NCBI GenBank assembly: GCA_016861205.1
Contig: BOKX01000001.1
Span: 8,539 to 72,538 of the forward strand
Direction of reading: 5' to 3'
Source of the DNA: Patescibacteria group bacterium
GTDB lineage: Bacteria > Patescibacteriota > Microgenomatia > UBA1400 > PJMF01
Length of the DNA: 64,000 nucleotides
Notes under the pieces: generated by a model
The model's input: only the letters and a program-made list of their open reading frames with translations
Told to the model about the DNA's origin: nothing
The model's database searches: none
In this document: positions 1 through 64,000 of the stretch, piece by piece
How the letters are laid out: every line of letters begins with the position of its first letter
Numbering within the stretch: position 1 is the first letter of the stretch
Made by a program: the position numbers and the translations under genes

Positions 1-770
1 GTGGAAGACTGCAGCCCAATTCCGGCGCTAATGGCCAATCCAGCCGCCAGCCAGGCACTGAGTGATTGAGTCAAGAACACCGCCCCTCCCAAAAATGCGC
101 CCCAACCAAGCACCTTCTTGATAGAAACAGGCCGAGCCAGGAGCCACCACCAGACTGCGTACCCGACCAACAGCCCAGCTGCGACATTGGGATGTGGGGT
201 GGTGCCGTATGGTAGTACCAGTTCCCTACCCTGCCAGACAGTAGTGGCGAGACCGAACCCTTGGTGAAGGTTGCTTTCACCCAGCCAGTGATATGGTAGT
301 AATGAACGTTGTGCGAACCATTGGAAGTACAACACCGTTGCTTGAAACACGAGCGCTAACTGCAACGATTTTTTCAAAACAGGAGTTTGCCACCAAGTGC
401 GAACAGGTGGTTGAAGGTTAACAATCACAAGCCAACAGAAGCTGAGCCAACTGAGGCCCGTCCACCACGAACTTACGTTTGGGCGGCTGTTTGACTGAAC
501 AACCAAGAGAAACATCAAGGCTGCAACTGAAACAAGTTGTTTAAAAAAGGGTCCTCGCAATAGTGTTTTTTGCCAAGTTACTAGCCCACCCAAGCAAATC
601 ACCGCCCAAATAAAAAAGTCACTCAGGTACCACTTTGCTAGAAGATAGTCGCTCAATAAGCCATGAATGTACGCTTGGGAGCGACCGAAGCTGACAAACA
701 AATTGAGTGGAACAGTCAATACCGTCGCGGCGAGCAACCAGGGACCAAGCTGCGACAGGCGATTTTTCAT
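1..770 (-). CDS. Polytopic membrane protein, C-terminally truncated by window edge (possible O-antigen ligase/Wzy-like)
   Basis: My manual translation of the minus strand from ATG at 770 runs stop-free to position 1 (MKNRLSQLGPWLLAATVLTVPLNLF...). It is hydrophobic and Trp/Leu-rich with multiple predicted TM helices. The ORF track misses it because it has no in-window stop. It lies 16 bp downstream of pheT. Confidence 0.4.
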   Translation of the reverse strand, partial: MKNRLSQLGPWLLAATVLTVPLNLFVSFGRSQAYIHGLLSDYLLAKWYLSDFFIWAVICLGGLVTWQKTLLRGPFFKQLVSVAALMFLLVVQSNSRPNVSSWWTGLSWLSFCWLVIVNLQPPVRTWWQTPVLKKSLQLALVFQATVLYFQWFAQRSLLPYHWLGESNLHQGFGLATTVWQGRELVLPYGTTPHPNVAAGLLVGYAVWWWLLARPVSIKKVLGWGAFLGGAVFLTQSLSAWLAAGLAISAGIGLQSS

Positions 771-786
771 TTTGCACCCACTTTGG

Positions 787-2775
787 TTATACCGCACCTA
801 CCAGGGTGACACCTGGTAGTGACAAAATGTGTTGCACAATTTGTTTGCGGACTGGCTCAACTTCAACCACTGACAAGTTCCGATTCGGATCGTGAAAAGT
901 GACTCGGAAGGTGAAGTTGCGCTGGTATGTGTCGCTCAACTCCACGGTTTGTACCAGAGCATCTTGATTCTTTATGGTGTCTAACACGGTACCGACAGCG
1001 ACTCCTTCGGGAATGGTGAATGTAAAGTCTTCATAGACCATCGAGGTTTTAGCCAATGGTTGGTAACTGGGGTGGGTGTTCACCACTGACAGGAAGCGCG
1101 CATCCAAGGGAATGGTGATCGCAGTTTGACCAGCTGGCAAAACTTGGAGCCTTCCAATCTCAGCTTCTGTCCCCTCGCGGTTGATGGCCACGATGGTGGC
1201 CTCGGTAGCGTGAGCAGCAACTGGTTTGATGGTGACGCCTGTCACAAAGAGACTGTCTAACAGTGCCTCAACGGCCCCACGCACGGTACGATACTCAGCT
1301 GTGGAAACCAGCGCCAACTGCAGTGGTTGATGAGGAATGTCGCCGATTGCAGGCTCGTATACACAGGCGATCTCGAAAACCGAGAGCTGAGGTCGTTGTG
1401 GGTTATTGGCAATTAGCTCACAGAGTGACGGAATCAGTGATCGACGTAGGTAGACCCGATCATCAGTCAAAGGGTTAGCTAACTTTAGGTGTTCGTCCAG
1501 TGGATAGCCCGACTCTTGGGCAAGTTCTTCACTCACCATCGAGTAGGTGTACACTTCTTGCCAACCGATATGAGCCAAGAAGGTTTTGATTTTTTGTTCA
1601 ACATCAAAAGTGGTGTGTTCAGGCTTGATTTGCGGAATTGCTGTTGGCATTAACACGCTTGGTAAGCGATGGTAACCGTAAATGCGGGCGATTTCCTCAA
1701 TGACGTCAGCTGGAATAGCGATATCAGGTCGGAAGGTGGGTGGCGTGACACGCAGCTCACTCTCAGTTGCTTCAACCTGACACTCCAAAGTATTGAGGAG
1801 CTCAGTCAATTCTGTGATCGGCAACTCAACACCGAGGTAGGCAGCAATTTGGGCCAACTTGACGGTGACTGTTGCTGGAGCGGTCTCGCCAGGAAAATCG
1901 TCGTACACGGGGCTGGCTACCTGGGCGCCGCACAACTCTTGGTAGAGTTCGACACCGCGAGCCAAGGTTGGTTCAGCTAGGTGTGGATCCACATTTTTTT
2001 CGTTGAGTTGGGCTGCCACAGTACGGATCGCGTGACTCATTGAAGTGGTCCGAACTTTTTTGGCTGGGATTGACTCAATCCAAAGTAAAACACGTTGCGT
2101 TTGGTTATCGACTGAGGTGTTCTGGGTACCTTTGATGGCGGGCAGGTCGATGATGTCACCGGCTGGATTTTTGAAAACTACCTCACCACCTTTGGTCTCG
2201 TACTTTTCACCATCCAAAGTGACGAATGGTTGGCCAGCTGTAGCCTCGACCACCCGGATTTCACCACCCAACTGCATGATTTTGTCGTAATCAAAAGCGT
2301 GACACGGATGTCCTAACTCGTGGGTCACATAGTTTGTGATATCGATGACGCTGTCGTGGACCATTTGGTCAATTTGACGGAGTCGTTTCGCCATCCACTC
2401 TGGAGTGGGAGTGTGATCAACGGCATCCAGTACCACGCAGTGAATTCGCTGGCACAGCTCAGGGTTGTTGATGATCGCCGGCACTTGTAACGGGGCCTGA
2501 CTGGCGACCGTTACGTCAGGTTGAGCGACGGTTTTTAACCGTGCAGCTACGCCAAATTGGGGCAAGATGACCGCTGCTTCGCGAGCAATACCACGGACAG
2601 ACATCATGTCCACGCGATTGGTGGTGACTTCGATGTCATAGACAGGTTCGCCTTCAATTTCATGGATGCGCTCGATTGATGGACCGCAGAGTGATAAATA
2701 TTTTTGAATCTCAGGTGGGGTTGCTTCGGTTTCTAGATGTTCGAGCAACCAAGTGTGTGGGATTAAGATGTTCAT
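787..2775 (-). CDS. pheT: Phenylalanine--tRNA ligase beta subunit
   Basis: 662 aa ORF with the typical PheT architecture (B3/B4 region and B5-core-like segments). It sits immediately downstream of pheS in the conserved infC-rpmI-rplT-pheST operon. Confidence 0.92.
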   Translation of the reverse strand: MNILIPHTWLLEHLETEATPPEIQKYLSLCGPSIERIHEIEGEPVYDIEVTTNRVDMMSVRGIAREAAVILPQFGVAARLKTVAQPDVTVASQAPLQVPAIINNPELCQRIHCVVLDAVDHTPTPEWMAKRLRQIDQMVHDSVIDITNYVTHELGHPCHAFDYDKIMQLGGEIRVVEATAGQPFVTLDGEKYETKGGEVVFKNPAGDIIDLPAIKGTQNTSVDNQTQRVLLWIESIPAKKVRTTSMSHAIRTVAAQLNEKNVDPHLAEPTLARGVELYQELCGAQVASPVYDDFPGETAPATVTVKLAQIAAYLGVELPITELTELLNTLECQVEATESELRVTPPTFRPDIAIPADVIEEIARIYGYHRLPSVLMPTAIPQIKPEHTTFDVEQKIKTFLAHIGWQEVYTYSMVSEELAQESGYPLDEHLKLANPLTDDRVYLRRSLIPSLCELIANNPQRPQLSVFEIACVYEPAIGDIPHQPLQLALVSTAEYRTVRGAVEALLDSLFVTGVTIKPVAAHATEATIVAINREGTEAEIGRLQVLPAGQTAITIPLDARFLSVVNTHPSYQPLAKTSMVYEDFTFTIPEGVAVGTVLDTIKNQDALVQTVELSDTYQRNFTFRVTFHDPNRNLSVVEVEPVRKQIVQHILSLPGVTLVGAV

Positions 2776-2783
2776 ATGGTCCT

Positions 2784-4637
2784 TTAAAATTGCTCCAAGA
2801 ATCGCAACTCGCCGCTGTAGAGCAAGCGAATGTCATCAATGTTTAAACCCTCTTTGAGGGTGTAGGTGCGCTCCACTCCCCAGCCGAAGGCAAAGCCGGT
2901 GTACTCCTCAGGATCGATGCCGCCAGCTTTTAAGACATTGGGATGAACCATTCCTGCCCCGCCCACTTCGTGCCAACCGGATTTGCAGAATCTGCACTTG
3001 GCAGTTTCACCATCACGGCGTACCTCACCAGTGCCGCCACAAATGTGGCAACTGAAGTCGACTTCAAACGAAGGTTCGGTAAATTGAAAATGGAATGGTC
3101 GAATCCGACTTTTGGTACCCGGTCCATAGAACTCTTGGGCAAAGTAATCGAGAGTACCTTTGAGATGTTGAATGGTAATCCCTTTATCCACAACCAAACC
3201 TTCAAATTGATGGAACATCTGGGTGTGAGTCGCATCTTGTTGGCGGCGGTAACACCGGGCGATGTTGATCATTCGGATAGGTGGCTGGCTGTTGAGGCGT
3301 TCCATTTCACGGACCTGGCCACTGGAAGTATGGGGAGTCAGCACAAGCTTACCCTTGGTGGAGCTGGGTTCAGCTGCCACAAAAAAGGTTTCCCACTCAT
3401 CGCGGGCGGGGTGATTTTTGGGCATGTTGAGTGACTCGAACGCATACCAGTCCCAGTCAGCTTCTGGGTAGCGAACTCGGGTGAAACCAACCCGCTCAAA
3501 AATCTGGGTGATCTCGGCAATGGCTTGGGACACTGGATGCATGTGCCCGACTTTGGGTTTGATTCCTGGCAAAGTTACGTCTACCTTGGCGGTTTGCTGG
3601 TTCGAGCCGTAGCTGGCCACGGTTTGTTCGATCTCTTGTTTTAACTGGTTCAGCAGTTGGCCGGCTGAGCGGCGACTTTCGGGAGGTAACTCTTTGAGTT
3701 GTTTTGCCACGTCGCTGAATAAACCTTTTTTACCGAAGTAATTGGTAGTGGCGGCCACCTGGGGAGTTTTCAACGTGAGGCGAATGGCCTCAACCGCGGC
3801 GGTGAACTCATCTGGCAGATCGGCGGTTTGGGTGGCTGATCGAGGCTTGGTTTTTGTCTCGCTAGTTGCAGTGCCACTTTCAGCTGTGGCTGCTGGGTCA
3901 GTCACTTGATACAAGACGCGGAAGTGCCCGTCTTTCACCACAATTTGGGTGGCCGTGATCGGCCAACACTCGGCAGTTGTTTTGAGTTGCGTGCCACCGT
4001 CGGGCATAGGTTCGTACTCGCCAATTTGGACAATGCGGAGGGGTTTGTTGGTGGGAAGGTCGAATGGTAACCGAACGCGTCGCTCGTCTAGTTCATCTTT
4101 GGTAACCATTTCGGTAGAAATAGGTAAGGCCGCCGTTTGGACAGCGTCGAGTTCTTGTTGTATAGCTGGTAGCTGGTCGGCAGTAATTTCTTGGTCAAAC
4201 TCAACATAGTTTTTGCCGTTAATACCATGGTTGCCGTCGAGTCCAATAACTCCTGGAATGACATTTTTAACAGCCTGATCTAAAACGTGTCCAGCCGTGT
4301 GCAGATGCATGTGGGTGTAGCGAAGTGGCCAATCGATGGCCAGCTCAACGGTGTCGCCGACGTGCAGTTCCCCACTCAGTTTGCCCTTGTGCTGAATTTG
4401 GCCGCCGTTGTACGAGACGTGCGAGACTTCAAGTTGACCTTGAGGTCCGGTGATAGTGCCGTGATCGGCCGGTTGGCCACCGCCTTGGGCGTAAAAAATA
4501 GTTTGGTCGAGGATGATAAACGTTTGATTCTGTAACTCACCGATTTCAAGGACTTTTGCTGTCGCCCGTTTTTGGTATGAATCTGCTAAATAAAGTAAGT
4601 CAGTCGACATACGAGTTTCCTTTGTTACCTTTCCCAT
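2784..4637 (-). CDS. pheS: Phenylalanine--tRNA ligase alpha subunit with N-terminal AlaX-like (tRNA_SAD/editing-type) domain fusion
   Basis: The C-terminal ~270 aa is a canonical class II PheS catalytic core (FTRVRYPE, HPARD, LRTHTS-like LTPHTSSGQ, FHQFEGL, GFAFGWGVER). The N-terminal ~250 aa matches AlaX/AlaRS-editing-type proteins (YLxDSY, TIFYAQGGGQPADHGTI, IDWxRRY, HTAGHVL = HxxxH). Confidence 0.88.
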   Translation of the reverse strand: MGKVTKETRMSTDLLYLADSYQKRATAKVLEIGELQNQTFIILDQTIFYAQGGGQPADHGTITGPQGQLEVSHVSYNGGQIQHKGKLSGELHVGDTVELAIDWPLRYTHMHLHTAGHVLDQAVKNVIPGVIGLDGNHGINGKNYVEFDQEITADQLPAIQQELDAVQTAALPISTEMVTKDELDERRVRLPFDLPTNKPLRIVQIGEYEPMPDGGTQLKTTAECWPITATQIVVKDGHFRVLYQVTDPAATAESGTATSETKTKPRSATQTADLPDEFTAAVEAIRLTLKTPQVAATTNYFGKKGLFSDVAKQLKELPPESRRSAGQLLNQLKQEIEQTVASYGSNQQTAKVDVTLPGIKPKVGHMHPVSQAIAEITQIFERVGFTRVRYPEADWDWYAFESLNMPKNHPARDEWETFFVAAEPSSTKGKLVLTPHTSSGQVREMERLNSQPPIRMINIARCYRRQQDATHTQMFHQFEGLVVDKGITIQHLKGTLDYFAQEFYGPGTKSRIRPFHFQFTEPSFEVDFSCHICGGTGEVRRDGETAKCRFCKSGWHEVGGAGMVHPNVLKAGGIDPEEYTGFAFGWGVERTYTLKEGLNIDDIRLLYSGELRFLEQF

Positions 4638-4700
4638 TCTATCTCAAAAAAGCCCCGCTGGTGGCGGGGCTTTCGAAAGTTCTTAAATGTGTGGTTGTGC

Positions 4701-5054
4701 TTACCCGCGCACCTTATCAACGATCTGCTTAAAGGTACTAAAATCAGACACAGCCAAGTCTGATAACACTTTGCGGTCCAACATGATTTGAGCTTTTTTC
4801 AAAGCGTTGATGAAGCGAGAGTAAGAAATCTCACTGCCAGCTTGTTCCAAACCAGCTGAAATGCGAGCAATCCACAGTTGGCGGAAGTCGCGTTTGCGGT
4901 TTTTACGACCAATGAAGGCATATTGACCAGCGTGCAGCAAAGCTTCTTGAGCTCGTTTGTACAGCCGGTTATTTGCGCCACGGAAACCCTTGGTGAGTTT
5001 CAGCACTTTTTTGTGACGTCGTCTGCGAGTAATACCGGTTTTTGTCCTTGGCAT
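4701..5054 (-). CDS. rplT: 50S ribosomal protein L20
   Basis: 117 aa, MPRTKTGITRRRRHKKVLKLTKGF... is a typical L20 sequence, in the operon position after rpmI. Confidence 0.95.
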   Translation of the reverse strand: MPRTKTGITRRRRHKKVLKLTKGFRGANNRLYKRAQEALLHAGQYAFIGRKNRKRDFRQLWIARISAGLEQAGSEISYSRFINALKKAQIMLDRKVLSDLAVSDFSTFKQIVDKVRG

Positions 5055-5083
5055 AGGTGGAGATTATACCTCGAGCTACTTGA

Positions 5084-5287
5084 TTAAGCTAGTCCCAGCA
5101 TCCGCTTGATTTTTTTAGCCCAGCGGCCTTTGACTTCAACTGGCACGCGATAAGCTCGGATGGCTTTTTTACTTTTACGGCGGCGCAAGTGACGCATGTT
5201 TTGGTTGCGGCGCAAAACTTTACCGGTGGCGGTAATTTTGAAACGCTTGGCAGCGCCTTTACGGGTTTTCCGTTTCAGAGTTTGCAT
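5084..5287 (-). CDS. rpmI: 50S ribosomal protein L35
   Basis: 67 aa basic protein MQTLKRKTRKGAAKRFKITATGKV..., typical of L35, lying between infC and rplT. Confidence 0.93.
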   Translation of the reverse strand: MQTLKRKTRKGAAKRFKITATGKVLRRNQNMRHLRRRKSKKAIRAYRVPVEVKGRWAKKIKRMLGLA

Positions 5288-5903
5288 GGTTGTCCTCTAC
5301 TCTTGATTCACTTGATACTGTTTTGACTTTAGCTTTTTTGACAGGCATTAATTGAGCGATCAATTTTTTGCCGATCATCTGTGGTTGTAACTCCACAGTG
5401 GCGACTTCAGCTGTTTCACGGAAAATCCGTTGAAGCAACTCGTAGCCAAACTCTTTCTTGGTGATTTGTCGACCTTTTTTGAAGTCGACGGTCAATCTGA
5501 CCTTGTCACCTCGACCCAAAAACTCATGAGCTCGTTTGAGCTTGGTTTGGAGGTCGCCCTCACCGATGAACGGTGAGAACTGCAACTCCTTGAGATCTTG
5601 AGTTCTCGATTTTTTGCGATTTTCCGACTCACGCTGCTGGAGTTGATACTTGTACTTAGCCAACTCGATGATTTTGGTGATAGGTGGTTGAGCTTTCTCA
5701 GTCACCAACACTAAATCTTTTTGTTCAGCTTGTGCTTGGGCCAGCGCTTGACTGGTCGGCATGACGCCAACCATCTCACCACGTTCGTTCAACACTCTCA
5801 CTTCCGGAACCCGGATTTGATGGTTGACCGTAATGTAATGCGCGGTCGGTCGCTTTTTGATGAGCCTTTTTCTAATCACAGACAGGATATTATACCACTC
5901 CAT
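5259..5903 (-). CDS. infC: Translation initiation factor IF-3 (true start probably a non-AUG codon internal to this ORF)
   Basis: The IF3 core is recognisable (VRVLNERGEMVGVM, DLVLVTEKAQPPITKII, FKKGRQITKKEFG). The ORF has an N-terminal extension of ~15-25 aa. infC classically uses AUU/AUA starts, so the real start is likely further downstream in the transcript. Confidence 0.85.
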   Translation of the reverse strand: MEWYNILSVIRKRLIKKRPTAHYITVNHQIRVPEVRVLNERGEMVGVMPTSQALAQAQAEQKDLVLVTEKAQPPITKIIELAKYKYQLQQRESENRKKSRTQDLKELQFSPFIGEGDLQTKLKRAHEFLGRGDKVRLTVDFKKGRQITKKEFGYELLQRIFRETAEVATVELQPQMIGKKLIAQLMPVKKAKVKTVSSESRVEDNHANSETENP

Positions 5904-5964
5904 TGCCGATTGAGAACTAGATTGTTATAATTGGGGTTCTGGAAGTCATTTTTGTTCCAGAGCT

Positions 5965-6038
5965 GGACGGTTAGCTCAGTTGGTTAGAGCGCTTCGTTGA
6001 CATCGAAGAGGTCACAGGTTCGAGTCCTGTATCGTCCA
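5965..6038 (+). tRNA. tRNA-Val (anticodon GAC)
   Basis: Cloverleaf: acceptor GGACGGT/ATCGTCC, D-arm GCTC..GAGC, anticodon stem CTTCG/CGAAG with loop TTGACAT, T-arm ACAGGTTCGAGTCCTGT. No encoded CCA. Confidence 0.9.
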
Positions 6039-6064
6039 CTTTTTAGTCGAGTTGAGTTCACACT

Positions 6065-6847
6065 TTACCCAAGAGGCTTTTGTAGCACGATCACCGCTCG
6101 TTGCACCGCTTCCCCTTCGTGCCAATCGGTTTCGCCCTCAGCAGGTGCCCAATAAACGGCATCCAGTATCGTGAAACCTTGTTCACTCGCTATGTCGAGT
6201 AAAGTATCAAACAAAGTTTTGTAGTACTGTGGGTTGATGATAGCGTCGGGGTGCATCTCGAGTACTCGCTGAACTTCACGCTCAAAGAGATCAGGAGTTT
6301 TGGCCTTAACGAAGTTAAAATCACCTCTGGATGAGGGCAATTCATAGGTAAAACCTGACCAACCGACGGGTTGAGTGACGAGTAACGATAGTCCACCTGG
6401 TTTCAAAACCCGGTAGTACTCGCGCAGAGCTTGGGCCTTGTCGTAGATGTGGGGTAGAACGTCCTTGCAGGTGATGAGATCGAAACCGGCGTCAGCGAAA
6501 GGCAGGATGTTTCCCCTAGCTTCAACTGTCAGCGGATGGTGCTGAGCTTGGAGAGCCTCTGGCTGTAGATCAAGTCGCACCACTCGGGTCTTGGGCTGGT
6601 GGGTTTCGAGCCAGTTTGCTAGTTCTCCTAGTCCACTGCCCACGTCTAGTGCCAAGGTGCTTTCCCCCAGCAACTCCGTCACAGGCTGCAGAACTTCCAC
6701 TTGGAAACTAGTACCGGCATGTGGAGTATGACCAAAATCGTGAATATCTTGTTTGACTGTTTCAGGGTCACGTGCCAGACGGTAGCGAGCATCAGCACTC
6801 ACTGGCACAGAGTACTCTTTTGGGATTTCACTAGATCGATGTGACAT
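6065..6847 (-). CDS. Class I SAM-dependent methyltransferase
   Basis: Motif I LDVGSGLGELANWL and the post-motif LKPGG are typical of the Rossmann-fold MTase family. Confidence 0.65.
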   Translation of the reverse strand: MSHRSSEIPKEYSVPVSADARYRLARDPETVKQDIHDFGHTPHAGTSFQVEVLQPVTELLGESTLALDVGSGLGELANWLETHQPKTRVVRLDLQPEALQAQHHPLTVEARGNILPFADAGFDLITCKDVLPHIYDKAQALREYYRVLKPGGLSLLVTQPVGWSGFTYELPSSRGDFNFVKAKTPDLFEREVQRVLEMHPDAIINPQYYKTLFDTLLDIASEQGFTILDAVYWAPAEGETDWHEGEAVQRAVIVLQKPLG

Positions 6848-6855
6848 GGAAAAGA

Positions 6856-7539
6856 TTAACCACCGCCAAACTGGGTGGATCGCTCATGGTGCATCATATC
6901 TTGAACAGTCGAGGTTTTCTCGTAGGCAGCGCCAGCCATGTTCAAGTTGGGACCAGTTTTACTGCGTTTCTTTTTCTTGCCGTTCAGCTGAGTCGCCCAG
7001 GTAGAGGCACTTTTGATTTTCTGGCGCAACAACATGATGAACGTCCGCAGCTGTTGGAAGAAGGTGATGTAGTACTTCCCGTCTTGACCAGGATGAGCCA
7101 CTTCAGTCATCAGAGTTAGCTGAACTTGGTTGTCAAACTTCTTAACCTCTTGAACCAAAAGTTGGAGTTCTGAGCGGAGCTTGTCGATTTCTTCTTTGAC
7201 TTTCTTCTCGCGCGCGTTGTAGACATCTACCAGATCAACAGGGTTGACTTGATCGTGCAACTTGCGTCGCATCAGCTCTTTTTTACGTTGGGCCTCAGCT
7301 TGCCGCTGTTGTTCAGCTAACGCGTCTTGCTGGTCATATGAGTTGTTATCAAAGTTGTTGAAGTCGAAGTTGCCGCCGGCTTTAGCTAGCGCATCGCTAA
7401 AAAGACTGGTGCTATCGGTCTGGGATTGACCACCACGACCGAGTGACTGCTCGGTTTCGGCGAGCGCCCGCGCCAGAGGATTGGTCGGCAAACTGGGTTT
7501 GGCCGAACCAGTTGGTTTTAGCGGCGGTAATTGGTTCAT
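6856..7539 (-). CDS. Hypothetical protein with a coiled-coil, Lys/Glu-rich centre
   Basis: 227 aa ORF, compact operonic spacing with the downstream MTase, no recognisable domain. Confidence 0.45.
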   Translation of the reverse strand: MNQLPPLKPTGSAKPSLPTNPLARALAETEQSLGRGGQSQTDSTSLFSDALAKAGGNFDFNNFDNNSYDQQDALAEQQRQAEAQRKKELMRRKLHDQVNPVDLVDVYNAREKKVKEEIDKLRSELQLLVQEVKKFDNQVQLTLMTEVAHPGQDGKYYITFFQQLRTFIMLLRQKIKSASTWATQLNGKKKKRSKTGPNLNMAGAAYEKTSTVQDMMHHERSTQFGGG

Positions 7540-7713
7540 ACTATCCGGCGTTGCGATTCCAATCGCAAACGAGTCCTATATTATAGGACTTTTCACTCGA
7601 GGTGTCAATGAACCTCTTGTTGGGGCAAGTATAACAAAAAAAACTTGAAATGCCAGCCGATACTGACATAGTAAATGTGTATCAGACTTGACCTCGGTGG
7701 GCTGAATGAGAAC

Positions 7714-8655
7714 TTACTTGAGATTGGCTAAGTAATCAAGGGTTTTCTCTCGAGCAATCACACTCCGCAGATAACTGGTGTACTCGGGGTTCTTGCTGTA
7801 CTCAGCTTTGACAGCTGGGTTCTCAATTTGGTCGATTTTGGCTTGAATTTCAGCCTCGGTCGCCTCCAGTTTAGCGTCTTCACTGACAGCTTGGAGCACA
7901 AACTCCAGTTGGAGTCGTGCTAAGGCAGTTCCGGCTAACTCACCAGACAATTGCTCAGATGTCTGTTGGCGGCGAGCCAAGTAGTCATCGAGTTTCATGT
8001 TGAGTTGATCGAGGGTTTTCAACAGCTGTTCGAGTTCACGGCGAGTTTCTGAGCGGACTAACAACTCTGGCACAGCCGGTTTAATCTCGTCCACCAAGGC
8101 ACTGCAGACGTGTTTGAGAATCTGGTCCTTGCGTTGGGCTTCGGTGATAGCTGGCTGAGGAGCTGGCGCTGCTTCTTCAGACGCCGTAGCTTTTTTACCC
8201 TTTTCTTTCGTTGGCTTGGCTGCTTTTGGAGTGGAACTTGCTTCGAGTTTTTTCAGTTCAGCCTCGGCAGTTTGGCGCGCTTTTTTGACTACCGCTTGGT
8301 ATTTACCAAGTTTGAGTTCTGGTTGTTCAGCAATCTCGACACTCAGTTCCCAATCTTGCTCGAGGTCAATTTTGACTGGGTGAATATCAGGATAGGTCAA
8401 TGGTTTCTTGTTGTTTTCTTTTAGTAACTCGGCGTACGCCTCTGGCAGTAATTTATCGAGAGCGGCCTCAGCGATTTTAACGTGGCCGATCAGGTCACGA
8501 GCCAATGGCAACGGGACTTTGCCTTTCCGAAAGCCGGCAGTTTTTAGTTGGCCAGCTAAGCGGCGCAGGGCTTTGTCATACTCAGGAGCGACAGTTTTCC
8601 AGGCTAACTTCAGTGTTAATTTGGTGTTGGGGGCAATTGGTGATTGGTCGGACAT
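7714..8655 (-). CDS. tig: Trigger factor (short form lacking the PPIase domain)
   Basis: N-terminal ribosome-binding signature GFRKGKVP. The C-terminal chaperone arm is present. The central FKBP-type PPIase domain is replaced by a Lys/Ala/Glu-rich linker. Start set at the Met of MSDQSPIAP, because the longer ORF start overlaps the divergent gene. Confidence 0.8.
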   Translation of the reverse strand: MSDQSPIAPNTKLTLKLAWKTVAPEYDKALRRLAGQLKTAGFRKGKVPLPLARDLIGHVKIAEAALDKLLPEAYAELLKENNKKPLTYPDIHPVKIDLEQDWELSVEIAEQPELKLGKYQAVVKKARQTAEAELKKLEASSTPKAAKPTKEKGKKATASEEAAPAPQPAITEAQRKDQILKHVCSALVDEIKPAVPELLVRSETRRELEQLLKTLDQLNMKLDDYLARRQQTSEQLSGELAGTALARLQLEFVLQAVSEDAKLEATEAEIQAKIDQIENPAVKAEYSKNPEYTSYLRSVIAREKTLDYLANLK

Positions 8656-8757
8656 GACGGGAATTATACACGGCTTGAGAACCCCCCACCTATTTGTAAC
8701 GCTCCGTTTGGCCAAAATGGTGCGTTATCTGGTAAAAATTGTTACAATGGGCTTACT

Positions 8758-9585
8758 ATGAGCGAAAGCAACGCAACTCTTCTTCATGTAGTAAGCGATT
8801 ATGTGGCTGGTGGCCTGGAATTTGGTGAGATCACTTCTCGTCTGCAGTACCATCTGCAAGATCCACACCAAGTGAGAATTCACAGCACTTCTGTGCCGTC
8901 ACTCGATACAATGGCGATGGCCTTTGTAACTGGCCAGTATGCGTTTGCCCCCCACAAAGGTCGAATGTTTATTTATGGCAATGCTGCCCCACGCCGTACC
9001 ACGAGTAAAGCAAGTAAAGATAACCGTGATAATGGCATTCAGTACGCTCGCCTCGATAACGGTGTCGAGATCATTAATGTGTACTCAGAGTATGCGTTTG
9101 GTTTTGTGAAAGACCACATTGCTGAGTATCGACTAGTTGACTGTCCAGTGGGAGGTTCACAGTTCCGATCTCGAGACTTTTTCCCAGAGCGGGTGGCCCG
9201 ATTGATCGATGGTGATCGATCAGTTCTCGGCGAAGAGTTATCAGTAGCTGATATTCCAGCCATCCCCAACAACTTGGTAGCTTGGACCGATGGTTTTGGC
9301 AACATCAAAACCACCATGCGCAAATCAGATCTGGATAAAGCCGGTCTTACCATGGGCCAAACAGTGCAAGTTATCCTAAATGGGGTCAGTATGATGGGTG
9401 TCATCGCTACTGGTGGTTTTGCGGTCGATCGCGGAGTGCTGGCTATCAACGCTGGTTCCTCTGGGTACGATGATCCTTTTATCGAACTTTTCCTTCGTGT
9501 CCATCACATGAGTGAAAAGACCGCAGCTGTCCGATTTGACTATCCTGAAGGTGGCACCCCATTTGAGATTAAGCCGGTGGTGTAG
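8758..9585 (+). CDS. SAM hydroxide adenosyltransferase-like protein (DUF62 family)
   Basis: Blocks resembling the DUF62/SAM-hydrolase family: N-terminal LLHVVSDY (TDFG-like), SQFRSRDFFPERVARL (STFHGRDIFGPAGALI-like), VAWTDGFGNIKT (IDDFGN-like), and C-terminal beta-barrel blocks. Start chosen at MSESNATLL. Confidence 0.5.
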   Translation: MSESNATLLHVVSDYVAGGLEFGEITSRLQYHLQDPHQVRIHSTSVPSLDTMAMAFVTGQYAFAPHKGRMFIYGNAAPRRTTSKASKDNRDNGIQYARLDNGVEIINVYSEYAFGFVKDHIAEYRLVDCPVGGSQFRSRDFFPERVARLIDGDRSVLGEELSVADIPAIPNNLVAWTDGFGNIKTTMRKSDLDKAGLTMGQTVQVILNGVSMMGVIATGGFAVDRGVLAINAGSSGYDDPFIELFLRVHHMSEKTAAVRFDYPEGGTPFEIKPVV

Positions 9586-9604
9586 CCGGGTCATACATAG
9601 GTCA

Positions 9605-9895
9605 ATGACAACATCAACGCCCGTTTCTACTCATCATAAGTCGCACGATCAGCTGCTCGCTGAGCTCGCGGCTGCCAAAACAAAAGTTCAGGTCGGAGGT
9701 CGATACGCTCACTACAAATATCCAGAAAACACCTATCTGGTCATTGGGCTGGGTTTTCGTGAAGCCAGCGATAGTTTGTGTGTAATGTACCAAGCTGAGT
9801 ACGATCCAAGTTTAGTGTTCATCAGAGAGCTTGAAAGTTGGTTAGAAACCCCTGAAGTGAACGGAGTTAAAGTTCCGCGTTTTTTGGCCATTTAG
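9605..9895 (+). CDS. DUF1653 family small protein
   Basis: GRYAHYKYPENTYLVIGL...VMYQAEYDP matches the DUF1653 signature (YRHYKG..Y.V). Start at MTTSTPVS. Confidence 0.5.
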   Translation: MTTSTPVSTHHKSHDQLLAELAAAKTKVQVGGRYAHYKYPENTYLVIGLGFREASDSLCVMYQAEYDPSLVFIRELESWLETPEVNGVKVPRFLAI

Positions 9896-10269
9896 GATTG
9901 AGAGATTTGCCCTAGGTTGACTTCTCGAATAAACTTTTTTTGGGGGAAACGACCACTAACGTTGCCTTTTTCTTGCAATTCTTGAATGTGGCTTTCAAAG
10001 TATGTTGTGCAGACCCATATCTGCAGAATGAAATCCATTCCATCTAATGCTGAAGGCGGTACAGCATCAAGGGTTTTTTGGTAATCTTGGAGGGCTTGTT
10101 CAGGGCCGGCAAACACATCCATTGTGCTACCAATTTCGGCTATCCGTTTGTTTTCACTATTCATGAGCCGGGCAACCCAACAGAATCCAAGTACAGAGTA
10201 GGGTTTATCACTTGGATCAAACCAGGATTCGGAGTTTTCTATCATATCAATTTGACGGCTGGCGACCAT
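9892..10269 (-). CDS. Hypothetical protein
   Basis: ORF trimmed to the Met of MVASRQIDMIENSE so that it does not overlap tRNA-Cys. No recognisable domain. Confidence 0.4.
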   Translation of the reverse strand: MVASRQIDMIENSESWFDPSDKPYSVLGFCWVARLMNSENKRIAEIGSTMDVFAGPEQALQDYQKTLDAVPPSALDGMDFILQIWVCTTYFESHIQELQEKGNVSGRFPQKKFIREVNLGQISQS

Positions 10270-10307
10270 CTCCTTCTGGGCAAGGTGATATGTTAAAAGG
10301 TTGAGTG

Positions 10308-10381
10308 AGGCACGGAGGGGATTCGAACCCCTGAACGGAGGTTTTGCAGACCTCGCCATTAGGCCACTCTGGTACCGTGCC
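10308..10381 (-). tRNA. tRNA-Cys (anticodon GCA)
   Basis: The reverse complement gives GGCACGG..CCGTGCC acceptor, a 3-bp D-stem (CCA/TGG) typical of tRNA-Cys, anticodon stem GAGGT/ACCTC with loop CTGCAAA, and T-arm GGGGTTCGAATCCCC. Confidence 0.88.
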
Positions 10382-10425
10382 ACTGTTGCCGATTATAACG
10401 TGTCCGGGCTACTGGTCAAAAGCAA

Positions 10426-11148
10426 TTGTTTTGCAGTTGGTCAGCCAGTACAATCGAAGTTATGCCTTCACCCTGGATGATCTCACTGCAGAAATGGTTA
10501 GTTCATGTTAAGCCACAACTGATTTTTTTGTTTCAGGTAGCCGAAGGTTTTGTGGTAGCCGCCTGGCTAGTTGGGGCTACTTTATTTGTGCTGGAGCCAA
10601 CTTGGCGAGTTTGGCTTTATGACCTGGGTCGCCAGTTTGGGGTGGTGGCTCTCTCGTTGTACTTGTCGACTTTGGTCCCGGGCATTATGCAGCGGTTGCA
10701 GTTTCAGCCGTTATTGGCGGCTATGATTATGCCTTTCAGGCGACACTTGGGCATCCTTATGTTTTTGACTGCCTGTGTGCACATGAGTTTAACTTCCAGT
10801 CTGTTTTACATTGCGGCTGGTGTGCCTCTGGCACTCAACTGGGGACAAGTGGCCGGGCTCAGTACTCTGTCGGTTTTGCTGCCGCTGTGGCTAACGTCCA
10901 ACGATCCATCGCAAAAGTACCTTGGCAAAAACTGGAAACGACTTCATAAACTGACATATGTTGCATTATTTCTGGTTTTTGCCCACTTGGTTTTGTTTCA
11001 AAAAAAGTGGTTAATACCGACAGGTATTATGATTGGGTTTGAAGCCTGGTCATGGTTTGTCCTTTGGACGCGAGCTAAGAAAACTCCGGCACCAGATAGC
11101 CAAGCGGCCCCTACCCCACCAGTTACCCAAACTCCACCAACTGAGTAG
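10426..11148 (+). CDS. Ferric-reductase-like transmembrane protein (MsrQ/YedZ-like heme-binding membrane subunit)
   Basis: Six-TM protein with the conserved WKRLHKLTYVALFLVFAHLV block, resembling MsrQ/YedZ. Pro/Thr-rich C-terminal tail. Confidence 0.5.
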   Translation: MFCSWSASTIEVMPSPWMISLQKWLVHVKPQLIFLFQVAEGFVVAAWLVGATLFVLEPTWRVWLYDLGRQFGVVALSLYLSTLVPGIMQRLQFQPLLAAMIMPFRRHLGILMFLTACVHMSLTSSLFYIAAGVPLALNWGQVAGLSTLSVLLPLWLTSNDPSQKYLGKNWKRLHKLTYVALFLVFAHLVLFQKKWLIPTGIMIGFEAWSWFVLWTRAKKTPAPDSQAAPTPPVTQTPPTE

Positions 11149-11180
11149 ACACTGTCCTCAGTTGTTGCTATTATTTTGGT

Positions 11181-12137
11181 ATGACAAAACTCCGGACCTT
11201 TGTACGAACCTTTATCAAGTCGTGTTTCGACCCCAGTTACTACCGTGACATTTGGCACGCTAAACCCAGCTTTTCTTGGCAGTATTTCTTGTTTTTGCAG
11301 GCCATTTTATCGGTGATCGTCACCGTTTGGGTCATGATTCCCATTGCAGCTTTCAACTTGAGTGCCACCATCAGTGATGTAGCGAAGCATTACCCACAAG
11401 AGCTTGTTATCAAACTTGACCAATCAGGGGTGCACATTAATCAGCCACTGCCCTATCAAATTGCCATGCCCAAAGAAAAACAGTACTACGACATGCAGGA
11501 AGGTGACACACCAGACTATCTCGTCACCTTCGCCGATGACGCGACCGTGAATGGTTTAAGCGACGTCTATGCATACGACTCAGTTGCCGTCGTCACGCAA
11601 TCAACCGCCTACTTCATCAAAGACCTAGATACTCGGGAAGTTCGAGCCTATCCATTAACCAATGGTGAAATGACTCAACCGCTCGAAGTATCAGCCGCTC
11701 AGATCGAGATGTGGAAGAACAAAGTCATGGAACTGCCGGTCATTAAACATCGTTGGTATGTGGCTCCGATTGCAGCGGTGATCTTCACCTTTGTTTGGGT
11801 CGGTATGACCTTAGTTCGCTTGATCACGTTAGCAATCTACACGGCCGCCGTGTGGGTGGCAGTCAAGGTGTTCTTTAAGGGCAAGACATTCGAGTATGGC
11901 ACGCTGTTCCGCTTTGGTCTGCACTCACTGACTCTGATCGTGTTGATTGCCATGATCACTAGCTATGCCGGTTATGACGTCCTGCATGGGGGCTGGTACT
12001 TCCTGGCTTACCTGATTTGGACGTTGGTGTGTGTGAATGCAGCCGCTGGTAGTTCCACAACCCGAATGGCTGCAGCTCCAAAAGCAATAGCAAAATCACG
12101 GGCCAAAAAGCCCGCCGCCAAAGCCAAAAGAAAGTAA
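11181..12137 (+). CDS. DUF1189-like membrane protein
   Basis: N-terminal block FIKSCFDPSYYRDI followed by TM helices and a C-terminal TM cluster plus a Lys/Ala-rich tail. The architecture resembles DUF1189. Confidence 0.4.
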   Translation: MTKLRTFVRTFIKSCFDPSYYRDIWHAKPSFSWQYFLFLQAILSVIVTVWVMIPIAAFNLSATISDVAKHYPQELVIKLDQSGVHINQPLPYQIAMPKEKQYYDMQEGDTPDYLVTFADDATVNGLSDVYAYDSVAVVTQSTAYFIKDLDTREVRAYPLTNGEMTQPLEVSAAQIEMWKNKVMELPVIKHRWYVAPIAAVIFTFVWVGMTLVRLITLAIYTAAVWVAVKVFFKGKTFEYGTLFRFGLHSLTLIVLIAMITSYAGYDVLHGGWYFLAYLIWTLVCVNAAAGSSTTRMAAAPKAIAKSRAKKPAAKAKRK

Positions 12138-12188
12138 TATCGGCGGTTTTCTGCCTGATTTGTCGAGCAAAGCTGGTACAATACCCGC

Positions 12189-13352
12189 ATGCCGTCGCAG
12201 GCCAAAACCTACTATATTCATACCTTCGGGTGCCAATCAAACAAGAGCGATTCAGAACGCATTGCTGGTGACTACGAAGCTCGAGGCTTTGCTGAGGCCA
12301 AGGATTGGCGCGTGTGTGACGAGTTAGTGGTGAACACCTGTGCAGTTCGCCAACGGGCGGAAGATCGGGCTAAAGGGTTTTTACACAACGTAGCGGTGTA
12401 CTTCCATGAGCATGGTCAACGTCGTCCTAAAATCATTTTGACCGGCTGCATGACTCACCACGGCCACGACAAGTTGTACGAGATGCTGCCAATTGTCGAT
12501 GAAATTTTGCCGATCAATGAAGTCGGCTTTAACCAAGCCGCAGTTCGCAAAGATGAGTATCATGCTTGGTTGCCGATCTCGACTGGCTGCAACTCATTTT
12601 GTACCTACTGCATCGTGCCCTACTCGCGTGGGCGTGAGGCCTCACGGAGTTTTGAGTCAATCATGACCGAGGTTGATGACCTGGTCAAACGAGGCTACCG
12701 AGAAATCACGTTGTTGGGCATGAATGTGAACTCATGGGGTTTGGAAAAAGTGGGCATTGGTTTTCGCAAACTGATGTTGGAGAACAAAAACTTCACCCGT
12801 GAAGACTTACCAGACAACCAAACCCAGTATTTGTCACCAACTGGTACGCCACCATTCGTAAAACTCATCCAAGCTATTTCCGCGTATCCTGAAATTACGA
12901 AACTGCGGTTTTTGACCAGCAATCCTTGGGATTTTCACGATGAGCTCATCGAGGAAATTGCCAACAACCCCAAAATTGATCGCTACATTCACCTGCCGAT
13001 TCAGTCAGGCAGTAACGAGGTTTTGTACCGAATGAACCGCGGTTACACGCGCGAGAGTTATGTGGAGCTAGTCAAAAAGTTGCGAGCTGCCGCTCCGGAC
13101 ATTGTGATTGGTACCGACATCATTGTTGGTTTTCCCGGTGAGACCGAGGCTGAGTTTGAAGAGACAGTCAGTTTGGCCAAAGATATAAACTGGAAAGTGG
13201 CGTTTGTAGCGATTTACTCCCCCCGACCTGGGACCGCCAGTTGGCGAATTTATCCTGATGAGATTCCTCACTCTGTCAAAAAGCAACGCTGGGAAGTCTT
13301 GGATCAAATCATTAACAAGGATCAGCTAGCAGATCGGCCAGTGATTGTGTAA
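12189..13352 (+). CDS. miaB: tRNA methylthiotransferase MiaB-like (radical SAM MTTase; no C-terminal TRAM domain)
   Basis: MTTase N-domain (YYIHTFGCQSNKSDSE, LTGCM) and radical-SAM CxxxCxxC (CNSFCTYC). Ends at ...QRWEVLDQIINKDQ, about where a TRAM domain would normally begin. Adjacent to miaA. Confidence 0.8.
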   Translation: MPSQAKTYYIHTFGCQSNKSDSERIAGDYEARGFAEAKDWRVCDELVVNTCAVRQRAEDRAKGFLHNVAVYFHEHGQRRPKIILTGCMTHHGHDKLYEMLPIVDEILPINEVGFNQAAVRKDEYHAWLPISTGCNSFCTYCIVPYSRGREASRSFESIMTEVDDLVKRGYREITLLGMNVNSWGLEKVGIGFRKLMLENKNFTREDLPDNQTQYLSPTGTPPFVKLIQAISAYPEITKLRFLTSNPWDFHDELIEEIANNPKIDRYIHLPIQSGSNEVLYRMNRGYTRESYVELVKKLRAAAPDIVIGTDIIVGFPGETEAEFEETVSLAKDINWKVAFVAIYSPRPGTASWRIYPDEIPHSVKKQRWEVLDQIINKDQLADRPVIV

Positions 13353-13387
13353 GGCCTCACAAGTTGGTGAGAGAGAGCTGGTATGCC

Positions 13388-14392
13388 ATGAAGTCAGTAT
13401 CACCCGTCGTTATTTCTCTGATCGGTCCGACAGCAGTTGGCAAAACAGCAGCTGCTGAGTGGCTGATCAAACAGTGTTTGGCGGCAGGTTGGAATGGCGT
13501 TGACCTAGTGGTGGCCGATTCACGGCAAGTGTATCAGGGACTTGAGATCGTGAGTGGCGCTGATATTAATCCTGATTTGCAACCTGTGCAGCAACCAAAC
13601 CTGCCGTATCGCAGCTGGGTGCGCGACGCCGTGGAGTGGCATGGTGTCAGCATCATTAAACCTGATGAGGAGTGGTCGGTAGCACACTTTCAGACTTTGT
13701 TTCAAGCGGTTTGGCAACGTGCGCTGGCAGAACAGCGAGTAGTTTTGTTGGTTGGTGGTACCGGTTTATACCATGATCATATTTTTACCACCGATCCCGC
13801 TTTGCATGTGCCGCCGGATGCGGTATTGCGGGCCAAAACTGCCCAGCTGACTGTGGCTGAACTGCAGGCTCTCGTTTCAGCCGAGCAACCTGCTCGTTGG
13901 CAAGCTATGAATCAGTCAGACCGATCCAATCCTCGGCGGCTGGTTCGGGCATTAGAAATTGGTCAGACACCGTCGCTCAGCACTGAACAACTGTCGCCGT
14001 CTCCGGAGATGGGGCCGCGGCCACCTCACCAGTATTGGGGGTTAATTGACAGCCTTGAGACCATTCGTGCTCGAATTGTGACGCGAGTTGAGCAGCGTTG
14101 GCAGCAGGGAGCCTTGGGTGAAGTCGAGGCTTTGTTAGCGCAGTTTCAGTCGGCTGAGGCGGCTGTAAAGTGGCCGGCGTTGAGTGCAACCGGAGTTAAA
14201 GAGTTAGCGGCGTACTTGGCAGATCAACTGACCGAGGAGCAAGCCAAGCAACTTTGGGCTCAACGCGAGTTTCAGTATGCGAAACGACAATTGACCTGGT
14301 GGCGAAAACAGCCAGCGGTTCAGTGGGTGGATGTTGTTGAACCGGGTTACCTTGAGCTGTTATGGCGGCATGGCAAAAACTTGCTATACTAA
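13388..14392 (+). CDS. miaA: tRNA dimethylallyltransferase
   Basis: P-loop ISLIGPTAVGKT and DSRQVYQGLEIVSGA are MiaA signatures. Start taken at MKSVSP; the ORF-track start is an upstream TTG. Confidence 0.85.
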   Translation: MKSVSPVVISLIGPTAVGKTAAAEWLIKQCLAAGWNGVDLVVADSRQVYQGLEIVSGADINPDLQPVQQPNLPYRSWVRDAVEWHGVSIIKPDEEWSVAHFQTLFQAVWQRALAEQRVVLLVGGTGLYHDHIFTTDPALHVPPDAVLRAKTAQLTVAELQALVSAEQPARWQAMNQSDRSNPRRLVRALEIGQTPSLSTEQLSPSPEMGPRPPHQYWGLIDSLETIRARIVTRVEQRWQQGALGEVEALLAQFQSAEAAVKWPALSATGVKELAAYLADQLTEEQAKQLWAQREFQYAKRQLTWWRKQPAVQWVDVVEPGYLELLWRHGKNLLY

Positions 14393-14409
14393 GAGCAAGG
14401 AGTAACTCC

Positions 14410-15423
14410 ATGTTGTCATTCGGTTCCAATCAGCGCAGTGTCACCATTTCACCTTCAGTGGTGGTGTTTGGCGTTTTCCTGGTGCTTTTTCTCTACTTTT
14501 TGTTTTTCATCCGATCCATTCTGACACTCTTGTTCTTAGCATTCATTGTGATGGTAGCGTTGAATCCCGCGGTGACTGGTTTGGAGAAACGCTTGCGTAT
14601 TCCCCGGGCACTGAGTACCGCGTTGGTGTATTTAGTGGTGTTTGGTTTAATTGCAACCTTGCTTGCCTGGATTGTGCCGGCCAGTGTTCAGCAGTTGTAC
14701 CTGTTGGTTCGAGCTTTTGACATTCCGTTCCTGCAAGATGAAATTCGTAATATTCGCCTTGACCTGAGCGAACTCTCCGCTTTAGCAGGTCGAGTTGGAG
14801 ACTCAGTTGGTTTTGTGTTCTCATTGATTTCTTCAACGTTTGCAGGCATCTTTACTGCTTTCACTCTAATTGTGATGTCATTTTACTTGATGTTGGATCG
14901 ACCGTATTTACATCTCAAGGTCAAGTGGTTTACGAAGCGCGCTGAGACAGTCAAGCTGGCCAAAGAGTTTTTGGACTCGGTGGAGAGTCAACTTGGTGGC
15001 TGGGTACGAGGGCAGTTTATTTTAATGCTGGTGATTGGATTGGTGACGTACTTGGGTTTACTTCTGCTCGGTGTTCCCTACGCACTGCCGTTGGCAGTCG
15101 TAGCTGGTTTGTTAGAGATTGTGCCAAATCTTGGCCCAACACTGGCGGCGGTACCCAGTATTATCCTGGCTTACTTAACCATGGGGCCAGTTTCAGCTGG
15201 TTTGACAGTTTTGTTCTACATTATTGTGCAACAGTTGGAAAACAACATCATTGTGCCAAAGATTTTAAAAGACAATGCTGATGTCAATCCATTAGTTGCT
15301 ATCGTGACGATTCTGATTGGGTTGCAGGTGGGCGGAGTGATCGGTGCGTTATTGTCAGTGCCAGCTTACATTGTGCTGCGAACACTGTACAGCTTATGGC
15401 TGCGCGAGTACGCAAATCGCTAA
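14410..15423 (+). CDS. AI-2E family transporter (UPF0118/PerM-like permease)
   Basis: Eight-TM protein with AI-2E-like blocks (NPAVTGLEKRLRIPRALSTALVYLVVFGL). Strong RBS AAGGAG 7 nt upstream of ATG 14410. Confidence 0.6.
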   Translation: MLSFGSNQRSVTISPSVVVFGVFLVLFLYFLFFIRSILTLLFLAFIVMVALNPAVTGLEKRLRIPRALSTALVYLVVFGLIATLLAWIVPASVQQLYLLVRAFDIPFLQDEIRNIRLDLSELSALAGRVGDSVGFVFSLISSTFAGIFTAFTLIVMSFYLMLDRPYLHLKVKWFTKRAETVKLAKEFLDSVESQLGGWVRGQFILMLVIGLVTYLGLLLLGVPYALPLAVVAGLLEIVPNLGPTLAAVPSIILAYLTMGPVSAGLTVLFYIIVQQLENNIIVPKILKDNADVNPLVAIVTILIGLQVGGVIGALLSVPAYIVLRTLYSLWLREYANR

Positions 15424-15499
15424 TCACTAATAGATTGATCTATAACCATTTTCTCGGTATCTCTACTCTTGACCTTTCAACTATTATAGGCTAAAGTAC

Positions 15500-15833
15500 T
15501 GGTGGGCACAGTTAAGTGATGGCCCCAAGCTCTCGAAGTTTGGGGAGGAAAGTCCGGACAGCAGGACAAAAGGTGCTTTGTCGAAAGGCAAAGGCTCCAC
15601 CTCGGTGGAGACAGTTAGAGCCACAGTGACGATGCGGGTGGCGCCGCGTGAAACGACCAAGCCTCTGGGTATCTCGCTTCGGCGAGAGGGTAATCCTCCC
15701 TGCTGCAACTGCCGAACTTCACCGTAATGGAGTTGTCCCCTTTTCCTCATTTTTAATGAGGTCGGTGATAAGGACGCAGGCATAGATAGATCATCACTCT
15801 CGACAGAATCTGGCTTATCGACTGTGCCCACTT
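15500..15833 (+). ncRNA. rnpB: RNase P RNA (bacterial type A)
   Basis: Conserved P4 strands GGAGGAAAGTCCGG (5' part) and ACAGAATCTGGCTTATCG (3' part). P1 is formed by GTGGGCACAGT (15502-15512) pairing with ACTGTGCCCAC (15821-15831). Confidence 0.88.
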
Positions 15834-15887
15834 TTATTTTCAGACACTGGGTTTGCTCCGGCTCGGGTTGGTCGCTATAATAGGTCC

Positions 15888-16589
15888 ATGTTCACTTCTC
15901 TCCCTTTTGTTACGGACTCGGTTTGGACGTACGTCTCGAGTCAAACATTGAACGAAATTTCCTTGTTTTTGCCACGCTTGATTGCCGCAATTTTGGTGTT
16001 GTTATTGGGTGCGGCTGTGGCCAAGCTTGTTAAGCGGGTGGTGATCAAAATCCTCGAGGCTATGATGGTTTCGAAGTTGGTCAAAAATACCCCTGTTGAT
16101 CACTTTTTGCAAAACGCTGAGCTTGGTCAAAAAACTGAAGACATCGTTGGTTCAGTTGTTTACTGGCTCTTGATGTTGGTGGTGATTCACACCAGCGTTA
16201 CAGTTTTAGGTTTAACCCCTATTTCGGCTGTGCTGGCTCGAGTTCTGAACTACATTCCCAACGTTATCTCGGCCATCTTGGTTTTGTTCTTTGGTCTGTT
16301 GCTGGCTGGGGTGGTTGAGAGTGTCGTCAAAGCTTCCATCAAGAGTATCGATGGGAAAGCCTCTCGGCTGTTTGGCAAAATTGCCAGTTATATGGTCATG
16401 AGTGTAAGCGTGCTGGTTGGTATTTCCGAGCTAGGTATCGCTCGCGAGTTTATCATGATCTTGTTTGTGGGTTTGGTGACTATGATTTCGCTTGGTTTTG
16501 CTTTGGCATTAGGATTGGGCGCGAAAGATTTGGTGCGACAACTGTTGCAGGATTGGTACGAGCGAACTCGAGCTGAGGTTAAAGAATAA
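15888..16589 (+). CDS. Membrane protein with internal repeated TM-helix motif (MscS-type 'conserved TM helix' repeats?)
   Basis: 233 aa with four or more TM helices. Two internally similar halves (LIAAILVLLLGAAVAKLVKRVV.. / ISAILVLFFGLLLAGVVESVVKASIK..). Confidence 0.4.
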   Translation: MFTSLPFVTDSVWTYVSSQTLNEISLFLPRLIAAILVLLLGAAVAKLVKRVVIKILEAMMVSKLVKNTPVDHFLQNAELGQKTEDIVGSVVYWLLMLVVIHTSVTVLGLTPISAVLARVLNYIPNVISAILVLFFGLLLAGVVESVVKASIKSIDGKASRLFGKIASYMVMSVSVLVGISELGIAREFIMILFVGLVTMISLGFALALGLGAKDLVRQLLQDWYERTRAEVKE

Positions 16590-16604
16590 GCATAGGAACA
16601 GAGC

Positions 16605-17393
16605 ATGTCTTCACTTACCGTTTGGGAAGCGTTTTGGTTGGGCTTGGTACAGGGTTTAACCGAGTTTTTGCCAGTATCGAGCTCAGGTCATTTGGTTCTT
16701 TTTCAACAAGTTTTTGATTGGCACGCCACGCTAACGTTCGACGTTTTGTTGCACATGGCGACGTTAGTGGCTATCGTGACTTTCTTTGGTAAGAGCTTGT
16801 TTAAGGTCAGTCGCCGAGAGTGGTTGCTGGTGCTAGTCGGGACTATTCCGGCTGGAGTGGCAGGAGTGCTTTTCAAAGATCAAATTGAGGCTTTGTTTGC
16901 GAATGATGTCTGGGTGGGCTGGGAGTTGGTAGCCACTGGCGTTATCAACTTAGTCACTGATCGTCGGTTAAATCAGCTGGCAAAGCTGCAAAAGCCGACC
17001 GAGCCAAAAATCGAACACCAGCTTTCGTTGTGGGACTCGATCTGGATGGGGGTTGGTCAGGCGGTAGCAATTGTGCCCGGGATCTCTCGATCTGGAACGA
17101 CCGTGGCCACTGGTATTTGGCGTCGGGTTGATCGTGAAGCAGCCTTTCGCTTTTCATTTTTGCTGGCCATCCCTGCTTTAGCTGGAGCTGGGTTGCTGCA
17201 GGTTAAAGACACCACAGCAGCCGAGTGGGCTCAGTTGCCACTGATCCCGGTTGTTGTCGGATGTACCGCGGCGCTACTGAGTGGTTTAGCCAGTTTAATA
17301 GTTTTTCGTTGGGTTATTCAAAAGGCGCGGCTCGAGTGGTTCGGCTGGTACTGTGTGGTAGTGGGTATTGTGGCGATTTGGTGGCTGCGATAA
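16605..17393 (+). CDS. uppP: Undecaprenyl-diphosphatase
   Basis: Signatures GLVQGLTEFLPVSSSGHL and PGISRSGTT of the BacA/UppP family. Confidence 0.9.
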   Translation: MSSLTVWEAFWLGLVQGLTEFLPVSSSGHLVLFQQVFDWHATLTFDVLLHMATLVAIVTFFGKSLFKVSRREWLLVLVGTIPAGVAGVLFKDQIEALFANDVWVGWELVATGVINLVTDRRLNQLAKLQKPTEPKIEHQLSLWDSIWMGVGQAVAIVPGISRSGTTVATGIWRRVDREAAFRFSFLLAIPALAGAGLLQVKDTTAAEWAQLPLIPVVVGCTAALLSGLASLIVFRWVIQKARLEWFGWYCVVVGIVAIWWLR

Positions 17394-17408
17394 CATTTTC
17401 CGATTTTT

Positions 17409-18917
17409 TCATGCAATCAAGTCTGTTGGAGTTCGGTACAGGGCTGCCTCAGTTACGTGTGTCTTGCTGACTGTCTTTTCCCTAGCCAAATCAGCAATAG
17501 TTCGGCTGACTCTAGCTATTTTGAGTACGGCTCGCATAGATAGTTGATAGCGGTCATGCACCTGGTGCAGTGTTGTGATGGCGTCGGCAGCAAACTGACC
17601 GAGCTCACAGAGTTGTTGCCAGCTGGCCTGACTGTTATATGTGTGTGGTAAAGATTTCCATCGCTGCCGCTGTAGCCAGTGCGCGTGCTCAATTTGCAGC
17701 TTTAACTCAATGTAATTAGGTTCTGGTTGTGGTTGCTCTAGTTCGTGAGCCTGAATGTCATCGACCCAAACTTGTAAGTCAAATCGATCTTTAAGCGCGC
17801 CTGACAATCGTTGACCATAGTTTTTTTTGGCCTGAGCTGAGCAGCGACAGACATGGTGCGCAGAGCCGACTTGTCCACATGGACAAGGATTCGCGGTAGC
17901 AATGACACAGACTTGGGCGGGATACTCAACAGAACCTTGCGTAGTTGTGATGTGAATCATGCCTCGGTCAAGAGGTGGCCTGAGTGCAGCTAAACACTGC
18001 GAACGAAATTCTGGGAGCTCATCGAGGATGAGAATGCCTCGATGTGCGAGCGATAGTTCTCCAGGTTGTAAATGATGGCCGCCCCCCAACAAAGCTGTTT
18101 GAGTAATACTGTGGTGTGGCTGTCGGATCGGTCGTTGAGTCTGAAGCTGGGTTGTTAATCCTGCGATCGAGTGTAATTTGGTAACTTCTAGGCACTCAGT
18201 TTCTGTTAATGGAGGTAGCAGCGCCGCACAGCCTTGGGCCAGCTCTGTTTTGCCACATCCTGGCGAGCCAGTGAGCAACGCGTGGTGCCAACCAGCCATA
18301 GCGATACTTAAGGCACGTTTGGCAGTTATTTGGCCGATAATACCCAGCCAAGGTTGCGTGGGTGTGCCGTGCGGTTGAAATGGTGTCGGGGAAATGATGG
18401 GAAGGGCTCGACCGAGACGTGCCCAAGCCAGAATTTCACTCAAGTGCGAGACCTCATAGAGAGTAATGTTGCTGATAATCGAGACTTCGTGGCGATTGGC
18501 TTTTGGGAGGATGACCTTTTTAAATCCCATCGATTTCGCAGCTGATGCGAGGGCTAATGCTCCTTTTACTGGCTTAATAGATCCATCCAGTGACAGTTCC
18601 CCAAGGAATAGAGTGTCGTCGGTGCTGAGTTGAACGTCGCCGTACATCTTGAGCAAACCCACGGCCATTGCCAAGTCAAAGCTGGTAGCAGTTTTATGCA
18701 AGTCGGCAGGTGCTAAGTTGATGATGGTGCGTTTGCTTCGTATTTTGAGACCACAGTTGGCTAATGCCGAGGAGATTCTTTCCCGGGCTTCGTTGACCGC
18801 TTTAGAGGGTAAGCCAATCAGGGTTAACCCGGGGATACCACGAGTTCCATTGACCTCAACCTCAATCTTAATAGGTTGCAAACCGTGGAGGGCAGCCGTA
18901 AACACTCGAGCTAACAT
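17409..18917 (-). CDS. YifB/ComM family Mg-chelatase-like AAA+ ATPase
   Basis: N-terminal Lon-like domain (GLQPIKIEVEV..GLPGLTLIGLP), Walker A TGSPGCGKT, and a C-terminal Mg-chelatase subunit ChlI-like region. Confidence 0.85.
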   Translation of the reverse strand: MLARVFTAALHGLQPIKIEVEVNGTRGIPGLTLIGLPSKAVNEARERISSALANCGLKIRSKRTIINLAPADLHKTATSFDLAMAVGLLKMYGDVQLSTDDTLFLGELSLDGSIKPVKGALALASAAKSMGFKKVILPKANRHEVSIISNITLYEVSHLSEILAWARLGRALPIISPTPFQPHGTPTQPWLGIIGQITAKRALSIAMAGWHHALLTGSPGCGKTELAQGCAALLPPLTETECLEVTKLHSIAGLTTQLQTQRPIRQPHHSITQTALLGGGHHLQPGELSLAHRGILILDELPEFRSQCLAALRPPLDRGMIHITTTQGSVEYPAQVCVIATANPCPCGQVGSAHHVCRCSAQAKKNYGQRLSGALKDRFDLQVWVDDIQAHELEQPQPEPNYIELKLQIEHAHWLQRQRWKSLPHTYNSQASWQQLCELGQFAADAITTLHQVHDRYQLSMRAVLKIARVSRTIADLAREKTVSKTHVTEAALYRTPTDLIA

Positions 18918-18986
18918 ACCCTGAGTGTACGTGGAGAAGCTTGCGTGAAGCTTTAACCAGTAGATACAACGTTTTAGAAACTTGAC

Positions 18987-19685
18987 CTATGGAAACGTAA
19001 AACTAGCCAGGATTTGAGCGTACACTGGCTCTTGATATGGGGCGTAGATGATGAAGGTGTACATGCCATCGTTAAGCATCAAGATCGCCGGTTCTTGAGT
19101 ATTTGGAAGTGGATTTGCACCAGTAGTTGATTTCGTTTTGGCATCATCGTAGTTTAACCGGTCGTACCAAATTGCTAAACCTCGTCGAGTTCCGAATTCA
19201 AGAGGGGCGACCGCCATCTTTTTGCCAAAACACTTTTTATGCTTTTCACACTCAGCAAACTCCTTGAACTTATCAGCTAAGGAGCTCTGGCTCACATCAA
19301 CATAAAATGGATAATCCTGGCAGCTATCGGGCAAACAGACTCCCAAGTTGAGCCGATACTCGTGAGCTTGGTAGTTAGGTGGATAGTATATTGAGTAGCC
19401 AACTGTGGTATTACTTTGTTGTCGCCACACTTTGGGAGGAGCGGCCATTGTAATCACGACTGGGTTATCAATAAAGTGAACATCAGGATATTGCGTACGA
19501 TCGATGGTTTCAAATGAAAGTGGGAAAGGTGAAGACAGTGGTTGAACACTCAGTTCAGGTTGGGGTTTCACCATGCTTGGGCTCAGGAATTGAGCTTGTC
19601 GCCATGACAATGCTGTTACAACGACTACGACACACAGTAGCAAGAAAAAACGAACGGTATTTTTTTTCTTATTCGATTGTCGCAT
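18987..19685 (-). CDS. Hypothetical membrane-anchored/secreted protein
   Basis: N-terminal basic stretch plus hydrophobic anchor (FFLLLCVVVVVTAL), then a Cys-containing globular region. No recognisable domain. Confidence 0.4.
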   Translation of the reverse strand: MRQSNKKKNTVRFFLLLCVVVVVTALSWRQAQFLSPSMVKPQPELSVQPLSSPFPLSFETIDRTQYPDVHFIDNPVVITMAAPPKVWRQQSNTTVGYSIYYPPNYQAHEYRLNLGVCLPDSCQDYPFYVDVSQSSLADKFKEFAECEKHKKCFGKKMAVAPLEFGTRRGLAIWYDRLNYDDAKTKSTTGANPLPNTQEPAILMLNDGMYTFIIYAPYQEPVYAQILASFTFP

Positions 19686-19688
19686 GAC

Positions 19689-20732
19689 TCAGGATAGCTG
19701 CGCCACTTGCTCAACTAATCGGTGGCAGTAGCCCCACTCGTTGTCGTACCAGCTGACCACTTTGACCAAGTCACCATCAACCACATTGGTGAGCGATAAG
19801 TCGACAATGGTGGACTCACTACGACCTTTGATGTCGCTAGACACCAAAGCTTCATCACTGACAGCCACGATACCGCGCCATTGATCTGACTGTGAGGCAT
19901 CAATTAAGGCTTTATTAACTTCTTCAATGGTGGTCGGCCGAGACACCAAGAACACCATATCTGACAGTGATCCCACTGGTGTAGGAACTCGGAGTGATAA
20001 CCCGTCAAACAAGCCTTTGAGCTCTGGGACAACCTCAGTAGTTGAGATGGCTGCACCTGTGGTGGTTGGCACGATGTTCATGGCAGCGGCTCGCGCTCGG
20101 CGCAAGTCTTTGTGTGAGTTGTCGTGCAGGTTTTGATCATCAGTATATGAGTGAATGGTGGTCATCATGGCTTTTTTGACGCCAAACACGGTTTGCATGA
20201 TGGCAGCGATCGGAGCCACACAGTTGGTGGTACACGAAGCATTTGAGACCACGGTCTGGCCAGCTTCAAAACGGTTAAGGCCGATGATGCCAGTCATGAC
20301 GTCTCCCCCTTTGGGCGGAGCTGAGATGATAACTTGCTTGGCGCCAGCTTGGAGATGTAGACTGGCTTTTTCCTTGGAGACGAACACGCCGGTCGACTCG
20401 ATCACGACCTCCACACCCTGTTGGGCCCAAGGTAACTTGGCTGGGTCGCGTTGGGCAGTGACCACAATTTCTTTGCCAGCCACGGTAATAACCCCGAGTA
20501 CTGGCTGGTCGTCAGTCACTTCTTTGACAGTGCGATCTTTGCGATAGGAAATCGCTTGGTTGAGCACACCGTAATTGGAGTCGTACTTGAGCAAATGGAC
20601 CCAGTCTTCGATGTCTATTGAGCCGGAAGTGTTGATCATCTTGAGATCAAGTTGGTCAGTGTGCTTTTGCAACCAAACTCGAAAGGCGGTCCGCCCAATT
20701 CGACCAAACCCATTAATGCCGAAGGTTTTCAT
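19689..20732 (-). CDS. gap: Glyceraldehyde-3-phosphate dehydrogenase (type I)
   Basis: NGFGRIGR NAD-binding motif, active-site ASCTTNC, and C-terminal WYDNEWGY. Confidence 0.95.
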   Translation of the reverse strand: MKTFGINGFGRIGRTAFRVWLQKHTDQLDLKMINTSGSIDIEDWVHLLKYDSNYGVLNQAISYRKDRTVKEVTDDQPVLGVITVAGKEIVVTAQRDPAKLPWAQQGVEVVIESTGVFVSKEKASLHLQAGAKQVIISAPPKGGDVMTGIIGLNRFEAGQTVVSNASCTTNCVAPIAAIMQTVFGVKKAMMTTIHSYTDDQNLHDNSHKDLRRARAAAMNIVPTTTGAAISTTEVVPELKGLFDGLSLRVPTPVGSLSDMVFLVSRPTTIEEVNKALIDASQSDQWRGIVAVSDEALVSSDIKGRSESTIVDLSLTNVVDGDLVKVVSWYDNEWGYCHRLVEQVAQLS

Positions 20733-20766
20733 ACGACTCCTCTGCTCTATTTCCTATACTTGGTCG

Positions 20767-21510
20767 CTACTCAGCAAACTGAGTGGTGACTTGATTACTG
20801 ACGTAGGTTCCGATGTCCTGTCCATCAACTGCTTGCGACAGATTGTTGCCTTCGAATAATTTGAACACCATCACGGCCAAGTCGTTTTCACTACACATAG
20901 CTAATGCTGCTGTGTCCATGACTTCGACACCTGGCATCGAGATAGCATCCTTGAAGGTTAAAGTCTTGAAGCGCCGAGCGTCCTTGTTTTTATTGGGGTC
21001 TTGATCGTAGATACCGTTGACTTTGGTCGCTTTCATCATCACGTCACAGTGCAGTTCCAGCGCATGCAGAGACGCGCCAGTATCGGTAGTCACATACGGC
21101 ACACCGGTGCCAGCAGCCAAAATTACTACGCGGCCTTTCTCCATGTGGCGCATGGCGCGACGGCGCACAAAGCTTTCGGCCACAGCTGGCATCTGGAGGG
21201 CTGACTGAACTCGAGTCGGAACACCGACTTTTTCCAGGGCGTCCTGAAGTGCCAACGCGTTCATGACCGTGGCTAACATACCCATGTAGTCGGCTGTGGC
21301 GCGGTCGATACCATTTTTAGAACCAGCTAAACCTCGGAAAATATTGCCGCCGCCGATGACGACCGCAATTTGCACACCTTTGACGTAAATAGACTTGATT
21401 TGGTTGGCGACTTCCAGAGCGGCTTGAGGGTCAATGCCGTATTCGCGGTCCCCCACCATTGATTCGCCACCGACTTTGAGTAAGATTCGTTTAAAGCGGG
21501 GTGCTGCCAT
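20767..21510 (-). CDS. pyrH: UMP kinase
   Basis: RILLKVGGE, VVIGGGNIFRG and MGMLATVMNALALQ are PyrH signatures. Confidence 0.93.
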   Translation of the reverse strand: MAAPRFKRILLKVGGESMVGDREYGIDPQAALEVANQIKSIYVKGVQIAVVIGGGNIFRGLAGSKNGIDRATADYMGMLATVMNALALQDALEKVGVPTRVQSALQMPAVAESFVRRRAMRHMEKGRVVILAAGTGVPYVTTDTGASLHALELHCDVMMKATKVNGIYDQDPNKNKDARRFKTLTFKDAISMPGVEVMDTAALAMCSENDLAVMVFKLFEGNNLSQAVDGQDIGTYVSNQVTTQFAE

Positions 21511-21531
21511 AAAGACCTTTCTGTGAGCTGC

Positions 21532-22581
21532 TTATTTGCCTGGTAGCAGCCGTTTCAGTTTTGTTTGTGTGCGGAGCCAAGTCCACCTGAGATTGTCTGC
21601 GATTCGGAAGATTTTGTACAGAGGGGGGTTGAGCACTAAGTCATATGTCCCCACGAACTCGACTAGGTCACCTCCATAACCCTTCTTGAAGCGATGAAAA
21701 CCGAACCATGGGTCATGTTGGTTTGGTTCGGGTCCGAGGGAACCCCACATGTCAAAAGTGTGACAGCCCTCGCGTTTGCCAAACTTAATCATCTCCCACA
21801 TCATCAAGTTACTGGCCATCACGTCACGGTGAATCGAACGCGAGGCACCGTAGGGGTAGTACAGGACACCGTTAAAGATGAACATCACCCAGCTCACGAT
21901 GACTTGGTTGTCGTAGACAGCGTGGAAAATCCGCATCATGCCAGAAGCACCCAGCGTTTGCCACATAGTGCGGAAGTACTCGGGGCCATGGGCATAAAAG
22001 CCCTGTCGGGAAGTAGTTTCCTGCAAAACCTGAACATACTGTTCCATGCCGTTATCGCTGGTGTCCTCCACAATCTGCACGCCTTTTTTGGCTGCCAAGT
22101 TGACGTTGTAGCGTGTTTTTTGATTGAGTTTTTCAAACAGCTCGTCCTCTGGGCGGGTCAAGTCTAACTGGAATGTGTAGCGAGTGAAGAGGGGTTTGCC
22201 GGGGACAGCGCCATTGGCAAGCAAAAACTCAGCAATGCGGTGGTGACCGGAGGGCGCGCCCACTTTCTGGGCTACGTTGGGTTCGAGTTTAATGAATAAA
22301 GCGTTGTGTTGCTGACCCAGTTGGCGCAGGGCAGCCAACTGTTCTTCATCCGGCATGAAACCCTTGGGGCAGTAGCCGGCGGTACCACCGATGACCGGAA
22401 TGGGATGAAACGTAACCTGAAGGCCTTTTTGCAGCCGTGCATTATCAAAGAAACCGACGCGCTCGACTTGGAGGCCAGTCTTAGCGCGAAACTCGCCCCA
22501 CTCCCAGGATTGCAGTGGGTGTTCAACAACTTGGTTGTACTGAGTGCGCTCTTGGTCTCGAAGGGGGCGAAGTAACATCAA
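21532..22581 (-). CDS. FemAB-family peptidoglycan interpeptide-bridge aminoacyltransferase
   Basis: 349 aa. FemX/FemAB-like blocks (YNVNLAAKKGV, FRTMWQ, the GNAT-like YYPYGASR region). Consistent with a monoderm cell wall. Confidence 0.7.
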   Translation of the reverse strand: MMLLRPLRDQERTQYNQVVEHPLQSWEWGEFRAKTGLQVERVGFFDNARLQKGLQVTFHPIPVIGGTAGYCPKGFMPDEEQLAALRQLGQQHNALFIKLEPNVAQKVGAPSGHHRIAEFLLANGAVPGKPLFTRYTFQLDLTRPEDELFEKLNQKTRYNVNLAAKKGVQIVEDTSDNGMEQYVQVLQETTSRQGFYAHGPEYFRTMWQTLGASGMMRIFHAVYDNQVIVSWVMFIFNGVLYYPYGASRSIHRDVMASNLMMWEMIKFGKREGCHTFDMWGSLGPEPNQHDPWFGFHRFKKGYGGDLVEFVGTYDLVLNPPLYKIFRIADNLRWTWLRTQTKLKRLLPGK

Positions 22582-22646
22582 GGGTATTATAGCGGGGAAT
22601 CAGGATTGTGTGTAATTCAACTCTCACACCAACTGTAACCTACGGA

Positions 22647-24569
22647 TTAACTATTCAAAAACGTATTGATATCAATCTCGCCGTGCAGCACGCCTTCCAA
22701 CTCAGCATCGTCCAAAACAATCCGGCGACCGCCAGCTTTTGGTTTGGTGGGTTGGGTGGCAGAACCTAAGAGTGGGTTGAAGTTACTACTGACCGGTTGA
22801 TCGAGCAAGCTAGGCGCTATGTCACTCAGGAATCGGCTGCGAACACTGTACTGACTGGTGCCATAGACCCAGCGACGACGGGCGTAACTGAAGTACAATC
22901 GCTCTTTGGCTCGGGTGATACCCACGTAGCACAAACGACGCTCCTCTTCCATTTGTTCAGGGTCGATCAGCGAGCGACTATGTGGCAGCAAACCTTCTTC
23001 CATGCCGACCATGAACACAACTGGGAACTCGAGACCTTTGGCCGAGTGCAAACTCATCAGGGTAATAGCTTGGGCTGGTTCGTCACTCTGGGCATCGGCC
23101 ATGACTTCATCTTGCACTAACGCCACGTTTTCCAAGAACGTGGCCACTTCTTTAAACTGACCAGCCACGTTGATCAACTCTTGCACGTTTTCAATGCGAC
23201 TGGCTTCTTCTGGGTCGCGCTCATCAAATTGATTCAGAAACTGAGTAGCCTTTATGATGGCCAACAGGAGCGGCTGAGGGGCTTGGTTTTCGACAGCGGG
23301 CTGTTCGGCCAACCAGGCTTCAAACTGCGCTAACCGGCGCTTGCCAAGCTTGGTGACTCGCTCGCGACTAACCGTGTCATCGGGGTTGAGCGTCAAGCGC
23401 AGGTATCCCAGCAGATCTTTAACTTCTTTGCGCTCGTAAAACTTAAAGCCGCCCACCAAGCGGTATGGCACCCCATGCCGGACAAAAGCTTCTTCGAACG
23501 GCCGCGACTGTGCGTTGGTGCGGTACAGTATCACTATGTCTCGATAGTCGTAAAGCGAGCGTAATCGGTCAATTTCTTGAGTAATCAGCTGAGCTTCTTC
23601 TTCGCCAGTGGCTGCTTCAAACACGCGGATTTTGTCGGCAGCGGGGTTTTCAGTCCACAGGTTCAGGACGGGATGTGAAGTAGTTTGCGAAATAACTTGG
23701 GTCGCGGCATCCAAAATAGTTTGGGTGGATCGATAGTTTTGCTCGAGCCGGTACTCCGCTACTTTGGGAAAGTCTTGCTTGAGCTGCATCATGTTGTGGT
23801 AATCAGCTCCCCGCCAGGCATAAATGCTCTGGGCGAAGTCACCCACCACGTAGACATTGTTTTGAGGTCGCGAAAAAAGCAGCGTTAATTGGTACTGTGC
23901 CTTGTTTGTATCCTGATACTCGTCCACTAAAACATGGCTCAGTTGGTCCTGGTACTTGGCGAGCACATCTTTATTTTGTTTGAGCAGCTGCACGGCCAGG
24001 ATCAAGAGGTCGTCAAAATCGACTGCTTGCTGGCGGCGGAGTTCGTTTTGGTAATAGTGATAGATGTCTGCCGCGATGCGTTGGTAGCGATTGCTGGCGA
24101 GTGACTCGTACTCCTGCCAGGACAGCAGCTCATTTTTGGCTTCTGAAATAGTAGCTTTAATGGCTTTAGGGTTAAATTCTTTGGGGTCAAAACCGTGGTC
24201 CTTGTAGACTTGTTTCAGCAAGCTGACTTGGTCATCTGTGTCATAAATAGTGTAGTTGGGTGACAGACCGAGTCGGTGACCATCATGGCGCAAGATCTTT
24301 GCTGCCAATCGGTGAAAAGTACCGGCAAACGGTAGCGCTTGGCCCGTCAACTGAGCCACGCGATGATTCATTTCTTGGGCGGCTTTGTTGGTAAAGGTAA
24401 CCAGCATGATTTCGCGTGGGTCAACTTTGCCTTGATCGATCAGCCACGCTACCCGAGTAGTCAGGACCCGGGTTTTGCCTGAGCCAGCCCCCGCCAAAAC
24501 CATGGCCGGTCCATCGGGGTGGATCACAGCTTGACGTTGATTCTCATTGAGATGTTCAAGGTACTGCAC
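22647..24569 (-). CDS. pcrA: ATP-dependent DNA helicase PcrA/UvrD family
   Basis: N-terminal LNENQRQAV.., Walker A GAGSGKT, and helicase motifs of the UvrD/Rep/PcrA superfamily 1 through to the C-terminus. 640 aa. Confidence 0.9.
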   Translation of the reverse strand: MQYLEHLNENQRQAVIHPDGPAMVLAGAGSGKTRVLTTRVAWLIDQGKVDPREIMLVTFTNKAAQEMNHRVAQLTGQALPFAGTFHRLAAKILRHDGHRLGLSPNYTIYDTDDQVSLLKQVYKDHGFDPKEFNPKAIKATISEAKNELLSWQEYESLASNRYQRIAADIYHYYQNELRRQQAVDFDDLLILAVQLLKQNKDVLAKYQDQLSHVLVDEYQDTNKAQYQLTLLFSRPQNNVYVVGDFAQSIYAWRGADYHNMMQLKQDFPKVAEYRLEQNYRSTQTILDAATQVISQTTSHPVLNLWTENPAADKIRVFEAATGEEEAQLITQEIDRLRSLYDYRDIVILYRTNAQSRPFEEAFVRHGVPYRLVGGFKFYERKEVKDLLGYLRLTLNPDDTVSRERVTKLGKRRLAQFEAWLAEQPAVENQAPQPLLLAIIKATQFLNQFDERDPEEASRIENVQELINVAGQFKEVATFLENVALVQDEVMADAQSDEPAQAITLMSLHSAKGLEFPVVFMVGMEEGLLPHSRSLIDPEQMEEERRLCYVGITRAKERLYFSYARRRWVYGTSQYSVRSRFLSDIAPSLLDQPVSSNFNPLLGSATQPTKPKAGGRRIVLDDAELEGVLHGEIDINTFLNS

Positions 24570-24654
24570 AACTTGGCCATCCTATCACATTCCAGACGAG
24601 CTATGAACTCCGTGGTTATGAACTTGAGCTGAGAATCTGTGGTACTATGAGGCC

Positions 24655-25359
24655 ATGTCACAACTCATCATTGCTAACTGGAAATCAAACATGTCACAGG
24701 CCCAGGCTTTGGCCTGGTTGGAGAGTTGGGCCAAAGTATGGCAACCAGACGCAGATCAGACAGTCGTTCTGGCTGTGCCGTTTACCCTGGTAGGGGCTTT
24801 GGACTGGTTTACTGCGCATCAAACGCAGTTTTCAGCCGAGCAGCAAGCGGCCTTTAAACTGGCAGTGCAGGATCTGAGTCCCTTTCCGGCCGGAGCCTAT
24901 ACGGGGGCGATCACGACCGAAAATCTGCAAGGTTTTGCGGTGAAGTATGCCTTGGTTGGCCACTCAGAGCGCCGGCGCTACTTTCATGAAACGAACCAAG
25001 AAGTGGCGAATAAAGTTGAACAAGCTTTGGCAGTTGGGATTACGCCAGTGGTCTGTGTCGATCGAGACTACCTTACGTCTCAGGCAGCGACGTTGTCATC
25101 AAAAGAATGGGCAAAATGTGTCATCGCGTATGAGCCGTTAGAGGCTATCGGCACTGGTAGCCGGCAACCGGCAGCAGAAGTCGAGCCCGTAGTAGCTGAG
25201 ATCAAAGCCCAGTTTGGCCAAGTGCCCGTTGTGTACGGTGGCAGTGTCGATGCTGACTCAGCCGCCGAGTACGTCGGGGTGGTCGACGGTTTGCTGGTTG
25301 GTGGTCAGAGCCTTAAGCCAGATAGTTTTAACGGGATTGTGAAAAACTTTCGCAAGTAA
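24655..25359 (+). CDS. tpiA: Triosephosphate isomerase
   Basis: IIANWK, active-site GHSERR, and YEPLEAIGTG motifs. Confidence 0.93.
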   Translation: MSQLIIANWKSNMSQAQALAWLESWAKVWQPDADQTVVLAVPFTLVGALDWFTAHQTQFSAEQQAAFKLAVQDLSPFPAGAYTGAITTENLQGFAVKYALVGHSERRRYFHETNQEVANKVEQALAVGITPVVCVDRDYLTSQAATLSSKEWAKCVIAYEPLEAIGTGSRQPAAEVEPVVAEIKAQFGQVPVVYGGSVDADSAAEYVGVVDGLLVGGQSLKPDSFNGIVKNFRK

Positions 25360-26209
25360 GATCCCGGGCAAAGTTGCCGATATTTTCAATTGAGTCTTCT
25401 GGATCGCGCCAACTGGAACGACAGGTTTTGAGGGTGGTTTGCGTGGTCGAGACTAAGTTGACCTTCATCAGCAAGCCGCCCACAAAACCACCATCTCCCC
25501 CACCGCACTGCAGGTACACCACATTATCGGTGGTCAACTGGAGTGGATAACGACAGTTAAAGTACGGGAAACCCTGACTATTGGGAATCGTCGTGATTGC
25601 CCCGAGCACCTGATCATCTTTACCAGTTAGGGTCAAGTTAACTGTGTTAGCACCACCACCGCCACCCTGAAAAATGTTGTAGATAACGAGTTTCTGAGCG
25701 TTGTCAGTTTGGCAAAAAGCGAACTCGTCAGGGTCACGGTCTTTGGTGGCTTCGTTGATCAGGTCGGCAATTTTAAACACGGTTTCATTCTCGACGGTTA
25801 CAAGATCACCACCAACTGGGTCGATCATGGTGTACGAACCATCGATTTGTTTGGTGTAAAAGGGTGAACACGAGATAGTTTTCAGCTTGGTATCGGGCAT
25901 CTGGGTGATCTCAGTTGGCAGTGCCTGGTCAAAAAAAGTCGTGCCCTCACTGGTGGCGGTGGGCTGGAAGTATAGCCGTTTACCGCTTAACGGCAGGGGA
26001 GTAGGACTGGGTGGTGTTCCTACTAACTGCGGAACAGGTGAGCTAACCGGTGGTGCAACCGACATTGATTCAGAAAAAGGAATAGGAGCCGACAATCTTC
26101 CCAGCCAAAAACCACCAAACGCCATTGCGCCTGCACCAATCACTAAAGCGGTAACTAACTGCCAAATGGGGCGAGGTTGCTGAGGTAGATCAAAAGGTGC
26201 GTTTGTCAT
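25328..26209 (-). CDS. Hypothetical membrane-anchored extracellular protein (Pro-rich linker, Gly-rich loops)
   Basis: N-terminal TM anchor, Pro/Ser-rich linker, globular region with GGGGG and GGGDGG loops. Convergent 32-nt overlap with the tpiA 3' end. Confidence 0.4.
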   Translation of the reverse strand: MTNAPFDLPQQPRPIWQLVTALVIGAGAMAFGGFWLGRLSAPIPFSESMSVAPPVSSPVPQLVGTPPSPTPLPLSGKRLYFQPTATSEGTTFFDQALPTEITQMPDTKLKTISCSPFYTKQIDGSYTMIDPVGGDLVTVENETVFKIADLINEATKDRDPDEFAFCQTDNAQKLVIYNIFQGGGGGANTVNLTLTGKDDQVLGAITTIPNSQGFPYFNCRYPLQLTTDNVVYLQCGGGDGGFVGGLLMKVNLVSTTQTTLKTCRSSWRDPEDSIENIGNFARDLTCESFSQSR

Positions 26210-26232
26210 GACTGCTATTCAGCATAGCATGC

Positions 26233-27975
26233 TTACTTCAGCCGATAAACCGAGTAATTTTCGGTCTGGTTGATCAATGTTCCAACCTGTGCCCAGTGGG
26301 CTGGTCTGGCTCCCCACTCTTCAAGTTCGGTTGGTCCGAGGACCACATAATCCAGATCGTACCGCTCGAGGATATCTCGATGGGCGACGGGATTTGCAAA
26401 CACGGTGCGAACATCTTGTTCGATACCTTGGTAATCGTAACCATGCGTCCAAACCCAACCGCGGTAGGCTAACATTGGTTGTCGGCCGGCCAAGTTGTAC
26501 ACCCAGTGGTTGTGCTGATCACTGGTCAGCCAGCGAGACCGAGGTTCTGTTTCCTGGCGGGCCCACTCGGCCAGTTGCCATTCTTCTGCGGAGTACAAAG
26601 TATAGCTGTGAAGATCAGTGCGCAGCACCCAGTAGGCATCCAGAGCACCAGCCGCAAACAGGCTCAACCCAATGAGGCTCAACAGGGTGAGTTTGCTGGC
26701 GCGGAAGATTTCTGCCAACCAGCCATGAGCCGGTAGCCACCACCGTTGCCAAGTGCGAGTGAGCCACCCCGCAGCTAGGCCCGAAATACCTACCGAGGCC
26801 CATACTACCAGTTTGGTGTTGTCCCAAATATAAGGTTGGAACAAAAATAGATTGATGGCTGCAAAGATAGTCCAAAAAGGCGCTATCCAGCAGGCTCTTC
26901 TCCACCAATCTTTCTTCGGCCACTGCAACCACTGCCAGCTACCCACCACCGCCAACGCAGGTACCAATCCCCAGTTCTTAAACCACCACCAGAACCAGTT
27001 CTCACCGTACTCTGTGGCGTACCAGCCCGGGTACCACGAGATGAAGTGTCTGGTGGTATGGGCAGCAAAGAAGTAAACATACAGTGGCGTGGCAACCAAA
27101 ACGGCCGGCACACCAATGGCCGCCCAGCGGTAGAACCAGGCTGGGATCTGTGCAGATTTGGTTGGCATGGTAGCTACTGCCCAACCGGCCAAAATACAAC
27201 TGACAGCCAAAAATGAGTGGGTGTGAATAATGGGTAAAATGCCCCACCCCAGACCAACCATCACTCGCAGGCCAAGCTGCCAGCGTCTGGTACGCTTAGA
27301 CAAGCGAGTCCAAGCCGTACCACGTTCCCACCGCCAGATAAGTATTAGCAGGGCCAATGCGATGGGAAAACCCAGATTAAATGCCCGCTGTGGCACGATC
27401 ATGCTGTCGATGACCGACATCCAGCGCAGACCAGCTGAGTCAAGATGTGTGTACTCGTGTTGAGGGTTGAGAATGGCCAGCCATGGTTGGCTAGCTTTGA
27501 AAACATCGTTCAAGTACCAAATAAAACCGAGCCCACCGTTACATAGAAACAGCAGCGTGGCCACTATGGTTGTCGCCTTCGACTTAAACCAGACCTGATA
27601 CCACCATCCCAGTCCCGCCACGATGGCCAATGAACCCAACCAGCTCAAAATGACAAACGAAGAGATAAATGGGACCCCGGCTCGGATGGCTACAGCCGCT
27701 AGCCAGTTAGTAATGAATGGGTAACTCAGCCGTTGATCAATCAGGAACGGGCTAGCCAAGTCACTCAAAGACACATACGCAAATCGGCTGCCCATGGTGA
27801 AATGAGCTGCCCAGTCACCCCAAATGTTAATGTGACCAGCGACAATATTGCCGGCTACATCATTCCAAAAAGCATGTGTCCAAAACCAGGAAAAATACAA
27901 AAACCAGATAGCCCAAAAAGCCACCCACCACCACGGCCACCGTTTGAGCCAGCGGTTCCCAAAATCCATCATCAT
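26233..27975 (-). CDS. Large polytopic membrane protein with C-terminal soluble domain (possible GT-C-fold glycosyltransferase)
   Basis: About 12 TM helices with an extremely Trp-rich N-terminus (WPWWWVAFWAIWFLYFSWFW). The acidic-loop candidate WNDVAGNIVAGHINIWGDW follows the first TM. A ~140 aa hydrophilic C-terminal domain follows the TM region. Confidence 0.3.
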   Translation of the reverse strand: MMMDFGNRWLKRWPWWWVAFWAIWFLYFSWFWTHAFWNDVAGNIVAGHINIWGDWAAHFTMGSRFAYVSLSDLASPFLIDQRLSYPFITNWLAAVAIRAGVPFISSFVILSWLGSLAIVAGLGWWYQVWFKSKATTIVATLLFLCNGGLGFIWYLNDVFKASQPWLAILNPQHEYTHLDSAGLRWMSVIDSMIVPQRAFNLGFPIALALLILIWRWERGTAWTRLSKRTRRWQLGLRVMVGLGWGILPIIHTHSFLAVSCILAGWAVATMPTKSAQIPAWFYRWAAIGVPAVLVATPLYVYFFAAHTTRHFISWYPGWYATEYGENWFWWWFKNWGLVPALAVVGSWQWLQWPKKDWWRRACWIAPFWTIFAAINLFLFQPYIWDNTKLVVWASVGISGLAAGWLTRTWQRWWLPAHGWLAEIFRASKLTLLSLIGLSLFAAGALDAYWVLRTDLHSYTLYSAEEWQLAEWARQETEPRSRWLTSDQHNHWVYNLAGRQPMLAYRGWVWTHGYDYQGIEQDVRTVFANPVAHRDILERYDLDYVVLGPTELEEWGARPAHWAQVGTLINQTENYSVYRLK

Positions 27976-27981
27976 CTTAGT

Positions 27982-28944
27982 TTAATTGGTACCGAGGAGT
28001 TCCGTAAACTGGCTACTCACCCAACCGGGTTTGCCTTCGAAGGTAATTTTGTGCCAACCATCTTTACTTTCTTCAAGATACGGGTACTCGTTTCCGACGG
28101 GAGCAAAACCCAAGGTTGAGCCAGAACTGCTGGGAGTTGAGCGCACTCGGAGCACTTCCTGGTCGTCTTGGTAGAAGTTGGTGGTTTTGATTCTGGCGCG
28201 CGGGCCAGTGATGGTGGCGGTCGGGCTGGCTTTAGGTGAGGCTTTGGGCGAGGCACTGGCTTTGGGAGTCGCACTCGCTGACGCTTTGTTGGCCGAACTC
28301 GTAGCGGCCAAAGCGGCTGAAGCAGTAGCTGTTGGTGAAGCACTAACCGATGCAGCTGGATTTGGACTGGCCTCTGCGGTGGTGGCTCGGGCTAGTTTAA
28401 CTGTCACATTAATTTTATGGCCCTCGACCATGTTGAGCGTGTGCTGCTGAGTTTCATAGCTTGGCAGCGAGACGGTGAACTCATGTTGGCCGGGAGAGAT
28501 GTTGTCGAGCACGATTGGGGCAAACTCCTTGGCTTGGTTATCGAGGCTGACAATCGCTCCATCGGGAATACTGATCAGCGCTAACTGGGTGGCTTTTTTG
28601 TTGGGCAACTTTTCCATTTCGTAAATGACTCCCCCACTCAACTCGGGTCGTGGCCCTGGTTTCCAGGTCACGACTGTCAACAGACCTTTGTGCAGAGTGA
28701 CGGTAGTTTCATAGGCGGCCAGGTTGTTATCATCAGGCTGGATTTTCAAGGTGTAGGTGCCGGGTTTGAGATCTTTGCTGATTAATGGAGTTTTGTCGAG
28801 GTACTGGCCATCGAGGAAGAGTGAGCTAGGAGTGTCATTGGTAATGACTTGCAGACCAGCTTTGGCAGTGATGCCACGTGGAATACACGCAGCCAGGCTG
28901 AGACTGGCGCAAGCCACAATGATGAGCGTAACAAGTTTCCTCAT
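27982..28944 (-). CDS. Lipoprotein with PEGA-like domains, Ala/Ser/Pro/Lys low-complexity linker and C-terminal SH3b domain
   Basis: Signal peptide with lipobox LSLAAC. Repeated PEGA-like beta modules (TYTLKIQ.., HEFTVSLPSYETQ). Linker ASASATPKASASPKASPKASPTA. C-terminal SH3_3-like block (YLEESKDGWHKITFEGKPGWVSSQF). Confidence 0.55.
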   Translation of the reverse strand: MRKLVTLIIVACASLSLAACIPRGITAKAGLQVITNDTPSSLFLDGQYLDKTPLISKDLKPGTYTLKIQPDDNNLAAYETTVTLHKGLLTVVTWKPGPRPELSGGVIYEMEKLPNKKATQLALISIPDGAIVSLDNQAKEFAPIVLDNISPGQHEFTVSLPSYETQQHTLNMVEGHKINVTVKLARATTAEASPNPAASVSASPTATASAALAATSSANKASASATPKASASPKASPKASPTATITGPRARIKTTNFYQDDQEVLRVRSTPSSSGSTLGFAPVGNEYPYLEESKDGWHKITFEGKPGWVSSQFTELLGTN

Positions 28945-29018
28945 GGTCGTCTGGGTACTAGTGTACCATGAGTCTGTCTGGATATGAGCCGGTTTTGACC
29001 GATCCGAGGTAAGTTTAA

Positions 29019-31442
29019 CTATGACTGGAAAGCTACCTTTAAAACTTGGTCAACAGTTTTGACCGGTTTGAAGGTGACTTCTTTTTTGACTGAGTCAGGG
29101 ATCTCGGCCAAATCACGGTGGTTGTCAGCAGGAATGAGCACGAGTTTTGTGCCAGCTCGGTGAGCCGCAATACTCTTCTCTTTCAGGCCACCAATGCGCA
29201 AAACTCGGCCGCGCAGTGTGACCTCGCCAGTCATGGCAACATCGCGTCGGACTGGTCGATTGGTGAAAGCTGAAACGATAGCGGTGGTCATGGTGATGCC
29301 AGCTGACGGTCCATCTTTAGGTACAGCACCCTCAGGGACGTGAATGTGGACGTCACTTTTATCAATTTTTTCAGTGGGAATTCCTAGTTGTTCGGCGTGT
29401 GACTTTACGTAGGTCAAGGCTGCTTGAGCCGACTCTTTCATGACATCACCCAGTTTACCGGTCAGTTGAATGGCACCTTTGCCAGGTGTGAGTGCAACTT
29501 CGATGAACAACACATCGCCACCAACTGCTGTCCAAGCCAAACCAGTGGCCAAGCCGACGCTGTCTTTGGCTTCAGTCAGCGTTACATCGTACTCAGGTGC
29601 ACCGAGGAACTCAATCAGCTTCTTGGCGGTTACCGTGGCTACTCGATTTGTCTTGACGGATAACAGCTGGCGAGCGACTTTGCGCAGCACTTTGCTGAGG
29701 GTTCGCTCTAAATGACGGACCCCAGCTTCTTTGGTGTAGCGCTCAATAATCGTTTTCAAAATCTCGTCATCAAGTTTGATTTGTTTGGCAGCAATGCCGT
29801 TAGCGGCTAAAACTTTTTTGAGCAAATGCTTTTTGGCAATTTGGAACTTCTCTTCTTGAGTGTAGCCAGTGTACTGGATAATTTCCAATCGATCGCGCAA
29901 AGCGGCTGGGATGGTTTCCAAGGTGTTTGCCGTGGTAATGAAGATAACATCGGACAGATCGTAAGGTACATCGAGATAATGATCTTCAAAACCATGATTT
30001 TGCTCGGGATCGAGGGCTTCCAGCAAAGCCGCAGATGGATCGCCGCGGAAGTCGTTGCCGATCTTATCGATTTCATCGAGCATGAAGACAGGGTTACTAC
30101 TCTTCGCTTGTTTCAAACCAGTGATGATGCGACCCGGCATAGCACCAACATAGGTGCGGCGATGACCACGAATCTCGGCCTCGTCGCGAATGCCACCAAG
30201 TGATACTTTGGTGAACTGGCGGCCGAGTGACTGGGCAATCGATTTGCCGATACTGGTTTTACCTACACCAGGTGGTCCCACAAAACACAAGATAGTGGGC
30301 ACACGTTTGTCTTCAGGTTTTTTCTGATTTTGCTTGAGTTGCATGACCGCGATGTACTCCAAGATGCGGTCTTTAACATCTTTCAAACCATAATGGTTGG
30401 TATTCAGTACTTTTTCGGCTTCACTCAAGTCAACTTTGGTGTCGTTTTTGACGCCCCAAGGCAACTCGAACATGGTATCGAGCCAAGTTCGCACATACCC
30501 CGACTCAGGGTTATTGACAGACATCTGTTTGAGTCGGCGAATTTCCTTGGCCACTTTGTCGCGCACCTCTACAGGGAACTTCGCTTTCTTCAACTTTTGC
30601 TGATACTCGCCGAGTACTTCTTCTTCGTCATCGAGCTCGCCGAGCTCTTTTTGAATGGTGCGCAAGCGCTCTCGCAAAATATTTTCGCGCATGTGTTTAT
30701 CAAATTTCTCTTGGGTTTTGTGAACTACATCCTTTTCGATTTCCAAGACTTTGGCTTCTCTGGCCAAGTGGTCGACTACTGTCCGTAGTCGCTCTTTGAC
30801 ATCCACCAACTCCAGCAGCGCTTGCTTATCTTTGGTTTTGATCGACAGGGTGCTGGCAATTTGATCGACCAGCTCGCCATCAGTGACGCCGCTCATCAGT
30901 TTCATGAAGTTCAAAAACTCCACTGGCTTGCCCATGTGGACGGCTTTGCGGAACTCTTTCTGCAAGTGAATTGCCAAGGCACGCTGTTCATCATCTTTGT
31001 GTGATACATCCTCGAGCTTGATAACTTGGGCTAAAAAGTTGGGGCTGGTTTTGAGGTAGCGCACGATCTGCACCCGGCCCAAACCGCGCATCAGCGCGTT
31101 GACTTGGTCGTCGGCGGCGAGCGTTCGCTCGACACTGGCCAGTGTCCCAACCGTGTAGAGGTCAGCTGGACTGGGGTCATTCACATTGGGGTGGCGCTGG
31201 CTGACGAGCACCACCAGCTTCTGGGTTTTCATGGACTCTTGAATAGCGGTGATCGAAAGCGGTCGCCCGAAGGTCAACACCGACTCAGTGCTGGGAAACA
31301 ATACTCCCTCGCGAATCGGGACCACCGGCAACACCAGCTGGTTGGCTGGCAATGGGCGCAGCACAGTTGGCTGCTCAGTAGTGGAGTTACCACCAGAGGG
31401 ATTCTGGGGGTCGTTGGTGCCTGGAAAGATTTCAGTCATCAT
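29019..31442 (-). CDS. lon: ATP-dependent Lon protease
   Basis: LON N-domain, AAA+ Walker [10 protein letters not shown], and protease domain with catalytic-site [11 protein letters not shown]. Confidence 0.95.
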
Positions 31443-31484
31443 CGTGAATTAGCATTCTAACGTGTCGACTGCTAAATGGCAAGA

Positions 31485-31548
31485 GTGCTTTTGGCCAAGT
31501 ATTCTCGGCCGCTCAAAAAGGCGCCCTTGAACACTTGGCCAAAAGCAC
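31485..31548. promoter_or_regulatory. Perfect 16-bp inverted repeat (GTGCTTTTGGCCAAGT ..32 nt.. ACTTGGCCAAAAGCAC) in the lon leader/intergenic region
   Basis: Arms at 31485-31500 and 31533-31548 are exact reverse complements. The element sits between the stop of the upstream gene (31624) and the lon start (31442). It is not followed by a U-tract on the coding (minus) strand. Confidence 0.5.
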
Positions 31549-31623
31549 GATTAGAGTGAATATTTTTGACAGCAAAAAGGCATCTTCAAACCCAAGCAAG
31601 AAGGCCTGGTTCTGGGGTAGTGA

Positions 31624-32445
31624 CTATGCAAACTGAAACAGAACCTTGATGTGCCGAGCTTCGGATTGAATTGAAATTGAAGGTTGGACCCCAGTTTCCA
31701 AGCGGATTTTTTCGGCGACGGCTTGGACTTTGCGAATGTTGCCCTCTCCTATGCCGTGGATGGCTAGCTTTCGCCACCCATACTTAATAACCAGTTCCTT
31801 TTTACTTAGTACCTCACGGACGATCTCTTCTTCTGTTTCGTGGAGCGAAACAAACACCGCAAAAGGTTGTTCGGTCACAATTGATTCATAAATGTCAAAA
31901 AACTTTTGGTTTTCACTGTCACCTTGTTTGCTAAGCTGTTCCCAAAGAGGCCTGATGATTTGTTCTAAATAGTTGGCTGTGCACAAATTGGTAATATTTT
32001 TGGCTCGGTCGCCGAATCTGCCGATTAAATCAAATCTAAGCTCGGTGGCCCGCTGGTTGTTGCCTTGTAGATGTTGGTGCCGAACCAGCAGTGCACCTTT
32101 CCAGATGACTCGGTCGCGGACGGGTATTTTTTCGTGTGCAAAACTTATCAACTGAGGGTCAATGCCAGGATGTTGCTCAAAGTCTTCGATCTCTTGAATT
32201 TTGGTTTGAGATTCGTCAGACAAAAGAATGGCATTTTCTTCTTGGACGGCCTGCTTAATAATTTGAGGCAGCAGTGTTTCCCGTTCTTTGGTCGTCAGTT
32301 CAGCTACATTGAGCTGAATCGCATTTCCCTCAACAATTGTCCGAGGACCGTTCTCAACGTTCACCAAGGCGATTTTGGCTCGGTTCAAGTTATGGCTGAT
32401 ATCCCCACCAATGAGTTGTTTGAGGTTGTCCAAGAAAGAAGGCAT
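31624..32445 (-). CDS. Hypothetical protein (possible Smr-like C-terminal region)
   Basis: 273 aa. The C-terminal segment ...VFVSLHETEEEIVREVL...KLAIHGIGEGNIRKVQAV loosely resembles the two Smr motifs (LDLHG / IHGKGxG). Weak. Confidence 0.35.
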   Translation of the reverse strand: MPSFLDNLKQLIGGDISHNLNRAKIALVNVENGPRTIVEGNAIQLNVAELTTKERETLLPQIIKQAVQEENAILLSDESQTKIQEIEDFEQHPGIDPQLISFAHEKIPVRDRVIWKGALLVRHQHLQGNNQRATELRFDLIGRFGDRAKNITNLCTANYLEQIIRPLWEQLSKQGDSENQKFFDIYESIVTEQPFAVFVSLHETEEEIVREVLSKKELVIKYGWRKLAIHGIGEGNIRKVQAVAEKIRLETGVQPSISIQSEARHIKVLFQFA

Positions 32446-32450
32446 CTGGT

Positions 32451-32693
32451 TTAGGCAGATTTTTTAAGATACTTATCGTAAAAAGTGATTAAAGACGCAA
32501 TATCATCACGGACAAAAATTTCGGAACCCTTTTTGATGCCCCCGAATTCACCAAGGGTCATCTCTTGTCCATCATGACTAAGCACACGATAGCCTGAGTT
32601 TTTTTCAGTCACAAAACCGTCGCTATCAACCGTTTTATCAAAAACCTTCAGGATGTATTCTTTGAGGTTTTGAGCAAAAGTAATGGATGTCAT
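32451..32693 (-). CDS. Hypothetical small protein
   Basis: 81 aa from the Met of MTSITFAQNL. It stops 6 bp upstream of the next ORF start and lies immediately downstream of tRNA-Ile. Confidence 0.4.
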   Translation of the reverse strand: MTSITFAQNLKEYILKVFDKTVDSDGFVTEKNSGYRVLSHDGQEMTLGEFGGIKKGSEIFVRDDIASLITFYDKYLKKSA

Positions 32694-32752
32694 TGTGTTG
32701 GAGCAGTTAAAACTATAGTGCAACTATACCGCAGTTTAACTTTAAATCAAGC

Positions 32753-32829
32753 TGGTGGGTGTACTACGAATCGAACGTAGGACCTCTGTCTTATCAGGAC
32801 AGCGCTCTAACCGTCTGAGCTATACACCC
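32753..32829 (-). tRNA. tRNA-Ile (anticodon GAT), CCA encoded
   Basis: Reverse complement GGGTGTATAGCTCAGACGGTTAGAGCGCTGTCCTGATAAGACAGAGGTCCTACGTTCGATTCGTAGTACACCCACCA. Perfect 7-bp acceptor stem, anticodon loop CTGATAA. Confidence 0.92.
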
Positions 32830-32897
32830 ATCTCGAGTGGGCAGCCGCCGTAACACGGCGGATTCAGAAAGATATTTTAACATATCTTTGCTCAAAG

Positions 32898-33341
32898 TCA
32901 GTCCCGAGGTTCGGTGAGTTGGTCGAGGTCGGCTACAATTTCATCAAACATAATCTGATCTTCTGTCCCAGCTAACAAATGCCGTCTCAGTTTTGGTAGT
33001 CGAGGTACAGCTGAGTTCAGGGCGTTCTCGATGATTCGCTGGTGACGAGGTGACCTAACCTGGCCATAATATATTTGCAGGCCAAATAAAATGTTAATTG
33101 GTAGGCAAAGACTCCAAAATCCCAAGCTAAAGTACGGCACATTTTCCACCACAAAAGCTTCGGAGACAGCTAACCCCGCAAACAGGGCGTTAAACATCAG
33201 ACCCCAGCAACAGCCATTGGCTTGGAGTGACTGGCTATTAATATAGTCAGCGACCAGTTGCTCCCCCACCGGATGGTACCAATCATAGGTGGGTTCTTCA
33301 GTGGTTGGGCTGGTTGAGGTTGTTTCGGCTCTTTTTGCCAT
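32898..33341 (-). CDS. Hypothetical small membrane protein
   Basis: 147 aa with two or three TM helices in the C-terminal half and a Thr/Pro-rich N-terminus. Confidence 0.4.
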   Translation of the reverse strand: MAKRAETTSTSPTTEEPTYDWYHPVGEQLVADYINSQSLQANGCCWGLMFNALFAGLAVSEAFVVENVPYFSLGFWSLCLPINILFGLQIYYGQVRSPRHQRIIENALNSAVPRLPKLRRHLLAGTEDQIMFDEIVADLDQLTEPRD

Positions 33342-33424
33342 CTTGGCTGGTTATCCTATAACCAAGACCAGCCAAACACAAGTCGAGAACATGAGGTCAG
33401 TGGTGCTTTCACCAGCAACGGCCA

Positions 33425-35989
33425 CTACTTGGTGTCAAACTGGAACTTTTCCCCGTCCCAGCTGACGCTGACCGTTTGTCCCTCTTTAAGTTGGCCACCG
33501 ATGAGTGCGGTGGATAGCTCGTTGAGCAAGGTGTTTTGAATCAGCCGCTTAAGTGGTCGGGCGCCGAACACCAGGTCGTAGCCAGTAGTCGCGAAGTGGT
33601 CGATAGCTGAATCAGCCACCTTGAGCTTGATGTCCTTTGGTGCCAGTCGGTTGGCGAGATGTTCAATCTGGAGTTTGACTATCTGTCGCAGCTCTTCTGG
33701 TGATAATGGTTGGAAAATAACTGTTTCATCAATCCGGTTCAAGAACTCGGGCCGGAACGTTTGACTCAAAATGCCTTCCAAAGCCACCCGTTGGTCGGCG
33801 GGTTGGCCGGGGTTTTGCATGATGATGTCGCTGCCCAAGTTGGACGTCATGATGATGAGGGTGTTTTTGAAGTTGACGGTGCGGCCCTTGCTATCAGTCA
33901 GCTGGCCGTCATCGAGCACTTGGAGAAGGACGTTAAACACCTCGGGATGCGCTTTCTCGACTTCGTCGAGTAAGATGACCGTATAAGGATGGCGGCGAAC
34001 CGCCTCTGTTAGCTGGCCACCTTCTTCGTAGCCGACATAGCCAGGGGGCGAGCCGATTAGGCGAGCCACCGAGTGTTTTTCCATGTACTCGCTCATGTCG
34101 ATACGGACCATTAAGTGTTCGTCGTTGAATAGGATTTCAGCCAAGGCTTTGGCCAGCTCCGTTTTCCCCACCCCAGTTGGGCCGAGGAACAAGAATGAGC
34201 CGATGGGTCGCTGGGGTTCACTGATGCCAGCCCGACTGCGGCGGACAGCGTTAGCGACCGCGCGAACGGCTTCGCTTTGGCCCACCACGCGTTTACCGAG
34301 TTCAGTCTCCAGGTGCAGCAGCTTATCACTTTCGCTACTGAGCATTTTTTGGACTGGGATGCCGGTCCAGCGGGAGACGACCGCAGCGATATCTTCTTCA
34401 GTGACTTCTTCTTTCAAAATCGAGGTGTTTTTCTGAATCTCGACCAACTTGGCCTGAGCTGTTTTCATCTCAGTTTCTAACTTGGGGATTTCACCGTACT
34501 TAATCTCGGCGGCTCGCTGCAAGTTGACCTCGCGCTCGGCCCGAGCTGCTTCTTCGCGTAACTCATCCAGTTTTTGGCTAGCCGTTTTTAACTCTTCGAT
34601 GGCACTTTTTTCAGTTTGCCACTGGAGGTCAAGTTCACGGTGTTGCTCTTTGAGTTCAGCCAGTTCTTTGTCCAGTTCGTGCAAGCGTTGCGTCGAAGCA
34701 TCATCCTTTTCTTTCTTCAACGCTTCTTTCTCAATTTCCAGCTGGCGAATTTTGTGTTCGAGCTGATCGATAGCGGTCGGTTTGCTATCGATTTCGAGCC
34801 GAATCGCTGACGCGGCTTCATCCATCAGATCGATGGCTTTGTCCGGCAAAAATCGATCACTAATGTAGCGATCTGACAGCTGGACCGCTGCCACAATCGC
34901 GTTGTCGCGGATGCGCACCCCGTGATGGGCTTCATACTTCTCTTTGACCCCGCGCAAAATGGAGATGGCATCCTCGATAGATGGTTCTTCGACCATCACT
35001 GGCTGGAAGCGGCGCTCAAGGGCGGCATCTTTTTCAATATACTTCCGGTACTCTTTGAGTGTGGTGGCGCCAATGGTGCGCAACTGGCCACGGGCGAGGG
35101 CTGGTTTGAGCAAATTGCCAGCATCAGTCGAACCTTCTTGGGCACCGGCGCCGACGATGGTGTGCAGTTCGTCGATGAACAAAATAACTTGGCCGTCAGT
35201 GCTTTCGATCTCTTTAATAACGGCTTTCAAACGATCTTCAAACTCACCTCGGTACTTAGCCCCGGCGATCAAAGCACCCATGTCGAGCGCCATGACTCGT
35301 TTGTTGCGCAGTGCGTCGGGGACGTCGCCTTCCACAATTTTACGTGCCAAACCTTCGACGATGGCTGTTTTACCAGTGCCTGGTTCCCCCACGAGTACCG
35401 GATTGTTTTTGGTGCGGCGGGACAAAATTTGAGTCACTCGCCGGATTTCCTCATCACGCCCGATGACCGGGTCAACTTTCCCCTTCTCTGCCAGGGCAGT
35501 TAAGTCTTGGGCATACTTTTCGAGGGCCTGGTACTTACTTTCAGGATCGGGATCGGTGACGCGCTGGTGGCCACGCAAATCAGTCAAGACAGCTAAGACT
35601 TCTTCTCGATTAACACCAACAACTGCTGCCACTGATTTTAAGCTCAGCAAGCCTAAGAACAAGTGTTCGGTGCTCAAGTACTCATCACGTAGCTGGGTGG
35701 CTTCTGTCTCAGCTTGGTCGAGCACTCGACGGAGGTCACTAGAGGCGCTGGCGGGCGAAGAGCTTGAGATGGTGGGTAGTTTGCCGAGTTCAGTTTTGAC
35801 GGCGGCAGCAACGGAGTCAGGGTTCTGCTCGAGTTTTTGCAGTAACTTGGGCACAATACCCTCTGGCTGCTCGATGAGCACCAGCAGCAGGTGCCAGGGA
35901 GTTAACTCGCTGTGATTCAGTTTGCCACTCAACTGCATGGCACCCTGAATGGCCTCGGCGGCCTTGGTGGTGAAGTTGTTGAGGTTCAT
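33425..35989 (-). CDS. clpB: ATP-dependent chaperone ClpB
   Basis: Clp N-domain repeats, two AAA+ modules (GEPGTGKTA; GPTGVGKTE) and a long M-domain coiled coil between them. Start set at [13 protein letters not shown]; the longer ORF carries a hydrophobic N-terminal extension. Confidence 0.93.
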
Positions 35990-36036
35990 ATACCTGCCAA
36001 TTGTACCGAGTTGTCCAAAAGCTGTGAAGAGGCAAA

Positions 36037-36063
36037 TTAGCAGAGTAAGGCTATGACTGCTAA
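36037..36063. promoter_or_regulatory. CIRCE-like inverted repeat TTAGCAGAGT-N7-GACTGCTAA upstream of clpB
   Basis: About 48-74 bp upstream of the clpB start. The outer arms TTAGCAG/CTGCTAA are perfect. CIRCE consensus is TTAGCACTC-N9-GAGTGCTAA. Followed by the perfect palindromes GATTGATATATCAATC (36084-36099) and ATCTATTT..AAATAGAT. Confidence 0.4.
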
Positions 36064-36139
36064 TTTGGCTTGTCAGAAAAGAAGATTGATATATCAATCT
36101 ATTTCAATATATATAAAAATAGATCAAAATAGCTGCGAA

Positions 36140-37177
36140 TTAACTCACCACTTGGCACGCTTCGGCCACCAGGGTCGACTCGGTTAGTAACTGCTGGGTG
36201 TAGCGAAACTTGAACTCAGTGTGGTCTCCAAAAGCAATCTCACTCATGGGCCCGAACCACTCGGAGGCGTCAAAGTGATACTCGGTGTGAGGGTTTGGCA
36301 TAACCTCGAGCACGAACTGGAGAGGTAGCTGACCGTATGCCCAGAGCGAGCCTGATCGCGCGTCTGGTTCGATTGACACCCGCTGCCAAGATTGATCGCT
36401 GATCTCACCGTCTTTCTGTGAGTTAGGCGCCAAGTCGTTAGCCATCTCAATGATTCGTAGCAGCCGCCAGTAAAACGCCAGCTCGGCCCACCGAGCCAGT
36501 TGCGGATCGGTCTCGGTTTGGGCAATGTATGCCAAGGCTTCTAGAGAGATGATTTGAGCGGTCGTCTCCACCGTGGCTTTGAGGAGCAGTTCTTGTTCTG
36601 AGCTTGTTTTTGACCATTGGCTATACATGGCTTCGATAGCTACCAACTGTTGCGAACTCAAGTGGCTACCTTCATGCGCTAAGGTGGCCAAAAACTGAAC
36701 TAGTTGCGATTGTGGTTGAATAGCTGGATCAACTTGCTCTCTCGGCACATAGACTTGGTGTGTACTATCGACATGAGCAGCGATGCCAAAATAGGTGGTC
36801 ATTGGGTTTTGCGGTTGCAGATTGGTTATCTGCCAAGTCATCGTGCCTAGTCCGAGCTCGACCATGACGCCCTGCACGTAGTTAACCCAGTCAACCGCGT
36901 TTTGTTCGGACAGATTAGTGAGCCAGTTGGAATCATAACTATGGAAAACCGTGTCACGAAGGGCAGCTAGACAGGTGTCGCGGTCTCCAAAATCGGTGTT
37001 GGGCAGCAGCAAGTGTGTTAGGTTTTGGTCGGCTAAGTGGTCTAAGAAGGTTTGGGGCTGATCGATAGCTGGCGGACTTTGTAACAGGATGAAGAGGTAC
37101 AGCCAATAGACATGCAAACTGACCAGCGCGAGGATCACTTCTGGGGTGGTTTGGGTGAATCGTTCCTTGAGTTGCAT
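36140..37177 (-). CDS. Hypothetical protein
   Basis: 345 aa ORF, N-terminal TM helix, no recognisable domain. Confidence 0.4.
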   Translation of the reverse strand: MQLKERFTQTTPEVILALVSLHVYWLYLFILLQSPPAIDQPQTFLDHLADQNLTHLLLPNTDFGDRDTCLAALRDTVFHSYDSNWLTNLSEQNAVDWVNYVQGVMVELGLGTMTWQITNLQPQNPMTTYFGIAAHVDSTHQVYVPREQVDPAIQPQSQLVQFLATLAHEGSHLSSQQLVAIEAMYSQWSKTSSEQELLLKATVETTAQIISLEALAYIAQTETDPQLARWAELAFYWRLLRIIEMANDLAPNSQKDGEISDQSWQRVSIEPDARSGSLWAYGQLPLQFVLEVMPNPHTEYHFDASEWFGPMSEIAFGDHTEFKFRYTQQLLTESTLVAEACQVVS

Positions 37178-37248
37178 AGACCGAGTTGGTCGGGATTGTA
37201 CTGATTTTTATTGGGAACTCAAGATGCCGGAGAAATTTGAGTGCGGTT

Positions 37249-37809
37249 TTACTGCCGCTGATAGGTGAAAAAAACCTGTGGAATACTGTCTATGACTGGT
37301 TGTGGTTGCGGGAGTCGGCTTACGTCCCGACGATAGGTCTGTTTGGGCACGATTTCGATAACGTTTTCATCGAGGTGAGTAGTGAAGCGGGCCATAAAGT
37401 CTTGGCCAATGGCGGTGTAGCCGTGGCGGTGGAAGTAGTCATCGAAAGCGGCATCGCGATCAGTGACCGACGAAGTTGAGAAGTAGCGGAGGTGTTTGAT
37501 GGGTTTATCTTGCAGCTGGGCCAGTTGCTGGCCAACTTCCTTGGCTAACGGCGAGGTTCGTTTGCAGAGGGCAGCCAAGATAGGGTTGTAGGCTTTGATC
37601 TCGGGCAAATCCCACTCGTCATAGTAGTAAATTGCTACCCAACCATCGGCCAATGGTTGTGGCTCTGGCCGGAGTGGCTCTGGGCCGCGCAGGTGTTGCA
37701 GCGGCTCTAACACGAGTATCTGGAGTAGTTCGGCGGGTGCATTAGCAAGTAACCGCCATAACTGGCCAGGGTTTTCTGTAGTTTGGGGGGTGTTTTCGTG
37801 GTGGGTCAT
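37249..37809 (-). CDS. Hypothetical protein
   Basis: 186 aa ORF immediately downstream of the 16S terminator, no recognisable domain. Confidence 0.4.
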   Translation of the reverse strand: MTHHENTPQTTENPGQLWRLLANAPAELLQILVLEPLQHLRGPEPLRPEPQPLADGWVAIYYYDEWDLPEIKAYNPILAALCKRTSPLAKEVGQQLAQLQDKPIKHLRYFSTSSVTDRDAAFDDYFHRHGYTAIGQDFMARFTTHLDENVIEIVPKQTYRRDVSRLPQPQPVIDSIPQVFFTYQRQ

Positions 37810-37879
37810 AGTTCAGTTTGATTTGATTTGGTGTTTTGCAGTATACCATCGGTTCAGCCCGTTGAAAATTTTTAACCAC

Positions 37880-37915
37880 AAAAAAACCACCTCAAGAAAG
37901 GTGGCTGTTTTTTTT
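37880..37915. terminator. Bidirectional rho-independent terminator (A7-CCACCT-caagaa-AGGTGG-ctg-T8) about 155 bp past the 16S 3' end
   Basis: 6-bp GC-rich stem flanked by an A-run on one side and a T-run on the other. On the minus strand it reads as hairpin plus U8 directly downstream of the 16S gene. Confidence 0.6.
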
Positions 37916-38068
37916 GCATCTGACGCAAACACGGCGGTAGAAACCAGTTCACTTTTCACCCGAGGGTGAAAAGCAGCCCAGGTATGGTGACCATGGGACT
38001 TGGTTGTTTCATCACTATTACTAGTGAAGGGAAAATAAGGGGTCGTGATGTCCCTACCCATTCTCCTT

Positions 38069-39545
<1,477 letters not shown>

Positions 39546-39920
39546 AAAAAAAGTTTGATTGCTCTATTTAAAAAAATTGTACGGATTTTCTGTCCATCGA
39601 AAGATGGTAGAAATTCCGACAATTCTAGATCCGAAGATCTAGAGTCCAGTTTCTACCACCATGTTCGTTTCAGATGATGTATGAATGTATATTCATACAT
39701 TTTTTCCTTAGTGAATGATGGTTAGCTGTCAAATTCACTAAGGTCTTAACTTGTTAACGATCATAGAAACTCATGCAAAAACCCCACTGGTGTTTCACCG
39801 GTGGTGCTATACTGAGTTTAAATCTGAGACTAGTTCCCGTGTGGGCTTGGTCCGAAGAAACATTATTCTAACAAAATTGAGCCAGATGTCAAAGGGAAGA
39901 ATTACAAGGAAAGGAAACCT

Positions 39921-40721
39921 ATGGCAGTTGAACAAGGTTACAATCCAGAAGCTGAGCCACCAAAGCGTGAGGTGGTGGCAAAACTGAATCAGAGTCATAG
40001 CGAAGAGCTGTTAGGAGCTGTCTTAGGTGAGAAAATTATTGAGCCACAACCAGAGGTACTGCAGCGATCGCCGGCACTTTTTGAAAGTTTAGGTATCACT
40101 GTTCAGAAAAGTGAAGATACTGGAAAACACCAGGTCGCGATCGATGCTTCACACTTGGGAAAAACCTTGGCCAGAAAAATGTGGAAGGAAAAAATCTGGT
40201 TTTTGGCTCGCCCGCCACAAGAAATTGTCGCTCAGTACCGGACTTTGCTTGGCTTATCCCAAGAGTTTGGCCAGGTACCAGCTAACGTGATGACCCACAT
40301 GTACATGTTGGGACGGCAGCCAAGTGCTGAAAAACTGAGTCGGGTTGTGGATCGTCAGTTCGGCGTCGGCCAAGAGTTGCTATCAGCCTGGTTAGCACTG
40401 GCCTCAGCCTTACCGCCGTTTTTAGCTCGATCGGAACGTTTCCCTTTGAAAGACGATGTGATCACGGTGGTACAGAAGGTATGGAACGATGCCTTGGCAA
40501 TGGAGACCGCTTTGGGTGACCTCAAAGGTATTTTGGCAGCACACCCAGAGCTGCAGCTCACTCCTGGGCAAACGCAAATTCTCCGTGTTTGGGAACAAAA
40601 ATTGCCGCAATTGTTGGCTGGTTTACCCGCCGAGTACAAACCGAAACTGGAGGAGTTGTCAACTGAAACAACCGGTCACATTCAACCAGTTCGGCGAGTC
40701 ACACCACCGAACGAGGGCTGA
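39921..40721 (+). CDS. Hypothetical protein
   Basis: 266 aa ORF divergent from the 16S gene. An AT-rich 375-bp leader with hairpins lies upstream. No recognisable domain. Confidence 0.4.
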   Translation: MAVEQGYNPEAEPPKREVVAKLNQSHSEELLGAVLGEKIIEPQPEVLQRSPALFESLGITVQKSEDTGKHQVAIDASHLGKTLARKMWKEKIWFLARPPQEIVAQYRTLLGLSQEFGQVPANVMTHMYMLGRQPSAEKLSRVVDRQFGVGQELLSAWLALASALPPFLARSERFPLKDDVITVVQKVWNDALAMETALGDLKGILAAHPELQLTPGQTQILRVWEQKLPQLLAGLPAEYKPKLEELSTETTGHIQPVRRVTPPNEG

Positions 40722-41927
40722 TTAAGCAACCTGCGGGTTGGTGGGCTCAGTGCCATAGGCCTCAAACTTAGCTAGCACCCCGGCAGCTAGGTGGATAAGC
40801 TCGGCGAGCAGTTCACGACGCCGATCGCCACTGATGATTTGAAAGTCTTCTTTGCTGGGAAAGTTCTCGATTATGAAGTTAAACAGATCTTGAGCAGTTT
40901 GGCCCAACTCGCTCAGCTCAGGATGTTCAAACAAAATCATATCGATAATTTGGCAGGCTGAGAGGATTTGGTTGACAGTGCCCCATCGCAAGCGGTTTTC
41001 ATTGTAGGTATCACTAAAGATGGTGCCAAACTGTTTGACCATGTCTTGCTTCCAACCGGTTCGACCGCCTTTACTACCCGGTTCACCGTGGTTATCGCCA
41101 AATCCGTCGACGATTTCAGGTCTGGAAATCATGGTTTGCAAGTATCCCAAAGCAAGTTGGAGCTGTTGTTGGTCACTATCACTCAAGGATGAGAAGTGGT
41201 CGCTGTTGATGTGGTACTGGCGTTCACCGGAAGGCACAATTCGGCAGTGGCCACGACCTTTGGTGCCGTACCGCAAGATAAAGTGCATTTGTTCAGTTTG
41301 GCTGAGTTGTTGATCCTCAAATAACGTTCGCAATCGGCGTGCCACCGCCGGGGTAATCCGGCGCAACTGAACTTGGTCGCTGACTGGGGGTTGTGCAAAG
41401 TCATCGAGAACATCACGAATAGTCACTAAAAACTCTTGATCACCGGCGGGACTTTTGACTAGCTCGAAGGTGCGAATGACACCGGTCTGTTTTAACTCGG
41501 CGAGCACAACTGCTTGATGCGAGGTGGCAGTAATGGTGAAGCGGTGCAGATATAGCTCGTCACTGATTCGGCCGATGATCTCGCGGGTCAACTCAATTTT
41601 TTCAGTCTGACTAGCATGGTCGGCAGTGGCGACAGCCAGACCTTCGAGGTGGTTTGAAAAGCCTGGTCGACGGCCAAAAATGGCAAAACCAACGCCAATC
41701 GGTCGATCATGGCGATGAGCCGTCATCATAAAGCTGTTTTGCTTCACGACTGGGGCAGTTCTCAGCTGAGACAGTGTCTCAGCGAGCGCCTCACTGGGAG
41801 GTTGGAGCGTGGCCAGAGTGGCTGATACTTCTCCCAACTCAACGTGATTAGTCACTTGATATCTGGCCAAACCAACCATTTCCGGACCAGTTGTATATGC
41901 GGTTTCAACATTAACCATAAGCGGCAA
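40722..41927 (-). CDS. Hypothetical protein
   Basis: 401 aa ORF, convergent and abutting the previous gene. No confidently recognisable domain. Confidence 0.4.
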   Translation of the reverse strand: MPLMVNVETAYTTGPEMVGLARYQVTNHVELGEVSATLATLQPPSEALAETLSQLRTAPVVKQNSFMMTAHRHDRPIGVGFAIFGRRPGFSNHLEGLAVATADHASQTEKIELTREIIGRISDELYLHRFTITATSHQAVVLAELKQTGVIRTFELVKSPAGDQEFLVTIRDVLDDFAQPPVSDQVQLRRITPAVARRLRTLFEDQQLSQTEQMHFILRYGTKGRGHCRIVPSGERQYHINSDHFSSLSDSDQQQLQLALGYLQTMISRPEIVDGFGDNHGEPGSKGGRTGWKQDMVKQFGTIFSDTYNENRLRWGTVNQILSACQIIDMILFEHPELSELGQTAQDLFNFIIENFPSKEDFQIISGDRRRELLAELIHLAAGVLAKFEAYGTEPTNPQVA

Positions 41928-41952
41928 TTATACTCGAATTTGAAACAATTTT

Positions 41953-42645
41953 CTACTTTAGGCCGATTCGTTCGGCAAAAACCAGTAGTCTTTTACTAGT
42001 AGTACCCGGTGGCCAACAGGTTTGCAGAACTATTGTTTCTGCGGAGTACTCTTGCTGTAAAAAGCTGACATCGTCGGGATTGACCACCTGACTGTGGGTC
42101 ACTCGGTACTCATAGCGTTGCTCATCGTGCCAAATAAACACTTCGTCATCAGGCTTGAGTTTGCCGAGCAAGTAAAACACGGCGTTGTACTGGAATCGCA
42201 AATCTGGACTCGATGAATGGGCAAAGTAGTACCCTAAGCCAGGATTATCAGGAATAGCTGTCCCGGAGGCCTGTGCGATTCCCTGGCGCAAAGCTTTGGT
42301 GTACTGGGCTTTGTTGTTTGGATCAACGTTAAAGATGACTGGTTCATCGAGTTGCAGCCGCGGAATAGTAATGCCATACGCTTGATGGCGGCTTTGGCCA
42401 CGTAGGTCAAGAATGCCTTCGAAGTTGGGAATAATCAGCTGTCGAATATCCTGGACGCCAAACACCCCACTGAGTACCTGTTGAAACTGATACTTAGTCT
42501 CTACGACGAGGACGGGAATGTACGTTAGGCTCAGCCAAGCCATGAACACCATGATCAAGGTAGCTGAAGTGATGGTGATAAACCAGTCAGAACTAATGAG
42601 GTGGCGAAGGTAAGTGCCTGCCGACTTGGGCCGTAAACCGGACAT
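41953..42645 (-). CDS. Sortase (transpeptidase)
   Basis: N-terminal TM anchor and catalytic-Cys block IVLQTCWPPGTTSKRLLVFAE (TLxTC-like). Adjacent to a cell-wall-sorting-signal protein. Confidence 0.75.
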   Translation of the reverse strand: MSGLRPKSAGTYLRHLISSDWFITITSATLIMVFMAWLSLTYIPVLVVETKYQFQQVLSGVFGVQDIRQLIIPNFEGILDLRGQSRHQAYGITIPRLQLDEPVIFNVDPNNKAQYTKALRQGIAQASGTAIPDNPGLGYYFAHSSSPDLRFQYNAVFYLLGKLKPDDEVFIWHDEQRYEYRVTHSQVVNPDDVSFLQQEYSAETIVLQTCWPPGTTSKRLLVFAERIGLK

Positions 42646-42654
42646 AGAGAAAGT

Positions 42655-43848
42655 TTAGCGAATCCAGCGCTTTTTAGCCATCTGGAGGCCAATTCCGGCC
42701 AATCCACTGCTTGCCCCAATCATCGAGATCACAGTTGGCATACCAGTGTCAGGCTGCTTTGTCAGTGGCTTAGTGTTGATGTAGATGGTTTTTTGACAGG
42801 TGTTGTCGCCCCCGCGCCATTGATCAGAGCTGTCTAAGACATAGGCTTTGACCGTGTAGGTGCCGGCAGTTTCGTAGCGTTGCTCGAAAGTTTGGCCATC
42901 ACTCTCTTTGGTGATACCGTTGCCAAAATCGAGTTTGTAGCGCTTCAGGTTACCCTTGTTGTCGTAACCAGTGACTTTGAAACTAACGGTACTAGGTGCT
43001 TGCGCATTGTTGCCTGCCGTTACGAATAGGTCACTACAGGCAGCTTTGTGTGACTCGACACTTGAGCTCTTGACCGTGACGCGAGTTTCACAGCTGCTGT
43101 TGGTTCGCCAGTTGCCTTGACTGTCTTTAACGTCGACTCGAGCCACGAACGAGCCAGAGGTTTCGTAGGTGTGTTGGATTTCGGCTTGGTCGGTTTCTTC
43201 TTGTTTGCCATCACCGAAGTAGTATTTGTAGCGTTGAATCGAACCTTTGTTGTCACTGGCTCGCGCACGCAGGGTGACTTTGGCGGGCACAGTTTGGTTG
43301 TCACCACCCACCACAGATAGCTGTTCACAGCGACTCTGGTGAGCTACGGTGGGAGTTGCTTTAACACTAGGTGTTGGCTGTGGAGTAGCAACTGGGGTTG
43401 GTTTTGGGGTAGCCACAGTCTCGGCTTTTTTGACACTGAGGTAGTCAGTGTTGCCGCAGTTGTTGATAGTGGCTGACTGACAAATAAAGCTGTAGCGCCC
43501 ATTTTCAGGTACGGTGTAACCGCGCAGTTCTGGTTGATTGCTGACGCGTTCTTTTTTGCCACTGGGTAGCCGGACTTCGATGTAGCCACCGAGCAAAGTT
43601 GACTTGCCGTTTTGGGCAAAACAGTTCACGTCAATGCGGTCCCCTACCTTGAGGCCAGCTTCGGTGATCTGGGCACCGTTAATCCAGGGCTTGTCGCCAG
43701 CAGTGCTGACACGGAACTGGGTATCGACTGGTTTGACACTTTGGCAGCTGGGGGCTGGGTCGGCACTGCTGTTTGCTGCCGAGCTGCCCTGGGGCAAAGC
43801 CAAGGTTAGAGCAAATAACGTTACGAGGATGAAGAAAATGCGACGCAT
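42655..43848 (-). CDS. Secreted surface protein with two PKD-like repeats and C-terminal sorting signal (QPDTG + TM + KKRWIR)
   Basis: Signal peptide present. Repeats YKYYFGDGKQEETDQAEIQHTYETSGSFVARVDVKDSQGNW and YKLDFGNGITKESDGQTFEQRYETAGTYTVKAYVLDSSDQW. C-terminal KQPDTG followed by a hydrophobic stretch and a basic tail. Confidence 0.65.
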   Translation of the reverse strand: MRRIFFILVTLFALTLALPQGSSAANSSADPAPSCQSVKPVDTQFRVSTAGDKPWINGAQITEAGLKVGDRIDVNCFAQNGKSTLLGGYIEVRLPSGKKERVSNQPELRGYTVPENGRYSFICQSATINNCGNTDYLSVKKAETVATPKPTPVATPQPTPSVKATPTVAHQSRCEQLSVVGGDNQTVPAKVTLRARASDNKGSIQRYKYYFGDGKQEETDQAEIQHTYETSGSFVARVDVKDSQGNWRTNSSCETRVTVKSSSVESHKAACSDLFVTAGNNAQAPSTVSFKVTGYDNKGNLKRYKLDFGNGITKESDGQTFEQRYETAGTYTVKAYVLDSSDQWRGGDNTCQKTIYINTKPLTKQPDTGMPTVISMIGASSGLAGIGLQMAKKRWIR

Positions 43849-43917
43849 AATGTTATAAGTACTATATAACTAGATCATTATACCGGTTTTTGGGGAAAAT
43901 GTACATGTTGGTGGAGT

Positions 43918-45009
43918 TTACCCCACAATCACGCCCCCGCCTCGGCAGATCAGAGTTTCGCGTGGACCGCCCGCCTGGTAGATAACCGCCGACTGGCCTT
44001 CAGCTACGCCTTGTAGGGGTTGGCTAAACTGGACCTTGGTGCCAGTCAGGGTGGCTGGGATGAGTTGACCGGTGTGACGAATGCGGACCAAAACTGGTTG
44101 CTGCAAGTCTGGCTGACTAATCCAGTGCCAGGCTCTCACCTCGAGGTGGTCGCGGTAGGTTTCAGGTCCGAAGCCCACTACCAGCTGGTTGCTGGCTGGT
44201 TCTTTGCGGATGACGTAAAACGGTGGCAAAAGATGCTTGTTAACCTCTGTCCCATCTGGCTGAGTGACGACCAACTTGGAGTTAACGGTAAAACCGTGGC
44301 GTTGCCCAACGGTGTAAAACCACAGACCTTTGTGCTGGCCAATCACGTTGCCTTGGACGTCGACTACATCGCCAGGGTTTTCGCCGAGTCGGTCTTTTAG
44401 AAACTCATGGACATTGATGTCGCCAATAAAACAGATGCCGACTGAGTCTTTTTTGGCCGCAACACCCAAGCCTCGTTGTTCGGCTTCAGCCCGAACCTCT
44501 GGCTTTGTGAGATGGCCAATCGGAAACAGGGTGTGTTTAAGCTGTTCTCCACTCAGGACATGGAGGAAGTAGGTCTGATCTTTGTGAGTATCGGTGCTGG
44601 TCAGCAACTCGCCAGGAGCGGCTTGGTGGTCAACCTGGGCGTAGTGCCCAGTTGCGACATAGTCAAAACCATGAGCCATTGCCCAGTCGTAGAACAGGCC
44701 AAACTTAATTTCTTTGTTGCACATCACATCGGGATTTGGGGTGAAGCCTGCCTGATATTCGTTGAAAAAATACTCAACCACGCGTTGCCGGTAGGCATCT
44801 TTAAAGTCCAAGACCTGAAATGGGATATCGAGGCTCAAGGCTACTTTCAAAGCGTCTTGCCGATCGGCATCGGTTCGGCAACCTGGGGCGCGCCAGCACT
44901 CGAGATACACGCCAGTCACGTCGTACCCCTGGTCGACGAGCAAATGAGCTGAGAGTGATGAGTCTACCCCACCGGACATACCGAGGGCGACCCGTGGTCG
45001 TGATGACAT
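43918..45009 (-). CDS. mnmA: tRNA-specific 2-thiouridylase MnmA
   Basis: PP-loop SGGVDSS, MnmA blocks (CNKEIKFGLFYDWA; QTYFLHVLS), and the C-terminal beta-barrel. Start at MSSRPRVAL. Confidence 0.9.
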   Translation of the reverse strand: MSSRPRVALGMSGGVDSSLSAHLLVDQGYDVTGVYLECWRAPGCRTDADRQDALKVALSLDIPFQVLDFKDAYRQRVVEYFFNEYQAGFTPNPDVMCNKEIKFGLFYDWAMAHGFDYVATGHYAQVDHQAAPGELLTSTDTHKDQTYFLHVLSGEQLKHTLFPIGHLTKPEVRAEAEQRGLGVAAKKDSVGICFIGDINVHEFLKDRLGENPGDVVDVQGNVIGQHKGLWFYTVGQRHGFTVNSKLVVTQPDGTEVNKHLLPPFYVIRKEPASNQLVVGFGPETYRDHLEVRAWHWISQPDLQQPVLVRIRHTGQLIPATLTGTKVQFSQPLQGVAEGQSAVIYQAGGPRETLICRGGGVIVG

Positions 45010-45038
45010 AGGCGCACAGACGTTATTAGAACCTATAA

Positions 45039-45824
45039 TTATAGCGGATAGGTCAGTGAAATAAAAGGACACGCCTCGGTGGCGAATCGAGCCACTTCCC
45101 AGGTGCCAGTCCAGTTGGTTGGTGTCAGGGCATATAGTGCCCACTGTGGACCGGTGGCCAGCGTGCTTTGAGCGTAAAACACAACGGTGCCGTCCTCGCC
45201 GAGAGGCACTTCGGAACTCAAGGGTGTTTTGCTCCCAAAAGAAGGTTGATAGCCAAATCGAAGTTTGTAGTCCAGATAGCCAAGAGTGTTAACTACGCCG
45301 AAGGCGTTGCGCGACTGTCCGGCTGATAACAGTTGGATGCCCCGCTGGTGCATCTCGCGCAGGAAGAGATAGTCGATCACTGCCCCGAGTGAGGAGTTGG
45401 CAGTGTTCGTCAAATCCAGGCGATCGGTGGCTTTGAAGGCAAAGGTGGCTTTTTCGGTGCCGTTGACGGCAAAAATCCCCGACCCCACCAACTTGCCCTG
45501 CTGATACATGAGGAGGCCCAACACTTTTTGTCCAAGCGCCGTTTTTTTGGCAAACCACTCCTGGCTAGCAATCACGTCGTACTGGTTCTCCAACATTTTT
45601 TGCTGATAGTACTCCAGCCAGCTGCCAAACTGCTCAGCCGAAAGTTCCTCCAGAGTCCAGGTGATTTGTTTGGCGGCCAACAGCTCATCCACATTGGACA
45701 GGAACTTGCGCAAACCCTTGCTCAGGATGTGCGGGGTCACACTTTCGTCAGGAGTGAGACTGGGAAATCGCCAGCGAATTTTCTCTGGTCGGGTCAGATG
45801 GTACGGCTCTAGGTTGACGGTCAT
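45039..45824 (-). CDS. Hypothetical protein, possibly FemAB/CelD-like GNAT-fold (Acetyltransf_6-like)
   Basis: 261 aa. The C-terminal block LGAVIDYLFLREMHQRGIQLLSAGQSRNAFGVVNTLGYLDYKLRFGYQP weakly resembles the FDFGRGDE.YKERFGA signature of the Acetyltransf_6 family. Its start overlaps the stop of the upstream ATP-grasp gene by 4 nt. Confidence 0.3.
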   Translation of the reverse strand: MTVNLEPYHLTRPEKIRWRFPSLTPDESVTPHILSKGLRKFLSNVDELLAAKQITWTLEELSAEQFGSWLEYYQQKMLENQYDVIASQEWFAKKTALGQKVLGLLMYQQGKLVGSGIFAVNGTEKATFAFKATDRLDLTNTANSSLGAVIDYLFLREMHQRGIQLLSAGQSRNAFGVVNTLGYLDYKLRFGYQPSFGSKTPLSSEVPLGEDGTVVFYAQSTLATGPQWALYALTPTNWTGTWEVARFATEACPFISLTYPL

Positions 45825-46855
45825 ACTTTCTCAAGCTCTGGAAACATCTGGTACAACAAAACCTGAGCCACGTTGCGAGCGGGGCCCTTCATGGGGTAGT
45901 GGTGGATGCTGTAGTGGGGGCCAGCGTTGACTTCGATGACGAAGTTTTTGACCGTGCTTTGATCAGCTGTTAGGTCCTCAGTCATGAAGTCGAGACCAGC
46001 GAATGGTAACTCGGGTATGGCTTGGATGGCTTTGAGGGCAATTTCCTTGACTGAAGGGTGTGCCTCGTCAGTTAGGTCAACGCTGTCGCCGCCTTGTGAT
46101 AAGTTGGACACCAGTTTCAGAAACACTTGTCTTCCTGCCTCAAGTACACTGTCAGCTGTCAGGTTCTGTTGTTTAAGTAACTCGAGCGAGTCTTCTTTCA
46201 ACATAACGTGAGGGTAGGGATCGTCGTGTTTGGGGTTGATGTTGCGCAAAGGATCTTGGTTTTTGATCTCGATCAGTTCGGCAATGGTATGCTGGCCATC
46301 CCCCACTACGTTGGCTGGAATCCGAGCCATGATTGCCAGGACTTTGTCAGGTGTTAACGTAATCCGATACTCGTCGCCACTGACTTGTTTTTCGAGCAAA
46401 AAGCCTTGGTCAAGATTGATGGCAGCCTGTCGAACGGTTGGTAAGTGTTTGGCAACATCGTCACGGTTTTGCAGGTTGGTATACACGGCACTGCCGTTAT
46501 TGCCATGGGAAGACTTCAAGACGACTGGATAGCCCAAGGCATCAGCCGCTGCCAAAACTTGGTCATCAGTGGCCTCTTGCGAAAAATGCTGGCCGTCGGC
46601 AATCGTGACACCCGCTTCCTGCAGAAACGTGCGAGTGATGCGCTTGTCCAGACAAGCATAGTACGAGACAAACGTGGTGTTGGCTGAAAACCCACCAAAG
46701 AAAAACCGCTTCTTGCCTTGATAAGTCAGCTCAAATAAGCGACTGCTGTCGATTTGCCGCCAGCTGACGCCGTGTTTTTCGGCCTCTTCGAGCATGACGC
46801 GTTCTTTAGTGCTGATATTTTCTTCATTTCTGAACTGCATGGCACTCATAGTCAC
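45821..46855 (-). CDS. ATP-grasp ligase resembling the N-terminal (Asp-adding) module of cyanophycin synthetase CphA (paralog 2)
   Basis: Blocks YPVVLKSSHGNNGSAVY, PANVVGDGQHTIAELIEIKNQDPLR, ANLSQGG, and the C-terminal VIEVNAGPHYSIHHYPMKGPARNVAQ. Compare CphA PAHVTGDGTSTITELIDKTNQDP / VIVEVNAAPGFRMHVAPSQGLPRNVA. 4-nt overlap with the next gene. Confidence 0.7.
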   Translation of the reverse strand: MTMSAMQFRNEENISTKERVMLEEAEKHGVSWRQIDSSRLFELTYQGKKRFFFGGFSANTTFVSYYACLDKRITRTFLQEAGVTIADGQHFSQEATDDQVLAAADALGYPVVLKSSHGNNGSAVYTNLQNRDDVAKHLPTVRQAAINLDQGFLLEKQVSGDEYRITLTPDKVLAIMARIPANVVGDGQHTIAELIEIKNQDPLRNINPKHDDPYPHVMLKEDSLELLKQQNLTADSVLEAGRQVFLKLVSNLSQGGDSVDLTDEAHPSVKEIALKAIQAIPELPFAGLDFMTEDLTADQSTVKNFVIEVNAGPHYSIHHYPMKGPARNVAQVLLYQMFPELEKV

Positions 46856-47835
46856 TTCACTTTCTGTTCAATCATTTCTAGAATCGCCGAGGCAACATCT
46901 CGGGGCTGACCTTGAATAGGATAGTGGTGCATTCTCAGGCCGGGTGAAGCGTTGACTTCAATGACTCCAGCGCGAGTTTGATTGACAATTGGGGTGGTTA
47001 AGTCCTGACACATGATGTCGATACCGATCACATTCAGGTCGCAGGCTCGAGCGATGGTTTCAAACAAAGTCTTGTTTTCTGGGCAGACCTGGTCGGTTAC
47101 ATCCCAGGCTTCGCCGCCGGTGGACAGATTGGCAGTTTTGCGCAGAGCCACCTCTTGGCCTGGGGGGACAACTGCCTCAAGCTCCAATTTCTGGTCGGCC
47201 AGATTTTGACGAACGGTGTCATCAACTTCAATTAAGGTTAGGTTGTAGGTGTGACCTTTACCGCGCCAGGGGTGTTGGTTTTTGATCTCGATTAGTTCGG
47301 CAATCGTGTGTTCTCCGTCCCCGACCACATGGGCTGGTTTGCGAAATGCCACTGCGACTAGCTGGTAGTCGACACAGACTACCCGATACTCAGTCCCCTG
47401 GAGCATTTCTTCACAGATCGACTCTGGTTGCTGTTGCCCTAGCCAGAGTTCGCGGACCGCCGCCGCGTCGGCTACGCCGACGCTGACGTCTTTCCCGTGG
47501 CGACCACCGACTGGTTTGACCACTACCGGGAACTGAAGTTGAGACAACTGGTCAAAATCCGCTTCCGACTTGATCAACACAAATGGCGCCGTGGGCAACT
47601 GAAAGTGGCTTAGGACGAGCTTGGTGAGTGGTTTGTAGTCAGCGATAGTTTTGCCGACTGAGGACTGCCAACTGGTTCTCGAGCCACGGGTGTACCATTG
47701 GTGGCCGTTTTTTGACATCAGGATTGTTTGGCGATCGCCCAACAACTGACACTCGATACCACGCTTGGCCGCGGTTTCAGCCATGATGCGGGAGCTGGCT
47801 TCCAAGGGTGGGCGGTTGGTGGTGGTTTCAGACAT
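46852..47835 (-). CDS. ATP-grasp ligase resembling the N-terminal module of cyanophycin synthetase CphA (paralog 1)
   Basis: FPVVVKPVGGRHGKDV, PAHVVGDGEHTIAELIEIKNQHPWRGKGH, ANLSTGG, GVIEVNASPGLRMHHYPIQGQPRDVASAILEMI. Shares the identical HTIAELIEIKNQ stretch with its neighbour. 8-nt overlap with the upstream DUF1704 gene. Confidence 0.72.
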   Translation of the reverse strand: MSETTTNRPPLEASSRIMAETAAKRGIECQLLGDRQTILMSKNGHQWYTRGSRTSWQSSVGKTIADYKPLTKLVLSHFQLPTAPFVLIKSEADFDQLSQLQFPVVVKPVGGRHGKDVSVGVADAAAVRELWLGQQQPESICEEMLQGTEYRVVCVDYQLVAVAFRKPAHVVGDGEHTIAELIEIKNQHPWRGKGHTYNLTLIEVDDTVRQNLADQKLELEAVVPPGQEVALRKTANLSTGGEAWDVTDQVCPENKTLFETIARACDLNVIGIDIMCQDLTTPIVNQTRAGVIEVNASPGLRMHHYPIQGQPRDVASAILEMIEQKVK

Positions 47836-48790
47836 GAGGCACTTCCTCTATCACTTGATGAAATTGATTTTTGACACCGATTTCATAGATACCTTGACGA
47901 TACTTGGCTAGGTCATCAAAGAAACTAGGATACAACAACTGCTTAGTTTCGGCTGTGGGGGCATATTTGTCAATCTCCTCGAGACTAATCCGACCCAAGT
48001 AGAGGTGATAGGGATTGTGAGACTCATCTTGGAGCCAGTGCCAGATCTGTAAACAACCCTCGAGGTAGCAAATATCCTTAGTTGGACCACCGGGCTGGGA
48101 TGTGTCTGTCAAACCGCGTTTTGCCCGCAGTGTATGAAGCCAAGACATGCGTTCACTGATGCCCAAAGCGCGAAGCTGGGCATAGGTCTCAGTAAATGAG
48201 TACCGCTGCGCCAGCCAGGTGGTGAGGTATGTTCGAAAGGTTTTGCGCATGTAACGGCCGCTAAACAGGTTGGTATGAAGGCCGGCCAAGCCTTCTTCAG
48301 TACGGCGGAAATGGTCGTCAGCCGCTGTGTAATCCGGCCAGTTTTGGAGTTGATGATTATGAATGCGCAGGTAATGCGTTTCGAGTTCATGGCGGTACAC
48401 ACCTTGGAACTCGAGAGGTGAGTAGATCAGGGGCAGCCGAAACTCGATCTTATCAGGTGAAACTCGACACTGTGTGACCATTTGGTCAGTAAAAACGACT
48501 TTGAGCGGCTCTTTCAGCCGATAGGCGTGATTAAACTGGTCGATCGCTTCTCGAATACTGGCTTGGGTGACAATTTCAGTCTTTGGTTTCCAGGGGTCAA
48601 CTGTATTGATGTGAATGATCATTTCTCGAGCAAACTCGGCCAACCGGTCCTTAGGGAGTCCCCAGGCATGCAGTTGATCGGTTGCGATGTTCTGTCGGTA
48701 GGTAAACTGGGGATTATAGGTTTGGTCGGCCAAAAAATGGTTGTACTCTTCAACCAAGTTAGTGGGTGTCAGGTGCGAAATAATCTGCAT
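47828..48790 (-). CDS. DUF1704 'QEGLA-motif' family protein, putative metallocarboxypeptidase (MATCAP-like)
   Basis: HExxxH-type motif HELETHYLR followed by the family-typical EEGLA (RRTEEGLAGLHTNLF). 320 aa, a length typical for the family. 1-nt overlap with the upstream ATP-grasp gene. Confidence 0.6.
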   Translation of the reverse strand: MQIISHLTPTNLVEEYNHFLADQTYNPQFTYRQNIATDQLHAWGLPKDRLAEFAREMIIHINTVDPWKPKTEIVTQASIREAIDQFNHAYRLKEPLKVVFTDQMVTQCRVSPDKIEFRLPLIYSPLEFQGVYRHELETHYLRIHNHQLQNWPDYTAADDHFRRTEEGLAGLHTNLFSGRYMRKTFRTYLTTWLAQRYSFTETYAQLRALGISERMSWLHTLRAKRGLTDTSQPGGPTKDICYLEGCLQIWHWLQDESHNPYHLYLGRISLEEIDKYAPTAETKQLLYPSFFDDLAKYRQGIYEIGVKNQFHQVIEEVPHV

Positions 48791-50073
48791 TAACTCACGT
48801 CTCCAACCAAGAAACCGCTCAGGTCGTTACGCCCGATTTCCAGCTGATACTTGCTGCGGTTTAATGACTTCGAGACTACCATACTGGTACTCTGTTTGCG
48901 ACCTTTGAGCCGGAAGGACACTTGGACCACCGGTGCGCGGCCCTCCTCTTTTTCTGGTTGGTACCATAGAAAGTCATCAAGATCGATCAAGCCTAGTTTT
49001 TTGGCCAAGTCGCTAGAAATACAGCTGCGAAAACGACCGGTGTTAACGAGGGCCATGGTTTCTTCTTTGATTTGTTGATCGCCGTAAACGAGTACTTCTT
49101 CAAACGGCTTGATGATGGTCAAGCCGTCCTCGGCTTTGATTTTGTCGGAAAACTTTTCAGCAAACAAAGCCTGTCCAATCCGGACTCCATGGTCTGGATT
49201 TAAGACATTCAAATCTTGGACCCGCTCCAGCCGACGGCGCAAGCCTGCCCGGTTGGCAATTTGGATCGATAACCCTGGATTGGCGTTCAACTCAACTACC
49301 ATGGGGCCCTGCTCTTCGTGAATGAACAGGTCGATGGCGCAGTACATCAGGCCAGCCGCGTCAGCGGTCTTAACGGCGATAGTGAGGACGTCTTTCCAGT
49401 GCGGAATGCGAAAGCCACTCAATTTTTTCTTGGTGCCAGGCAGATATTGAATGGGAGTCCCTTTACCAATAATCGCGTGAGTTGTTACGCCCGTGGCCAT
49501 ATCAATGCCGACACCGATCGCACCTTGATCGAGGTTTGCTCGGCCACCAGACTCTTCAGTGGGAATGCGGATGTACGACATGATCGGGACGTGATTGAAA
49601 ACAATGACCCGCACGTCGGGCGTGCCCTTGGTGGTGTACTTGTAAAACGTGCCGTGAATTGGAACGCGCTCCTCAACAATGACATGGTGGTTAACGCCAT
49701 ACGTGCTGTACTGACCTTCTAAAATATCAAAGCAGTGAAACTTGATCTCATCCAAACTCCACACCTTGCCTAAAGTGTCCACCCAGTGTTGCTTGTCATT
49801 TTGCTGGGTTTTGAAGATCAACACTCCTTTACCGGCGTTGCCGTTGGTAGGTTTGATGACGAAGTTTTTCTCTAGGTGTTCCCACTCGAATTGGTTCACG
49901 TCTTCGTAGGTCGTCAAAATGGCAAAAATTTTGGCGGTCGGAATATGCTTGTTTTCGAGCAAGACTTTGGTGGCGTACTTGGAGGCGCAAAACTGACGAG
50001 CTGTGGCCGAGTTCAGCTTGCCGTAGATGAGCTGGCGGGCGTTCATGCCCAGAATGTCGCGTGCTTTAGGCAT
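48790..50073 (-). CDS. RimK-type 'alpha-L-glutamate ligase-like' ATP-grasp enzyme fused to a C-terminal retropepsin-like (DUF785/Zn_protease-type) domain
   Basis: N-terminal ~310 aa: GMNARQLIY...KYATKVLLENKHIPTAKIFAI, FVIKPTNGNAGKGVLIF, DVRVIVFNHVPIMSYIRIPTEESGGRANLDQGAIGVGIDMATG, MVVELNANPGLSIQIANRAGL. These match my recollection of the TIGR02291/RimK-related family. C-terminal ~110 aa: ALVNTGRFRSCISSDLAKKLGL...VVQVSFRL...LEIGRNDLSGFLVGD, resembling the AKIDTGA.TS..RPVI..LLGR..L block pattern of DUF785. Confidence 0.65.
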   Translation of the reverse strand: MPKARDILGMNARQLIYGKLNSATARQFCASKYATKVLLENKHIPTAKIFAILTTYEDVNQFEWEHLEKNFVIKPTNGNAGKGVLIFKTQQNDKQHWVDTLGKVWSLDEIKFHCFDILEGQYSTYGVNHHVIVEERVPIHGTFYKYTTKGTPDVRVIVFNHVPIMSYIRIPTEESGGRANLDQGAIGVGIDMATGVTTHAIIGKGTPIQYLPGTKKKLSGFRIPHWKDVLTIAVKTADAAGLMYCAIDLFIHEEQGPMVVELNANPGLSIQIANRAGLRRRLERVQDLNVLNPDHGVRIGQALFAEKFSDKIKAEDGLTIIKPFEEVLVYGDQQIKEETMALVNTGRFRSCISSDLAKKLGLIDLDDFLWYQPEKEEGRAPVVQVSFRLKGRKQSTSMVVSKSLNRSKYQLEIGRNDLSGFLVGDVS

Positions 50074-50084
50074 AGCCGTACTCT

Positions 50085-51068
50085 TTACTCTTCAATAATT
50101 GACTTGAAGCGCAGCCATTCTAGTAAGCGTAAACCGGTGTACCGACCGACCACAATGTTGATTGCTGCCACGCCCAGCAAGGTCAGTTCTGGTTGCAAAA
50201 TGACGCCTTTTTGGACGAACTCGGAACCAACGACAATAGAACATAGCACCGCCGTGATCAACGTTTCAAAGGTCAACTGGAGGGTTGCGGACTGGCTACT
50301 GGTGAGCTGCGACTCCATAAAGTTTTCTGTTAATAGCATGATGATCAGCAACGGGAAGATGCTAATACCAGCGATGAAGTTACCGGGTAGGTAGACTGAA
50401 GAAATCAGCGCCAGTAACACCACAATTGAGACTCCCCAGAGCAACAAGGCAGTCCGAGGTAAGTAGTGCAGTTTCAGGCGTTTGAGAATTTGGCGAGCGG
50501 TCAAAGCAGCCAATAAGGTGATCATGAACAGCACAATGCCGTTGATAATCCCCGTCGAGACAAACGCAACCGATAGCACCGCTGGAATGTAAATGCCGAA
50601 GCCTTTCATGCCAATGATGTGGCGGGTGAACGAAATGAAGGCGGCAATCACTGGGAACAACAGGACTAACACCACGATGTTGGCTGGCAACCCGCGGTTG
50701 ATAGCTTCTCGGATAGGATGTTGTAAGAAGTTATGCCAACTCAAGGGGCCGATGGGGTTTTCATCCAGCCAAGCAGCTAGCTTGCTTTTCTGAGGCGCAG
50801 TGGACTGAGTAATGTCCTTATCCTGTTTCTCTTGAATCCTTTGTTCCAGTTGAGCCGAAATTGACGCTAACTGTGCCGATAGGCTGGCCTCGCCGCTTTG
50901 GGTAGCCACTTCCGCGCTCAAAGTCGCGTCGGTAGCTGGTGAAGGACTGGCTGAGGCAGCACGAAGTTGGGACACAGTTTGGGCGGTGACGAGTGTGGGG
51001 TGGGTGGCGCTAGCTACCCAGGCGAACAGGCTCAATGCCAGCAGTCCCCAAATAAAGTGGCGAATCAT
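50085..51068 (-). CDS. Secreted-N-terminus multi-TM membrane protein (possible 7TM partner of RimK-like ATP-grasp systems)
   Basis: Signal peptide (MIRHFIWGLLALSLFAWVASA), ~100 aa Ser/Ala/Gln-rich extracytoplasmic segment, then 6-7 TM helices. Stops 11 bp upstream of the ATP-grasp fusion gene. Confidence 0.45.
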   Translation of the reverse strand: MIRHFIWGLLALSLFAWVASATHPTLVTAQTVSQLRAASASPSPATDATLSAEVATQSGEASLSAQLASISAQLEQRIQEKQDKDITQSTAPQKSKLAAWLDENPIGPLSWHNFLQHPIREAINRGLPANIVVLVLLFPVIAAFISFTRHIIGMKGFGIYIPAVLSVAFVSTGIINGIVLFMITLLAALTARQILKRLKLHYLPRTALLLWGVSIVVLLALISSVYLPGNFIAGISIFPLLIIMLLTENFMESQLTSSQSATLQLTFETLITAVLCSIVVGSEFVQKGVILQPELTLLGVAAINIVVGRYTGLRLLEWLRFKSIIEE

Positions 51069-51113
51069 AACGTGTATTATACTCCTTCGCTTAATGCTCC
51101 AGATGGCCAGCGT

Positions 51114-51482
51114 TTATAAAATAAACCCAACAATTGACTGTAAGAAGCTGATTAAAAATGAGGCAAACAGCAGCGAGAAAAACTGGTTGAGTTGCACGCC
51201 GCCCACGGTCATTTCAGTGATTCTAAAGCCTGGTACTAAGTACATCGCCAACCATAGAATGAGGACATTTAGGACGAGTGAAAAGAAACCCAACGTAATG
51301 ATGTTGATGGGTAAAAACAAGAGGCTCAAGATTGGTTTGACGAACTTTTGCAGGACCGTTAAAACAAGACCAGCCAAAACTAACGCCGTCCAGTTGGCAT
51401 AATCGATTGTCGGTAGCAACCAACTGAGAATCGCAATGGTGACGGTTGTTGAAATGATCGGTTTGAGTAAGTTAAGTGTCAT
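51114..51482 (-). CDS. Phage holin family IV-like (DUF360) small membrane protein
   Basis: 122 aa with four TM helices and the characteristic ..LVPGFRI.. turn (LAMYLVPGFRITEMTVGG). No phage genes nearby. Confidence 0.5.
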   Translation of the reverse strand: MTLNLLKPIISTTVTIAILSWLLPTIDYANWTALVLAGLVLTVLQKFVKPILSLLFLPINIITLGFFSLVLNVLILWLAMYLVPGFRITEMTVGGVQLNQFFSLLFASFLISFLQSIVGFIL

Positions 51483-51574
51483 GGCGGCCGTTGGTCAGTG
51501 ACTACCATGGTACAGCCGAGCCACTAGGCTGTAAAGTTTTGGTCAAGTGACTGCCTCATAGCGAGCTCGGAGTT

Positions 51575-52984
51575 TTAGGTGAACATCTGATTCAACCGGC
51601 GTCGCGACTGTTGTCGTTTAGAGAAACGGTGTGCTTCGTCCCGAAGCTGTTGAATCAACTTTAGGCCAGGATGTGTCTCGGGTAGTCGCAAAACGTGGTA
51701 ACGTGGCACGCTGCCCAGTTGGTAATCCTTTAAAGAACGCTTAGGACTCGGTTGGGAAATCAACTCGGGACCAGGGATGATTAATCGATCAGGGTCCTTG
51801 GCAATACTGATGACAGGAGTTGTCCACTGCCAGACCTTCAGAGCAGCACGTAACTGGCCTTTGCCACCGTCGATCACAATCAGGTCGGGTTGACCCCATT
51901 CGGGGTGATTTTGGCGGCGTTGCAGGGCTTCCTGGAGCATAGCGAAGTCATTTGGTGTGTCCAGAGTGCGAATGTTAAAGACTTTGTACTCTTGGTTGGC
52001 TGCCTGACCGTCAATGAATGTAACCATCGAGACAGCTGCGTAGGTGCCACTGATGTTGCTGACGTCATAAGCTTCGATGCGGTGCAGTGGGAAGGTGGCT
52101 GGCAAACTCAGGTAGGTTGAGAGCATTTTTCGCAAGTACACGACACCCTCCTCGGCTTGTGATGCCCGGAGGTGCGGTAGTGTTAAATCAGGTCGTAGTG
52201 AGTATGTTCGTTGGGTGACGGCGGTGATGACTTCTACTCGGTCTCGTAGGGTGGCAGCTAGTTCGTACTGTTCTTGTTCTGACGCGAGCTTCATTTGTTG
52301 CGAAATCATCCGGACCACATCTTTTTTTTGACCTTTGAGGAACATGACCAGTTGTGCAATGGTTTGCTGGTACTCTTCTGGAGTAACGCGACCGATACAG
52401 GCACCTGGACACTGACTGATGTGGTAGAAGAAACACGGTCGGGAGTTGGGTTTGGCTGGATCGACACCTTCGTTGCACCAGGGGAAAATCTTGCGAGCAA
52501 TTCCTAAGACTTCCCTCACTTTGTAGGCACTGGGGAAAGGTCCCAGGAGTGTCCCCTTCATCGGTCGAGTTTCGGTTTCTTTCTTACGTCGAGTTAACAC
52601 TCTGGGGTAGGGTTCGGCCGTGATCTGGATGTAGAGCGGGGTTTTATCGTCTTTGAGCAAGATGTTGGTCGGTGGTTGGTGTGTGCGAATGAGCTCAGCC
52701 TCGACAAGCAAAGCTTCAAGCTCACTATCGAGCACCTGCCACTTAAGCTGCTGGGCAGTCTCGACCATGCCGCGAATGCGGCTGCTGAGCTGGTTCACTT
52801 GGCGATAGGTGTTAACGCGATTTTTGAGATTTTTGGCTTTACCGACGTAAAGAACTTGGTTAGCGCCGTCGAGAAACCAGTATACCCCCGGTTGCGAGGG
52901 CAACTGCCGCGCCGCCGACTCCCAGGCCAATGAGGAAGCCTCGGTTGGTGAAGTAACTGATGAAGGCTGGGGCGAGTTGGGCAT
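51575..52984 (-). CDS. uvrC: Excinuclease ABC subunit C (short form lacking the C-terminal HhH domain; start uncertain)
   Basis: GIY-YIG (QPGVYWFLD..LYVGKAKNLKNR), Cys-rich region, UVR domain (EQYELAATLRDR), and the endonuclease domain (IEAYDVSNISG, IDGGKGQ). 469 aa against ~600 aa typical. The annotated start overlaps the upstream ORF by ~125 bp. Confidence 0.8.
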   Translation of the reverse strand: MPNSPQPSSVTSPTEASSLAWESAARQLPSQPGVYWFLDGANQVLYVGKAKNLKNRVNTYRQVNQLSSRIRGMVETAQQLKWQVLDSELEALLVEAELIRTHQPPTNILLKDDKTPLYIQITAEPYPRVLTRRKKETETRPMKGTLLGPFPSAYKVREVLGIARKIFPWCNEGVDPAKPNSRPCFFYHISQCPGACIGRVTPEEYQQTIAQLVMFLKGQKKDVVRMISQQMKLASEQEQYELAATLRDRVEVITAVTQRTYSLRPDLTLPHLRASQAEEGVVYLRKMLSTYLSLPATFPLHRIEAYDVSNISGTYAAVSMVTFIDGQAANQEYKVFNIRTLDTPNDFAMLQEALQRRQNHPEWGQPDLIVIDGGKGQLRAALKVWQWTTPVISIAKDPDRLIIPGPELISQPSPKRSLKDYQLGSVPRYHVLRLPETHPGLKLIQQLRDEAHRFSKRQQSRRRLNQMFT

Positions 52985-54740
52985 GCGTGTCGGTGATTAA
53001 TTTGGCTTGGTAATTTTGTAGTTGCATTGTAACCTGAACAGCTGAGGTCGTGGGCCAGAGTTCATCAGGGTTGATGGCTACCAACGGCAGCCGTTGGGTT
53101 TGATATGGTAACACTACCGGCAAGGTTTTTTCTGCTACGGTCACTTTTTGTCCGCCAAGTACCGCGGTGACGCTGGCTCTGGCTCCATACCATGCAGAAC
53201 CAGTTTGGTTAACAACTTCAAGCTCGAGCCAACCAGGAATAGATATGCCCCAGATTTTTTTGGGGACAATTCTGACTTCTAGATCTGGCTCTGTTTCAGG
53301 AAATGTGGTGCCAAAATCAACACTGACATCTTTGGTGTTTTGGTCAGTTAACTTGTATGAACCTGCTGGATACGGCAAAGTACTGGACTGACCGTTGATG
53401 GCAAACACAATGTGGTTGAGATCAAACTGGTCGAAGTAGTTCACTCCCCCGGTGGTGTTGCCCCAGGTGGGATCGATTGGTCGCCACTGGTTTGTTTGGT
53501 AATCATAGTACTCAGGCCAAGCGTGCAAAATATCCTCTACTAAACTGAGTGGGCGCAGCGCGCTATTTTCGGTATGGGCATAGCCTGTTAATCGACGTGT
53601 GGGAACTTGATTTGCTCGAGCGAGAGCAATAAACGTGTCAGTAAACTCTTGGCAGTTGACGTTGGCTGGGCTGGCCAAGGTAGTAACTGCCCCTAGGCGA
53701 GTCGGTGTTCCTTGGGTGGGGTCAAAACCATAGCTTAAGGTGTTAACGACGTAGTCATACATGGCTCGAGGGGTGTGGTGCTCGCTAGCGACTTGTTGGA
53801 CGGCAGGCTGATCACTCTCCCAGTAGGTTTGTGCTTGCAAGAGGCTCGAGCTTGGTTCGGCTACTGGAATGGTGAGATCTGGCTCCAGCGTGAGTTTAGC
53901 TTGGGCAGTGGCGTAGACGATTGTTTCAGAGGCAGCCGGAAGTTGGTACGTTGCAATCCAGTTGCCATCTGGGTCTGCTTCGATTTTTTGCGGCAAAGGG
54001 TCGAGTTGTGAGTAGTGCAGTTTTTGGTAAGGCGTATCTGGGGGCAAGGCAATTTGCATCAAGCCCGGACCGTTGGTAGTGTTTTCCAAGTTGTAACGCA
54101 GCGTCAGGTTAAAAACTTGTTCTGAGCCAAATAAAGCTGCGACACCGGTACTGCCCACCTGGGAAAAATGGGTGATGATCTGGTTGTCTTGATTTTCCAC
54201 CAAAGTAGGATCGGGGGTGACTCGAACAGGCTGGCCGTATTGACTGGGAGTTCTGAGGGTGACTGAGTAGCGGTCGTAAGTTTGTTCAGTACTGAGGGCA
54301 GGTACATATAACTCAAGCACTTTGCCACTAACTACACTGGCATCCTCTTGGTCATAGATAATTTTGATGGTTCGAGTTTTGCCCTCGCCGACCACTTTAT
54401 CGGGAAACGTCAGGCCAACGCTGGTCAGATGGTCGGTTTTGACCACGTTGGGCTGAATGACTTGGTCGTCGCTGGTGACGCGGACATTTTTAATGTCAGT
54501 CCCAGAGGTAATCTTGAGCGCGTATTGTCGGACGTACAGCGTCGGAGTTTTGTTTGTGATGTGAATTTGGTGTTCAACAGTCGTGTTTTTAATGCCGGTC
54601 ACGGTGTACGTACTGTCGAGAGTGAAGCTGAAGTTGGAGTCGGCTTGGGCTGGTTGGAGTGGTGGGATGATGGCCAGGGTAACTAGGAAGAGTATCCAAG
54701 TCACCACAGTTTTGAATAGAAATTGAAGCGGCTTTCTCAC
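52860..54740 (-). CDS. Secreted transglutaminase-like (papain-fold) protein with C-terminal TM anchor
   Basis: Signal peptide. Transglutaminase-core Cys block NCQEFTDTFIALARANQVPTRRLTGYAH followed by HAWPEYYD (His/Asp candidates). C-terminal GLGVGGAAVALATGGILVSRRR anchor. Confidence 0.6.
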   Translation of the reverse strand: MRKPLQFLFKTVVTWILFLVTLAIIPPLQPAQADSNFSFTLDSTYTVTGIKNTTVEHQIHITNKTPTLYVRQYALKITSGTDIKNVRVTSDDQVIQPNVVKTDHLTSVGLTFPDKVVGEGKTRTIKIIYDQEDASVVSGKVLELYVPALSTEQTYDRYSVTLRTPSQYGQPVRVTPDPTLVENQDNQIITHFSQVGSTGVAALFGSEQVFNLTLRYNLENTTNGPGLMQIALPPDTPYQKLHYSQLDPLPQKIEADPDGNWIATYQLPAASETIVYATAQAKLTLEPDLTIPVAEPSSSLLQAQTYWESDQPAVQQVASEHHTPRAMYDYVVNTLSYGFDPTQGTPTRLGAVTTLASPANVNCQEFTDTFIALARANQVPTRRLTGYAHTENSALRPLSLVEDILHAWPEYYDYQTNQWRPIDPTWGNTTGGVNYFDQFDLNHIVFAINGQSSTLPYPAGSYKLTDQNTKDVSVDFGTTFPETEPDLEVRIVPKKIWGISIPGWLELEVVNQTGSAWYGARASVTAVLGGQKVTVAEKTLPVVLPYQTQRLPLVAINPDELWPTTSAVQVTMQLQNYQAKLITDTHAQLAPAFISYFTNRGFLIGLGVGGAAVALATGGILVSRRR

Positions 54741-54791
54741 CCGCCTATTATGGCATAGCCCTATTCTTGAAGTCGAAGTAAAAAAGGGTGG

Positions 54792-57700
54792 CTATTTTTG
54801 AGCCGCGAGTTCATCCCGCAAGTATTTGCCGGTAAATGACTGAGGGTGATTGGCCACTTCAGCTGGAGTACCAACTGCCACTACTTCTCCACCCGCCTCG
54901 CCACCTTCAGGACCTAAATCGATGATCCAGTCAGCATTTTTAATGACGTCGAGGTTGTGCTCGATGACGATGACGGTGTTGTTGTTACCCACTAACTGGT
55001 GTAAAACATCGAGTAACTTTTGAACGTCACCAAAGTGTAAGCCAGTGGTGGGTTCATCGAGGAGATACACCACATGGTCGTTGGTGCGTCCAGATAGCTC
55101 TTTGGCGAGCTTGACGCGCTGGGCTTCGCCGCCACTCAGTGTGGGTGCAGGTTGGCCGAGTTCAATGTAGCCTAAACCGACTTCTTGCAGGGTTTTGAGT
55201 TTGCCGCGCAGCGTCCCGTTGGTTTCGAAGAAGCTGTACGCTTCATCCACTGTCATGTGCAGAACATCAGAGATGGTTTTGCCTTTGTACTGAACTTGCA
55301 GAGTTTCTTCGTTATAGCGTTTGCCTTGACAAACATCGCAGGTGACATAGACATCTGGCAAAAACTGCATCTCGATTTTGAGCTGGCCGTCTCCCTGACA
55401 CGCTTCACAACGGCCACCTTTGACGTTGAAACTAAACCGGCCAGCGTTGAAGCCGCGCATGCGGGCATCTTGGGTGTTGGCAAAAATGGACCGGATATAG
55501 TCAAAAATCTTGGTGTAAGTAGCTGGGTTGGATCGAGGGGTTTTGCCGATCGGACTTTGATCGATCAAACTAATTCGCTTGACCATCTCAGGGACACTAA
55601 TGCGCTCGATAGCGCCAGGTTTTTGGTCGATGCTTTTGCCCAAGTGTTTGGCGAGATTGTAGTAGAGCGTTTCGTGGAGCAACGTTGATTTACCAGAGCC
55701 AGAGATACCGGTGATGGCAGTCAAGGTATTGAGTGGGAAACTCACTTCGAGGTGTTTTAAGTTGTGGTGTCGAGCCCCGCTGATGCTAATACTCGGCTGC
55801 TGGGTGGGTTTGAGTACTCGAGCGGCAGCCTCAGGGTCGATCACAGTCCGCTCAGAAGTAGCTTTGGATTTCGGCCGAGACACATCTTTGTGTCGACTCA
55901 AGTACTGACCAGTTAGTGATTTCTTGTTGTCAACCAGTTCATTAGGTGTGCCTTGAGCCACCACTTCTCCACCGTTCTTGCCGGCCTTGGGGCCGAAATC
56001 GATGATGTAGTCGGCAGCCAGCATCACATCTCGATCGTGTTCAACAACGATGACGCTATTGCCGCGGTCGCGCAAACTCTTGAGAGTTTCGATCAACTGA
56101 TGATTGTCACGTTGGTGCAGACCAATGGTTGGTTCATCAAGAATGTACAAAACTCCTGTTAAGCCAGTTCCGATCTGCGAAGCCAAGCGAATCCGTTGGG
56201 CCTCACCGCCCGCTAAGGTTGAGGCTTCTCGATTTAAACTCAGGTAGTTCAAACCGACCGAAGATAAGAAGCCTAACCGAGCTTTGATTTCTTTCAAGAT
56301 AGGCGCGGCAATCTTGGTCTCTTTAGCTGAGAGAGTGAGTTTGCCAGCTTGGGTGTCGGTCCCAGCCAGAGTTTCAATCCAGTGGAGCGTTTGGTTGATT
56401 GGCCAAGCGCACACCTGAGCGATATTTTGGCTGTCAATGTGGACTGACAAAGCTTCTTGTTTGAGGCGGGCGCCTTGGCAAGTGGGACAAGTTTCGCGTT
56501 GCATGAACTGTTCAATTTCGCGGCGAATGAACTCGGAGTCAGTTTCGCTGTAACGGCGCTCGAGGTTGTTGATGAAACCCTCAAACTTCTCTTGAATAGC
56601 AGTCTCTCGGCCGAAGCGGTTCTCGCCCATCACGGTGTAGATCTGATCTGAGCCGAACAACAACTTGTGCTGGGTGGCTTCATCGTACTGTTCCCAAGGT
56701 GTTTTGCGGAAGTCGAAACCAGCTTCTTCAACCACGGTGCGCACCAGTCTGGCCCACCAAGTATCGTTGCTGAGGGTTCGAGCAAACGGAATGATAGCCC
56801 CTTCACTCAAGCTCAAGCTGGGGGCAACCACACGATCGACATCAATTTTGAGCAACGAGCCTAAGCCATTACACGTTTCACAAGCGCCTTGCGGGGAGTT
56901 GAAGGAAAACAGGCGTGGCTCAAGCTCGTTAATCGAGATACCACAGTAGCTACAGGCTAGCTTTTCGCTAAACAAGCGATCTTCCATCAATTTTGGCTGA
57001 GTTGGAAACTCGAAACTCTGATCCATCACAAAGCTGGCTACGATGAAACCATCGGCCAGCTTGAGAGCGCCCTCAGCTGACTGAGCGACTCGGCTACGCA
57101 GGGCTGCGCGTTCGGTCTGGTCTTTGAGTTGCTGGTGACTGATGGTAAACCGATCGATGACGACTTCTATCGTGTGGCGGTTGGTTTTGATCAAGGTAAT
57201 GTCATCACCTAGGTTGTAGAGATGTTTATCAATTCGCACTCGAGAGTAGCCCTGTTTCTGGAGGTTTTCGAGCAGTGAGTAAAACTCGCCTTTGCGCTCG
57301 CGTACCACTGGTGACAAGATCATGACCCGAGCCGGTTCACCGCTGGCCCGGCGATCAAGCTCGGCCATCAGGTGATCAACAATTTGGTCAATGGTTTGCG
57401 TAGAAATTTCTCGGCCACAGTTGGGACAGTGGGGATGGCCGACGCGAGCGTACAGTAAGCGCAGGTAGTCATAGATTTCAGTGATAGTCCCGACAGTTGA
57501 ACGGGGGTTGTGCGAGGTGGTTTTTTGGTCAATCGAGATAGCCGGTGACAGGCCATCAATCTGGTCGACATCTGGTTTGCTCATCACGCCCAAAAATTGG
57601 CGAGCGTACGAACTCAAACTTTCCACGTAGCGACGTTGACCTTCTGCATACAGCGTATCAAAAGCCAATGAACTCTTGCCACTGCCCGACAGGCCCGTCA

Positions 57701-57794
57701 AAACTACCAGCTGGTTTTTAGGGATCTCCAGTGAGATATTTTTGAGGTTGTGTTCGCGGGCGCCGCGGACCGTAATTTTATCTGGCATATGCAC
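54792..57794 (-). CDS. uvrA: Excinuclease ABC subunit A
   Basis: Two ABC ATPase modules (GLSGSGKSSLAFDTLYAEGQRRY; GISGSGKSTL), zinc-finger Cys clusters, and C-terminal LSGGEAQRV. ~1000 aa. The start may be the Met 2 codons in. Confidence 0.95.
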   Translation of the reverse strand: MHMPDKITVRGAREHNLKNISLEIPKNQLVVLTGLSGSGKSSLAFDTLYAEGQRRYVESLSSYARQFLGVMSKPDVDQIDGLSPAISIDQKTTSHNPRSTVGTITEIYDYLRLLYARVGHPHCPNCGREISTQTIDQIVDHLMAELDRRASGEPARVMILSPVVRERKGEFYSLLENLQKQGYSRVRIDKHLYNLGDDITLIKTNRHTIEVVIDRFTISHQQLKDQTERAALRSRVAQSAEGALKLADGFIVASFVMDQSFEFPTQPKLMEDRLFSEKLACSYCGISINELEPRLFSFNSPQGACETCNGLGSLLKIDVDRVVAPSLSLSEGAIIPFARTLSNDTWWARLVRTVVEEAGFDFRKTPWEQYDEATQHKLLFGSDQIYTVMGENRFGRETAIQEKFEGFINNLERRYSETDSEFIRREIEQFMQRETCPTCQGARLKQEALSVHIDSQNIAQVCAWPINQTLHWIETLAGTDTQAGKLTLSAKETKIAAPILKEIKARLGFLSSVGLNYLSLNREASTLAGGEAQRIRLASQIGTGLTGVLYILDEPTIGLHQRDNHQLIETLKSLRDRGNSVIVVEHDRDVMLAADYIIDFGPKAGKNGGEVVAQGTPNELVDNKKSLTGQYLSRHKDVSRPKSKATSERTVIDPEAAARVLKPTQQPSISISGARHHNLKHLEVSFPLNTLTAITGISGSGKSTLLHETLYYNLAKHLGKSIDQKPGAIERISVPEMVKRISLIDQSPIGKTPRSNPATYTKIFDYIRSIFANTQDARMRGFNAGRFSFNVKGGRCEACQGDGQLKIEMQFLPDVYVTCDVCQGKRYNEETLQVQYKGKTISDVLHMTVDEAYSFFETNGTLRGKLKTLQEVGLGYIELGQPAPTLSGGEAQRVKLAKELSGRTNDHVVYLLDEPTTGLHFGDVQKLLDVLHQLVGNNNTVIVIEHNLDVIKNADWIIDLGPEGGEAGGEVVAVGTPAEVANHPQSFTGKYLRDELAAQK

Positions 57795-57906
57795 AAAAAG
57801 GCCGAACTGACATTATACCGTATTTAAGCCGAAACTGCACAAGTGTTGAAACTGGATCAGACAACTGATTGACCTAGGTATGTAAAATACCGGCAGGAGA
57901 AAAAGT

Positions 57907-58461
57907 ATGACGCGTAAAGATACGTTAGGACCTGGTGATTCTGATAACTTTGATGGCGACGACTTTGATGATGATGACTTTGAGTTTGAGGATGGGGATG
58001 AAGAAGCAGAAACGCCAGAGGAAATCCTAAACGAAGTTTGGCACCAACTTTTTGAAGAAAATGGGGTTGATGAGACCGCTGTTGACGTTTTTGTGGTAGT
58101 TGACCTTCTGAGTGCAGGTTTATCAGGCGCTGAAATTCTAGAACTGGTGAGTGATCGAGCCAACGATGCTGAGTGGGCAGAGCTTGAACCAGTTTTCAAA
58201 CGGGTCATAGCGCGTCGTGAAGCCTATGTTGATTACCAACCGGCCATGAAAGAGCGGATTGCTCTTGCTTTGACTACTGCCATGCAGCAGCTGATTGCCG
58301 ACGAGATCATCAAGGCAGAAAATCTGATCAAGAATGGTCACACTACTGACGAAGAACTTGCTGATGATATTGAGTACCATGTTTGGGAAGTTCTGATGAG
58401 CACGTTTGATGATGACTGGATTAGTCAGGAAGCCAAGCAGCAACTGAAGAAAAAACGTTAG
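57907..58461 (+). CDS. Hypothetical acidic protein (Asp/Glu-rich N-terminus)
   Basis: 184 aa with an N-terminal DNFDGDDFDDDDFEFEDGDEEAETPEE tract. Divergent from uvrA. Confidence 0.45.
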   Translation: MTRKDTLGPGDSDNFDGDDFDDDDFEFEDGDEEAETPEEILNEVWHQLFEENGVDETAVDVFVVVDLLSAGLSGAEILELVSDRANDAEWAELEPVFKRVIARREAYVDYQPAMKERIALALTTAMQQLIADEIIKAENLIKNGHTTDEELADDIEYHVWEVLMSTFDDDWISQEAKQQLKKKR

Positions 58462-58728
58462 AGCGAATGACCGACTGTGGATTTAATTGGGTGTATCAGG
58501 TGTCTGGTGGCGGGTGACTTTTTCGGCAATGGCCTCAAAATGCTTTTCAGCCAGATTTTTGCCAGTTAAATCATGGATTAAAAATTGGGTGACTTGTTGC
58601 CAGTGATCATAATTCTGAGAGGCCAACTCCCGTGCTGGATTTGGGGGTCATTAACGTCATGCCACCATTGATCGTGGAACGTGCTCCAGACAGGATGCTG
58701 TCGTTTTTCAGAAAAATGGCGTGGGACT

Positions 58729-61005
58729 TCAAACACCATCCAACTCCTGAACTTTGTCTCTGATTAGAGCGGCTAACTCAAAATCCATGTCGTTAGCAGC
58801 TTGTTTCATACGGCGACGCAGTTTGGGAATGAGCTGGGTAACTTCAGCTGGTGTCAAAGTATCAGGCGAGATTTCAGCCAAATCGATCTGCTCATGTTTA
58901 CTCAGATTCAAAACCAAAGCTGACCGTTCTTTTTGGGTCAGTTTGGCTAGCTTTGCAGCTTCATCCTCTGGTGGTTTCTCAATCATCCGTTCACGGATGG
59001 GTTTGCTAATGGTTTGTGGGGTGATGCCATGTTCTTGGTTGTACGCCACTTGAATACCACGCCGGCGATAGGTTTCGGCAATCGCCAGTTTCATTGAGCC
59101 AGTCAGTCGATCAGCGTACATGATGACCTGGCCCTCTACATGCCGAGCCGCCCGACCCATGGTTTGGATCATTGAAGTGGTTGAGCGCAGGAAGCCTTCT
59201 TTGTCAGCGTCCAAAATCGCTACCAACGTAACCTCGGGCAGGTCGAGACCTTCTCGGAGCAAGTTAATACCGACCACCACGTCGTACACGCCTCGCCGCA
59301 AGTCAGCCAAGATATCCGATCGCTCCAGTGTCTCGACATCAGAGTGTAAGTAGGCAACTTTGGGCAATTCAGCCTCAAGTAAATCACTTGTTGGGACTGC
59401 TGCGGTGTGGTACATAGGATCGATTTTATCGATGGGCATCGACTCGACAGGTAAATCACCAGTGAAAAGAGTTCGGTCAGGATCAGGATGACTGTCGAGT
59501 TCCTGTTGTTTGGTAACCGCCTGGGCAATCAGCTCTCTGACTTTGTCAGCATCGTTTAAGTACTCAGTTAAGGCTTCGGCCATTCGTTTGGTGAGGGTGG
59601 TGACTAAGACACGTTGACCACGTTGTTTGCGCTTTACGATCTCAACGATCAAGTCTTCGATTTGGCCGGTAATAGGCCGCAGCTCCACCGGTGGGTCGAT
59701 GAGGCCAGTGGGCCGAATCAATTGTTCGACCACTTCCCCGCCCGCCTGGCTGATCTCCCAGTCATTAGGAGTGGCTGAGACATAGACCACTTGGTTAGTT
59801 TTGGCTTGAAACTCGTGAAACTGCAAAGGTCGGTTATCAAGTGCACTCGGCAAACGGAAGCCATACTCGATCAACGTTTCCTTGCGAGCGCGGTCACCGT
59901 TGTGCATGCCGCGGACTTGCGGCACCGTGATGTGGCTTTCGTCAATGATGGTCAAGAAACTATCAGTGTCAAATAAACGAACATTTTCCCAGAAATAATC
60001 CAGCAATGTGAATGGTGGGTCACCAGGTTTGCGGCCGTCAAAGTGTCGTGAGTAGTTCTCAATACCATTCACAAATCCAAACTCTTGAATCATCTCGAGG
60101 TCGTAGTTAACCTTTTGCTCAAGTCGGTAGGCTTCCACTACCCGATTTTGAGCCTTAAGCTCAGCAACTCTGGTTTGCAAGTCATGGCGAATTTCGGCCA
60201 AACTTTCAGCTTGGGTTTTGGGGTTAACCACGTAGTGTTTGGCTGGGTACAGCACATAGCGCTTGGCGCGGCTGGGCTGGTTGGGGTCTGGAGTGGTGGC
60301 AGGCTCGGCAATCTTAGACCCAGTCACTGGGTCAATGCGATCAATGCTGATAATTTTGTTTTCCAATGTATCAAGCCGCAACGCTGTGTCTTCGTACGCT
60401 GGCCAAAGCTGAATGACATCGCCTCGTAAGCGATACGTGCCACGACGTAAGTCGTCGTCAGAGCGCTCGTACTGCAGATTACTTAAGTTCAAAAGCAGCG
60501 CTTCGCGGGAAATCAGCTCGCCTTCGATCAGCTCCATCAAGTAGCGACCGTACTCCACTGGTGAACCCAAGTTGTAAATACAAGAAACCGAAGCCACTAC
60601 AATCACATCAGGACGAGTCAACAAGTTGGTAGTGGTGGCGAGCCGAAGTTTATCGATCTCATCATTGATGGTGGCTTCTTTCTCGATATAAGTGTCACTG
60701 CTGGGAATGTAGGCCTCAGGTTGATAGTAGTCGTAGTAGGATACGAAGTAACTGACTGCACTGGTCGGGAAAAAATCGCGAAACTCTTGATACAGCTGGG
60801 CGGCCAAGGTTTTATTATGGGCAATCACTAGGGTGGGTTTCTGGGTTTGGGCGATGACGTTGGCCATGGTGAACGTCTTGCCACTACCGGTAACGCCGAG
60901 TAGCACTTGGCTGTGTTTTTGGGCGTTTACACCTTTGACTAACTGCTCAATGGCTTGAGGTTGGTCGCCGGTCGGCTGGAAGTTTGAGGCAAGTTGAAAT
61001 GGCAT
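58729..61005 (-). CDS. uvrB: Excinuclease ABC subunit B (with ~65 aa insertion in the C-terminal helicase domain)
   Basis: GDQPQAIEQL, Walker A GVTGSGKT, beta-hairpin YYDYYQPEAY, DESH box, VLVTTLTKRMAE, and the C-terminal UVR domain. 758 aa against ~670 aa typical. Extra segment RELIAQAVTKQQELDSHPDPDRTLFTGDLPVESMPIDKIDPMYHTAAVPTSDLLEAELPKV between EYLNDADKV and AYLHSD. Confidence 0.92.
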   Translation of the reverse strand: MPFQLASNFQPTGDQPQAIEQLVKGVNAQKHSQVLLGVTGSGKTFTMANVIAQTQKPTLVIAHNKTLAAQLYQEFRDFFPTSAVSYFVSYYDYYQPEAYIPSSDTYIEKEATINDEIDKLRLATTTNLLTRPDVIVVASVSCIYNLGSPVEYGRYLMELIEGELISREALLLNLSNLQYERSDDDLRRGTYRLRGDVIQLWPAYEDTALRLDTLENKIISIDRIDPVTGSKIAEPATTPDPNQPSRAKRYVLYPAKHYVVNPKTQAESLAEIRHDLQTRVAELKAQNRVVEAYRLEQKVNYDLEMIQEFGFVNGIENYSRHFDGRKPGDPPFTLLDYFWENVRLFDTDSFLTIIDESHITVPQVRGMHNGDRARKETLIEYGFRLPSALDNRPLQFHEFQAKTNQVVYVSATPNDWEISQAGGEVVEQLIRPTGLIDPPVELRPITGQIEDLIVEIVKRKQRGQRVLVTTLTKRMAEALTEYLNDADKVRELIAQAVTKQQELDSHPDPDRTLFTGDLPVESMPIDKIDPMYHTAAVPTSDLLEAELPKVAYLHSDVETLERSDILADLRRGVYDVVVGINLLREGLDLPEVTLVAILDADKEGFLRSTTSMIQTMGRAARHVEGQVIMYADRLTGSMKLAIAETYRRRGIQVAYNQEHGITPQTISKPIRERMIEKPPEDEAAKLAKLTQKERSALVLNLSKHEQIDLAEISPDTLTPAEVTQLIPKLRRRMKQAANDMDFELAALIRDKVQELDGV

Positions 61006-61103
61006 GCTGAGTAGCAGTCTATTGTATCAAGCTTTCGGCATTGATTCGCCCAGCAAATTACCCAAGTTGTATCTGGTGGTATACTATCGACCAAGGAGGC
61101 ACT

Positions 61104-61403
61104 ATGCCATCAGCTGAGTCTGCTACTGCACCACACATTCTCGAGAAAAATGAGATCTTTCACCGACTGTCTCCGGCTCAACAAGCCAGTTACATGGAGA
61201 TGTATAACTTTGTTTGGCTTCAATATGGCAGTCAAGGTGTGGCCTTGACCCATGAAAATGCTCAACCCCACCTCTGGGTGTTATGGGATAAAGTCACCAG
61301 CCGTCACAACCCAGGTCGGTTGAGTGAGGAATTGGTTCAGTCAGCCATTTTGTCGGCTCAACCACTACCAGTTGAACAGCCCGAACCGGCCGTTACTGCT
61401 TAA
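61104..61403 (+). CDS. Hypothetical small protein
   Basis: ~100 aa from the Met preceded by RBS AAGGAGG (61093-61099). No recognisable domain. Confidence 0.4.
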   Translation: MPSAESATAPHILEKNEIFHRLSPAQQASYMEMYNFVWLQYGSQGVALTHENAQPHLWVLWDKVTSRHNPGRLSEELVQSAILSAQPLPVEQPEPAVTA

Positions 61404-61426
61404 GCCAAGTGGTGTAGACTACCTTT

Positions 61427-62179
61427 ATGGAAATTCACGCCCTTCGTGCTCCATTAGTTCAGCCTGGTGATAACCTTGAAGCGGTTTTGCGACAGACAAT
61501 TACCCAGTTACCTGAACGAAGTGTGGTGGTAGTGGCTTCCAAAATTGTGGCTACCAGTGAGAATCGCTTTGTCCCGAAAACAACCGACGATAAAGCTGAG
61601 AAACATGCCTTGGTCCGTCAGGAAGCTGAGTGGTATCTTGACCCGCACTCTTCCAAGTACAACTTGATGCTAACAGTCAAAAATAACTGGATGTTTGTGA
61701 ATGCTGGGATTGATGAGTCTAACGCCCAAAATAACTACCTGCTTTGGCCGGCTGATCCGCAGCAATCAGCTAATCAGATCTGGGAGTTCTTGCGCCGAGA
61801 GTATGGTGTCAAAGAAGTCGGGGTGACGATTTCGGATAGTACGAGCATTCCCCTTAACTGGGGGGTGACCGGTCACGCCATCGCTCACTCGGGCTTTAAA
61901 CAACTCCGCAGTTACATAGGTCAACCAGACTTATTTGGTCGGACTATGAAAATGGAACAAACCAATCTGGCCCAATCCATTACCGCCGTGGCCTCGGTAG
62001 AAATGGGTGAAGGTAACGAACAAACTCCAGTCGCCATCGTCAGTGACATTACCAATATTGAGTTTCAAGATCGAGTGCCCACGGCTGCCGAACTGGCCGA
62101 ACTGCATGTTGAGCTGGCTGATGATGTTTTCGCGCCACTATTGACCAGTGTAGAGTGGCAAAAAGGTGGCGCGAAGTAA
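61427..62179 (+). CDS. CofE-like gamma-glutamyl ligase family protein (F420-0:L-glutamate ligase fold, PF01996-like)
   Basis: Blocks VVVASKIVATSENRFV, YLLWPADP, VGVTISDSTSIPLNWGVTGHAIAHSGF, DLFGRTMKMEQTNLAQSITAVASVEMGEGNEQTPVAIV resemble CofE/FbiB-N. Confidence 0.5.
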   Translation: MEIHALRAPLVQPGDNLEAVLRQTITQLPERSVVVVASKIVATSENRFVPKTTDDKAEKHALVRQEAEWYLDPHSSKYNLMLTVKNNWMFVNAGIDESNAQNNYLLWPADPQQSANQIWEFLRREYGVKEVGVTISDSTSIPLNWGVTGHAIAHSGFKQLRSYIGQPDLFGRTMKMEQTNLAQSITAVASVEMGEGNEQTPVAIVSDITNIEFQDRVPTAAELAELHVELADDVFAPLLTSVEWQKGGAK

Positions 62180-62199
62180 CTTGGCGCCGCTCCTAAGCC

Positions 62200-62589
62200 C
62201 TACTTTTTTCCGACCACTTGCCAACAGTTTTTCTCAGGATCTAAGAAAGTGCAGAACCAAACCTGATTTTCAGGTGTCGAAAATGGGGCTAAAAATGGCT
62301 CAGCCACGATGGTCACGCCGGCTTTTTTCAATTTTTCAAACCAAAACTGCACCCCTTCTTCGGGATAAAGGTTAAAGAGGTGGCGAAAAGGTTCTGCGGC
62401 TCCGCCTTTGATCTCAGAGTGCTTGCCCAGCCACAGCCATAAATCACCAGACACTTTTAGCATGTAGCCATAATCACCTGGAATATCCAGCTTTTCGAGG
62501 AGTTCAAAGCCCATGACGTCCTGGTAAAAAGGCACCAGTTTGTCAGGGTTTTCGGAGAAAATTAAAATCCGATATTTGGTGAAAGCCAT
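62200..62589 (-). CDS. VOC-family (glyoxalase/bleomycin-resistance fold) protein
   Basis: 129 aa with paired beta-alpha-beta-beta-beta modules typical of VOC proteins (FYQDVMGFEL..; ..GVQFWFE..). Confidence 0.5.
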   Translation of the reverse strand: MAFTKYRILIFSENPDKLVPFYQDVMGFELLEKLDIPGDYGYMLKVSGDLWLWLGKHSEIKGGAAEPFRHLFNLYPEEGVQFWFEKLKKAGVTIVAEPFLAPFSTPENQVWFCTFLDPEKNCWQVVGKK

Positions 62590-62644
62590 AGCCCCTTTCG
62601 TGTCTCAGGTTTTGGAGTATCTGGTGATATTCTACAATATACCT

Positions 62645-63403
62645 ATGACCTATCTTTTTCTGTTCGCCCATCCAGACGATGAAACCGTGGCTTGCGCCGG
62701 GACTATTAAGCGATTGACCGAGGCTGGCCACCGGGTAGTTGTGGTGTCTGTGACCGATGGATCAGCTGGCCAAGTGTCCGCCCGAGCTCAGGCAGATTTG
62801 GCCGCGGCTGGGAGCGTGGGCGCTTTGCGACGAGCAGAGCTGGCAGCAGCTTGTCAGCAGCTCGGGGTACATGAGTGGAGAATCCTAGAGTATGAAGATG
62901 GTCACATCACGAATGAAGCGGTTTGGAGTGAGTTAACACAAAGTTGTATTGAAGTGATTGATGCCTACCGACCTGATGTGGTAGTGACGTTTGATCACAC
63001 CGGCTGGTACTTCCATCTCGATCATGTGGCAGTCTCGATCGCCACCACGTTGGCAGTTCAGCAGGCTGCCCACCAGCCCGATCTTTTCTTCCATGTTCAT
63101 GTGATGGTCAACTCGGCCAGGTGGCGGTACGTGTTTGCAGATACGGCTCCGATTACCCATGTGGTGGACGTGTCACATTTGAAAGACTTCAAACTCGATG
63201 TAATTAACGCCCATGCTTCACAAGATATCACCACGATTATTAACTATGTCCAGCAAGGTTTCCGACATTATGAAACCTACCAGTTGGTGCGAGCTACCCC
63301 ACAGGGCGAAGCATTGCTGATGGACGCTAACATTTTTGTGCCGGTATCGCCAGAGCACGAAGCAGATATCAAGCGGCGGACGGTCGAGTCAGCGTCAAGT
63401 TAA
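62645..63403 (+). CDS. PIG-L/LmbE family N-acetylglucosaminyl deacetylase
   Basis: The signature LFLFAHPDDETVACAGT and the downstream His/Asp blocks of the LmbE-like fold. Start at MTYLFLF. Confidence 0.7.
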   Translation: MTYLFLFAHPDDETVACAGTIKRLTEAGHRVVVVSVTDGSAGQVSARAQADLAAAGSVGALRRAELAAACQQLGVHEWRILEYEDGHITNEAVWSELTQSCIEVIDAYRPDVVVTFDHTGWYFHLDHVAVSIATTLAVQQAAHQPDLFFHVHVMVNSARWRYVFADTAPITHVVDVSHLKDFKLDVINAHASQDITTIINYVQQGFRHYETYQLVRATPQGEALLMDANIFVPVSPEHEADIKRRTVESASS

Positions 63404-64000
63404 AGACTGGCTCGGGTTTTGCTCCCAGCTCAAGTTTGTAAGCCTCATCACCGCGCATGAAGTCGTAGCGGGTTTTACCTTCTGTGATCGCGGTTTCCAG
63501 AGTGTGTGCTAGCAAAACACTTCCCACTCTTAAGTAGCCATAACGTCCGGCATCAAAACCAGAGTTGTACAGCAAGTATTGGCTGTGCCAGTCAAAAATC
63601 AATAACGCTGCTGCTCGGTCACCATTTACTTTTAAGAAAAAAAGCTTGACTAAGTTAGCTTCGGCCAAGGCCGGAATAGCCGTCCCAAAAAAGGCTTCGC
63701 GGCCGCCCACCCAGAAGCCGGCTTTTTCAGGACTGGAAGCCCGATGTAACCGAATAAAATCTGGCATGGCTGTGGCTACCGCGTCAGAAGTGGTCAGAAC
63801 CTCGTAACTAATTTCATCATCAATGCCGCTGTTTTTTTGAGCTTGGCGATATGACTTGGCAACTTTTGGTTCAATAGATTGCCAATAGGTTGCTACGTCT
63901 GTTGGTAAGGTGATGACGGGGCAGGTTAGTTGTTTTTCAGCGCTGATTAACCACTCCCGATCCAGACTGAGTTGGGTGAGCCAAGATCTAGTCGGGCTGT
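63369..64000 (-). CDS. FemAB/CelD-like GNAT-fold protein (Acetyltransf_6 family), N-terminus beyond window end
   Basis: The C-terminal hallmark KTRYDFMRGDEAYKLELGAKP (FDFGRGDE.YK..FGA) is present. The reading frame continues to the window end. Confidence 0.55.
   Translation of the reverse strand, partial: SPTRSWLTQLSLDREWLISAEKQLTCPVITLPTDVATYWQSIEPKVAKSYRQAQKNSGIDDEISYEVLTTSDAVATAMPDFIRLHRASSPEKAGFWVGGREAFFGTAIPALAEANLVKLFFLKVNGDRAAALLIFDWHSQYLLYNSGFDAGRYGYLRVGSVLLAHTLETAITEGKTRYDFMRGDEAYKLELGAKPEPVFNLTLTRPSAA

Follow-up and report, generated by a model that had tools for sequence, protein, structure and literature searches.

The window, that is, the whole stretch of 64,000 nucleotides analyzed here, carries on its minus strand an infC-rpmI-rplT-pheS-pheT operon in which the pheS position is occupied by a fusion gene, alaX-pheS (Table 1). 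The same order, infC-rpmI-rplT-fusion-pheT, is kept in relatives as judged from Pfam labels. The longest reading frame of the fusion encodes 617 amino acids without internal stop or frame change. Translation probably begins at the second ATG (Met10), which would give a protein of 608 amino acids; an AAGGAA sequence lies 6 nt 5' of this ATG, and relatives with 98% identity are called at 608 amino acids. From the N terminus, the product consists of an AlaX-M-type domain, a disordered and unconserved linker and a full-length PheS.

Table 1. Features of the alaX-pheS locus, in positions of the window (residues are numbered on the 617-aa frame)
Feature	Position	Strand	Basis or remark
infC	5259-5903	-	Upstream operon gene; ORF list
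rpmI	5084-5287	-	Upstream operon gene; ORF list
rplT	4701-5054	-	Upstream operon gene; ORF list
GC-rich hairpin followed by U-run	4648..4676	-	Between rplT and fusion start; 11-bp stem, z = -2.06 (RNA fold)
alaX-pheS fusion gene	2784..4637	-	Longest ORF 617 aa; start probably ATG 4610, giving 608 aa
AlaX-M-type domain (N-terminal beta-barrel and editing core), residues 12-247	3897..4604	-	NF040865, PDB 2e1b, AF2, Foldseek
GGGQ glycine-rich motif of beta-barrel, residues 52-55	4473..4484	-	Near-invariant or invariant in 70-130 fusions and stand-alone AlaX-M homologues
HTAGH (HxxxH motif), H113 and H117	4287..4301	-	Aligned to HxxxH of Pho AlaX-M
DGGTQ, D213-Q217, where AlaX has CxGxH	3987..4001	-	Aligned to CGGTH of 2e1b and 9iuw; codons GAC GGT GGC ACG CAA
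Low-complexity linker, about residues 248-275	3813..3896	-	Low conservation, low pLDDT
PheS N-terminal coiled coil, about residues 276-350	3588..3812	-	PF02912; model helices 276-345
PheS class II catalytic core, residues 351-617, and stop codon	2784..3587	-	PF01409, Foldseek
pheT, PheRS beta subunit, 662 aa	787..2775	-	Immediately downstream of fusion; B3/4 present, B2 OB-fold absent

The initial annotation had assigned the approximately 250 extra N-terminal residues to an AlaX/AlaRS-editing-type domain joined in frame to a complete PheS, and both parts of this proposal are borne out. On the PheS side, PF01409 matches residues 351-617 over its full length (profile positions 1-246 of 246, 7e-79), PF02912 matches the coiled coil at residues 298-341, and the protein passes the equivalog cutoff of the NCBIfam pheS profile TIGR00468 (244.1 bits for a cutoff of 237.45). 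Alignments of ordinary PheS proteins begin at query residue 276-299 or so, and Foldseek matches this part to PheRS alpha chains with a TM-score of up to 0.85. Residues 276-617 thus resemble a canonical bacterial PheS (TIGR00468) in having the coiled coil, the class II core and a pheT partner; the fusion differs by about 265 additional N-terminal residues and by a partner PheT that lacks B2. Conservation drops sharply in the linker (mean top-residue frequency 0.19, versus 0.56 in the AlaX domain and 0.76 in the PheS core), where pLDDT falls below 50 at residues 258-271 of the AF2 model (pTM 0.50).

On the AlaX side, the NCBIfam AlaXM profile NF040865 aligns with residues 12-234 over profile positions 1-221 of 234 (2.9e-38); the score of 131.9 bits misses the curated cutoff of 300 bits. 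Pfam reports a C-terminal piece of PF01411 (AlaRS) at residues 36-103. A phmmer search against the PDB retrieves AlaX-M of Pyrococcus horikoshii (2e1b, 1e-20) and P. furiosus (9iuw, 2e-20), as well as residues 516-748 of the AlaRS structure 2zze (1e-15). The predicted structure agrees with these matches: the domain is modeled with a pLDDT of 94-98, and Foldseek superimposes it on the beta-barrel and editing domain of AlaRS (2zze_A, rmsd 2.7 A over 256 columns, E 1e-17) and on an AlaX-like protein (3kew_A, TM 0.84). The model thus contains the beta-barrel and editing-core fold of AlaX-M.

In the alignments to AlaX structures, H113 and H117 coincide with the histidines of the HxxxH motif, whereas D213 and Q217 take the places of the Cys and His of CGGTH. 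The substitution of DGGTQ for CGGTH noted in the initial annotation is therefore real; its description as degenerate is contradicted by relatives. Among 130 fusions, we counted DGGTQ in 97 (98 by an alignment-based count), DGGTH in 25, CGGTH in three, DGGTL in two, and CGATH and DGGTI in one each. Asp213 is present in 126 of the 130, the remaining four having Cys, and drift is confined to the fourth ligand position (Q, H, L or I). A single fusion deviates from HxxGH, reading QSAGH. An alignment of 70 fusions shows no variation at GGGQ, H113, G116, H117, G214 and G215, while D213 and T216 are conserved to at least 90%. Asp for Cys is also the norm in the DPANN proteins sampled: of the 120 top-ranking homologues of an AlaX-M from Nanoarchaeia, all DPANN-archaeal proteins, at least 117 have DGGTH. 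Among those with a name at NCBI, several are called AlaXM (Nanoarchaeia, Nanoarchaeota, Aenigmarchaeota) and the rest, from Woesearchaeota, AlaX or alanyl-tRNA editing protein; one Asp-type DPANN protein (P0016) reaches 289.6 bits for the AlaXM cutoff of 300. On this comparative evidence, DGGTQ is a conserved natural variant and not decay.

The DPANN proteins with DGGTH (for example, HLC57974.1, an 'alanyl-tRNA editing protein' at NCBI) share with the fusions the Asp in place of the Cys of CxGxH and an origin in ultra-small symbiotic lineages. They differ in being free-standing, in keeping the final His and the basic C-terminal residues, and in showing about 32-34% identity to the domain in the window. 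Classical AlaX-M (P. horikoshii PH0108-type, 2E1B; NF040865) has the same GGGQ beta-barrel and editing core, the same HxxxH motif and a similar size of about 235 amino acids. As in AlaRS-type sites, the position ten residues before the Cys or Asp is aliphatic (V203 in the window, V, L, M or I across fusions), unlike the invariant Tyr that ThrRS N2-type sites have in their hydrophobic shell at this position. Besides its attachment to PheS, its DGGTQ and its low profile score, the fused domain departs from AlaX-M in having invariant residues of its own that line the pocket or lie close to it (G116, H137, G138, K198, D213 and Y243, of which H137 and Y243 are 100% conserved in fusions). Conversely, the fused clade has relaxed three basic positions, R111, K235 and R240, that hardly vary in stand-alone homologues. 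R240, at the start of the last strand, is retained in the window; its column holds Arg or Lys in 100% of 60 stand-alone Cys-type homologues versus about 56% of 126 Asp-type fusions. From our own alignment, we tentatively place this position near the Arg with which AlaRS senses G3:U70 (R693 in Escherichia coli). The relaxation of the three residues would argue against an unchanged recognition of tRNA-Ala.

The same architecture is found in at least 120 protein clusters (46-98% identity, 575-670 amino acids) and in about 11 deeper representatives, with identities down to 31%; the carriers are uncultured, ultra-small CPR bacteria. All members are annotated as plain PheS. The initial annotation had proposed that relatives be sought in other CPR and Saccharibacteria genomes. 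The named relatives are CPR bacteria of Microgenomates type (Pacebacteria, Woesebacteria and Gottesmanbacteria), and Saccharibacteria are absent from them. A protein search with the N-domain alone matched only stand-alone AlaX-like proteins and thus suggested a unique fusion or an artifact, a view that full-length protein searches overturned. A scan of GTDB genomes used the N-domain alignment, in which the FYPxGGGQ pattern is generic; the matches listed were mostly AlaRS and AlaX from unrelated phyla, with two fusions (L003, L004) among them. The divergence of the N-domain correlates with that of the PheS core (Spearman 0.76), and the N-domain evolves faster (mean pairwise identity 0.44 versus 0.72).

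Three other arrangements are observed in relatives. A separate AlaX-like gene lies just upstream of pheS at three loci (L086, L005 and L001). A close relative (L083 type), 81% identical in the PheS core, has a plain PheS and no AlaX domain, so that the domain is not essential to PheRS. Finally, one lineage (P0313/L087) has, in identical synteny and ahead of a PheS core that is 81-85% identical, an AlaX-M domain with canonical HxxxH/CGGTH that is closest to stand-alone AlaX proteins; its presence at the same position implies selection for an AlaX-type module there. Stand-alone AlaX genes of other CPR lineages do not adjoin pheS at the loci we fetched.

At L001, the AlaX-like and PheS frames are one base apart and overlap by about 70 nt, which indicates that single-base events at the junction occur, or are mis-called. 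An indel introduced by sequencing or assembly, merging a separate upstream alaX with pheS, could thus be imagined for the window as well. However, assemblies from NCBI, JGI, ENA and Logan, some with contigs of 0.9-1.2 Mb, together supply more than 120 independent clusters with the in-frame fusion, and the frame in the window is uninterrupted, so that this explanation is effectively refuted. Carriers include P0358, encoded on a 1.149-Mb NCBI contig, KKT31819.1 of GW2011_GWF2_45_18, and PIR59332.1. Neither of the two outcomes that the initial annotation named as counting against its proposal, a lack of AlaX homology or a frameshifted upstream gene, is observed, the homology being significant and the frame continuous. 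AlaX-PheS is a genuine gene fusion of Microgenomates-type CPR bacteria. The author of the initial annotation knew of no described AlaX-PheS fusion, and our literature search also found no paper describing such an architecture.

The adjacent PheT contains the B3_4, B5, tRNA_synthFbeta and FDX-ACB domains in Pfam, and its alignment to E. coli PheT begins at query residue 45, corresponding to E. coli residue 157. The equivalents of E. coli N254, H265, G318, T354 and A356 are conserved at eight loci, with and without an AlaX domain; that of E334 is ambiguous (E, D or Q after a two-residue shift). From these residues, PheT's own B3/B4 editing site looks intact, and we rejected the idea that the AlaX domain replaces a decayed PheT site. 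Nor does the domain appear to compensate for the missing B2, as the relative without AlaX domain also has a PheT (666 amino acids) without B2, leaving no pattern of compensation. Neither the ten largest ORFs of the 64-kb window nor a tblastn search of it revealed an alaS or a second AlaX. The tRNA genes of the window are those for Val, Cys and Ile and are uninformative for features of tRNA-Ala or tRNA-Phe. Between rplT and the fusion, the predicted RNA fold contains a hairpin that is terminator- or attenuator-like, which the consensus terminator scan did not pick up.

The explanation we favor, and to which we give about an even chance, is that the N-terminal domain of these proteins is a deacylase of AlaX type that still functions, uses no thiol, is tethered to PheRS and was born by fusion of adjacent genes. 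An AlaX-M-type editing gene lay between rplT and pheS (split forms in relatives have it just upstream of pheS) and was fused to pheS in the same frame, with a flexible linker of about 30-70 residues in between. The fusion is inherited vertically in Microgenomates-type CPR bacteria; the fused domain, we infer, still works as an AlaX-type module. The aminoacyl-A76 pocket of this domain (GGGQ loop, HxxGH and DGGT) would be under strong purifying selection, with an Asp carboxylate standing in for the Cys thiol and no need for the fourth zinc ligand; a module with these properties most likely still removes small mis-attached amino acids, ancestrally Ser or Gly, from tRNA by hydrolysis. The thiol-free site may be zinc-independent or of a His2-Asp type, and would be tethered to the (alpha-beta)2 PheRS particle. 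Candidate targets are mischarged tRNA-Ala, on which it would act in trans, or mischarged tRNA-Phe as it leaves PheRS.

Retained function is supported by the near-invariant pocket motifs, by the Asp-type DPANN proteins and by the CGGTH domain of the P0313/L087 lineage. Furthermore, zinc is dispensable for the structure and activity of AlaRS-Ed and AlaX-M, where its main role is to protect the Cys thiol against oxidation (PMC12003907), so that loss of zinc need not mean inactivity. Against a functional module count the loss of a second ligand through Q217 and that of the Cys of CxGxH itself, which is crucial for proofreading according to mutational work cited in PMC12003907. The score well under the AlaXM cutoff and the close relative without AlaX domain also weigh against it.

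We may also hypothesize that the domain has been re-tooled for PheRS, as a proofreading or hand-off module that acts in cis on tRNA-Phe leaving the PheS site, with a changed amino acid specificity, and adds a checkpoint to that of PheT B3/B4. Such a role would fit an AlaX-like gene that is linked to pheS, fused or separate, in these bacteria and found away from pheS at the fetched loci of other CPR lineages. It would also fit the pocket invariants peculiar to the fused clade and the relaxation of R111, K235 and R240, as expected if the tether delivers the tRNA; the reach of the linker would presumably suffice for the acceptor end of a bound tRNA. However, the known errors of PheRS, Tyr or m-Tyr, are far larger than the Ser/Gly-sized pocket of AlaX, and PheT editing residues conserved with or without the domain leave no evident gap in PheRS editing. 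A canonical AlaX-M domain can moreover sit in the same position, and a close relative does without the domain altogether; we consider this specialization rather unlikely. [quoted passage not shown] In Pf-TrpRS, the AXD has lost all four motif residues (replaced by D, S, N and V) and is considered non-catalytic (PMC3680381). Both systems attach an AlaX-family domain through such a linker to the N terminus of a synthetase other than AlaRS or ThrRS; the AXD is a single-domain AlaX-S, whereas the fusion described here has a two-part AlaX-M with a conserved pocket and a bacterial PheS as host.

By this precedent, the domain could be a non-catalytic tRNA-binding or chaperone appendage that helps a PheRS without a B2 OB-fold in its beta subunit to capture tRNA. 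The flexible linker, the change of two of the four canonical ligands and the absence of B2 would agree with such a role, which we nevertheless hold to be improbable. The fusions show no such wholesale loss as the AXD; near-invariant GGGQ, HxxGH and DGGT are hard to explain without a pocket function. B2 is missing from the AlaX-less relative too, and the fusions show relaxation, not reinforcement, of the basic residues that are typical of a tRNA-contacting surface. Far less probable still is a neutral by-product of genome compaction, in which the stop between adjacent genes was lost, leaving an N-terminal part that is decaying or has no function, even though related lineages show split, fused and domain-less states and the N-domain diverges more quickly than the core of PheS. 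The architecture has been kept in at least 130 sequences, with invariant pocket motifs and a high-confidence model, and a canonical AlaX-M domain occupies the same position in one lineage. The suggestion in the initial annotation of a fossil left by a fusion fits poorly for the same reasons, as the pocket motifs stay near-invariant down to 31% identity and one lineage has canonical CGGTH. The cis-editing domains of AlaRS and ThrRS, which are homologous in fold and motifs and covalently joined to class II synthetases (PMC12003907), proofread the product of their own synthetase, whereas Tyr errors of PheRS are handled by an unrelated domain of PheT.

A functional AlaX module on PheRS may also be viewed more broadly. 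Reduced 'small AlaRS' forms without the beta-barrel domain have been reported in CPR and DPANN (bioRxiv 10.1101/2023.05.29.542759). More speculatively, and with a low probability in our view, the sequence patterns would be compatible with Asp-type AlaX being a thiol-free, zinc-independent and oxidation-proof site of CPR and DPANN that was recruited onto PheRS in Microgenomates as a resident general deacylase. There it might compensate for a small AlaRS, PheRS becoming a hub of fidelity beyond its own amino acid.

AlaX-M with PheS is a new domain combination, apparently undescribed though widespread. As these proteins are labeled plain 'phenylalanine--tRNA ligase subunit alpha', their editing-type domain is invisible in functional inventories of CPR bacteria. 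The HxxxH/CxGxH site, termed 'invariant across life forms' in a 2025 study (PMC12003907), meets here a natural counter-example, and the hundreds of CPR and DPANN sequences with Asp for Cys constitute a natural experiment on the model, put forward in that study, in which zinc shields the Cys. With its fused, split, swapped and lost states, the family offers a tractable system for asking why the editor of one amino acid should be coupled to the synthetase of another.

The fusion gene is a single open reading frame of 617 codons, free of internal stops and frame changes, within an operon of classical order: infC, rpmI, rplT, fusion gene, pheT. The AlaX-type N-terminal extension of PheS claimed in the initial annotation is correct in every particular, as judged from the reading frame and from profile and structure matches, and only its start is refined here. 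That the gene might be an artefact, a frameshifted merger of separate genes, is excluded by its single open frame and by the many independent clusters that share the fusion. Residues are numbered from the first in-frame ATG (4637), 12 nt past a hairpin and U-run; the second ATG (4610, Met10) has an AAGGAA Shine-Dalgarno sequence 6 nt upstream, relatives at 98% identity have the gene called at 608 aa, and Met10 is the likelier start. The hairpin has an 11-bp GC-rich stem; it follows the rplT stop, precedes the fusion gene and could be a terminator or attenuator for pheS. Elsewhere, the window carries a complete 16S rRNA gene and no 23S or 5S rRNA match anywhere in its 64 kb, so that the rRNA genes appear to be unlinked. 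A class A RNase P RNA scores 105 bits, barely over the Rfam threshold of 100.

Coordinates of the fusion gene, its operon and other features of the window (residues counted from the first ATG)
Feature	Nucleotides	Strand	Residues	Remark
infC	5259-5903	-		operon member
rplT	4701-5054	-		operon member
hairpin and U-run	4648-4676 (within 4605-4705)	-
fusion gene	2784-4637	-
NF040865 (AlaX-M)			12-234	near end-to-end match
PF02912			298-341	Pfam
PF01409			351-617	Pfam, whole profile covered
CxxC...CxxC insertion	2985-3050	-	530-551	in PheS catalytic core
pheT	787-2775	-		operon member, after fusion gene
16S rRNA gene	38071-39551	-		complete
RNase P RNA	15504-15833	+		class A
580-aa ORF	26233-27975	-		no Pfam match at E <= 1e-5

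The C-terminal 340 residues form a complete PheS according to Pfam and NCBIfam, with TIGR00468 scoring 244.1 bits, over its cutoff. Homology of the N-terminal part to AlaX and the AlaRS editing domain is borne out. The AlaX-M equivalog model NF040865 matches with an E-value of 2.9e-38 and a score of 131.9 bits, under its 300-bit cutoff. Among proteins of solved structure, the first 274 residues match AlaX-M of P. horikoshii (1e-20) and P. furiosus (2e-20), as well as the beta-barrel and editing region of archaeal AlaRS. In an AlphaFold2 model built from 70 fused homologues, the AlaX-like domain reaches a pLDDT of 94-98, residues 258-271 fall below 50 and overall pTM is only 0.50, which describes two confidently predicted domains joined by a floppy tether. 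In a Foldseek comparison with the PDB, the C-terminal part of this model finds its matches among PheRS alpha chains; the N-terminal part is matched by editing regions of AlaRS (2zze_A, rmsd 2.7 A across 256 columns) as well as by the AlaX-like 3kew_A (TM 0.84). The PheS core also contains a cysteine-rich insertion (C530, C533, C548, C551), invariant among the 70 fused homologues and hence probably a small zinc knuckle; similar motifs are present in Firmicutes PheS.

The fusion is widespread. An HMMER search with the full-length protein, run against 1.84 billion cluster representatives, turned up fused proteins that are 538-627 aa long and 31-57% identical. With the full protein as query in a word-indexed search, the best 120 matches, from NCBI, JGI, ENA and Logan assemblies (some on contigs of 0.9-1.2 Mb), are all fused, at 46-98% identity and 549-670 aa, each with PF01411 and PF01409. 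The initial annotation had pointed to CPR and Saccharibacteria genomes as possible further hosts: the former do carry the fusion, in Microgenomates-type hosts, but Saccharibacteria are not among the named hosts, which are the Microgenomates group, Pacebacteria/Paceibacterota, Woesebacteria, Gottesmanbacteria and 'Patescibacteria group'. Named fused proteins (for example, KKT31819.1, PIR59332.1 and MFH2118320.1) are annotated merely as 'phenylalanine--tRNA ligase subunit alpha'. Pairwise divergences of N-domain and PheS core are correlated (Spearman 0.76); both parts have therefore largely co-evolved as a single gene, the N-domain being the faster-evolving (mean pairwise identity 0.44 vs 0.72 for the core).

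Relatives display every intermediate state. In one locus (L086), a stand-alone 246-aa DGGTQ-type protein ends in a stop, and a spacer of about 200 nt, closed by stops in every frame, precedes pheS; another (L005) has the order rplT, AlaX-like gene (239 aa, PDGGVQ), a small 116-aa gene, a 349-aa pheS and pheT. In a third (L001, 6704-6858), the AlaX-like and pheS ORFs overlap by about 70 nt with frames off by one base; either the two genes truly overlap, or an assembly error of one base has broken up a real fusion. A close relative (L083-L085) encodes a plain 367-aa PheS (P0090) without the AlaX part, its core 81% identical to that of the fusion gene, in a rearranged locus (rplT, Wzy, PBP, pheS, pheT) that places pheST behind the Wzy and PBP genes. 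A further locus, from another close relative and with synteny identical to the window (L087, 2716-4521; protein P0313), has a PheS core 81-85% identical and a canonical Cys-type AlaX-M N-domain (HTIGH...PCGGTH), closer to stand-alone AlaX (43%) than to Asp-type fused domains (about 38-40%); by sequence, this looks like an in-place replacement of the Asp-type domain. Among the loci fetched from other CPR lineages, we saw no pheS adjoining stand-alone AlaX genes. We infer that pheS was joined to an alaX gene already housed in the pheST operon, and that the fusion was then kept, split, swapped or lost, depending on the lineage. We regard as secure the fusion of adjacent genes, with a flexible tether and vertical inheritance punctuated by occasional split, loss or swap.

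Structure alignments with AlaX-M and AlaRS equate H113 and H117 with the histidines of HxxxH, D213 with the cysteine of CGGTH and Q217 with its histidine. Across 130 fused sequences, HxxGH is kept in all but one (QSAGH), and the second motif reads DGGTQ in 97, DGGTH in 25, CGGTH in three, DGGTL in two, and CGATH and DGGTI in one each. Asp is therefore fixed except in four Cys-type proteins and the fourth ligand position alone drifts, which does not fit the initial description of the motif as degenerate; Gly-Gly-Thr is fixed bar the one CGATH. In the 70-sequence alignment, G52, G53, Q55, D58, G60, H113, G116, H117, H137, K198, R201, G214 and G215 are invariant, G54, D213 and T216 nearly so (>= 90%), and the linker shows no conservation. 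V203, which precedes the Cys/Asp by ten positions, is an aliphatic residue like its counterparts in AlaRS-type sites; ThrRS has Tyr there. The Asp variant is also found outside the PheS fusion. Stand-alone Asp-type proteins occur in a Micrarchaeota MAG (L008) and elsewhere; a Nanoarchaeia protein (P0016, QADGGTH) reaches 289.6 bits with the AlaXM model, and Asp occupies the Cys position in at least 117 of its 120 best homologues; those with names belong to Nanoarchaeia, Woesearchaeota and Aenigmarchaeota, NCBI calling several of them 'AlaXM'. No mention of Asp-for-Cys, the state of nearly all DPANN AlaX-M-type proteins sampled (P0016, P0378-P0496), was found in the literature searched. A Gracilibacteria MAG (L015, ~5953-6711) encodes a free-standing AlaX-M-like protein, 253 aa long, that apparently has TEGGAI at the CxGxH position, both ligands being changed according to a regular-expression match only.

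HXXXH/CXGXH has been called invariant, and zinc removal leaves stability and Ser/Gly-tRNA-Ala deacylation unaltered in E. coli AlaRS and Pho AlaX-M, the metal shielding the Cys thiol, required for substrate binding, against H2O2 (PMC12003907); loss of zinc ligands is therefore no evidence of inactivity. The reading we favor, at about even odds, is an AlaX-type deacylase pocket that still works and in which the carboxylate of Asp would have to take over from the Cys thiol. A re-tooled, PheRS-specific role appears rather improbable, and we are equally doubtful of non-catalytic tRNA binding akin to that of AXD, the AlaX-like domain of apicomplexan TrpRS (PMC3680381). A neutral fossil is unlikely, as the residue conservation of the domain speaks against it.

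The PheT partner has only 662 aa, with B1, B3/4, B5, core and FDX-ACB present. It lacks the ~110-residue B2 (tRNA_bind OB-fold) of E. coli and Thermus PheT (residue 45 corresponding to E. coli 157), as do the PheTs of seven related loci (659-690 aa); the lack of B2 holds equally for the domain-less relative. B3/B4 editing residues N254, H265, G318, T354 and A356 (E. coli numbering) are kept, the equivalent of E334 being ambiguous. Their conservation extends to loci that have the AlaX domain and to those that lack it; the domain therefore does not stand in for a lost editing site of PheRS.

Compared with stand-alone homologues, G116, H137, G138, L194, K198, L200 and Y243 (130 of 130) are invariants new to the fusions, and R111, K235 and R240, near-invariant in free AlaX proteins, are relaxed in fusions. 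The R240 column, where the last strand begins, holds R/K in all 60 stand-alone Cys-type proteins vs about 56% of Asp-type fusions; the window protein keeps R240. The arginine that reads G3:U70 in E. coli AlaRS, R693, probably belongs to this region. AlaXp-M recognizes G3:U70, and a single arginine may set specificity (PMC11295145). These residue patterns hint at changed tRNA recognition in the fused clade.

Our full-text literature search, which covered part of the journals, found no description of an AlaX-PheS fusion or of Asp-type AlaX; fused sequences have stood in public databases since about 2015, filed as plain PheS. AlaX-PheS adds to the synthetases known to carry an appended domain of an editing family. 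A 'small AlaRS' without the beta-barrel has been reported in CPR and DPANN (preprint, bioRxiv 10.1101/2023.05.29.542759); if present in the host, such an enzyme would make an AlaX-M module valuable.

Follow-up and report, generated by a model that had tools for sequence, protein, structure and literature searches.

A putative add-and-trim operon of a Patescibacteria group bacterium, related to the rloABC and RimK/RimB systems

Operons of the RloABC type were reportedly predicted as early as 2009 by Iyer et al. The rloABC operon of Pseudomonas aeruginosa encodes a 7TM protein (RloB), an ATP-grasp protein (RloC) and a retropepsin (RloA) (Lormand et al., mBio 2025, PMC12239564). Poly-Glu is cleaved by RloA, and the loss of the RloA proteases is suppressed by the loss of rloB or rloC (PMC12239564). 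An ATP-grasp ligase and a retropepsin-like protease are also combined in the RimK/RimB(/RimA) system of ribosomal protein S6 poly-glutamylation (PMC11957791; RimK structures 5zct and 7qys), where an alpha-L-Glu ligase acts on a protein C-terminus ending in Glu-Glu and the product is trimmed by a cytoplasmic protease. In eukaryotes, the tubulin tail cycle is run by TTL/TTLL ATP-grasp ligases and MATCAP/TMCP carboxypeptidases, the latter family removing single residues from acidic C-terminal tails (7z5g; PMC10499314).

The window analysed here, a stretch of 64,000 nucleotides from a Patescibacteria group bacterium (contig BOKX01000001.1), contained seven tightly packed open reading frames, G1 to G7, all on the minus strand between positions 45039 and 51482. 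The ORF listing was identical to the seven consecutive genes described in a sequence-only reading of the same DNA, and the overlaps of 1-8 nt noted there for the last five genes were confirmed as 1, 8, 4 and 4 nt (G3/G4, G4/G5, G5/G6 and G6/G7, respectively). The remaining gaps were 92 nt between UvrC and G1, 45 nt between G1 and G2, and 11 nt between G2 and G3. The domain calls of that reading were upheld by profile searches (PF04020, PF14402, PF14397/TIGR02291, PF08014 and TIGR02068). Since the same gene order was met again in dozens of related genomes, the arrangement was far beyond chance, and it was concluded that the region 45039-51482 is a real operon, widely conserved in candidate-phyla-radiation bacteria. 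The combination had been regarded as uncharacterised, which overlooked rloABC (PMC12239564) as the closest known system and RimK/RimB as a relative.

By sequence comparison, the locus is a variant of the Pseudomonas rloABC operon, its closest known relative. In both, a 7TM_transglut protein is encoded together with, and in the same direction as, an ATP-grasp of the TIGR02291 type and a retropepsin domain (PF05618), and RloB and G2 share G-x-Y-x-G-x-[RK]-L-x-E-x-x-RF as a C-terminal motif of the 7TM protein. However, the inactive transglutaminase ectodomain of RloABC is missing from G2, and the retropepsin is part of a cytoplasmic ligase rather than secreted. In the lineage of the window it has Asn in place of the catalytic Asp, and the gene set is enlarged by a metallocarboxypeptidase of the MATCAP type and by as many as four additional ligases. 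The host phylum, Patescibacteria, is also different, as RloB was reported to be 96% proteobacterial (PMC12239564). The identity of a canonical Rlo system was rejected because G3 scored below the TIGR02291 trusted cut-off, G2 carried no transglutaminase domain and a secreted protease was absent.

The G3 protein (48790-50073, 427 aa) consisted of an RloC-like ATP-grasp (residues ~1-300) and a retropepsin-like C-terminal domain. It scored 199 bits against PF14397 (9e-59) and 229 bits against TIGR02291 (5.8e-68; cut-off 314), and was 33-34% identical to the Legionella and Aeromonas RloC ligases of canonical rloABC loci. The Mg/ATP motif E261-L-N263 was invariant. More than 4500 homologues were recorded, and at least 555 GTDB species genomes contained them. 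The best Foldseek matches of G3 were ArgX/LysX (3vpb, E 2e-9) and RimK, yet only 59 bits were reached against the RimK family model (cut-off 143). ArgX/LysX and RimK are ligases acting on a protein C-terminal Glu, which in the LysX/ArgX-LysW system belongs to a partner protein. Unlike in that system, a LysW-like carrier and genes of lysine or arginine biosynthesis were absent from the locus and, unlike RimK, G3 has a 7TM partner.

The retropepsin-like domain of G3 (PF05618-type, residues ~318-427, 48793-49122) was found by alignment with relatives to be degenerate. The motif K-I-D-T-G-A-W-R-S of active relatives is replaced by A-L-V-N344-T-G-R-F-R-S (NTGR), with the Asn codon at 49042-49044. 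A basal clade carries the C-terminal domain with K[IV]DTGAWR[ST]S, and the orthologous domain of one locus (L072) reached 31.3 bits against PF05618 (cut-off 27). The domain of the window searched alone gave no significant Pfam match; a profile of the C-terminal-domain alignment matched 9g59 (PF05618-type, 'ATP-dependent zinc protease domain') with an E value of 0.014 and DDI1 with 0.18. Because N344 takes the place of the retropepsin Asp, the domain is predicted to be catalytically dead in the window.

The G2 protein (50085-51068, 327 aa) was assigned as an RloB-like 7TM membrane protein by PF14402 (7TM_transglut, 2.3e-24, 86.7 bits, cut-off 25). It covered positions 315-507 of the 508 in the NCBIfam RloB model, and the 7TM part of Aeromonas RloB was 25% identical to it (E 1e-15). 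The N-terminus was signal-peptide-like and was followed by a low-complexity ectodomain of ~100 aa, in which domain searches found no transglutaminase domain, then by seven TM segments within residues ~130-315 and a tail, ...GRYTGLRLLEWLRFKSIIEE. The tail was inferred to be cytoplasmic from the count of seven segments, the positive-inside loops and an archaeal fusion. Residues 320-327, RFKSIIEE (50088-50111, minus strand), end in Glu-Glu, as does the acceptor of RimK, and the tail is acidic like those of tubulin. In terminal-residue counts, a final Glu was found in 49 and a final Glu-Glu in 33 of 82 G2 orthologues, compared with 88 (11%) and 7 (0.9%) of 782 background ORFs. The 7TM protein ended in Glu at 44 of the 60 loci with an Asp-less ligase and at none of the 16 DTG loci. 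The tail cannot be a general acceptor of the ligase, because the last residues are basic or neutral in canonical RloB and in the 7TM proteins of the DTGA clade, and the 7TM C-terminus is not free in the fusion from Halobacterium sp. DL1.

This fusion, encoded on a haloarchaeal plasmid, unites G2 and G3 in one polypeptide of 584 aa. The two genes were neighbours in the related genomes or loci (about 80 of 80) and were separated by a median of 5 nt, and their adjacency persisted even when all flanking genes were different. G2 and G3 are the invariant core and the sole universal part of the set. Hence the tight coupling taken earlier as a sign of one functional unit was real, but an invariant unit of seven genes was not found; conservation of the neighbourhood in relatives held for G2-G3, whereas G4 was clade-specific, and CphA-like ligases and G7 were present at only 14 and 5 of 44 MATCAP loci, respectively.

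The G4 protein (47828-48790, 320 aa) matched the MATCAP/TMCP-family (DUF1704) zinc carboxypeptidases (PF08014, 83 bits, 2e-23). The alignment of G4 with human MATCAP (7z5g; E 6.8e-27) ran end to end through the entire catalytic domain, pairing RHELETHYLR with RHEIGTHYLR and TEEGLA with TEEGLA. The HExxxH motif, H134-E135-L-E-T-H139 (48374-48391, minus strand), and the EEG motif, E165-E166-G167 (48290-48298, minus strand), contain residues known as metal ligands (PMC10499314). The full set of MATCAP catalytic residues was present in G4, and the residues of both motifs were invariant in 53 of 53 orthologues. Consequently, one of the two peptide-hydrolysing domains expected from the sequence-only reading stands, namely G4, and that of G3 does not. 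As in the tubulin tail cycle, a carboxypeptidase of the MATCAP family with HExxxH and EEG motifs has an ATP-grasp amino-acid ligase as its partner here, although G3 does not belong to the TTL family (no match to PF03133), no tubulin is involved, the pair is operon-encoded and its activity is a predicted one.

In a comparison across genomes, G4 alternated with an active retropepsin that was either a separate protein or a domain of the ligase. A MATCAP gene directly followed the ligase at 51 of 60 Asp-less loci versus 1 of 16 Asp-keeping (DTGA) loci, a clade-level correlation that represents few independent events on a rough neighbour-joining tree of G3. Four NTGR loci without MATCAP, scattered across this tree, carried a stand-alone DTGA retropepsin (119-143 aa, PF05618 45 bits) in the same slot. 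Because the DTGA lineages were nearly devoid of MATCAP and these four loci refilled the slot with a DTGA retropepsin, the two peptidases look interchangeable. The MATCAP-type peptidase of the window would stand in for the retropepsin domain that lost its catalytic residue.

The G5 protein (46852-47835, 327 aa) was a stand-alone ATP-grasp homologous to the CphA G domain, with 315 bits (1e-93) over positions 156-470 of TIGR02068 (cut-off 850) and a match to residues 152-462 of CphA1 7lgn (E 1e-56). The G6 protein (45821-46855, 344 aa) scored 253 bits (5e-75) over positions 150-474; it was 31% identical to G5 (E 2e-42) and is its old paralogue. The likeness to CphA proposed earlier was therefore correct, but it concerns the ATP-grasp G domain (TIGR02068 ~150-474) and not the N domain. 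The entire G domain of CphA1 (~150-475; 7lgn, 7lg5, 7wac) is homologous to G5 and G6, whereas CphA1 has ~900 aa with an N domain and a MurE-like M domain, and G5 and G6 have ~330 aa and neither. A cyanophycin synthetase identity was rejected on these missing domains and on scores far below 850. Both proteins also matched the ATP-grasp half of TIGR03103 (N-acetylglutaminylglutamine synthetase; 1.5e-47 for G5 and 2.5e-37 for G6). The orthologues of G5 were Patescibacterial proteins of ~320 aa, and its type occurred in one to three copies where present.

The G7 protein (45039-45824, 261 aa) had a GNAT fold closest to Fem-type aminoacyl-tRNA-dependent transferases (FemX 4ii9/6snr, FemA 1lrz, MprF 6lv0, Sbb17 9wqx and ATE1), although it was shorter and only 6-15% identical. 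By inspection the canonical CoA-binding Q/RxxGxG/A motif was not found in G7, nor did it match the FemAB Pfam families. The grouping of three ATP-grasp amide ligases seen earlier was borne out, and G7 is probably a fourth amide-bond-forming enzyme, as judged from its fold. Its domain was joined to an ATP-grasp in one protein in two cases (P0254 and P0278), and in a Nomurabacteria genome it lay apart from any ATP-grasp and from the core. The slot of the accessory cassette was constant, directly behind the peptidase, and was occupied, depending on the lineage, by CphA-like, RimK-type, R2K or ATP-grasp_3 families. Other ATP-grasp families were found there even between unrelated flanks (L059, L067, L072-L084). 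G5-G7 are variable, lineage-specific accessory ligases.

We proposed that the locus represents an 'add-and-trim' system of the Rlo/Rim ATP-grasp class as elaborated in Patescibacteria (Microgenomates-type), working on an acidic tail or peptide at the membrane, a reading with roughly an even chance of being right. The addition and removal of amino acids at a peptide or protein C-terminus, suggested from the start, remained the best interpretation, since the nearest structures of G3 act on C-terminal Glu and G4 has the MATCAP residues. G3 would dock on G2 at the cytoplasmic membrane face and add amino acids, most likely alpha-linked L-Glu as RimK does, to a C-terminal carboxylate. The acceptor could be a free acidic peptide, then exported or held by G2, or the -EE tail of G2 itself. 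G4 would remove residues one by one from the modified C-terminus, having replaced the retropepsin in trimming, and the dead domain, with its Arg-rich cleft (NTGRFRS) kept, may bind the acidic tail or serve in dimerisation. G5, G6 and G7 would extend or diversify the peptide as lineage-specific extra ligases. If the analogy with Rlo holds, the system may serve envelope or osmotic homeostasis.

Among the alternatives, two abutting independent modules are unlikely but deserve the most weight: an Rlo-like core (G2-G4) and a small-peptide cassette (G5-G7) with no common substrate, the cassette making, e.g., a di- or tripeptide that is N-acylated or aminoacylated and resembles the osmolyte N-acetylglutaminylglutamine (NAGGN). 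Such a division would agree with the 30 of 44 MATCAP loci without G5-G7, the varying copy number, the Nomurabacteria G7 away from the core, and the TIGR03103 matches, as the GNAT fusion in that family echoes G5/G6 with G7. It is opposed by the 4-8 nt overlaps from G4 through G7, the constant insertion point after the peptidase and the filling of that place by other ATP-grasp families amid unrelated flanks; the fold of G7 also points to aminoacyl-tRNA-dependent transferases and not to acetyl-CoA GNATs, in line with the absent CoA motif. Mere neighbourhood by chance or inherited gene order, without a functional unit, is highly improbable and for the G2-G3 core already disfavoured. Although the wider surroundings (UvrA, TG, UvrC, MnmA, PKD and sortase) are largely conserved among related genomes as plain synteny, and part of this may be mere conserved gene order among relatives, complete flank turnover leaves G2-G3 intact, both genes exist fused, another peptidase family has filled the slot in some loci, and the coding regions overlap.

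Two further readings concern the product. The ligases and the Fem-like transferase might tailor an envelope precursor, i.e. a peptidoglycan stem or cross-bridge or a lipid-linked surface polymer, with G4 as a cytoplasmic carboxypeptidase on the precursor peptide and G2 as a translocator or scaffold of the lipid-linked intermediate. FemX and FemA, the peptidoglycan cross-bridge builders, are indeed the best structural matches of G7, the name of PF14397 reflects an association with sugar-transfer genes, the cell-shape, beta-lactam and hypo-osmotic phenotypes of Rlo mutants suggest wall defects (PMC12239564), and just downstream lie the genes of a sortase and of a PKD surface protein. This seems a rather improbable explanation, as the locus has no Mur, glycosyltransferase or flippase genes, the nearest G3 structures work on a protein or peptide C-terminal Glu, the poly-Glu cleaved by RloA (PMC12239564) is not a wall peptide, and the nearby sortase and PKD genes reflect general synteny and do not adjoin the distant loci. 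Slightly less probable still is a storage or osmo-buffering polymer, a cyanophycin-like poly-Asp backbone or poly-alpha-Glu, whose polymerisation would take Glu or Asp out of the free osmolyte pool, to be returned on turnover by the peptidase. It could account for the full-length homology of G5 and G6 to the CphA G domain, the elongator of the poly-Asp backbone, and for free poly-alpha-Glu as a RimK product; in Photobacterium at low salinity, RimK was induced 52-fold, and an adjacent pair of an ATP-grasp annotated GshB and a QEGLA/MATCAP-like gene 38- and 27-fold (PMC10308900), and Rlo is required under hypo-osmotic stress (PMC12239564). But G5 and G6 are missing from most core-bearing loci and fall short of CphA in domains and score, a 7TM partner is foreign to known polymer synthetases of such type, and a cyanophycinase is absent.

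The automatic JGI name 'cyanophycin synthetase' for proteins of the G5/G6 type is a misnomer. The membership of G1 (51114-51482, 122 aa), a four-TM membrane protein matching PF04020 (Phage_holin_4_2, 6.9e-22), is uncertain. It was found upstream of G2 where the UvrC synteny is common to loci and was missing wherever the G2-G3 pair had another context, so its occurrence followed local synteny only; at one locus (L004) a radical-SAM gene lay between G1 and G2. Within the UvrC-G1 gap, a promoter-like site, TTTACA-17-TACCAT (51507-51535, minus strand), is a possible operon promoter, weakly indicated by a consensus scan that returned 15 sites in the region versus 7.6 expected. At the other end, the long MnmA ORF with a GTG start overlapped G7, and the true MnmA start is most likely the ATG at 45009, 29 nt past the G7 stop.

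The seven consecutive minus-strand genes proposed in the sequence-only reading were borne out by the ORF list, together with their overlaps. In the order of transcription, these were the membrane proteins G1 (51114-51482) and G2 (50085-51068), the ATP-grasp protein G3 carrying a retropepsin-like domain (48790-50073), the putative carboxypeptidase G4 (47828-48790), the two cyanophycin-synthetase-like ATP-grasps G5 (46852-47835) and G6 (45821-46855), and the Fem-like protein G7 (45039-45824). G3 and G4 overlapped by 1 nt, G4 and G5 by 8 nt, and G5/G6 and G6/G7 by 4 nt each; the spacing was 11 nt between G2 and G3 and 45 nt between G1 and G2. G1 was preceded by a gap of 92 nt, which contained a weak promoter-like site, and UvrC was located upstream of this gap. 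Downstream of G7 was MnmA, the likely start of which was ATG 45009, 29 nt past the G7 stop. Terminator-like sites occurred at chance level (16 seen, 13.4 expected) and none convincingly split the genes, and an Rfam search returned no RNA element within or near the operon.

G2 matched PF14402 (7TM_transglut) with 86.7 bits and covered only positions 315-507 of the NCBIfam RloB model, which is the C-terminal 7TM part. The first ~130 residues of G2 consisted of a signal-peptide-like segment and low-complexity sequence, and the Pfam and NCBIfam scans gave no transglutaminase match there. G3 matched PF14397 at 199 bits. Its best NCBIfam match was TIGR02291 (229 bits, E 5.8e-68), below the trusted cut-off of 314, and its score against the RimK family (TIGR00768) was 59 bits at a cut-off of 143.4, which placed it outside that family. 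The closest solved structures found by Foldseek were ArgX/LysX and RimK (E 2e-9 to 1e-7), and all matches of the whole G3 model were ATP-grasp. For each of ArgX/LysX and RimK, the acceptor of the ligated amino acid is a C-terminal Glu on a partner protein.

The combination of genes had been taken as uncharacterised. This stood in so far as literature searches for DUF1704, QEGLA or MATCAP with ATP-grasp found no paper on the pairing, on an ATP-grasp/MATCAP operon or on this CPR (candidate phyla radiation) system; however, a relative had been missed, which was reached through the NCBIfam RloB match. In the rloABC system of P. aeruginosa (Lormand et al. 2025, PMC12239564), the secreted retropepsin-like protease RloA cuts poly-Glu, RloB is an inactive transglutaminase joined to seven TM helices, and RloC is a cytoplasmic ATP-grasp. 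The hypo-osmotic lethality of a protease-less P. aeruginosa mutant is suppressed by the loss of rloB or rloC, a behaviour described for P. aeruginosa only, and the distribution of RloB was given as 96% proteobacterial (PMC12239564). Canonical rloABC loci were recovered from a Legionella plasmid and an Aeromonas record, and G3 was 33-34% identical to their ligases. G2 aligned with the 7TM part of Aeromonas RloB (25% identity, E 1e-15), and the terminal motif G-x-Y-x-G-x-[RK]-L-x-E-x-x-RF was common to both.

Homology of the core, the G2-G3 pair, to Rlo/Rim was thus established by sequence comparison, and the locus is predicted to work like these systems, yet it fails several defining features of the canonical Rlo system. 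G2 is devoid of the inactive transglutaminase ectodomain of RloB. The retropepsin domain is placed on the C-terminus of the cytoplasmic ligase, whereas RloA is separate and secreted with a signal peptide, and an NTG motif (N344) takes the place of the catalytic DTG of RloA. Finally, G3 scores below the TIGR02291 cut-off that defines the equivalog.

More than 4500 G3 homologues were found, and the GTDB species genomes with relatives numbered at least 555; those that were informatively named were Patescibacteria, e.g., Pacebacteria, Woesebacteria and Microgenomates. For comparison, 84 loci were fetched, their ORFs were called and classed by phmmer and family HMMs, and both the calling and the classification were our own and simple. 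In 80 loci, G2 and G3 were direct neighbours separated by a median of 5 nt, and this held also when none of the flanking genes was shared. Moreover, an unannotated 584-aa ORF on the Halobacterium sp. DL1 plasmid CP007061.1 (~106.1-107.8 kb, L090:5167-6921), 37.8% identical to G3, contained 7TM_transglut (residues 51-243) fused to ATPgrasp_ST (residues 286-557). The adjacency despite changed flanks and the archaeal fusion were considered strong evidence for a direct coupling of G2 and G3. The fusion also indicates that the C-terminus of the 7TM part is cytoplasmic. The fusion ORF adjoined transposases, and the archaeal plasmid record had no feature there.

The minus strand at 52860-54740, between UvrA and UvrC, encoded a membrane protein of 626 aa that contained a transglutaminase core (PF01841); many related genomes had the gene in this position. 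Its Cys (NCQEF), His (HAWPEYY) and Asp (IDPT) were recognized by eye, and there was a 125-nt overlap between this ORF and the annotated start of UvrC. The presence of this gene is curious given the inactive transglutaminase in RloB. It was rejected as a split-off RloB ectodomain, because UvrC lies between this gene and G1 and the gene is absent where G2-G3 sits elsewhere; it does not travel with the pair.

The C-terminal ~110 residues of G3 alone gave no significant Pfam match, the best being gag-asp_proteas at E 0.17. Orthologous domains from 28 other loci were aligned. In the most distant clade (Woesebacteria-type, ligases 44% identical), the alignment read K-[IV]-D-T-G-A-W-R-[ST]-S-I, which is the retropepsin signature; a domain of this clade (locus L072) passed PF05618 with 31.3 bits at a cut-off of 27, and the domain of the clade matched Aeromonas RloA at E 4e-7. 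The best PDB matches of the family profile (A3) were the PF05618-type 9g59 ("ATP-dependent zinc protease domain", E 0.014) and DDI1 retropepsin domains. The retropepsin-like domain recognized in the sequence-only reading was thus upheld as a homologue, but not as an aspartic protease: the motif in the window was A-L-V-N344-T-G-R-F-R-S, with Asn where the catalytic Asp of retropepsins stands. Across the clade of the window this position was N, H or K, and D was restricted to the basal clade plus two DTGR loci. The fused domain is almost certainly dead as an aspartic protease. The Arg residues at its cleft were kept and even gained, which suggests that acidic peptides may still be bound.

G4 scored 83.3 bits against PF08014 (MATCAP/TMCP, DUF1704; cut-off 27) and could be aligned with human MATCAP from one end to the other (7z5g, E 6.8e-27), with RHELETHYLR over RHEIGTHYLR and TEEGLA over TEEGLA. 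The residues H134, E135, H139, E165 and E166 of the HExxxH and EEG motifs were invariant in 53 of 53 G4 orthologues. These motifs supply the metal and catalytic residues of MATCAP/TMCP, a family that acts on acidic C-terminal tails, from which single residues are removed (PMC10499314). G4 is accordingly assigned by its sequence to the MATCAP/TMCP family, with an active site predicted to be intact. Against the TIGR02421 equivalog ("QEGLA motif protein") it reached 70.9 bits at a cut-off of 338.65; it shares the superfamily with TIGR02421 and represents a different orthologue group.

The peptidase content was compared among the 76 loci whose downstream sequence was long enough. MATCAP followed the ligase in 51 of the 60 loci in which the retropepsin Asp was replaced versus 1 of the 16 in which it was kept, a clade correlation that reflects few independent events on an NJ tree; the other 15 Asp-keeping loci had no MATCAP anywhere within 10 kb. 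Four Asp-less loci without MATCAP (L010, L012, L022 and L027) encoded a stand-alone DTGA retropepsin of 119-143 aa exactly in the position of MATCAP, and those of L010 and L027, the two scanned against Pfam, scored about 45 bits to PF05618. No peptidase was found nearby in five NTKR/NTRR loci. As the four loci were scattered in the rough NJ tree of G3, the peptidase seems to have been swapped several times. The content of the loci thus indicates that the trimming enzyme is interchangeable between a fused active retropepsin, a stand-alone retropepsin and MATCAP.

Longer MATCAP paralogues with an extra N-terminal region were observed at L003:11288-12598 (437 aa) and L071:11312-12739 (475 aa). 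L003 contained two MATCAP genes with a G7-like gene between them, and L071 was the only DTGA-clade locus with MATCAP. A tblastn search of G4 against the plasmid collection gave no match. In Photobacterium damselae at low salinity, RimK was upregulated 52-fold, and of the adjacent genes A0J47_RS17020/RS17025, the "GshB"-annotated ATP-grasp increased 38-fold and the QEGLA/MATCAP-like gene 27-fold (PMC10308900). This pair indicates that an ATP-grasp beside a MATCAP-like gene occurs outside CPR, in at least one gammaproteobacterium, and responds to osmolarity, which is a suggestive parallel.

The C-terminus of G2 was ...RFKSIIEE. A final E was present in 49 of 82 G2 orthologues and a final EE in 33 of 82, with endings such as IIEEEE, SQEEE, GLEE, DDQSE and DPEE, compared to 11% and 0.9%, respectively, in a background of ORFs from these loci that were 200 aa or longer. 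The Glu ending was found in 44 of 60 Asp-less loci versus none of the 16 DTG loci, where the 7TM protein ended in RKLIKG, RKLISN and similar; this clade correlation, too, reflects few independent events. The canonical RloB tails were not Glu-ended. Given the Glu-ended tail and the likeness of G3 to ArgX/LysX and RimK, we proposed the tail of G2 as a candidate acceptor or docking peptide for the NTGR cleft. Tail modification cannot be the universal mechanism, given that the DTGA clade has basic tails and the archaeal protein is a fusion. The last six residues of the genome-encoded 7TM tail contained on average 1.8 acidic residues in loci with CphA-like ligases versus 2.9 (Mann-Whitney p 0.026), a weak trend that was set aside as evidence because the loci are phylogenetically non-independent. 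The G3 orthologues themselves ended in Glu in 29 of 81 cases (...LVGENE, ...LVGDE) versus 11% of background ORFs, and the copy in the window ended in ...GDVS; these endings could hint at self-modification or be compositional.

It had also been asked whether the neighbourhood is conserved. This was the case for the G2-G3 pair, but G1 was bound to synteny, and G5-G7 were confined to a minority of MATCAP loci. As an alternative explanation of the cluster, synteny alone is disfavoured for the pair, which stayed together when all flanking genes changed. G1 was a four-TM protein of PF04020 (Phage_holin_4_2, 78.5 bits) and accompanied G2-G3 only inside the UvrA-TG-UvrC synteny block; in L004, a radical-SAM gene was located between G1 and G2. 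Its membership of the system is uncertain, and a holin function is doubtful since no lysis gene or phage context was found around it. G5 (327 aa) and G6 (344 aa), 31% identical to each other, were full-length homologues of the cyanophycin synthetase ATP-grasp G domain (7lgn residues 152-462, E 1e-56), a likeness that bears on the alternative that the genes make a storage or osmo-buffering polymer. Against TIGR02068 (cut-off 850) they reached 315 and 253 bits, respectively, over model positions ~150-474 only, and the N domain and the MurE-like M domain of cyanophycin synthetase were missing. Cyanophycin synthetase identity was rejected on these scores, far below the cut-off. The sequence-only reading had staked its proposal on the ATP-grasps being none of Ddl, PurK, carboxylases or GshB, and the profile scores for these identities were all likewise far below the cut-offs.

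Another alternative, in which the genes would modify precursors of peptidoglycan or of other envelope components, concerns G7, which tested as a Fem-type GNAT fold and had no Pfam or NCBIfam match at E <= 0.01, FemAB and related families included. The G7 family was tiny, with 311 clusters out of 1.84 billion representatives. Fusion of the G7-like domain to an ATP-grasp_3 domain was seen in P0254 and P0278 (776-795 aa); with P0262 included (554-795 aa), the G7-like domain formed the C-terminus of an ATP-grasp_3 ligase, and in P0293 (1778 aa) and P0309 (1707 aa), without Pfam matches, it was near the N-terminus. In a Nomurabacteria genome, G7 adjoined no ligase. Of 44 MATCAP loci, 14 had CphA-like ligases (one to three copies) and 5 had G7 (one or two copies). 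Directly after the core, the DTGA clade had two ligases of the RimK type (PF08443, 95-113 bits), L032 an R2K-type ligase, and L066 and L084 a 486-aa ATP-grasp_3 protein, after which L084 also encoded a G7 homologue. Owing to this patchiness and to other ATP-grasp families in the same place elsewhere, G5-G7 were regarded as accessory. They could form an independent peptide or osmolyte cassette; a role in the same pathway as the core is probable. The peptidase swap, the inactive domain and the Glu-ended tail together suggest that what is built and trimmed is an acidic peptide at a C-terminus.

For the building and trimming of such a peptide, the following mechanism was proposed. G3, held at the membrane by G2, would attach amino acids to a C-terminal carboxylate, with Glu as the probable residue, and G4 would trim the residues added by G3. 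The dead retropepsin domain would bind the acidic peptide or tail, and G5-G7 may lengthen or diversify the product. By analogy with Rlo, the physiological role could be envelope or osmotic homeostasis. A more specific version, which we consider unlikely, is that G3 (with G5-G7 where present) and G4 run a reversible C-terminal "tail code" with the cytoplasmic -EE tail of G2 as its site, and that the dead retropepsin domain reads or holds this tail. If true, the code would be a bacterial membrane-protein counterpart of the tubulin glutamylation and tyrosination-detyrosination cycle, possibly its evolutionary source, and would name the long-sought kind of substrate of Rlo-type systems.

Rlo systems are clinically relevant in Pseudomonas and Vibrio through osmotic tolerance, beta-lactam sensitivity and biofilm. 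The presence of the CPR variant in hundreds of tiny CPR genomes suggests an important function. Being minimal and cytoplasmic, the variant offers three handles on the mechanism: the natural swap of the trimming enzyme between a retropepsin and a MATCAP-type carboxypeptidase, a ligase with its own, now inactive, peptide-binding protease domain, and the co-varying Glu-ended tail of the membrane partner. That bacteria encode an ATP-grasp ligase and a MATCAP-family peptidase as a pair is also relevant to how the tubulin tail-modifying enzymes of eukaryotes originated.

Some database names were misleading, namely "RimK/LysX family protein" for the rloA-type retropepsin at L088:3981-4439 (Legionella adelaidensis plasmid 5, PF05618 76.8 bits) and the JGI name "cyanophycin synthetase" for ~320-aa G5 orthologues. 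The taxonomic labels of many records among L005-L084 look wrong or like placeholders: MAG contigs were titled "uncultured Pseudomonadales/Gammaproteobacteria bacterium", "Vitreimonas sp." or "Limisphaerales" despite a Patescibacteria-type locus, and the complete genome L029 (CP011212) was titled candidate division TM6. In the window, a PKD-domain surface protein (41953-43848, minus strand) with a C-terminal TM or sorting-like end was followed by a sortase, a pair kept downstream of MnmA in relatives. A putatively divergent class A RNase P RNA was found at 15504-15833 on the plus strand (105 bits, Rfam gathering score 100). The rRNA genes look unlinked: no 23S rRNA was found in the 64-kb window, and the full-length 16S rRNA gene (38071-39551, minus strand) was separated by ~5.2 kb, with three same-strand protein ORFs (186, 345 and 890 aa), from tRNA-Ile (32753-32829, minus strand).

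Follow-up and report, generated by a model that had tools for sequence, protein, structure and literature searches.

What do two adjoining genes for cyanophycin-synthetase-like ligases make in the tiny genome of a member of the candidate-phyla Patescibacteria? The genes had been reported in a preliminary description of a 64,000-nucleotide stretch (GCA_016861205.1 BOKX01000001.1:8539-72538), hereafter called the window, and both open reading frames, ORF A and ORF B, are present on its minus strand. They are translationally coupled and belong to one minus-strand operon, in which they follow genes for an RloB-like seven-transmembrane (7TM) protein, an RloC/RimK-like ligase carrying a retropepsin-like domain and a MATCAP-type carboxypeptidase, and precede a gene for a protein with a Fem/MprF-like predicted fold. 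From position 51068 down to 45039, successive genes either overlap by 1-8 nt or are set apart by 11-nt gaps, and there is no room for a precursor-peptide gene within the operon. The features discussed here are the following:

51114..51482, minus strand: small protein with 4 TM helices (PF04020), upstream neighbour by synteny in the Woesebacteria-like lineage
50085..51068, minus strand: RloB-like membrane protein with 7 TM helices, 327 aa, with which the conserved cassette begins (PF14402, NF052267)
48790..50073, minus strand: RloC-like (RimK-related, ATPgrasp_ST) ligase, 427 aa, with a C-terminal retropepsin-like domain (PF14397, TIGR02291)
47828..48790, minus strand: MATCAP/DUF1704-type metallo-carboxypeptidase, 320 aa (PF08014, TIGR02421)
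46852..47835, minus strand: ORF A, stand-alone CphA1 G-domain-type ATP-grasp ligase, 327 aa (TIGR02068, PDB matches)
47275..47310, minus strand: ORF A copy of HTIAELIEIKNQ, residues 176-187, where the G-omega subdomain starts
45821..46855, minus strand: ORF B, stand-alone ATP-grasp ligase of the G-domain type from a divergent subfamily, accessory, 344 aa (TIGR02068, PDB matches, model)
46256..46291, minus strand: HTIAELIEIKNQ in ORF B, residues 189-200
45039..45824, minus strand: 261-aa protein, accessory cassette member, Fem/MprF/L-F-transferase-like (tandem GNAT) by predicted fold

ORF A starts with ATG. The 344-aa form of ORF B starts with GTG; public gene callers use the ATG at 46849, two codons downstream, which gives 342 aa. 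The ORF B stop codon overlaps the start of the gene for the 261-aa protein (ATGA). A sortase and a sortase-substrate surface protein are encoded near the operon.

By homology, both ORFs are free-standing ATP-grasp amino-acid ligases, related from end to end to the G domain of the cyanophycin synthetase CphA1. The CphA motifs quoted in the preliminary description are all there, namely PAHVVGDGEHTIAELIEIKNQHPWRGKGH, ANLSTGG and VIEVNASPGLRMHHYPIQGQPRDVA in ORF A and PANVVGDGQHTIAELIEIKNQDPLRN, SNLSQGG and VIEVNAGPHYSIHHYPMKGPARNVA in ORF B, and the similarity goes beyond generic ATP-grasp motifs, being colinear across the whole G domain (~315-335 residues). The NCBIfam model TIGR02068 is matched with E=1.2e-93 by ORF A (model positions 156-470 of 862) and with E=5e-75 by ORF B, both within positions 150-474. 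The CphA1 chains of the PDB (7lgn, 7lg5, 7lgm, 7wac) match the two proteins with E=1e-57 to 1e-45, including ORF A against 7lgn (E=1.1e-56, residues 14-322) and ORF B against 7wac (E=1.5e-48, residues 7-340), whereas Ddl enzymes reach only E=1e-4 to 1e-5. The AlphaFold model of ORF B (pLDDT 91.6) superposes on TeCphA1 with TM 0.81 and on CphA1, GshF and CphA2 overall with TM 0.71-0.83, compared with 0.41-0.53 for Ddl, RimK and LysX (0.44-0.53 for Ddl and RimK alone). Grouping with Ddl-type enzymes, which the preliminary description had named as evidence against a kinship with CphA, is found for neither ORF in PDB comparisons, nor for ORF B in structure comparisons. The traits of the CphA-G/GshF subfamily of the ATP-grasp fold (ATP lysines, Mg ligands, G-omega insert) are present in both, with sequence identities to TeCphA1 of 31-34% and, for ORF A, of 38-43% to some CphA1-like proteins.

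The matched part had been called the N-terminal module or N-domain of CphA, and this label needs correction: it spans CphA1 residues of about 150-482, that is, the middle G domain (162-487 in TeCphA1, where the N domain occupies 1-161; PMC9427784), and the true N domain is missing. The three-domain N-G-M architecture of CphA1 (about 870-930 aa) is absent from the two proteins of 327 and 344 aa, which consist of G only; a Pfam profile search found no match to PF18921, Mur_ligase_M or Mur_ligase_C in either, in keeping with the earlier view that the Arg-adding Mur-ligase half is lacking. Their TIGR02068 scores (314.7 bits for A, 253.1 for B) lie far under the curated equivalog cut-off of 850 bits, which applies to the whole protein. 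In comparison with the CphA1 structures (PDB 7LG5, 7LGN, 7WAC/7WAE), the whole G domain including the G-omega insert and the residues for ATP/Mg and the acyl-phosphate are kept, while the N and M domains are missing, Glu215 is replaced, B lacks His267, Gly456 and Arg458, and RimK/Rlo-type and MATCAP genes, not cyanophycinase, accompany the two ORFs in the genome. That a G-domain active site alone can polymerise is illustrated by CphA2 (PDB 7TA5, 8FXH), which both ORFs match with E=1e-30 to 1e-41; unlike these G-only proteins of about 330 aa, CphA2, at about 630 aa, still has an N domain and part of an M domain, and the units that it polymerises are beta-Asp-Arg dipeptides.

ORF A is the conserved core gene of the cassette; its stand-alone orthologues, 307-353 aa long and 53-66% identical, number more than 120. 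Residue conservation was counted over 120 of these in TeCphA1 numbering, using the catalytic and Asp-recognition residues K220, K261, H267, R309, R323, N394, S396, D431, E450, G456 and R458 for mapping (PMC9427784). K220, K261, R309, R323, S396, D431, E450, N452, G456 and R458 are invariant (120/120), and N394 (117/120) and H267 (103/120) nearly so; ORF A itself retains every CphA1 catalytic residue as well as the CphA1-type His267 and Arg458. The ATP-grasp module of GshF, which adds Gly, differs here: it carries F/Y267, L215 and M/Y458 (PMC9427784), in agreement with the F267, L215 and Y/H458 of the aligned GshF-like sequences. At positions 267/215/458 the GshF-like sequences thus read F/L/Y(H), compared with H/T/R in ORF A and N/Y/S in ORF B. 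R323, N394 and S396 are conserved in Gly-adding GshF-like enzymes too, and position 400 is Glu in A and Asp in GshF, CphA1 being unlike both; only His267 and Arg458 speak for an acidic incoming residue in A. Since these are the two residues that distinguish CphA1 from Gly-adding GshF, and both are kept, ORF A is predicted most likely to attach Asp, or an acidic residue like it, to the carboxylate at the C-terminus of a peptide.

The acceptor appears to differ from that of CphA1. Glu215 of TeCphA1 recognises the Arg side chain of the beta-Asp-Arg primer (PMC9427784), and this position is Thr or Ser in 119/120 members of the A family (Thr in ORF A itself). A has also gained three invariant basic residues nearby in sequence, R53, K62 and K166. 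The loss of Glu215 together with this gain suggests that the acceptor is probably an unbranched acidic tail, for example the alpha-Glu chain expected from an RloC/RimK-type partner. Substrate assignments for the A/B family rest on a few aligned residues.

By their pocket residues, ORF A and ORF B are not equivalent enzymes: A has a CphA1-type pocket for an acidic substrate, whereas B, although it retains the ATP/Mg residues and R309/R323, shows Asn for His267, His for Gly456 and Ser for Arg458, with Tyr in the place of Glu215. Across 50 B-family sequences these positions vary further (267 Q/H/W, 456 G/S/M, 458 D/S/A/C), the closest relative of ORF B other than itself shares 42% identity, and B-type genes occur in some genomes only, in 0-2 copies and in variable order. 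Judged by its sequences, the B family is accessory and evolves fast, its nucleophile pocket has been remodelled, and it probably adds a different, non-acidic residue. The nearest relatives of B outside the Patescibacteria are acylphosphatase-ATP-grasp fusions (33-39% identity) in an ABC-GT2-TupA-5xATP-grasp locus. These relatives are the link to the TupA teichuronopeptide-type multi-ATP-grasp loci of alkaliphilic Bacillaceae; teichuronopeptide, after which TupA is named, is a cell-wall polymer that is acidic and contains peptide (PMC8153356). Such loci differ from the present one in their fusions of about 530 aa, in their glycosyltransferase and ABC exporter partners and in the absence of Rlo or MATCAP genes.

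The proposal that A and B arose by recent duplication does not hold, given their overall identity of 31% and their placement in separate subfamilies of a neighbour-joining (NJ) tree. The 12-aa stretch on which it had been based, HTIAELIEIKNQ, is indeed identical in both proteins, and it falls in a segment that is conserved even in CphA1 (TIAELIE). At the DNA level the two copies agree in 33/36 nt, with an exact run of 18 nt, and identical codons are used at 9/12 positions of the 12-mer versus 35/87 elsewhere (Fisher p=0.025); this excess hints at most at micro gene conversion.

The partner genes give the two ligases a recognisable context. [quoted passage not shown] What the window's operon has in common with the RimK/RimB and RloABC systems is a 7TM protein of the RloB type, a ligase related to RloC/RimK and a retropepsin-like domain. 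Its RloB-like protein matches PF14402 (E=2.3e-24) and, over the C-terminal 7TM part only (model positions 315-507), the RloB model NF052267 (E=5.5e-16); its N-terminus is signal-peptide-like, and where Pseudomonas RloB has its transglutaminase domain, the N-terminal 130 aa gave no Pfam or NCBIfam match to one. A separate Transglut_core membrane protein is encoded 1.8 kb upstream and forms part of the lineage synteny. The RloC-like ligase matches PF14397 (E=9e-59, 199 bits against a cut-off of 31.4) and TIGR02291 (E=5.8e-68, 229 bits, under the equivalog cut-off of 314). Its retropepsin-like domain occupies about residues 295-427 (window 48793-49191), with a weak gag-asp_proteas match (E=0.18), and aligns as NTGRFRS...IGRxDLxGFLV with the DTGADxS of Paceibacterota homologues, NTG standing, in this lineage, where loci L037 and L065 have DTG. 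Where RloA is a separate secreted protein, the domain here is fused to a cytoplasmic ligase, and Asn replaces its catalytic Asp. The Pseudomonas rlo genes named in the paper (PMC12239564) are three, and the genes for A, B, the Fem-like protein and MATCAP are not among them.

The MATCAP-type protein matches PF08014 (E=2.1e-23, 83 bits against a cut-off of 27) and the QEGLA model TIGR02421 (E=1.2e-19). Together with 17 orthologues from related loci, it was inspected for the motifs HExxxH (18/18) and EEG[LIF]A (17/18), which in the window protein read HELETH and EEGLA; we take the HExxxH and the downstream Glu to form the zinc site. The protein is predicted to be the C-terminal trimming enzyme of the cassette. 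The 261-aa protein has no Pfam or NCBIfam family match and 54 homologues, of which all five with an organism name (5/5) come from Patescibacteria. Its AF2 model (pLDDT 95.8) finds the aminoacyl-tRNA-dependent peptide synthases Sbb17/Sba18 as best Foldseek PDB matches (E=6e-8), followed by the MprF C-domain, FemX, ATE1 and L/F-transferase; the first 23 PDB matches are members of the aminoacyl-tRNA-dependent transferase superfamily or uncharacterised proteins, at moderate TM values of 0.41-0.49. An aminoacyl-tRNA-dependent transferase is predicted from this fold.

This arrangement recurs in other genomes. The order RloB-RloC-(MATCAP)-A is present in 16/16 Patescibacteria-type loci with enough upstream sequence, much of this synteny coming from fairly close relatives and taking in the unrelated genes uvrA, uvrC and mnmA; B and the gene for the 261-aa protein vary in number and order among these loci. 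The same core is found without uvrA/uvrC/mnmA synteny in distant lineages (L018, L023, L037, L065), and also in L041, but with uvrC and mnmA still nearby. In three metagenome-assembled genomes (MAGs) with phylum labels other than Patescibacteria, a true RimK gene lies directly after the A-like gene (L019, L021) or near it (L010), a pairing that is a further likeness to the RimK/RimB system. Linkage in the Patescibacteria and, independently, in these three MAGs therefore favours the earlier idea that A and B add residues together with the RimK-like neighbour. The variable region of other cassettes holds RimK-like and YheCD-like genes, a second MATCAP and an M29 aminopeptidase. In L023, a fusion of G, Mur_ligase_M and Mur_ligase_C sits at the A position, with Thr/Ser again replacing Glu215, so that some relatives may form a branched cyanophycin-like product. 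An MscS channel gene lies two genes off the A-like gene in L010, and a Mur ligase gene lies near that of L019.

Most likely, then, the cassette builds and trims an acidic peptide rather than cyanophycin. The best reading, which we hold tentatively and with a little less than half of our confidence, is a stepwise ATP-dependent extension of such a peptide at its C-terminus. As in CphA1, A and B would each phosphorylate the C-terminal carboxylate of the growing peptide with ATP, K220 and K261 holding the ATP, D431, E450 and N452 binding Mg and R309 holding the acyl-phosphate, which would then be attacked by the free amino group of the incoming amino acid. A would extend an unbranched acidic tail, such as alpha-Glu supplied by the RloC/RimK-type partner, by an Asp-like residue; B, of which other genomes have 0-2 copies, would add a different, non-acidic one; the Fem-like protein might add residues to an amine, with aminoacyl-tRNA as putative donor; and trimming of the C-terminus would fall to the MATCAP-like enzyme. 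What results would be an acidic heteropeptide, short or polymeric, that differs in composition between species and, by analogy with Pseudomonas rloABC, might pass to the RloB-like 7TM protein for use in the cell envelope. [quoted passage not shown] Conservation gives no support to RloB or RloC as a primer by way of its acidic C-terminus. Other points that weigh against this reading are the undetected transglutaminase domain of the RloB-like protein, the Asn in the retropepsin-like domain, the close kinship of many of the syntenic loci and the G-Mur ligase fusion of L023.

Among the alternatives, the one that survives best, unlikely as we consider it, is protein tailing, in which the ligases would modify the C-terminus (the Fem-like enzyme the N-terminus) of a specific protein as a reversible 'tail code', with no free or exported polymer. 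This would resemble RimK acting on ribosomal protein S6, or TTL/TTLL plus MATCAP acting on tubulin. RimK-family and MATCAP-type enzymes are both known from C-terminal tailing of proteins (PMC12239564; PMC4431377), L/F-transferase and ATE1, which modify proteins at the N-terminus, are among those that the 261-aa protein resembles in fold, and A-like genes adjoin true RimK in L019 and L021. In the tubulin tail code (TTL/TTLL plus MATCAP/vasohibin), too, an acidic tail at the C-terminus is extended by ATP-grasp enzymes and shortened again by a metallopeptidase of the MATCAP family; the likeness is an analogy only, the ligases belonging to other ATP-grasp families and a membrane component being present. 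Against tailing, no candidate target emerged, the acidic C-termini of the operon proteins are not conserved, and the obligatory membrane 7TM partner and the strong variation of ligases between species better suit a surface or exported product.

Distinctly improbable is the synthesis of a small molecule, in which A and then B would act on free amino acids to give a di- or tripeptide, be it a compatible solute or a glutathione-like compound, on the model of the homologous ATP-grasp modules of GshF and N-acetylglutaminylglutamine synthetase. In the ranking of family matches of the two ORFs, GshAB (about 204 bits) comes second and Ngg TIGR03103 (129-162 bits) third. The GshF/GshAB module (PDB 3LN6, 3LN7; E=1e-34 to 1e-39) shares the subfamily fold and fits the B model no worse than CphA1 (TM 0.76-0.83, 0.83 at best). 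His267 and Arg458 are missing from it as from B, and the residue that it adds, Gly, is non-acidic, as is probable for B. The osmotic-stress link of the Rlo system and the MscS gene of L010 would also agree with a solute. Yet GshF is fused to a gamma-glutamylcysteine ligase, for which PF04262 was not found in A or B, the window operon has neither GshA nor a GNAT acetyltransferase module, and residues 267 and 458 of A are of the CphA1 and not the GshF type; the carboxypeptidase, the aminopeptidase and the multiple extra ligases of related cassettes are hard to square with a single solute.

We are equally reserved, and slightly more doubtful, about a tailoring of the peptidoglycan stem peptide or cross-bridge, in which the ligases and the Fem-like transferase would decorate a murein peptide in the manner of the D-Asp ligase and FemX of Gram-positives. 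It would account for the species-specific enzyme sets and could draw on the FemX/MprF-like fold of the 261-aa protein, the variable accessory set, the sortase and sortase-substrate protein close by and the Mur ligase of L019. The D-Asp ligase known to date belongs to a different ATP-grasp family from A and B, however, which counts against this view, as do the inconsistent linkage of sortase, PKD-protein and Mur genes in distant lineages and the constant partners, RimK/RloC-type ligases and MATCAP, for neither of which a part in murein synthesis is known. Genuine cyanophycin made by a split synthetase, with A as the backbone G activity and the Arg step provided in trans, be it by B or by some Mur-type ligase encoded elsewhere, is highly improbable: although CphA1 is the best database match for both ORFs, many family members bear the annotation 'cyanophycin synthetase' from JGI pipelines and L023 has its G-Mur ligase fusion at the same cassette position, the TIGR02068 scores fall short (315 and 253 versus 850 bits), the M domain and the polymer-anchoring N domain are missing, the Glu215 of Arg-branch recognition (PMC9427784) gives way to Thr/Ser in 119/120 A-family members and in L023, and Pfam/NCBIfam profile matches of the operon genes include no Mur-type ligase, cyanophycinase or isoaspartyl dipeptidase.

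The small 4-TM PF04020 protein is probably not a core part of the cassette. Its gene lies upstream of RloB in 16 related loci and in the more distant L041; in distant lineages, RuvC or thioredoxin-system genes take this place.

The two ATP-grasp genes belong to a group of six closely packed genes on the minus strand, running from 51068 down to 45039, in which neighbours overlap by 1-8 nt or are separated by an 11-nt gap:

50085-51068, minus strand: 7-TM protein (PF14402; the NCBIfam RloB model is matched in its 7TM half only)
48790-50073, minus strand: 427-aa ATP-grasp protein, RloC-like (PF14397 ATPgrasp_ST, E=9e-59; TIGR02291 'alpha-L-glutamate ligase-like', E=6e-68)
47828-48790, minus strand: MATCAP/DUF1704 protein (PF08014, E=2e-23)
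46852-47835, minus strand: ORF A, 327 aa, CphA1 G-domain-type
45821-46855, minus strand: ORF B, 344 aa, CphA1 G-domain-type
45039-45824, minus strand: 261-aa protein, without family match

The operon is followed by mnmA and preceded by a small PF04020 membrane protein, uvrC, a transglutaminase-like membrane protein and uvrA. Promoter and terminator scans gave nothing informative, with counts close to shuffle expectation. Identical proteins were found on metagenome contigs of runs DRR258780-82 and on a 1.15-Mb contig, and the homologues that carry names come nearly all from Patescibacteria (Woesebacteria, Pacebacteria, 'Patescibacteria group').

Cyanophycin synthetase is by far the top family match for both ORFs, with TIGR02068 E-values of 1.2e-93 (A) and 5e-75 (B), followed by GshAB (~1e-60), Ngg (1e-37 to 1e-47) and Ddl or RimK (1e-8 to 1e-13). 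Alignments to the PDB chains of CphA1 (7lgn, 7lg5, 7lgm and 7wac) are single and colinear, pair ORF residues 7-340 with CphA1 residues ~150-482 and have E-values of 1e-57 to 1e-45. Given that TeCphA1 is composed of an N domain (1-161), a G or ATP-grasp domain (162-487) and an M domain (488-876) (Miyakawa et al., PMC9427784), this span makes A and B the equivalents of the G domain alone; the preliminary description had spoken of the N-terminal module, but the match falls on the middle domain, and both proteins lack the true N domain as well. Identity to the TeCphA1 G domain amounts to 34% for A and 31% for B, and some full-length CphA1-like proteins are 38-43% identical to A. The AlphaFold model of B (pLDDT 91.6) superimposes on TeCphA1 with a TM-score of 0.81, on GshF with 0.76-0.83, on CphA2 with 0.61-0.71, and on Ddl, RimK and LysX with 0.41-0.53. 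As had been proposed, the similarity to CphA extends beyond generic ATP-grasp motifs, as seen from the colinear alignments and the family and structure scores, and neither the family E-values nor the TM-scores of the B model place A and B with Ddl, the alternative grouping set beforehand. Both belong to a known kind of enzyme, the ATP-grasp peptide ligases of the CphA-G/GshF subfamily.

The view that A and B arose by recent duplication could not be upheld, as they are 31% identical, fall into different subfamilies, and B is variably present. The A family comprises more than 120 cluster representatives (53-66% identity, 307-353 aa); when 1.84 billion representatives were searched with A, the top ten matches consisted of nine stand-alone proteins (322-335 aa) and a 255-aa fragment, and CphA1-like proteins of 840-930 aa came after these. 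The closest relative of B besides B itself is 42% identical. A neighbour-joining tree (100 bootstraps) places A and B in separate groups, with support of 96 for the A clade and of 100 each for the GshF-like and the acylphosphatase (AcyP)-fusion clades; since support stays under 20 at the deep nodes that link A and B with CphA1 and GshF, we do not claim A as the sister of CphA1. The stretch HTIAELIEIKNQ reported as shared by A and B does exist, with 33 of 36 nucleotides identical, and sits in a segment conserved throughout the family, even in CphA1 (STIAELIEETNR in TeCphA1). Identical codons are in marginal excess within it (9/12 versus 35/87 elsewhere, p=0.025), by which gene conversion is weakly supported as a possible origin of the identical 12-mer. 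Among the best 150 ORF A relatives in the 1.84-billion-protein library there are also five proteins of 1000-2400 aa (P0276, P0278, P0279, P0284 and P0330), each with two or three tandem CphA-G-like ATP-grasp modules.

The substrates of these ligases can be approached through the experimentally tested residues of TeCphA1 (PMC9427784), which we mapped on 120 A-family, 50 B-family, 12 GshF-like and 41 long CphA1-like sequences. In the A family K220, K261, R309, R323, S396, D431, E450, N452, G456 and R458 are invariant (n=120), and N394 and H267 are kept in 117 and 103 sequences, respectively. CphA1 is told from the glycine-adding GshF by His267, Arg458 and Glu215, where GshF has Phe/Tyr, Met/Tyr and Leu (PMC9427784); our GshF-like set (n=12) has F at 267, Y/H at 458 and L at 215. 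The nucleophile pocket of A is thus of the CphA1 type, because His267 and Arg458 are kept in place of the GshF residues, and its two carboxylate-binding arginines argue for Asp or a similar acidic residue as the incoming substrate. R323, N394 and S396 were ruled out as Asp-specific markers and are no evidence for Asp in either family, since they are equally conserved in the glycine-adding GshF-like sequences.

On the acceptor side, Glu215 binds the Arg side chain of the primer's terminal beta-Asp-Arg unit (PMC9427784). This position is Thr or Ser in 119 of 120 A sequences, Lys or Arg occupies position 214 in 101, and three basic residues are invariant and specific to the family, namely R53 (TeCphA1 205), K166 (324) and K185 (343). 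From the replacement of Glu215 and these basic residues we infer that the acceptor of A would be unbranched and acidic rather than cyanophycin. The B family (n=50) keeps the residues for ATP, Mg and acyl-phosphate, and shows Q, H or W at position 267, G, S or M at 456 and D, S, A or C at 458, with Asn, His and Ser, respectively, in B of the window. Judged by these residues, B enzymes, like GshF, probably add non-acidic residues, with a specificity that differs between paralogues.

Scanning 185,579 species genomes returned 69 loci. RloB and RloC precede the A orthologue in all 16 Patescibacteria-type loci with enough upstream sequence, and MATCAP lies between RloC and A in 14 of them, following A in L016 and being absent from L022. 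Downstream of A the content is variable, with 0-2 B-type genes and 0-2 copies of the 261-aa family, and single genomes add a second MATCAP, a RimK-like or YheCD-like ATP-grasp protein, an M29 aminopeptidase, DUF3541 or a GT4 glycosyltransferase. Because synteny of uvrA, uvrC and mnmA is also common to the lineage, the Patescibacteria-type context alone is weak evidence of functional linkage. The core is also present in distant lineages, where other genes stand upstream in place of the PF04020 and transglutaminase-like genes: thioredoxin-system genes in L018 and L023, and RuvC in the Paceibacterota loci L037 and L065. The holin-like PF04020 and transglutaminase-like genes were accordingly rejected as parts of the system, being syntenic only in the Woesebacteria-like lineage and L041. 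L037 reads RloB, RloC(DTG), MATCAP, RimK-like ligase, three G-type ligases, MATCAP, an unidentified ORF and an MFS transporter; L065 starts in the same way, but has two G-type ligases followed by HypD.

Another of these distant loci, L055 of Saccharibacteria, starts with two RimK-like genes, after which come a G-type ligase, an unidentified ORF and RimK. Under other phylum labels, in two high-GC MAGs (L019, Proteobacteria; L021, Sandaracinaceae) an A-like gene of ~50% identity is directly followed by a bona fide RimK (PF08443 + Rimk_N); in L010 RimK is two genes away from the A-like gene. Across all these contexts, a RimK-family ligase is the recurring partner of A-type ligases. In L023, where A would be expected in the RloB-RloC-MATCAP cassette, there is instead an 843-aa G+Mur_ligase_M+Mur_ligase_C protein (9653-12184) with Thr at 215 and no match to the Pfam CphA N-domain model, followed by a GNAT acetyltransferase; owing to this fusion, some relatives may make a branched product. 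The closest relatives of B outside Patescibacteria are acylphosphatase-ATP-grasp fusions of alkaliphilic Bacillaceae. In Evansella halocellulosilytica (NIST01000001.1; L074 1000-13413) an ABC transporter, a GT2 glycosyltransferase and a TupA-like ATP-grasp protein accompany five consecutive ATP-grasp genes of ~526-592 aa, at least three of them with the acylphosphatase fusion, which include these nearest ligases. This looks like an assembly line of the teichuronopeptide type, TupA being a gene for teichuronopeptide, an acidic cell-wall polymer with poly-glutamate (PMC8153356).

Of the other cassette proteins, the 261-aa protein has a confidently predicted fold (pLDDT 95.8), whose PDB neighbours are nearly all tandem-GNAT aminoacyl-tRNA-dependent transferases (E down to 6e-8, TM 0.41-0.49), among them Sbb17/Sba18, the MprF C-domain, FemX, ATE1 and L/F-transferase. 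The MATCAP-like proteins (that of the window and 17 locus orthologues) have HExxxH in 18/18 and EEG[LIF]A in 17/18. The C-terminal ~130 aa of the RloC-like ligase (48793-49191, minus strand) form a retropepsin-like domain with a weak gag-asp_proteas match, which reads NTGRFRS…IGRxDLxGFLV in the window, with NTG likewise in the Woesebacteria-like lineage, versus DTGADxS (canonical DTGA) in the Paceibacterota loci L037 and L065; this difference suggests repeated inactivation, or a protease domain switched to a binding or regulatory role. The acidic C-termini of the RloB-like (…SIIEE) and RloC-like (…VGENE) proteins were considered as built-in primers and discarded, as their conservation is inconsistent and RloC of the window ends in …VGDVS.

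With the RloB-like 7TM protein, the RloC-like ligase and the retropepsin-like domain of the latter, putative counterparts of all three Pseudomonas rlo genes are present in the cassette. P. aeruginosa that has lost the secreted RloA retropepsins fares badly under hypo-osmotic stress, a defect suppressed by deleting either rloB, for the 7TM protein with an inactive transglutaminase, or rloC, for the ATP-grasp protein; RloA cuts stretches of at least eight glutamates, and polyglutamylated or free poly-Glu substrates were proposed (PMC12239564). As a separate observation, a 626-aa membrane-anchored Transglut_core protein (52860-54740, minus strand) is encoded between uvrA and uvrC, sharing ~125 nt with the ORF of the latter, and keeps this position across the Woesebacteria-like lineage; it is notable given the inactive transglutaminase domain carried by Pseudomonas RloB.

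Alongside the observed homology, domain limits, residue conservation, operon structure, conserved context and fold assignments, we propose that A would add an acidic residue at the C-terminus of an acidic peptide started or extended by the RloC/RimK-type ligase, to which B-type ligases and Fem-like transferases would add further residues, and which MATCAP would trim C-terminally. The resulting heteropeptide would be acidic and differ in composition from species to species, and the 7TM protein would probably pass it to the envelope. Such a series fits the general principle that ATP-grasp and GNAT-type ligases linked in operons perform successive peptide ligations (PMC4431377). A serious alternative is that a protein tail is modified in place of an exported heteropeptide being made. 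The occurrence of MATCAP homologues amid ATP-grasp ligases in bacteria also parallels the editing of tubulin tails in eukaryotes. True cyanophycin is unlikely to be the product, as the N and M domains are absent, Glu215 is lost, the family score is far under the cut-off and the operon genes include no cyanophycin catabolic gene; automated pipelines label many members 'cyanophycin synthetase', which could mislead on nitrogen storage in Patescibacteria.

We speculate, while considering it rather improbable, that a modular non-ribosomal 'peptide-tail' system, made up of RimK/RloC-, CphA-G- and Fem-type ligases plus MATCAP and further peptidases, would write and erase a species-specific acidic heteropeptide in Patescibacteria and some genomes labelled Myxococcota or Proteobacteria. 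The tail would be either an exported poly-amino-acid envelope polymer of a new class or, on a protein, the prokaryotic equivalent of the tubulin tail code, and the A family a primer-dependent alpha-peptide Asp ligase. If so, A would perform an activity so far known solely within cyanophycin synthetase, and the system would hint at what class of product the Pseudomonas rloBC genes, which are clinically relevant, give rise to.

In the literature searched, whose scope did not extend to the amidoligase survey of Iyer et al. (2009), neither stand-alone CphA-G-like proteins nor operons of DUF1704 + ATP-grasp were the subject of any paper found; the restriction to a G domain, the altered acceptor pocket and the linkage to Rlo/RimK, MATCAP and Fem-like proteins all appear undescribed within it. 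CphA backbone extension, in which Asp is joined to the peptide C-terminus via an acyl-phosphate, has been studied so far only within the three-domain enzyme, and a free-standing form that is widespread and differs in its acceptor pocket would give a new tool for poly-amino acid production. The cassette also ties a module of the Rlo type, which in Pseudomonas affects osmotic tolerance, antibiotic resistance and biofilm formation, to extra peptide ligases and peptidases. The connection speaks for a peptide as the product of Rlo systems, and provides a simpler setting for finding it.

Elsewhere in the window, a 397-aa PKD-domain surface protein (42655-43848, minus strand) ends in ...KQPDTG, then hydrophobic residues and KKRWIR, which constitutes a sorting signal of the sortase type whose QPDTG motif is unusual; a sortase gene (41953-42645, minus strand) lies directly downstream, and the pair is kept in related genomes. 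Between the sortase and the 16S rRNA gene, a 401-aa (40722-41927, minus strand) and a 266-aa protein (39921-40721, plus strand) have no Pfam match, and the former recurs in identical metagenome contigs. The complete 16S rRNA gene stands alone at 38071-39551 (minus strand), with no 23S rRNA match across the whole 64 kb, and its end is overlapped by spurious ORFs (37813-38314). At 15504-15833 (plus strand) lies a class-A RNase P RNA, whose score of 105 bits is barely over the gathering threshold of 100.
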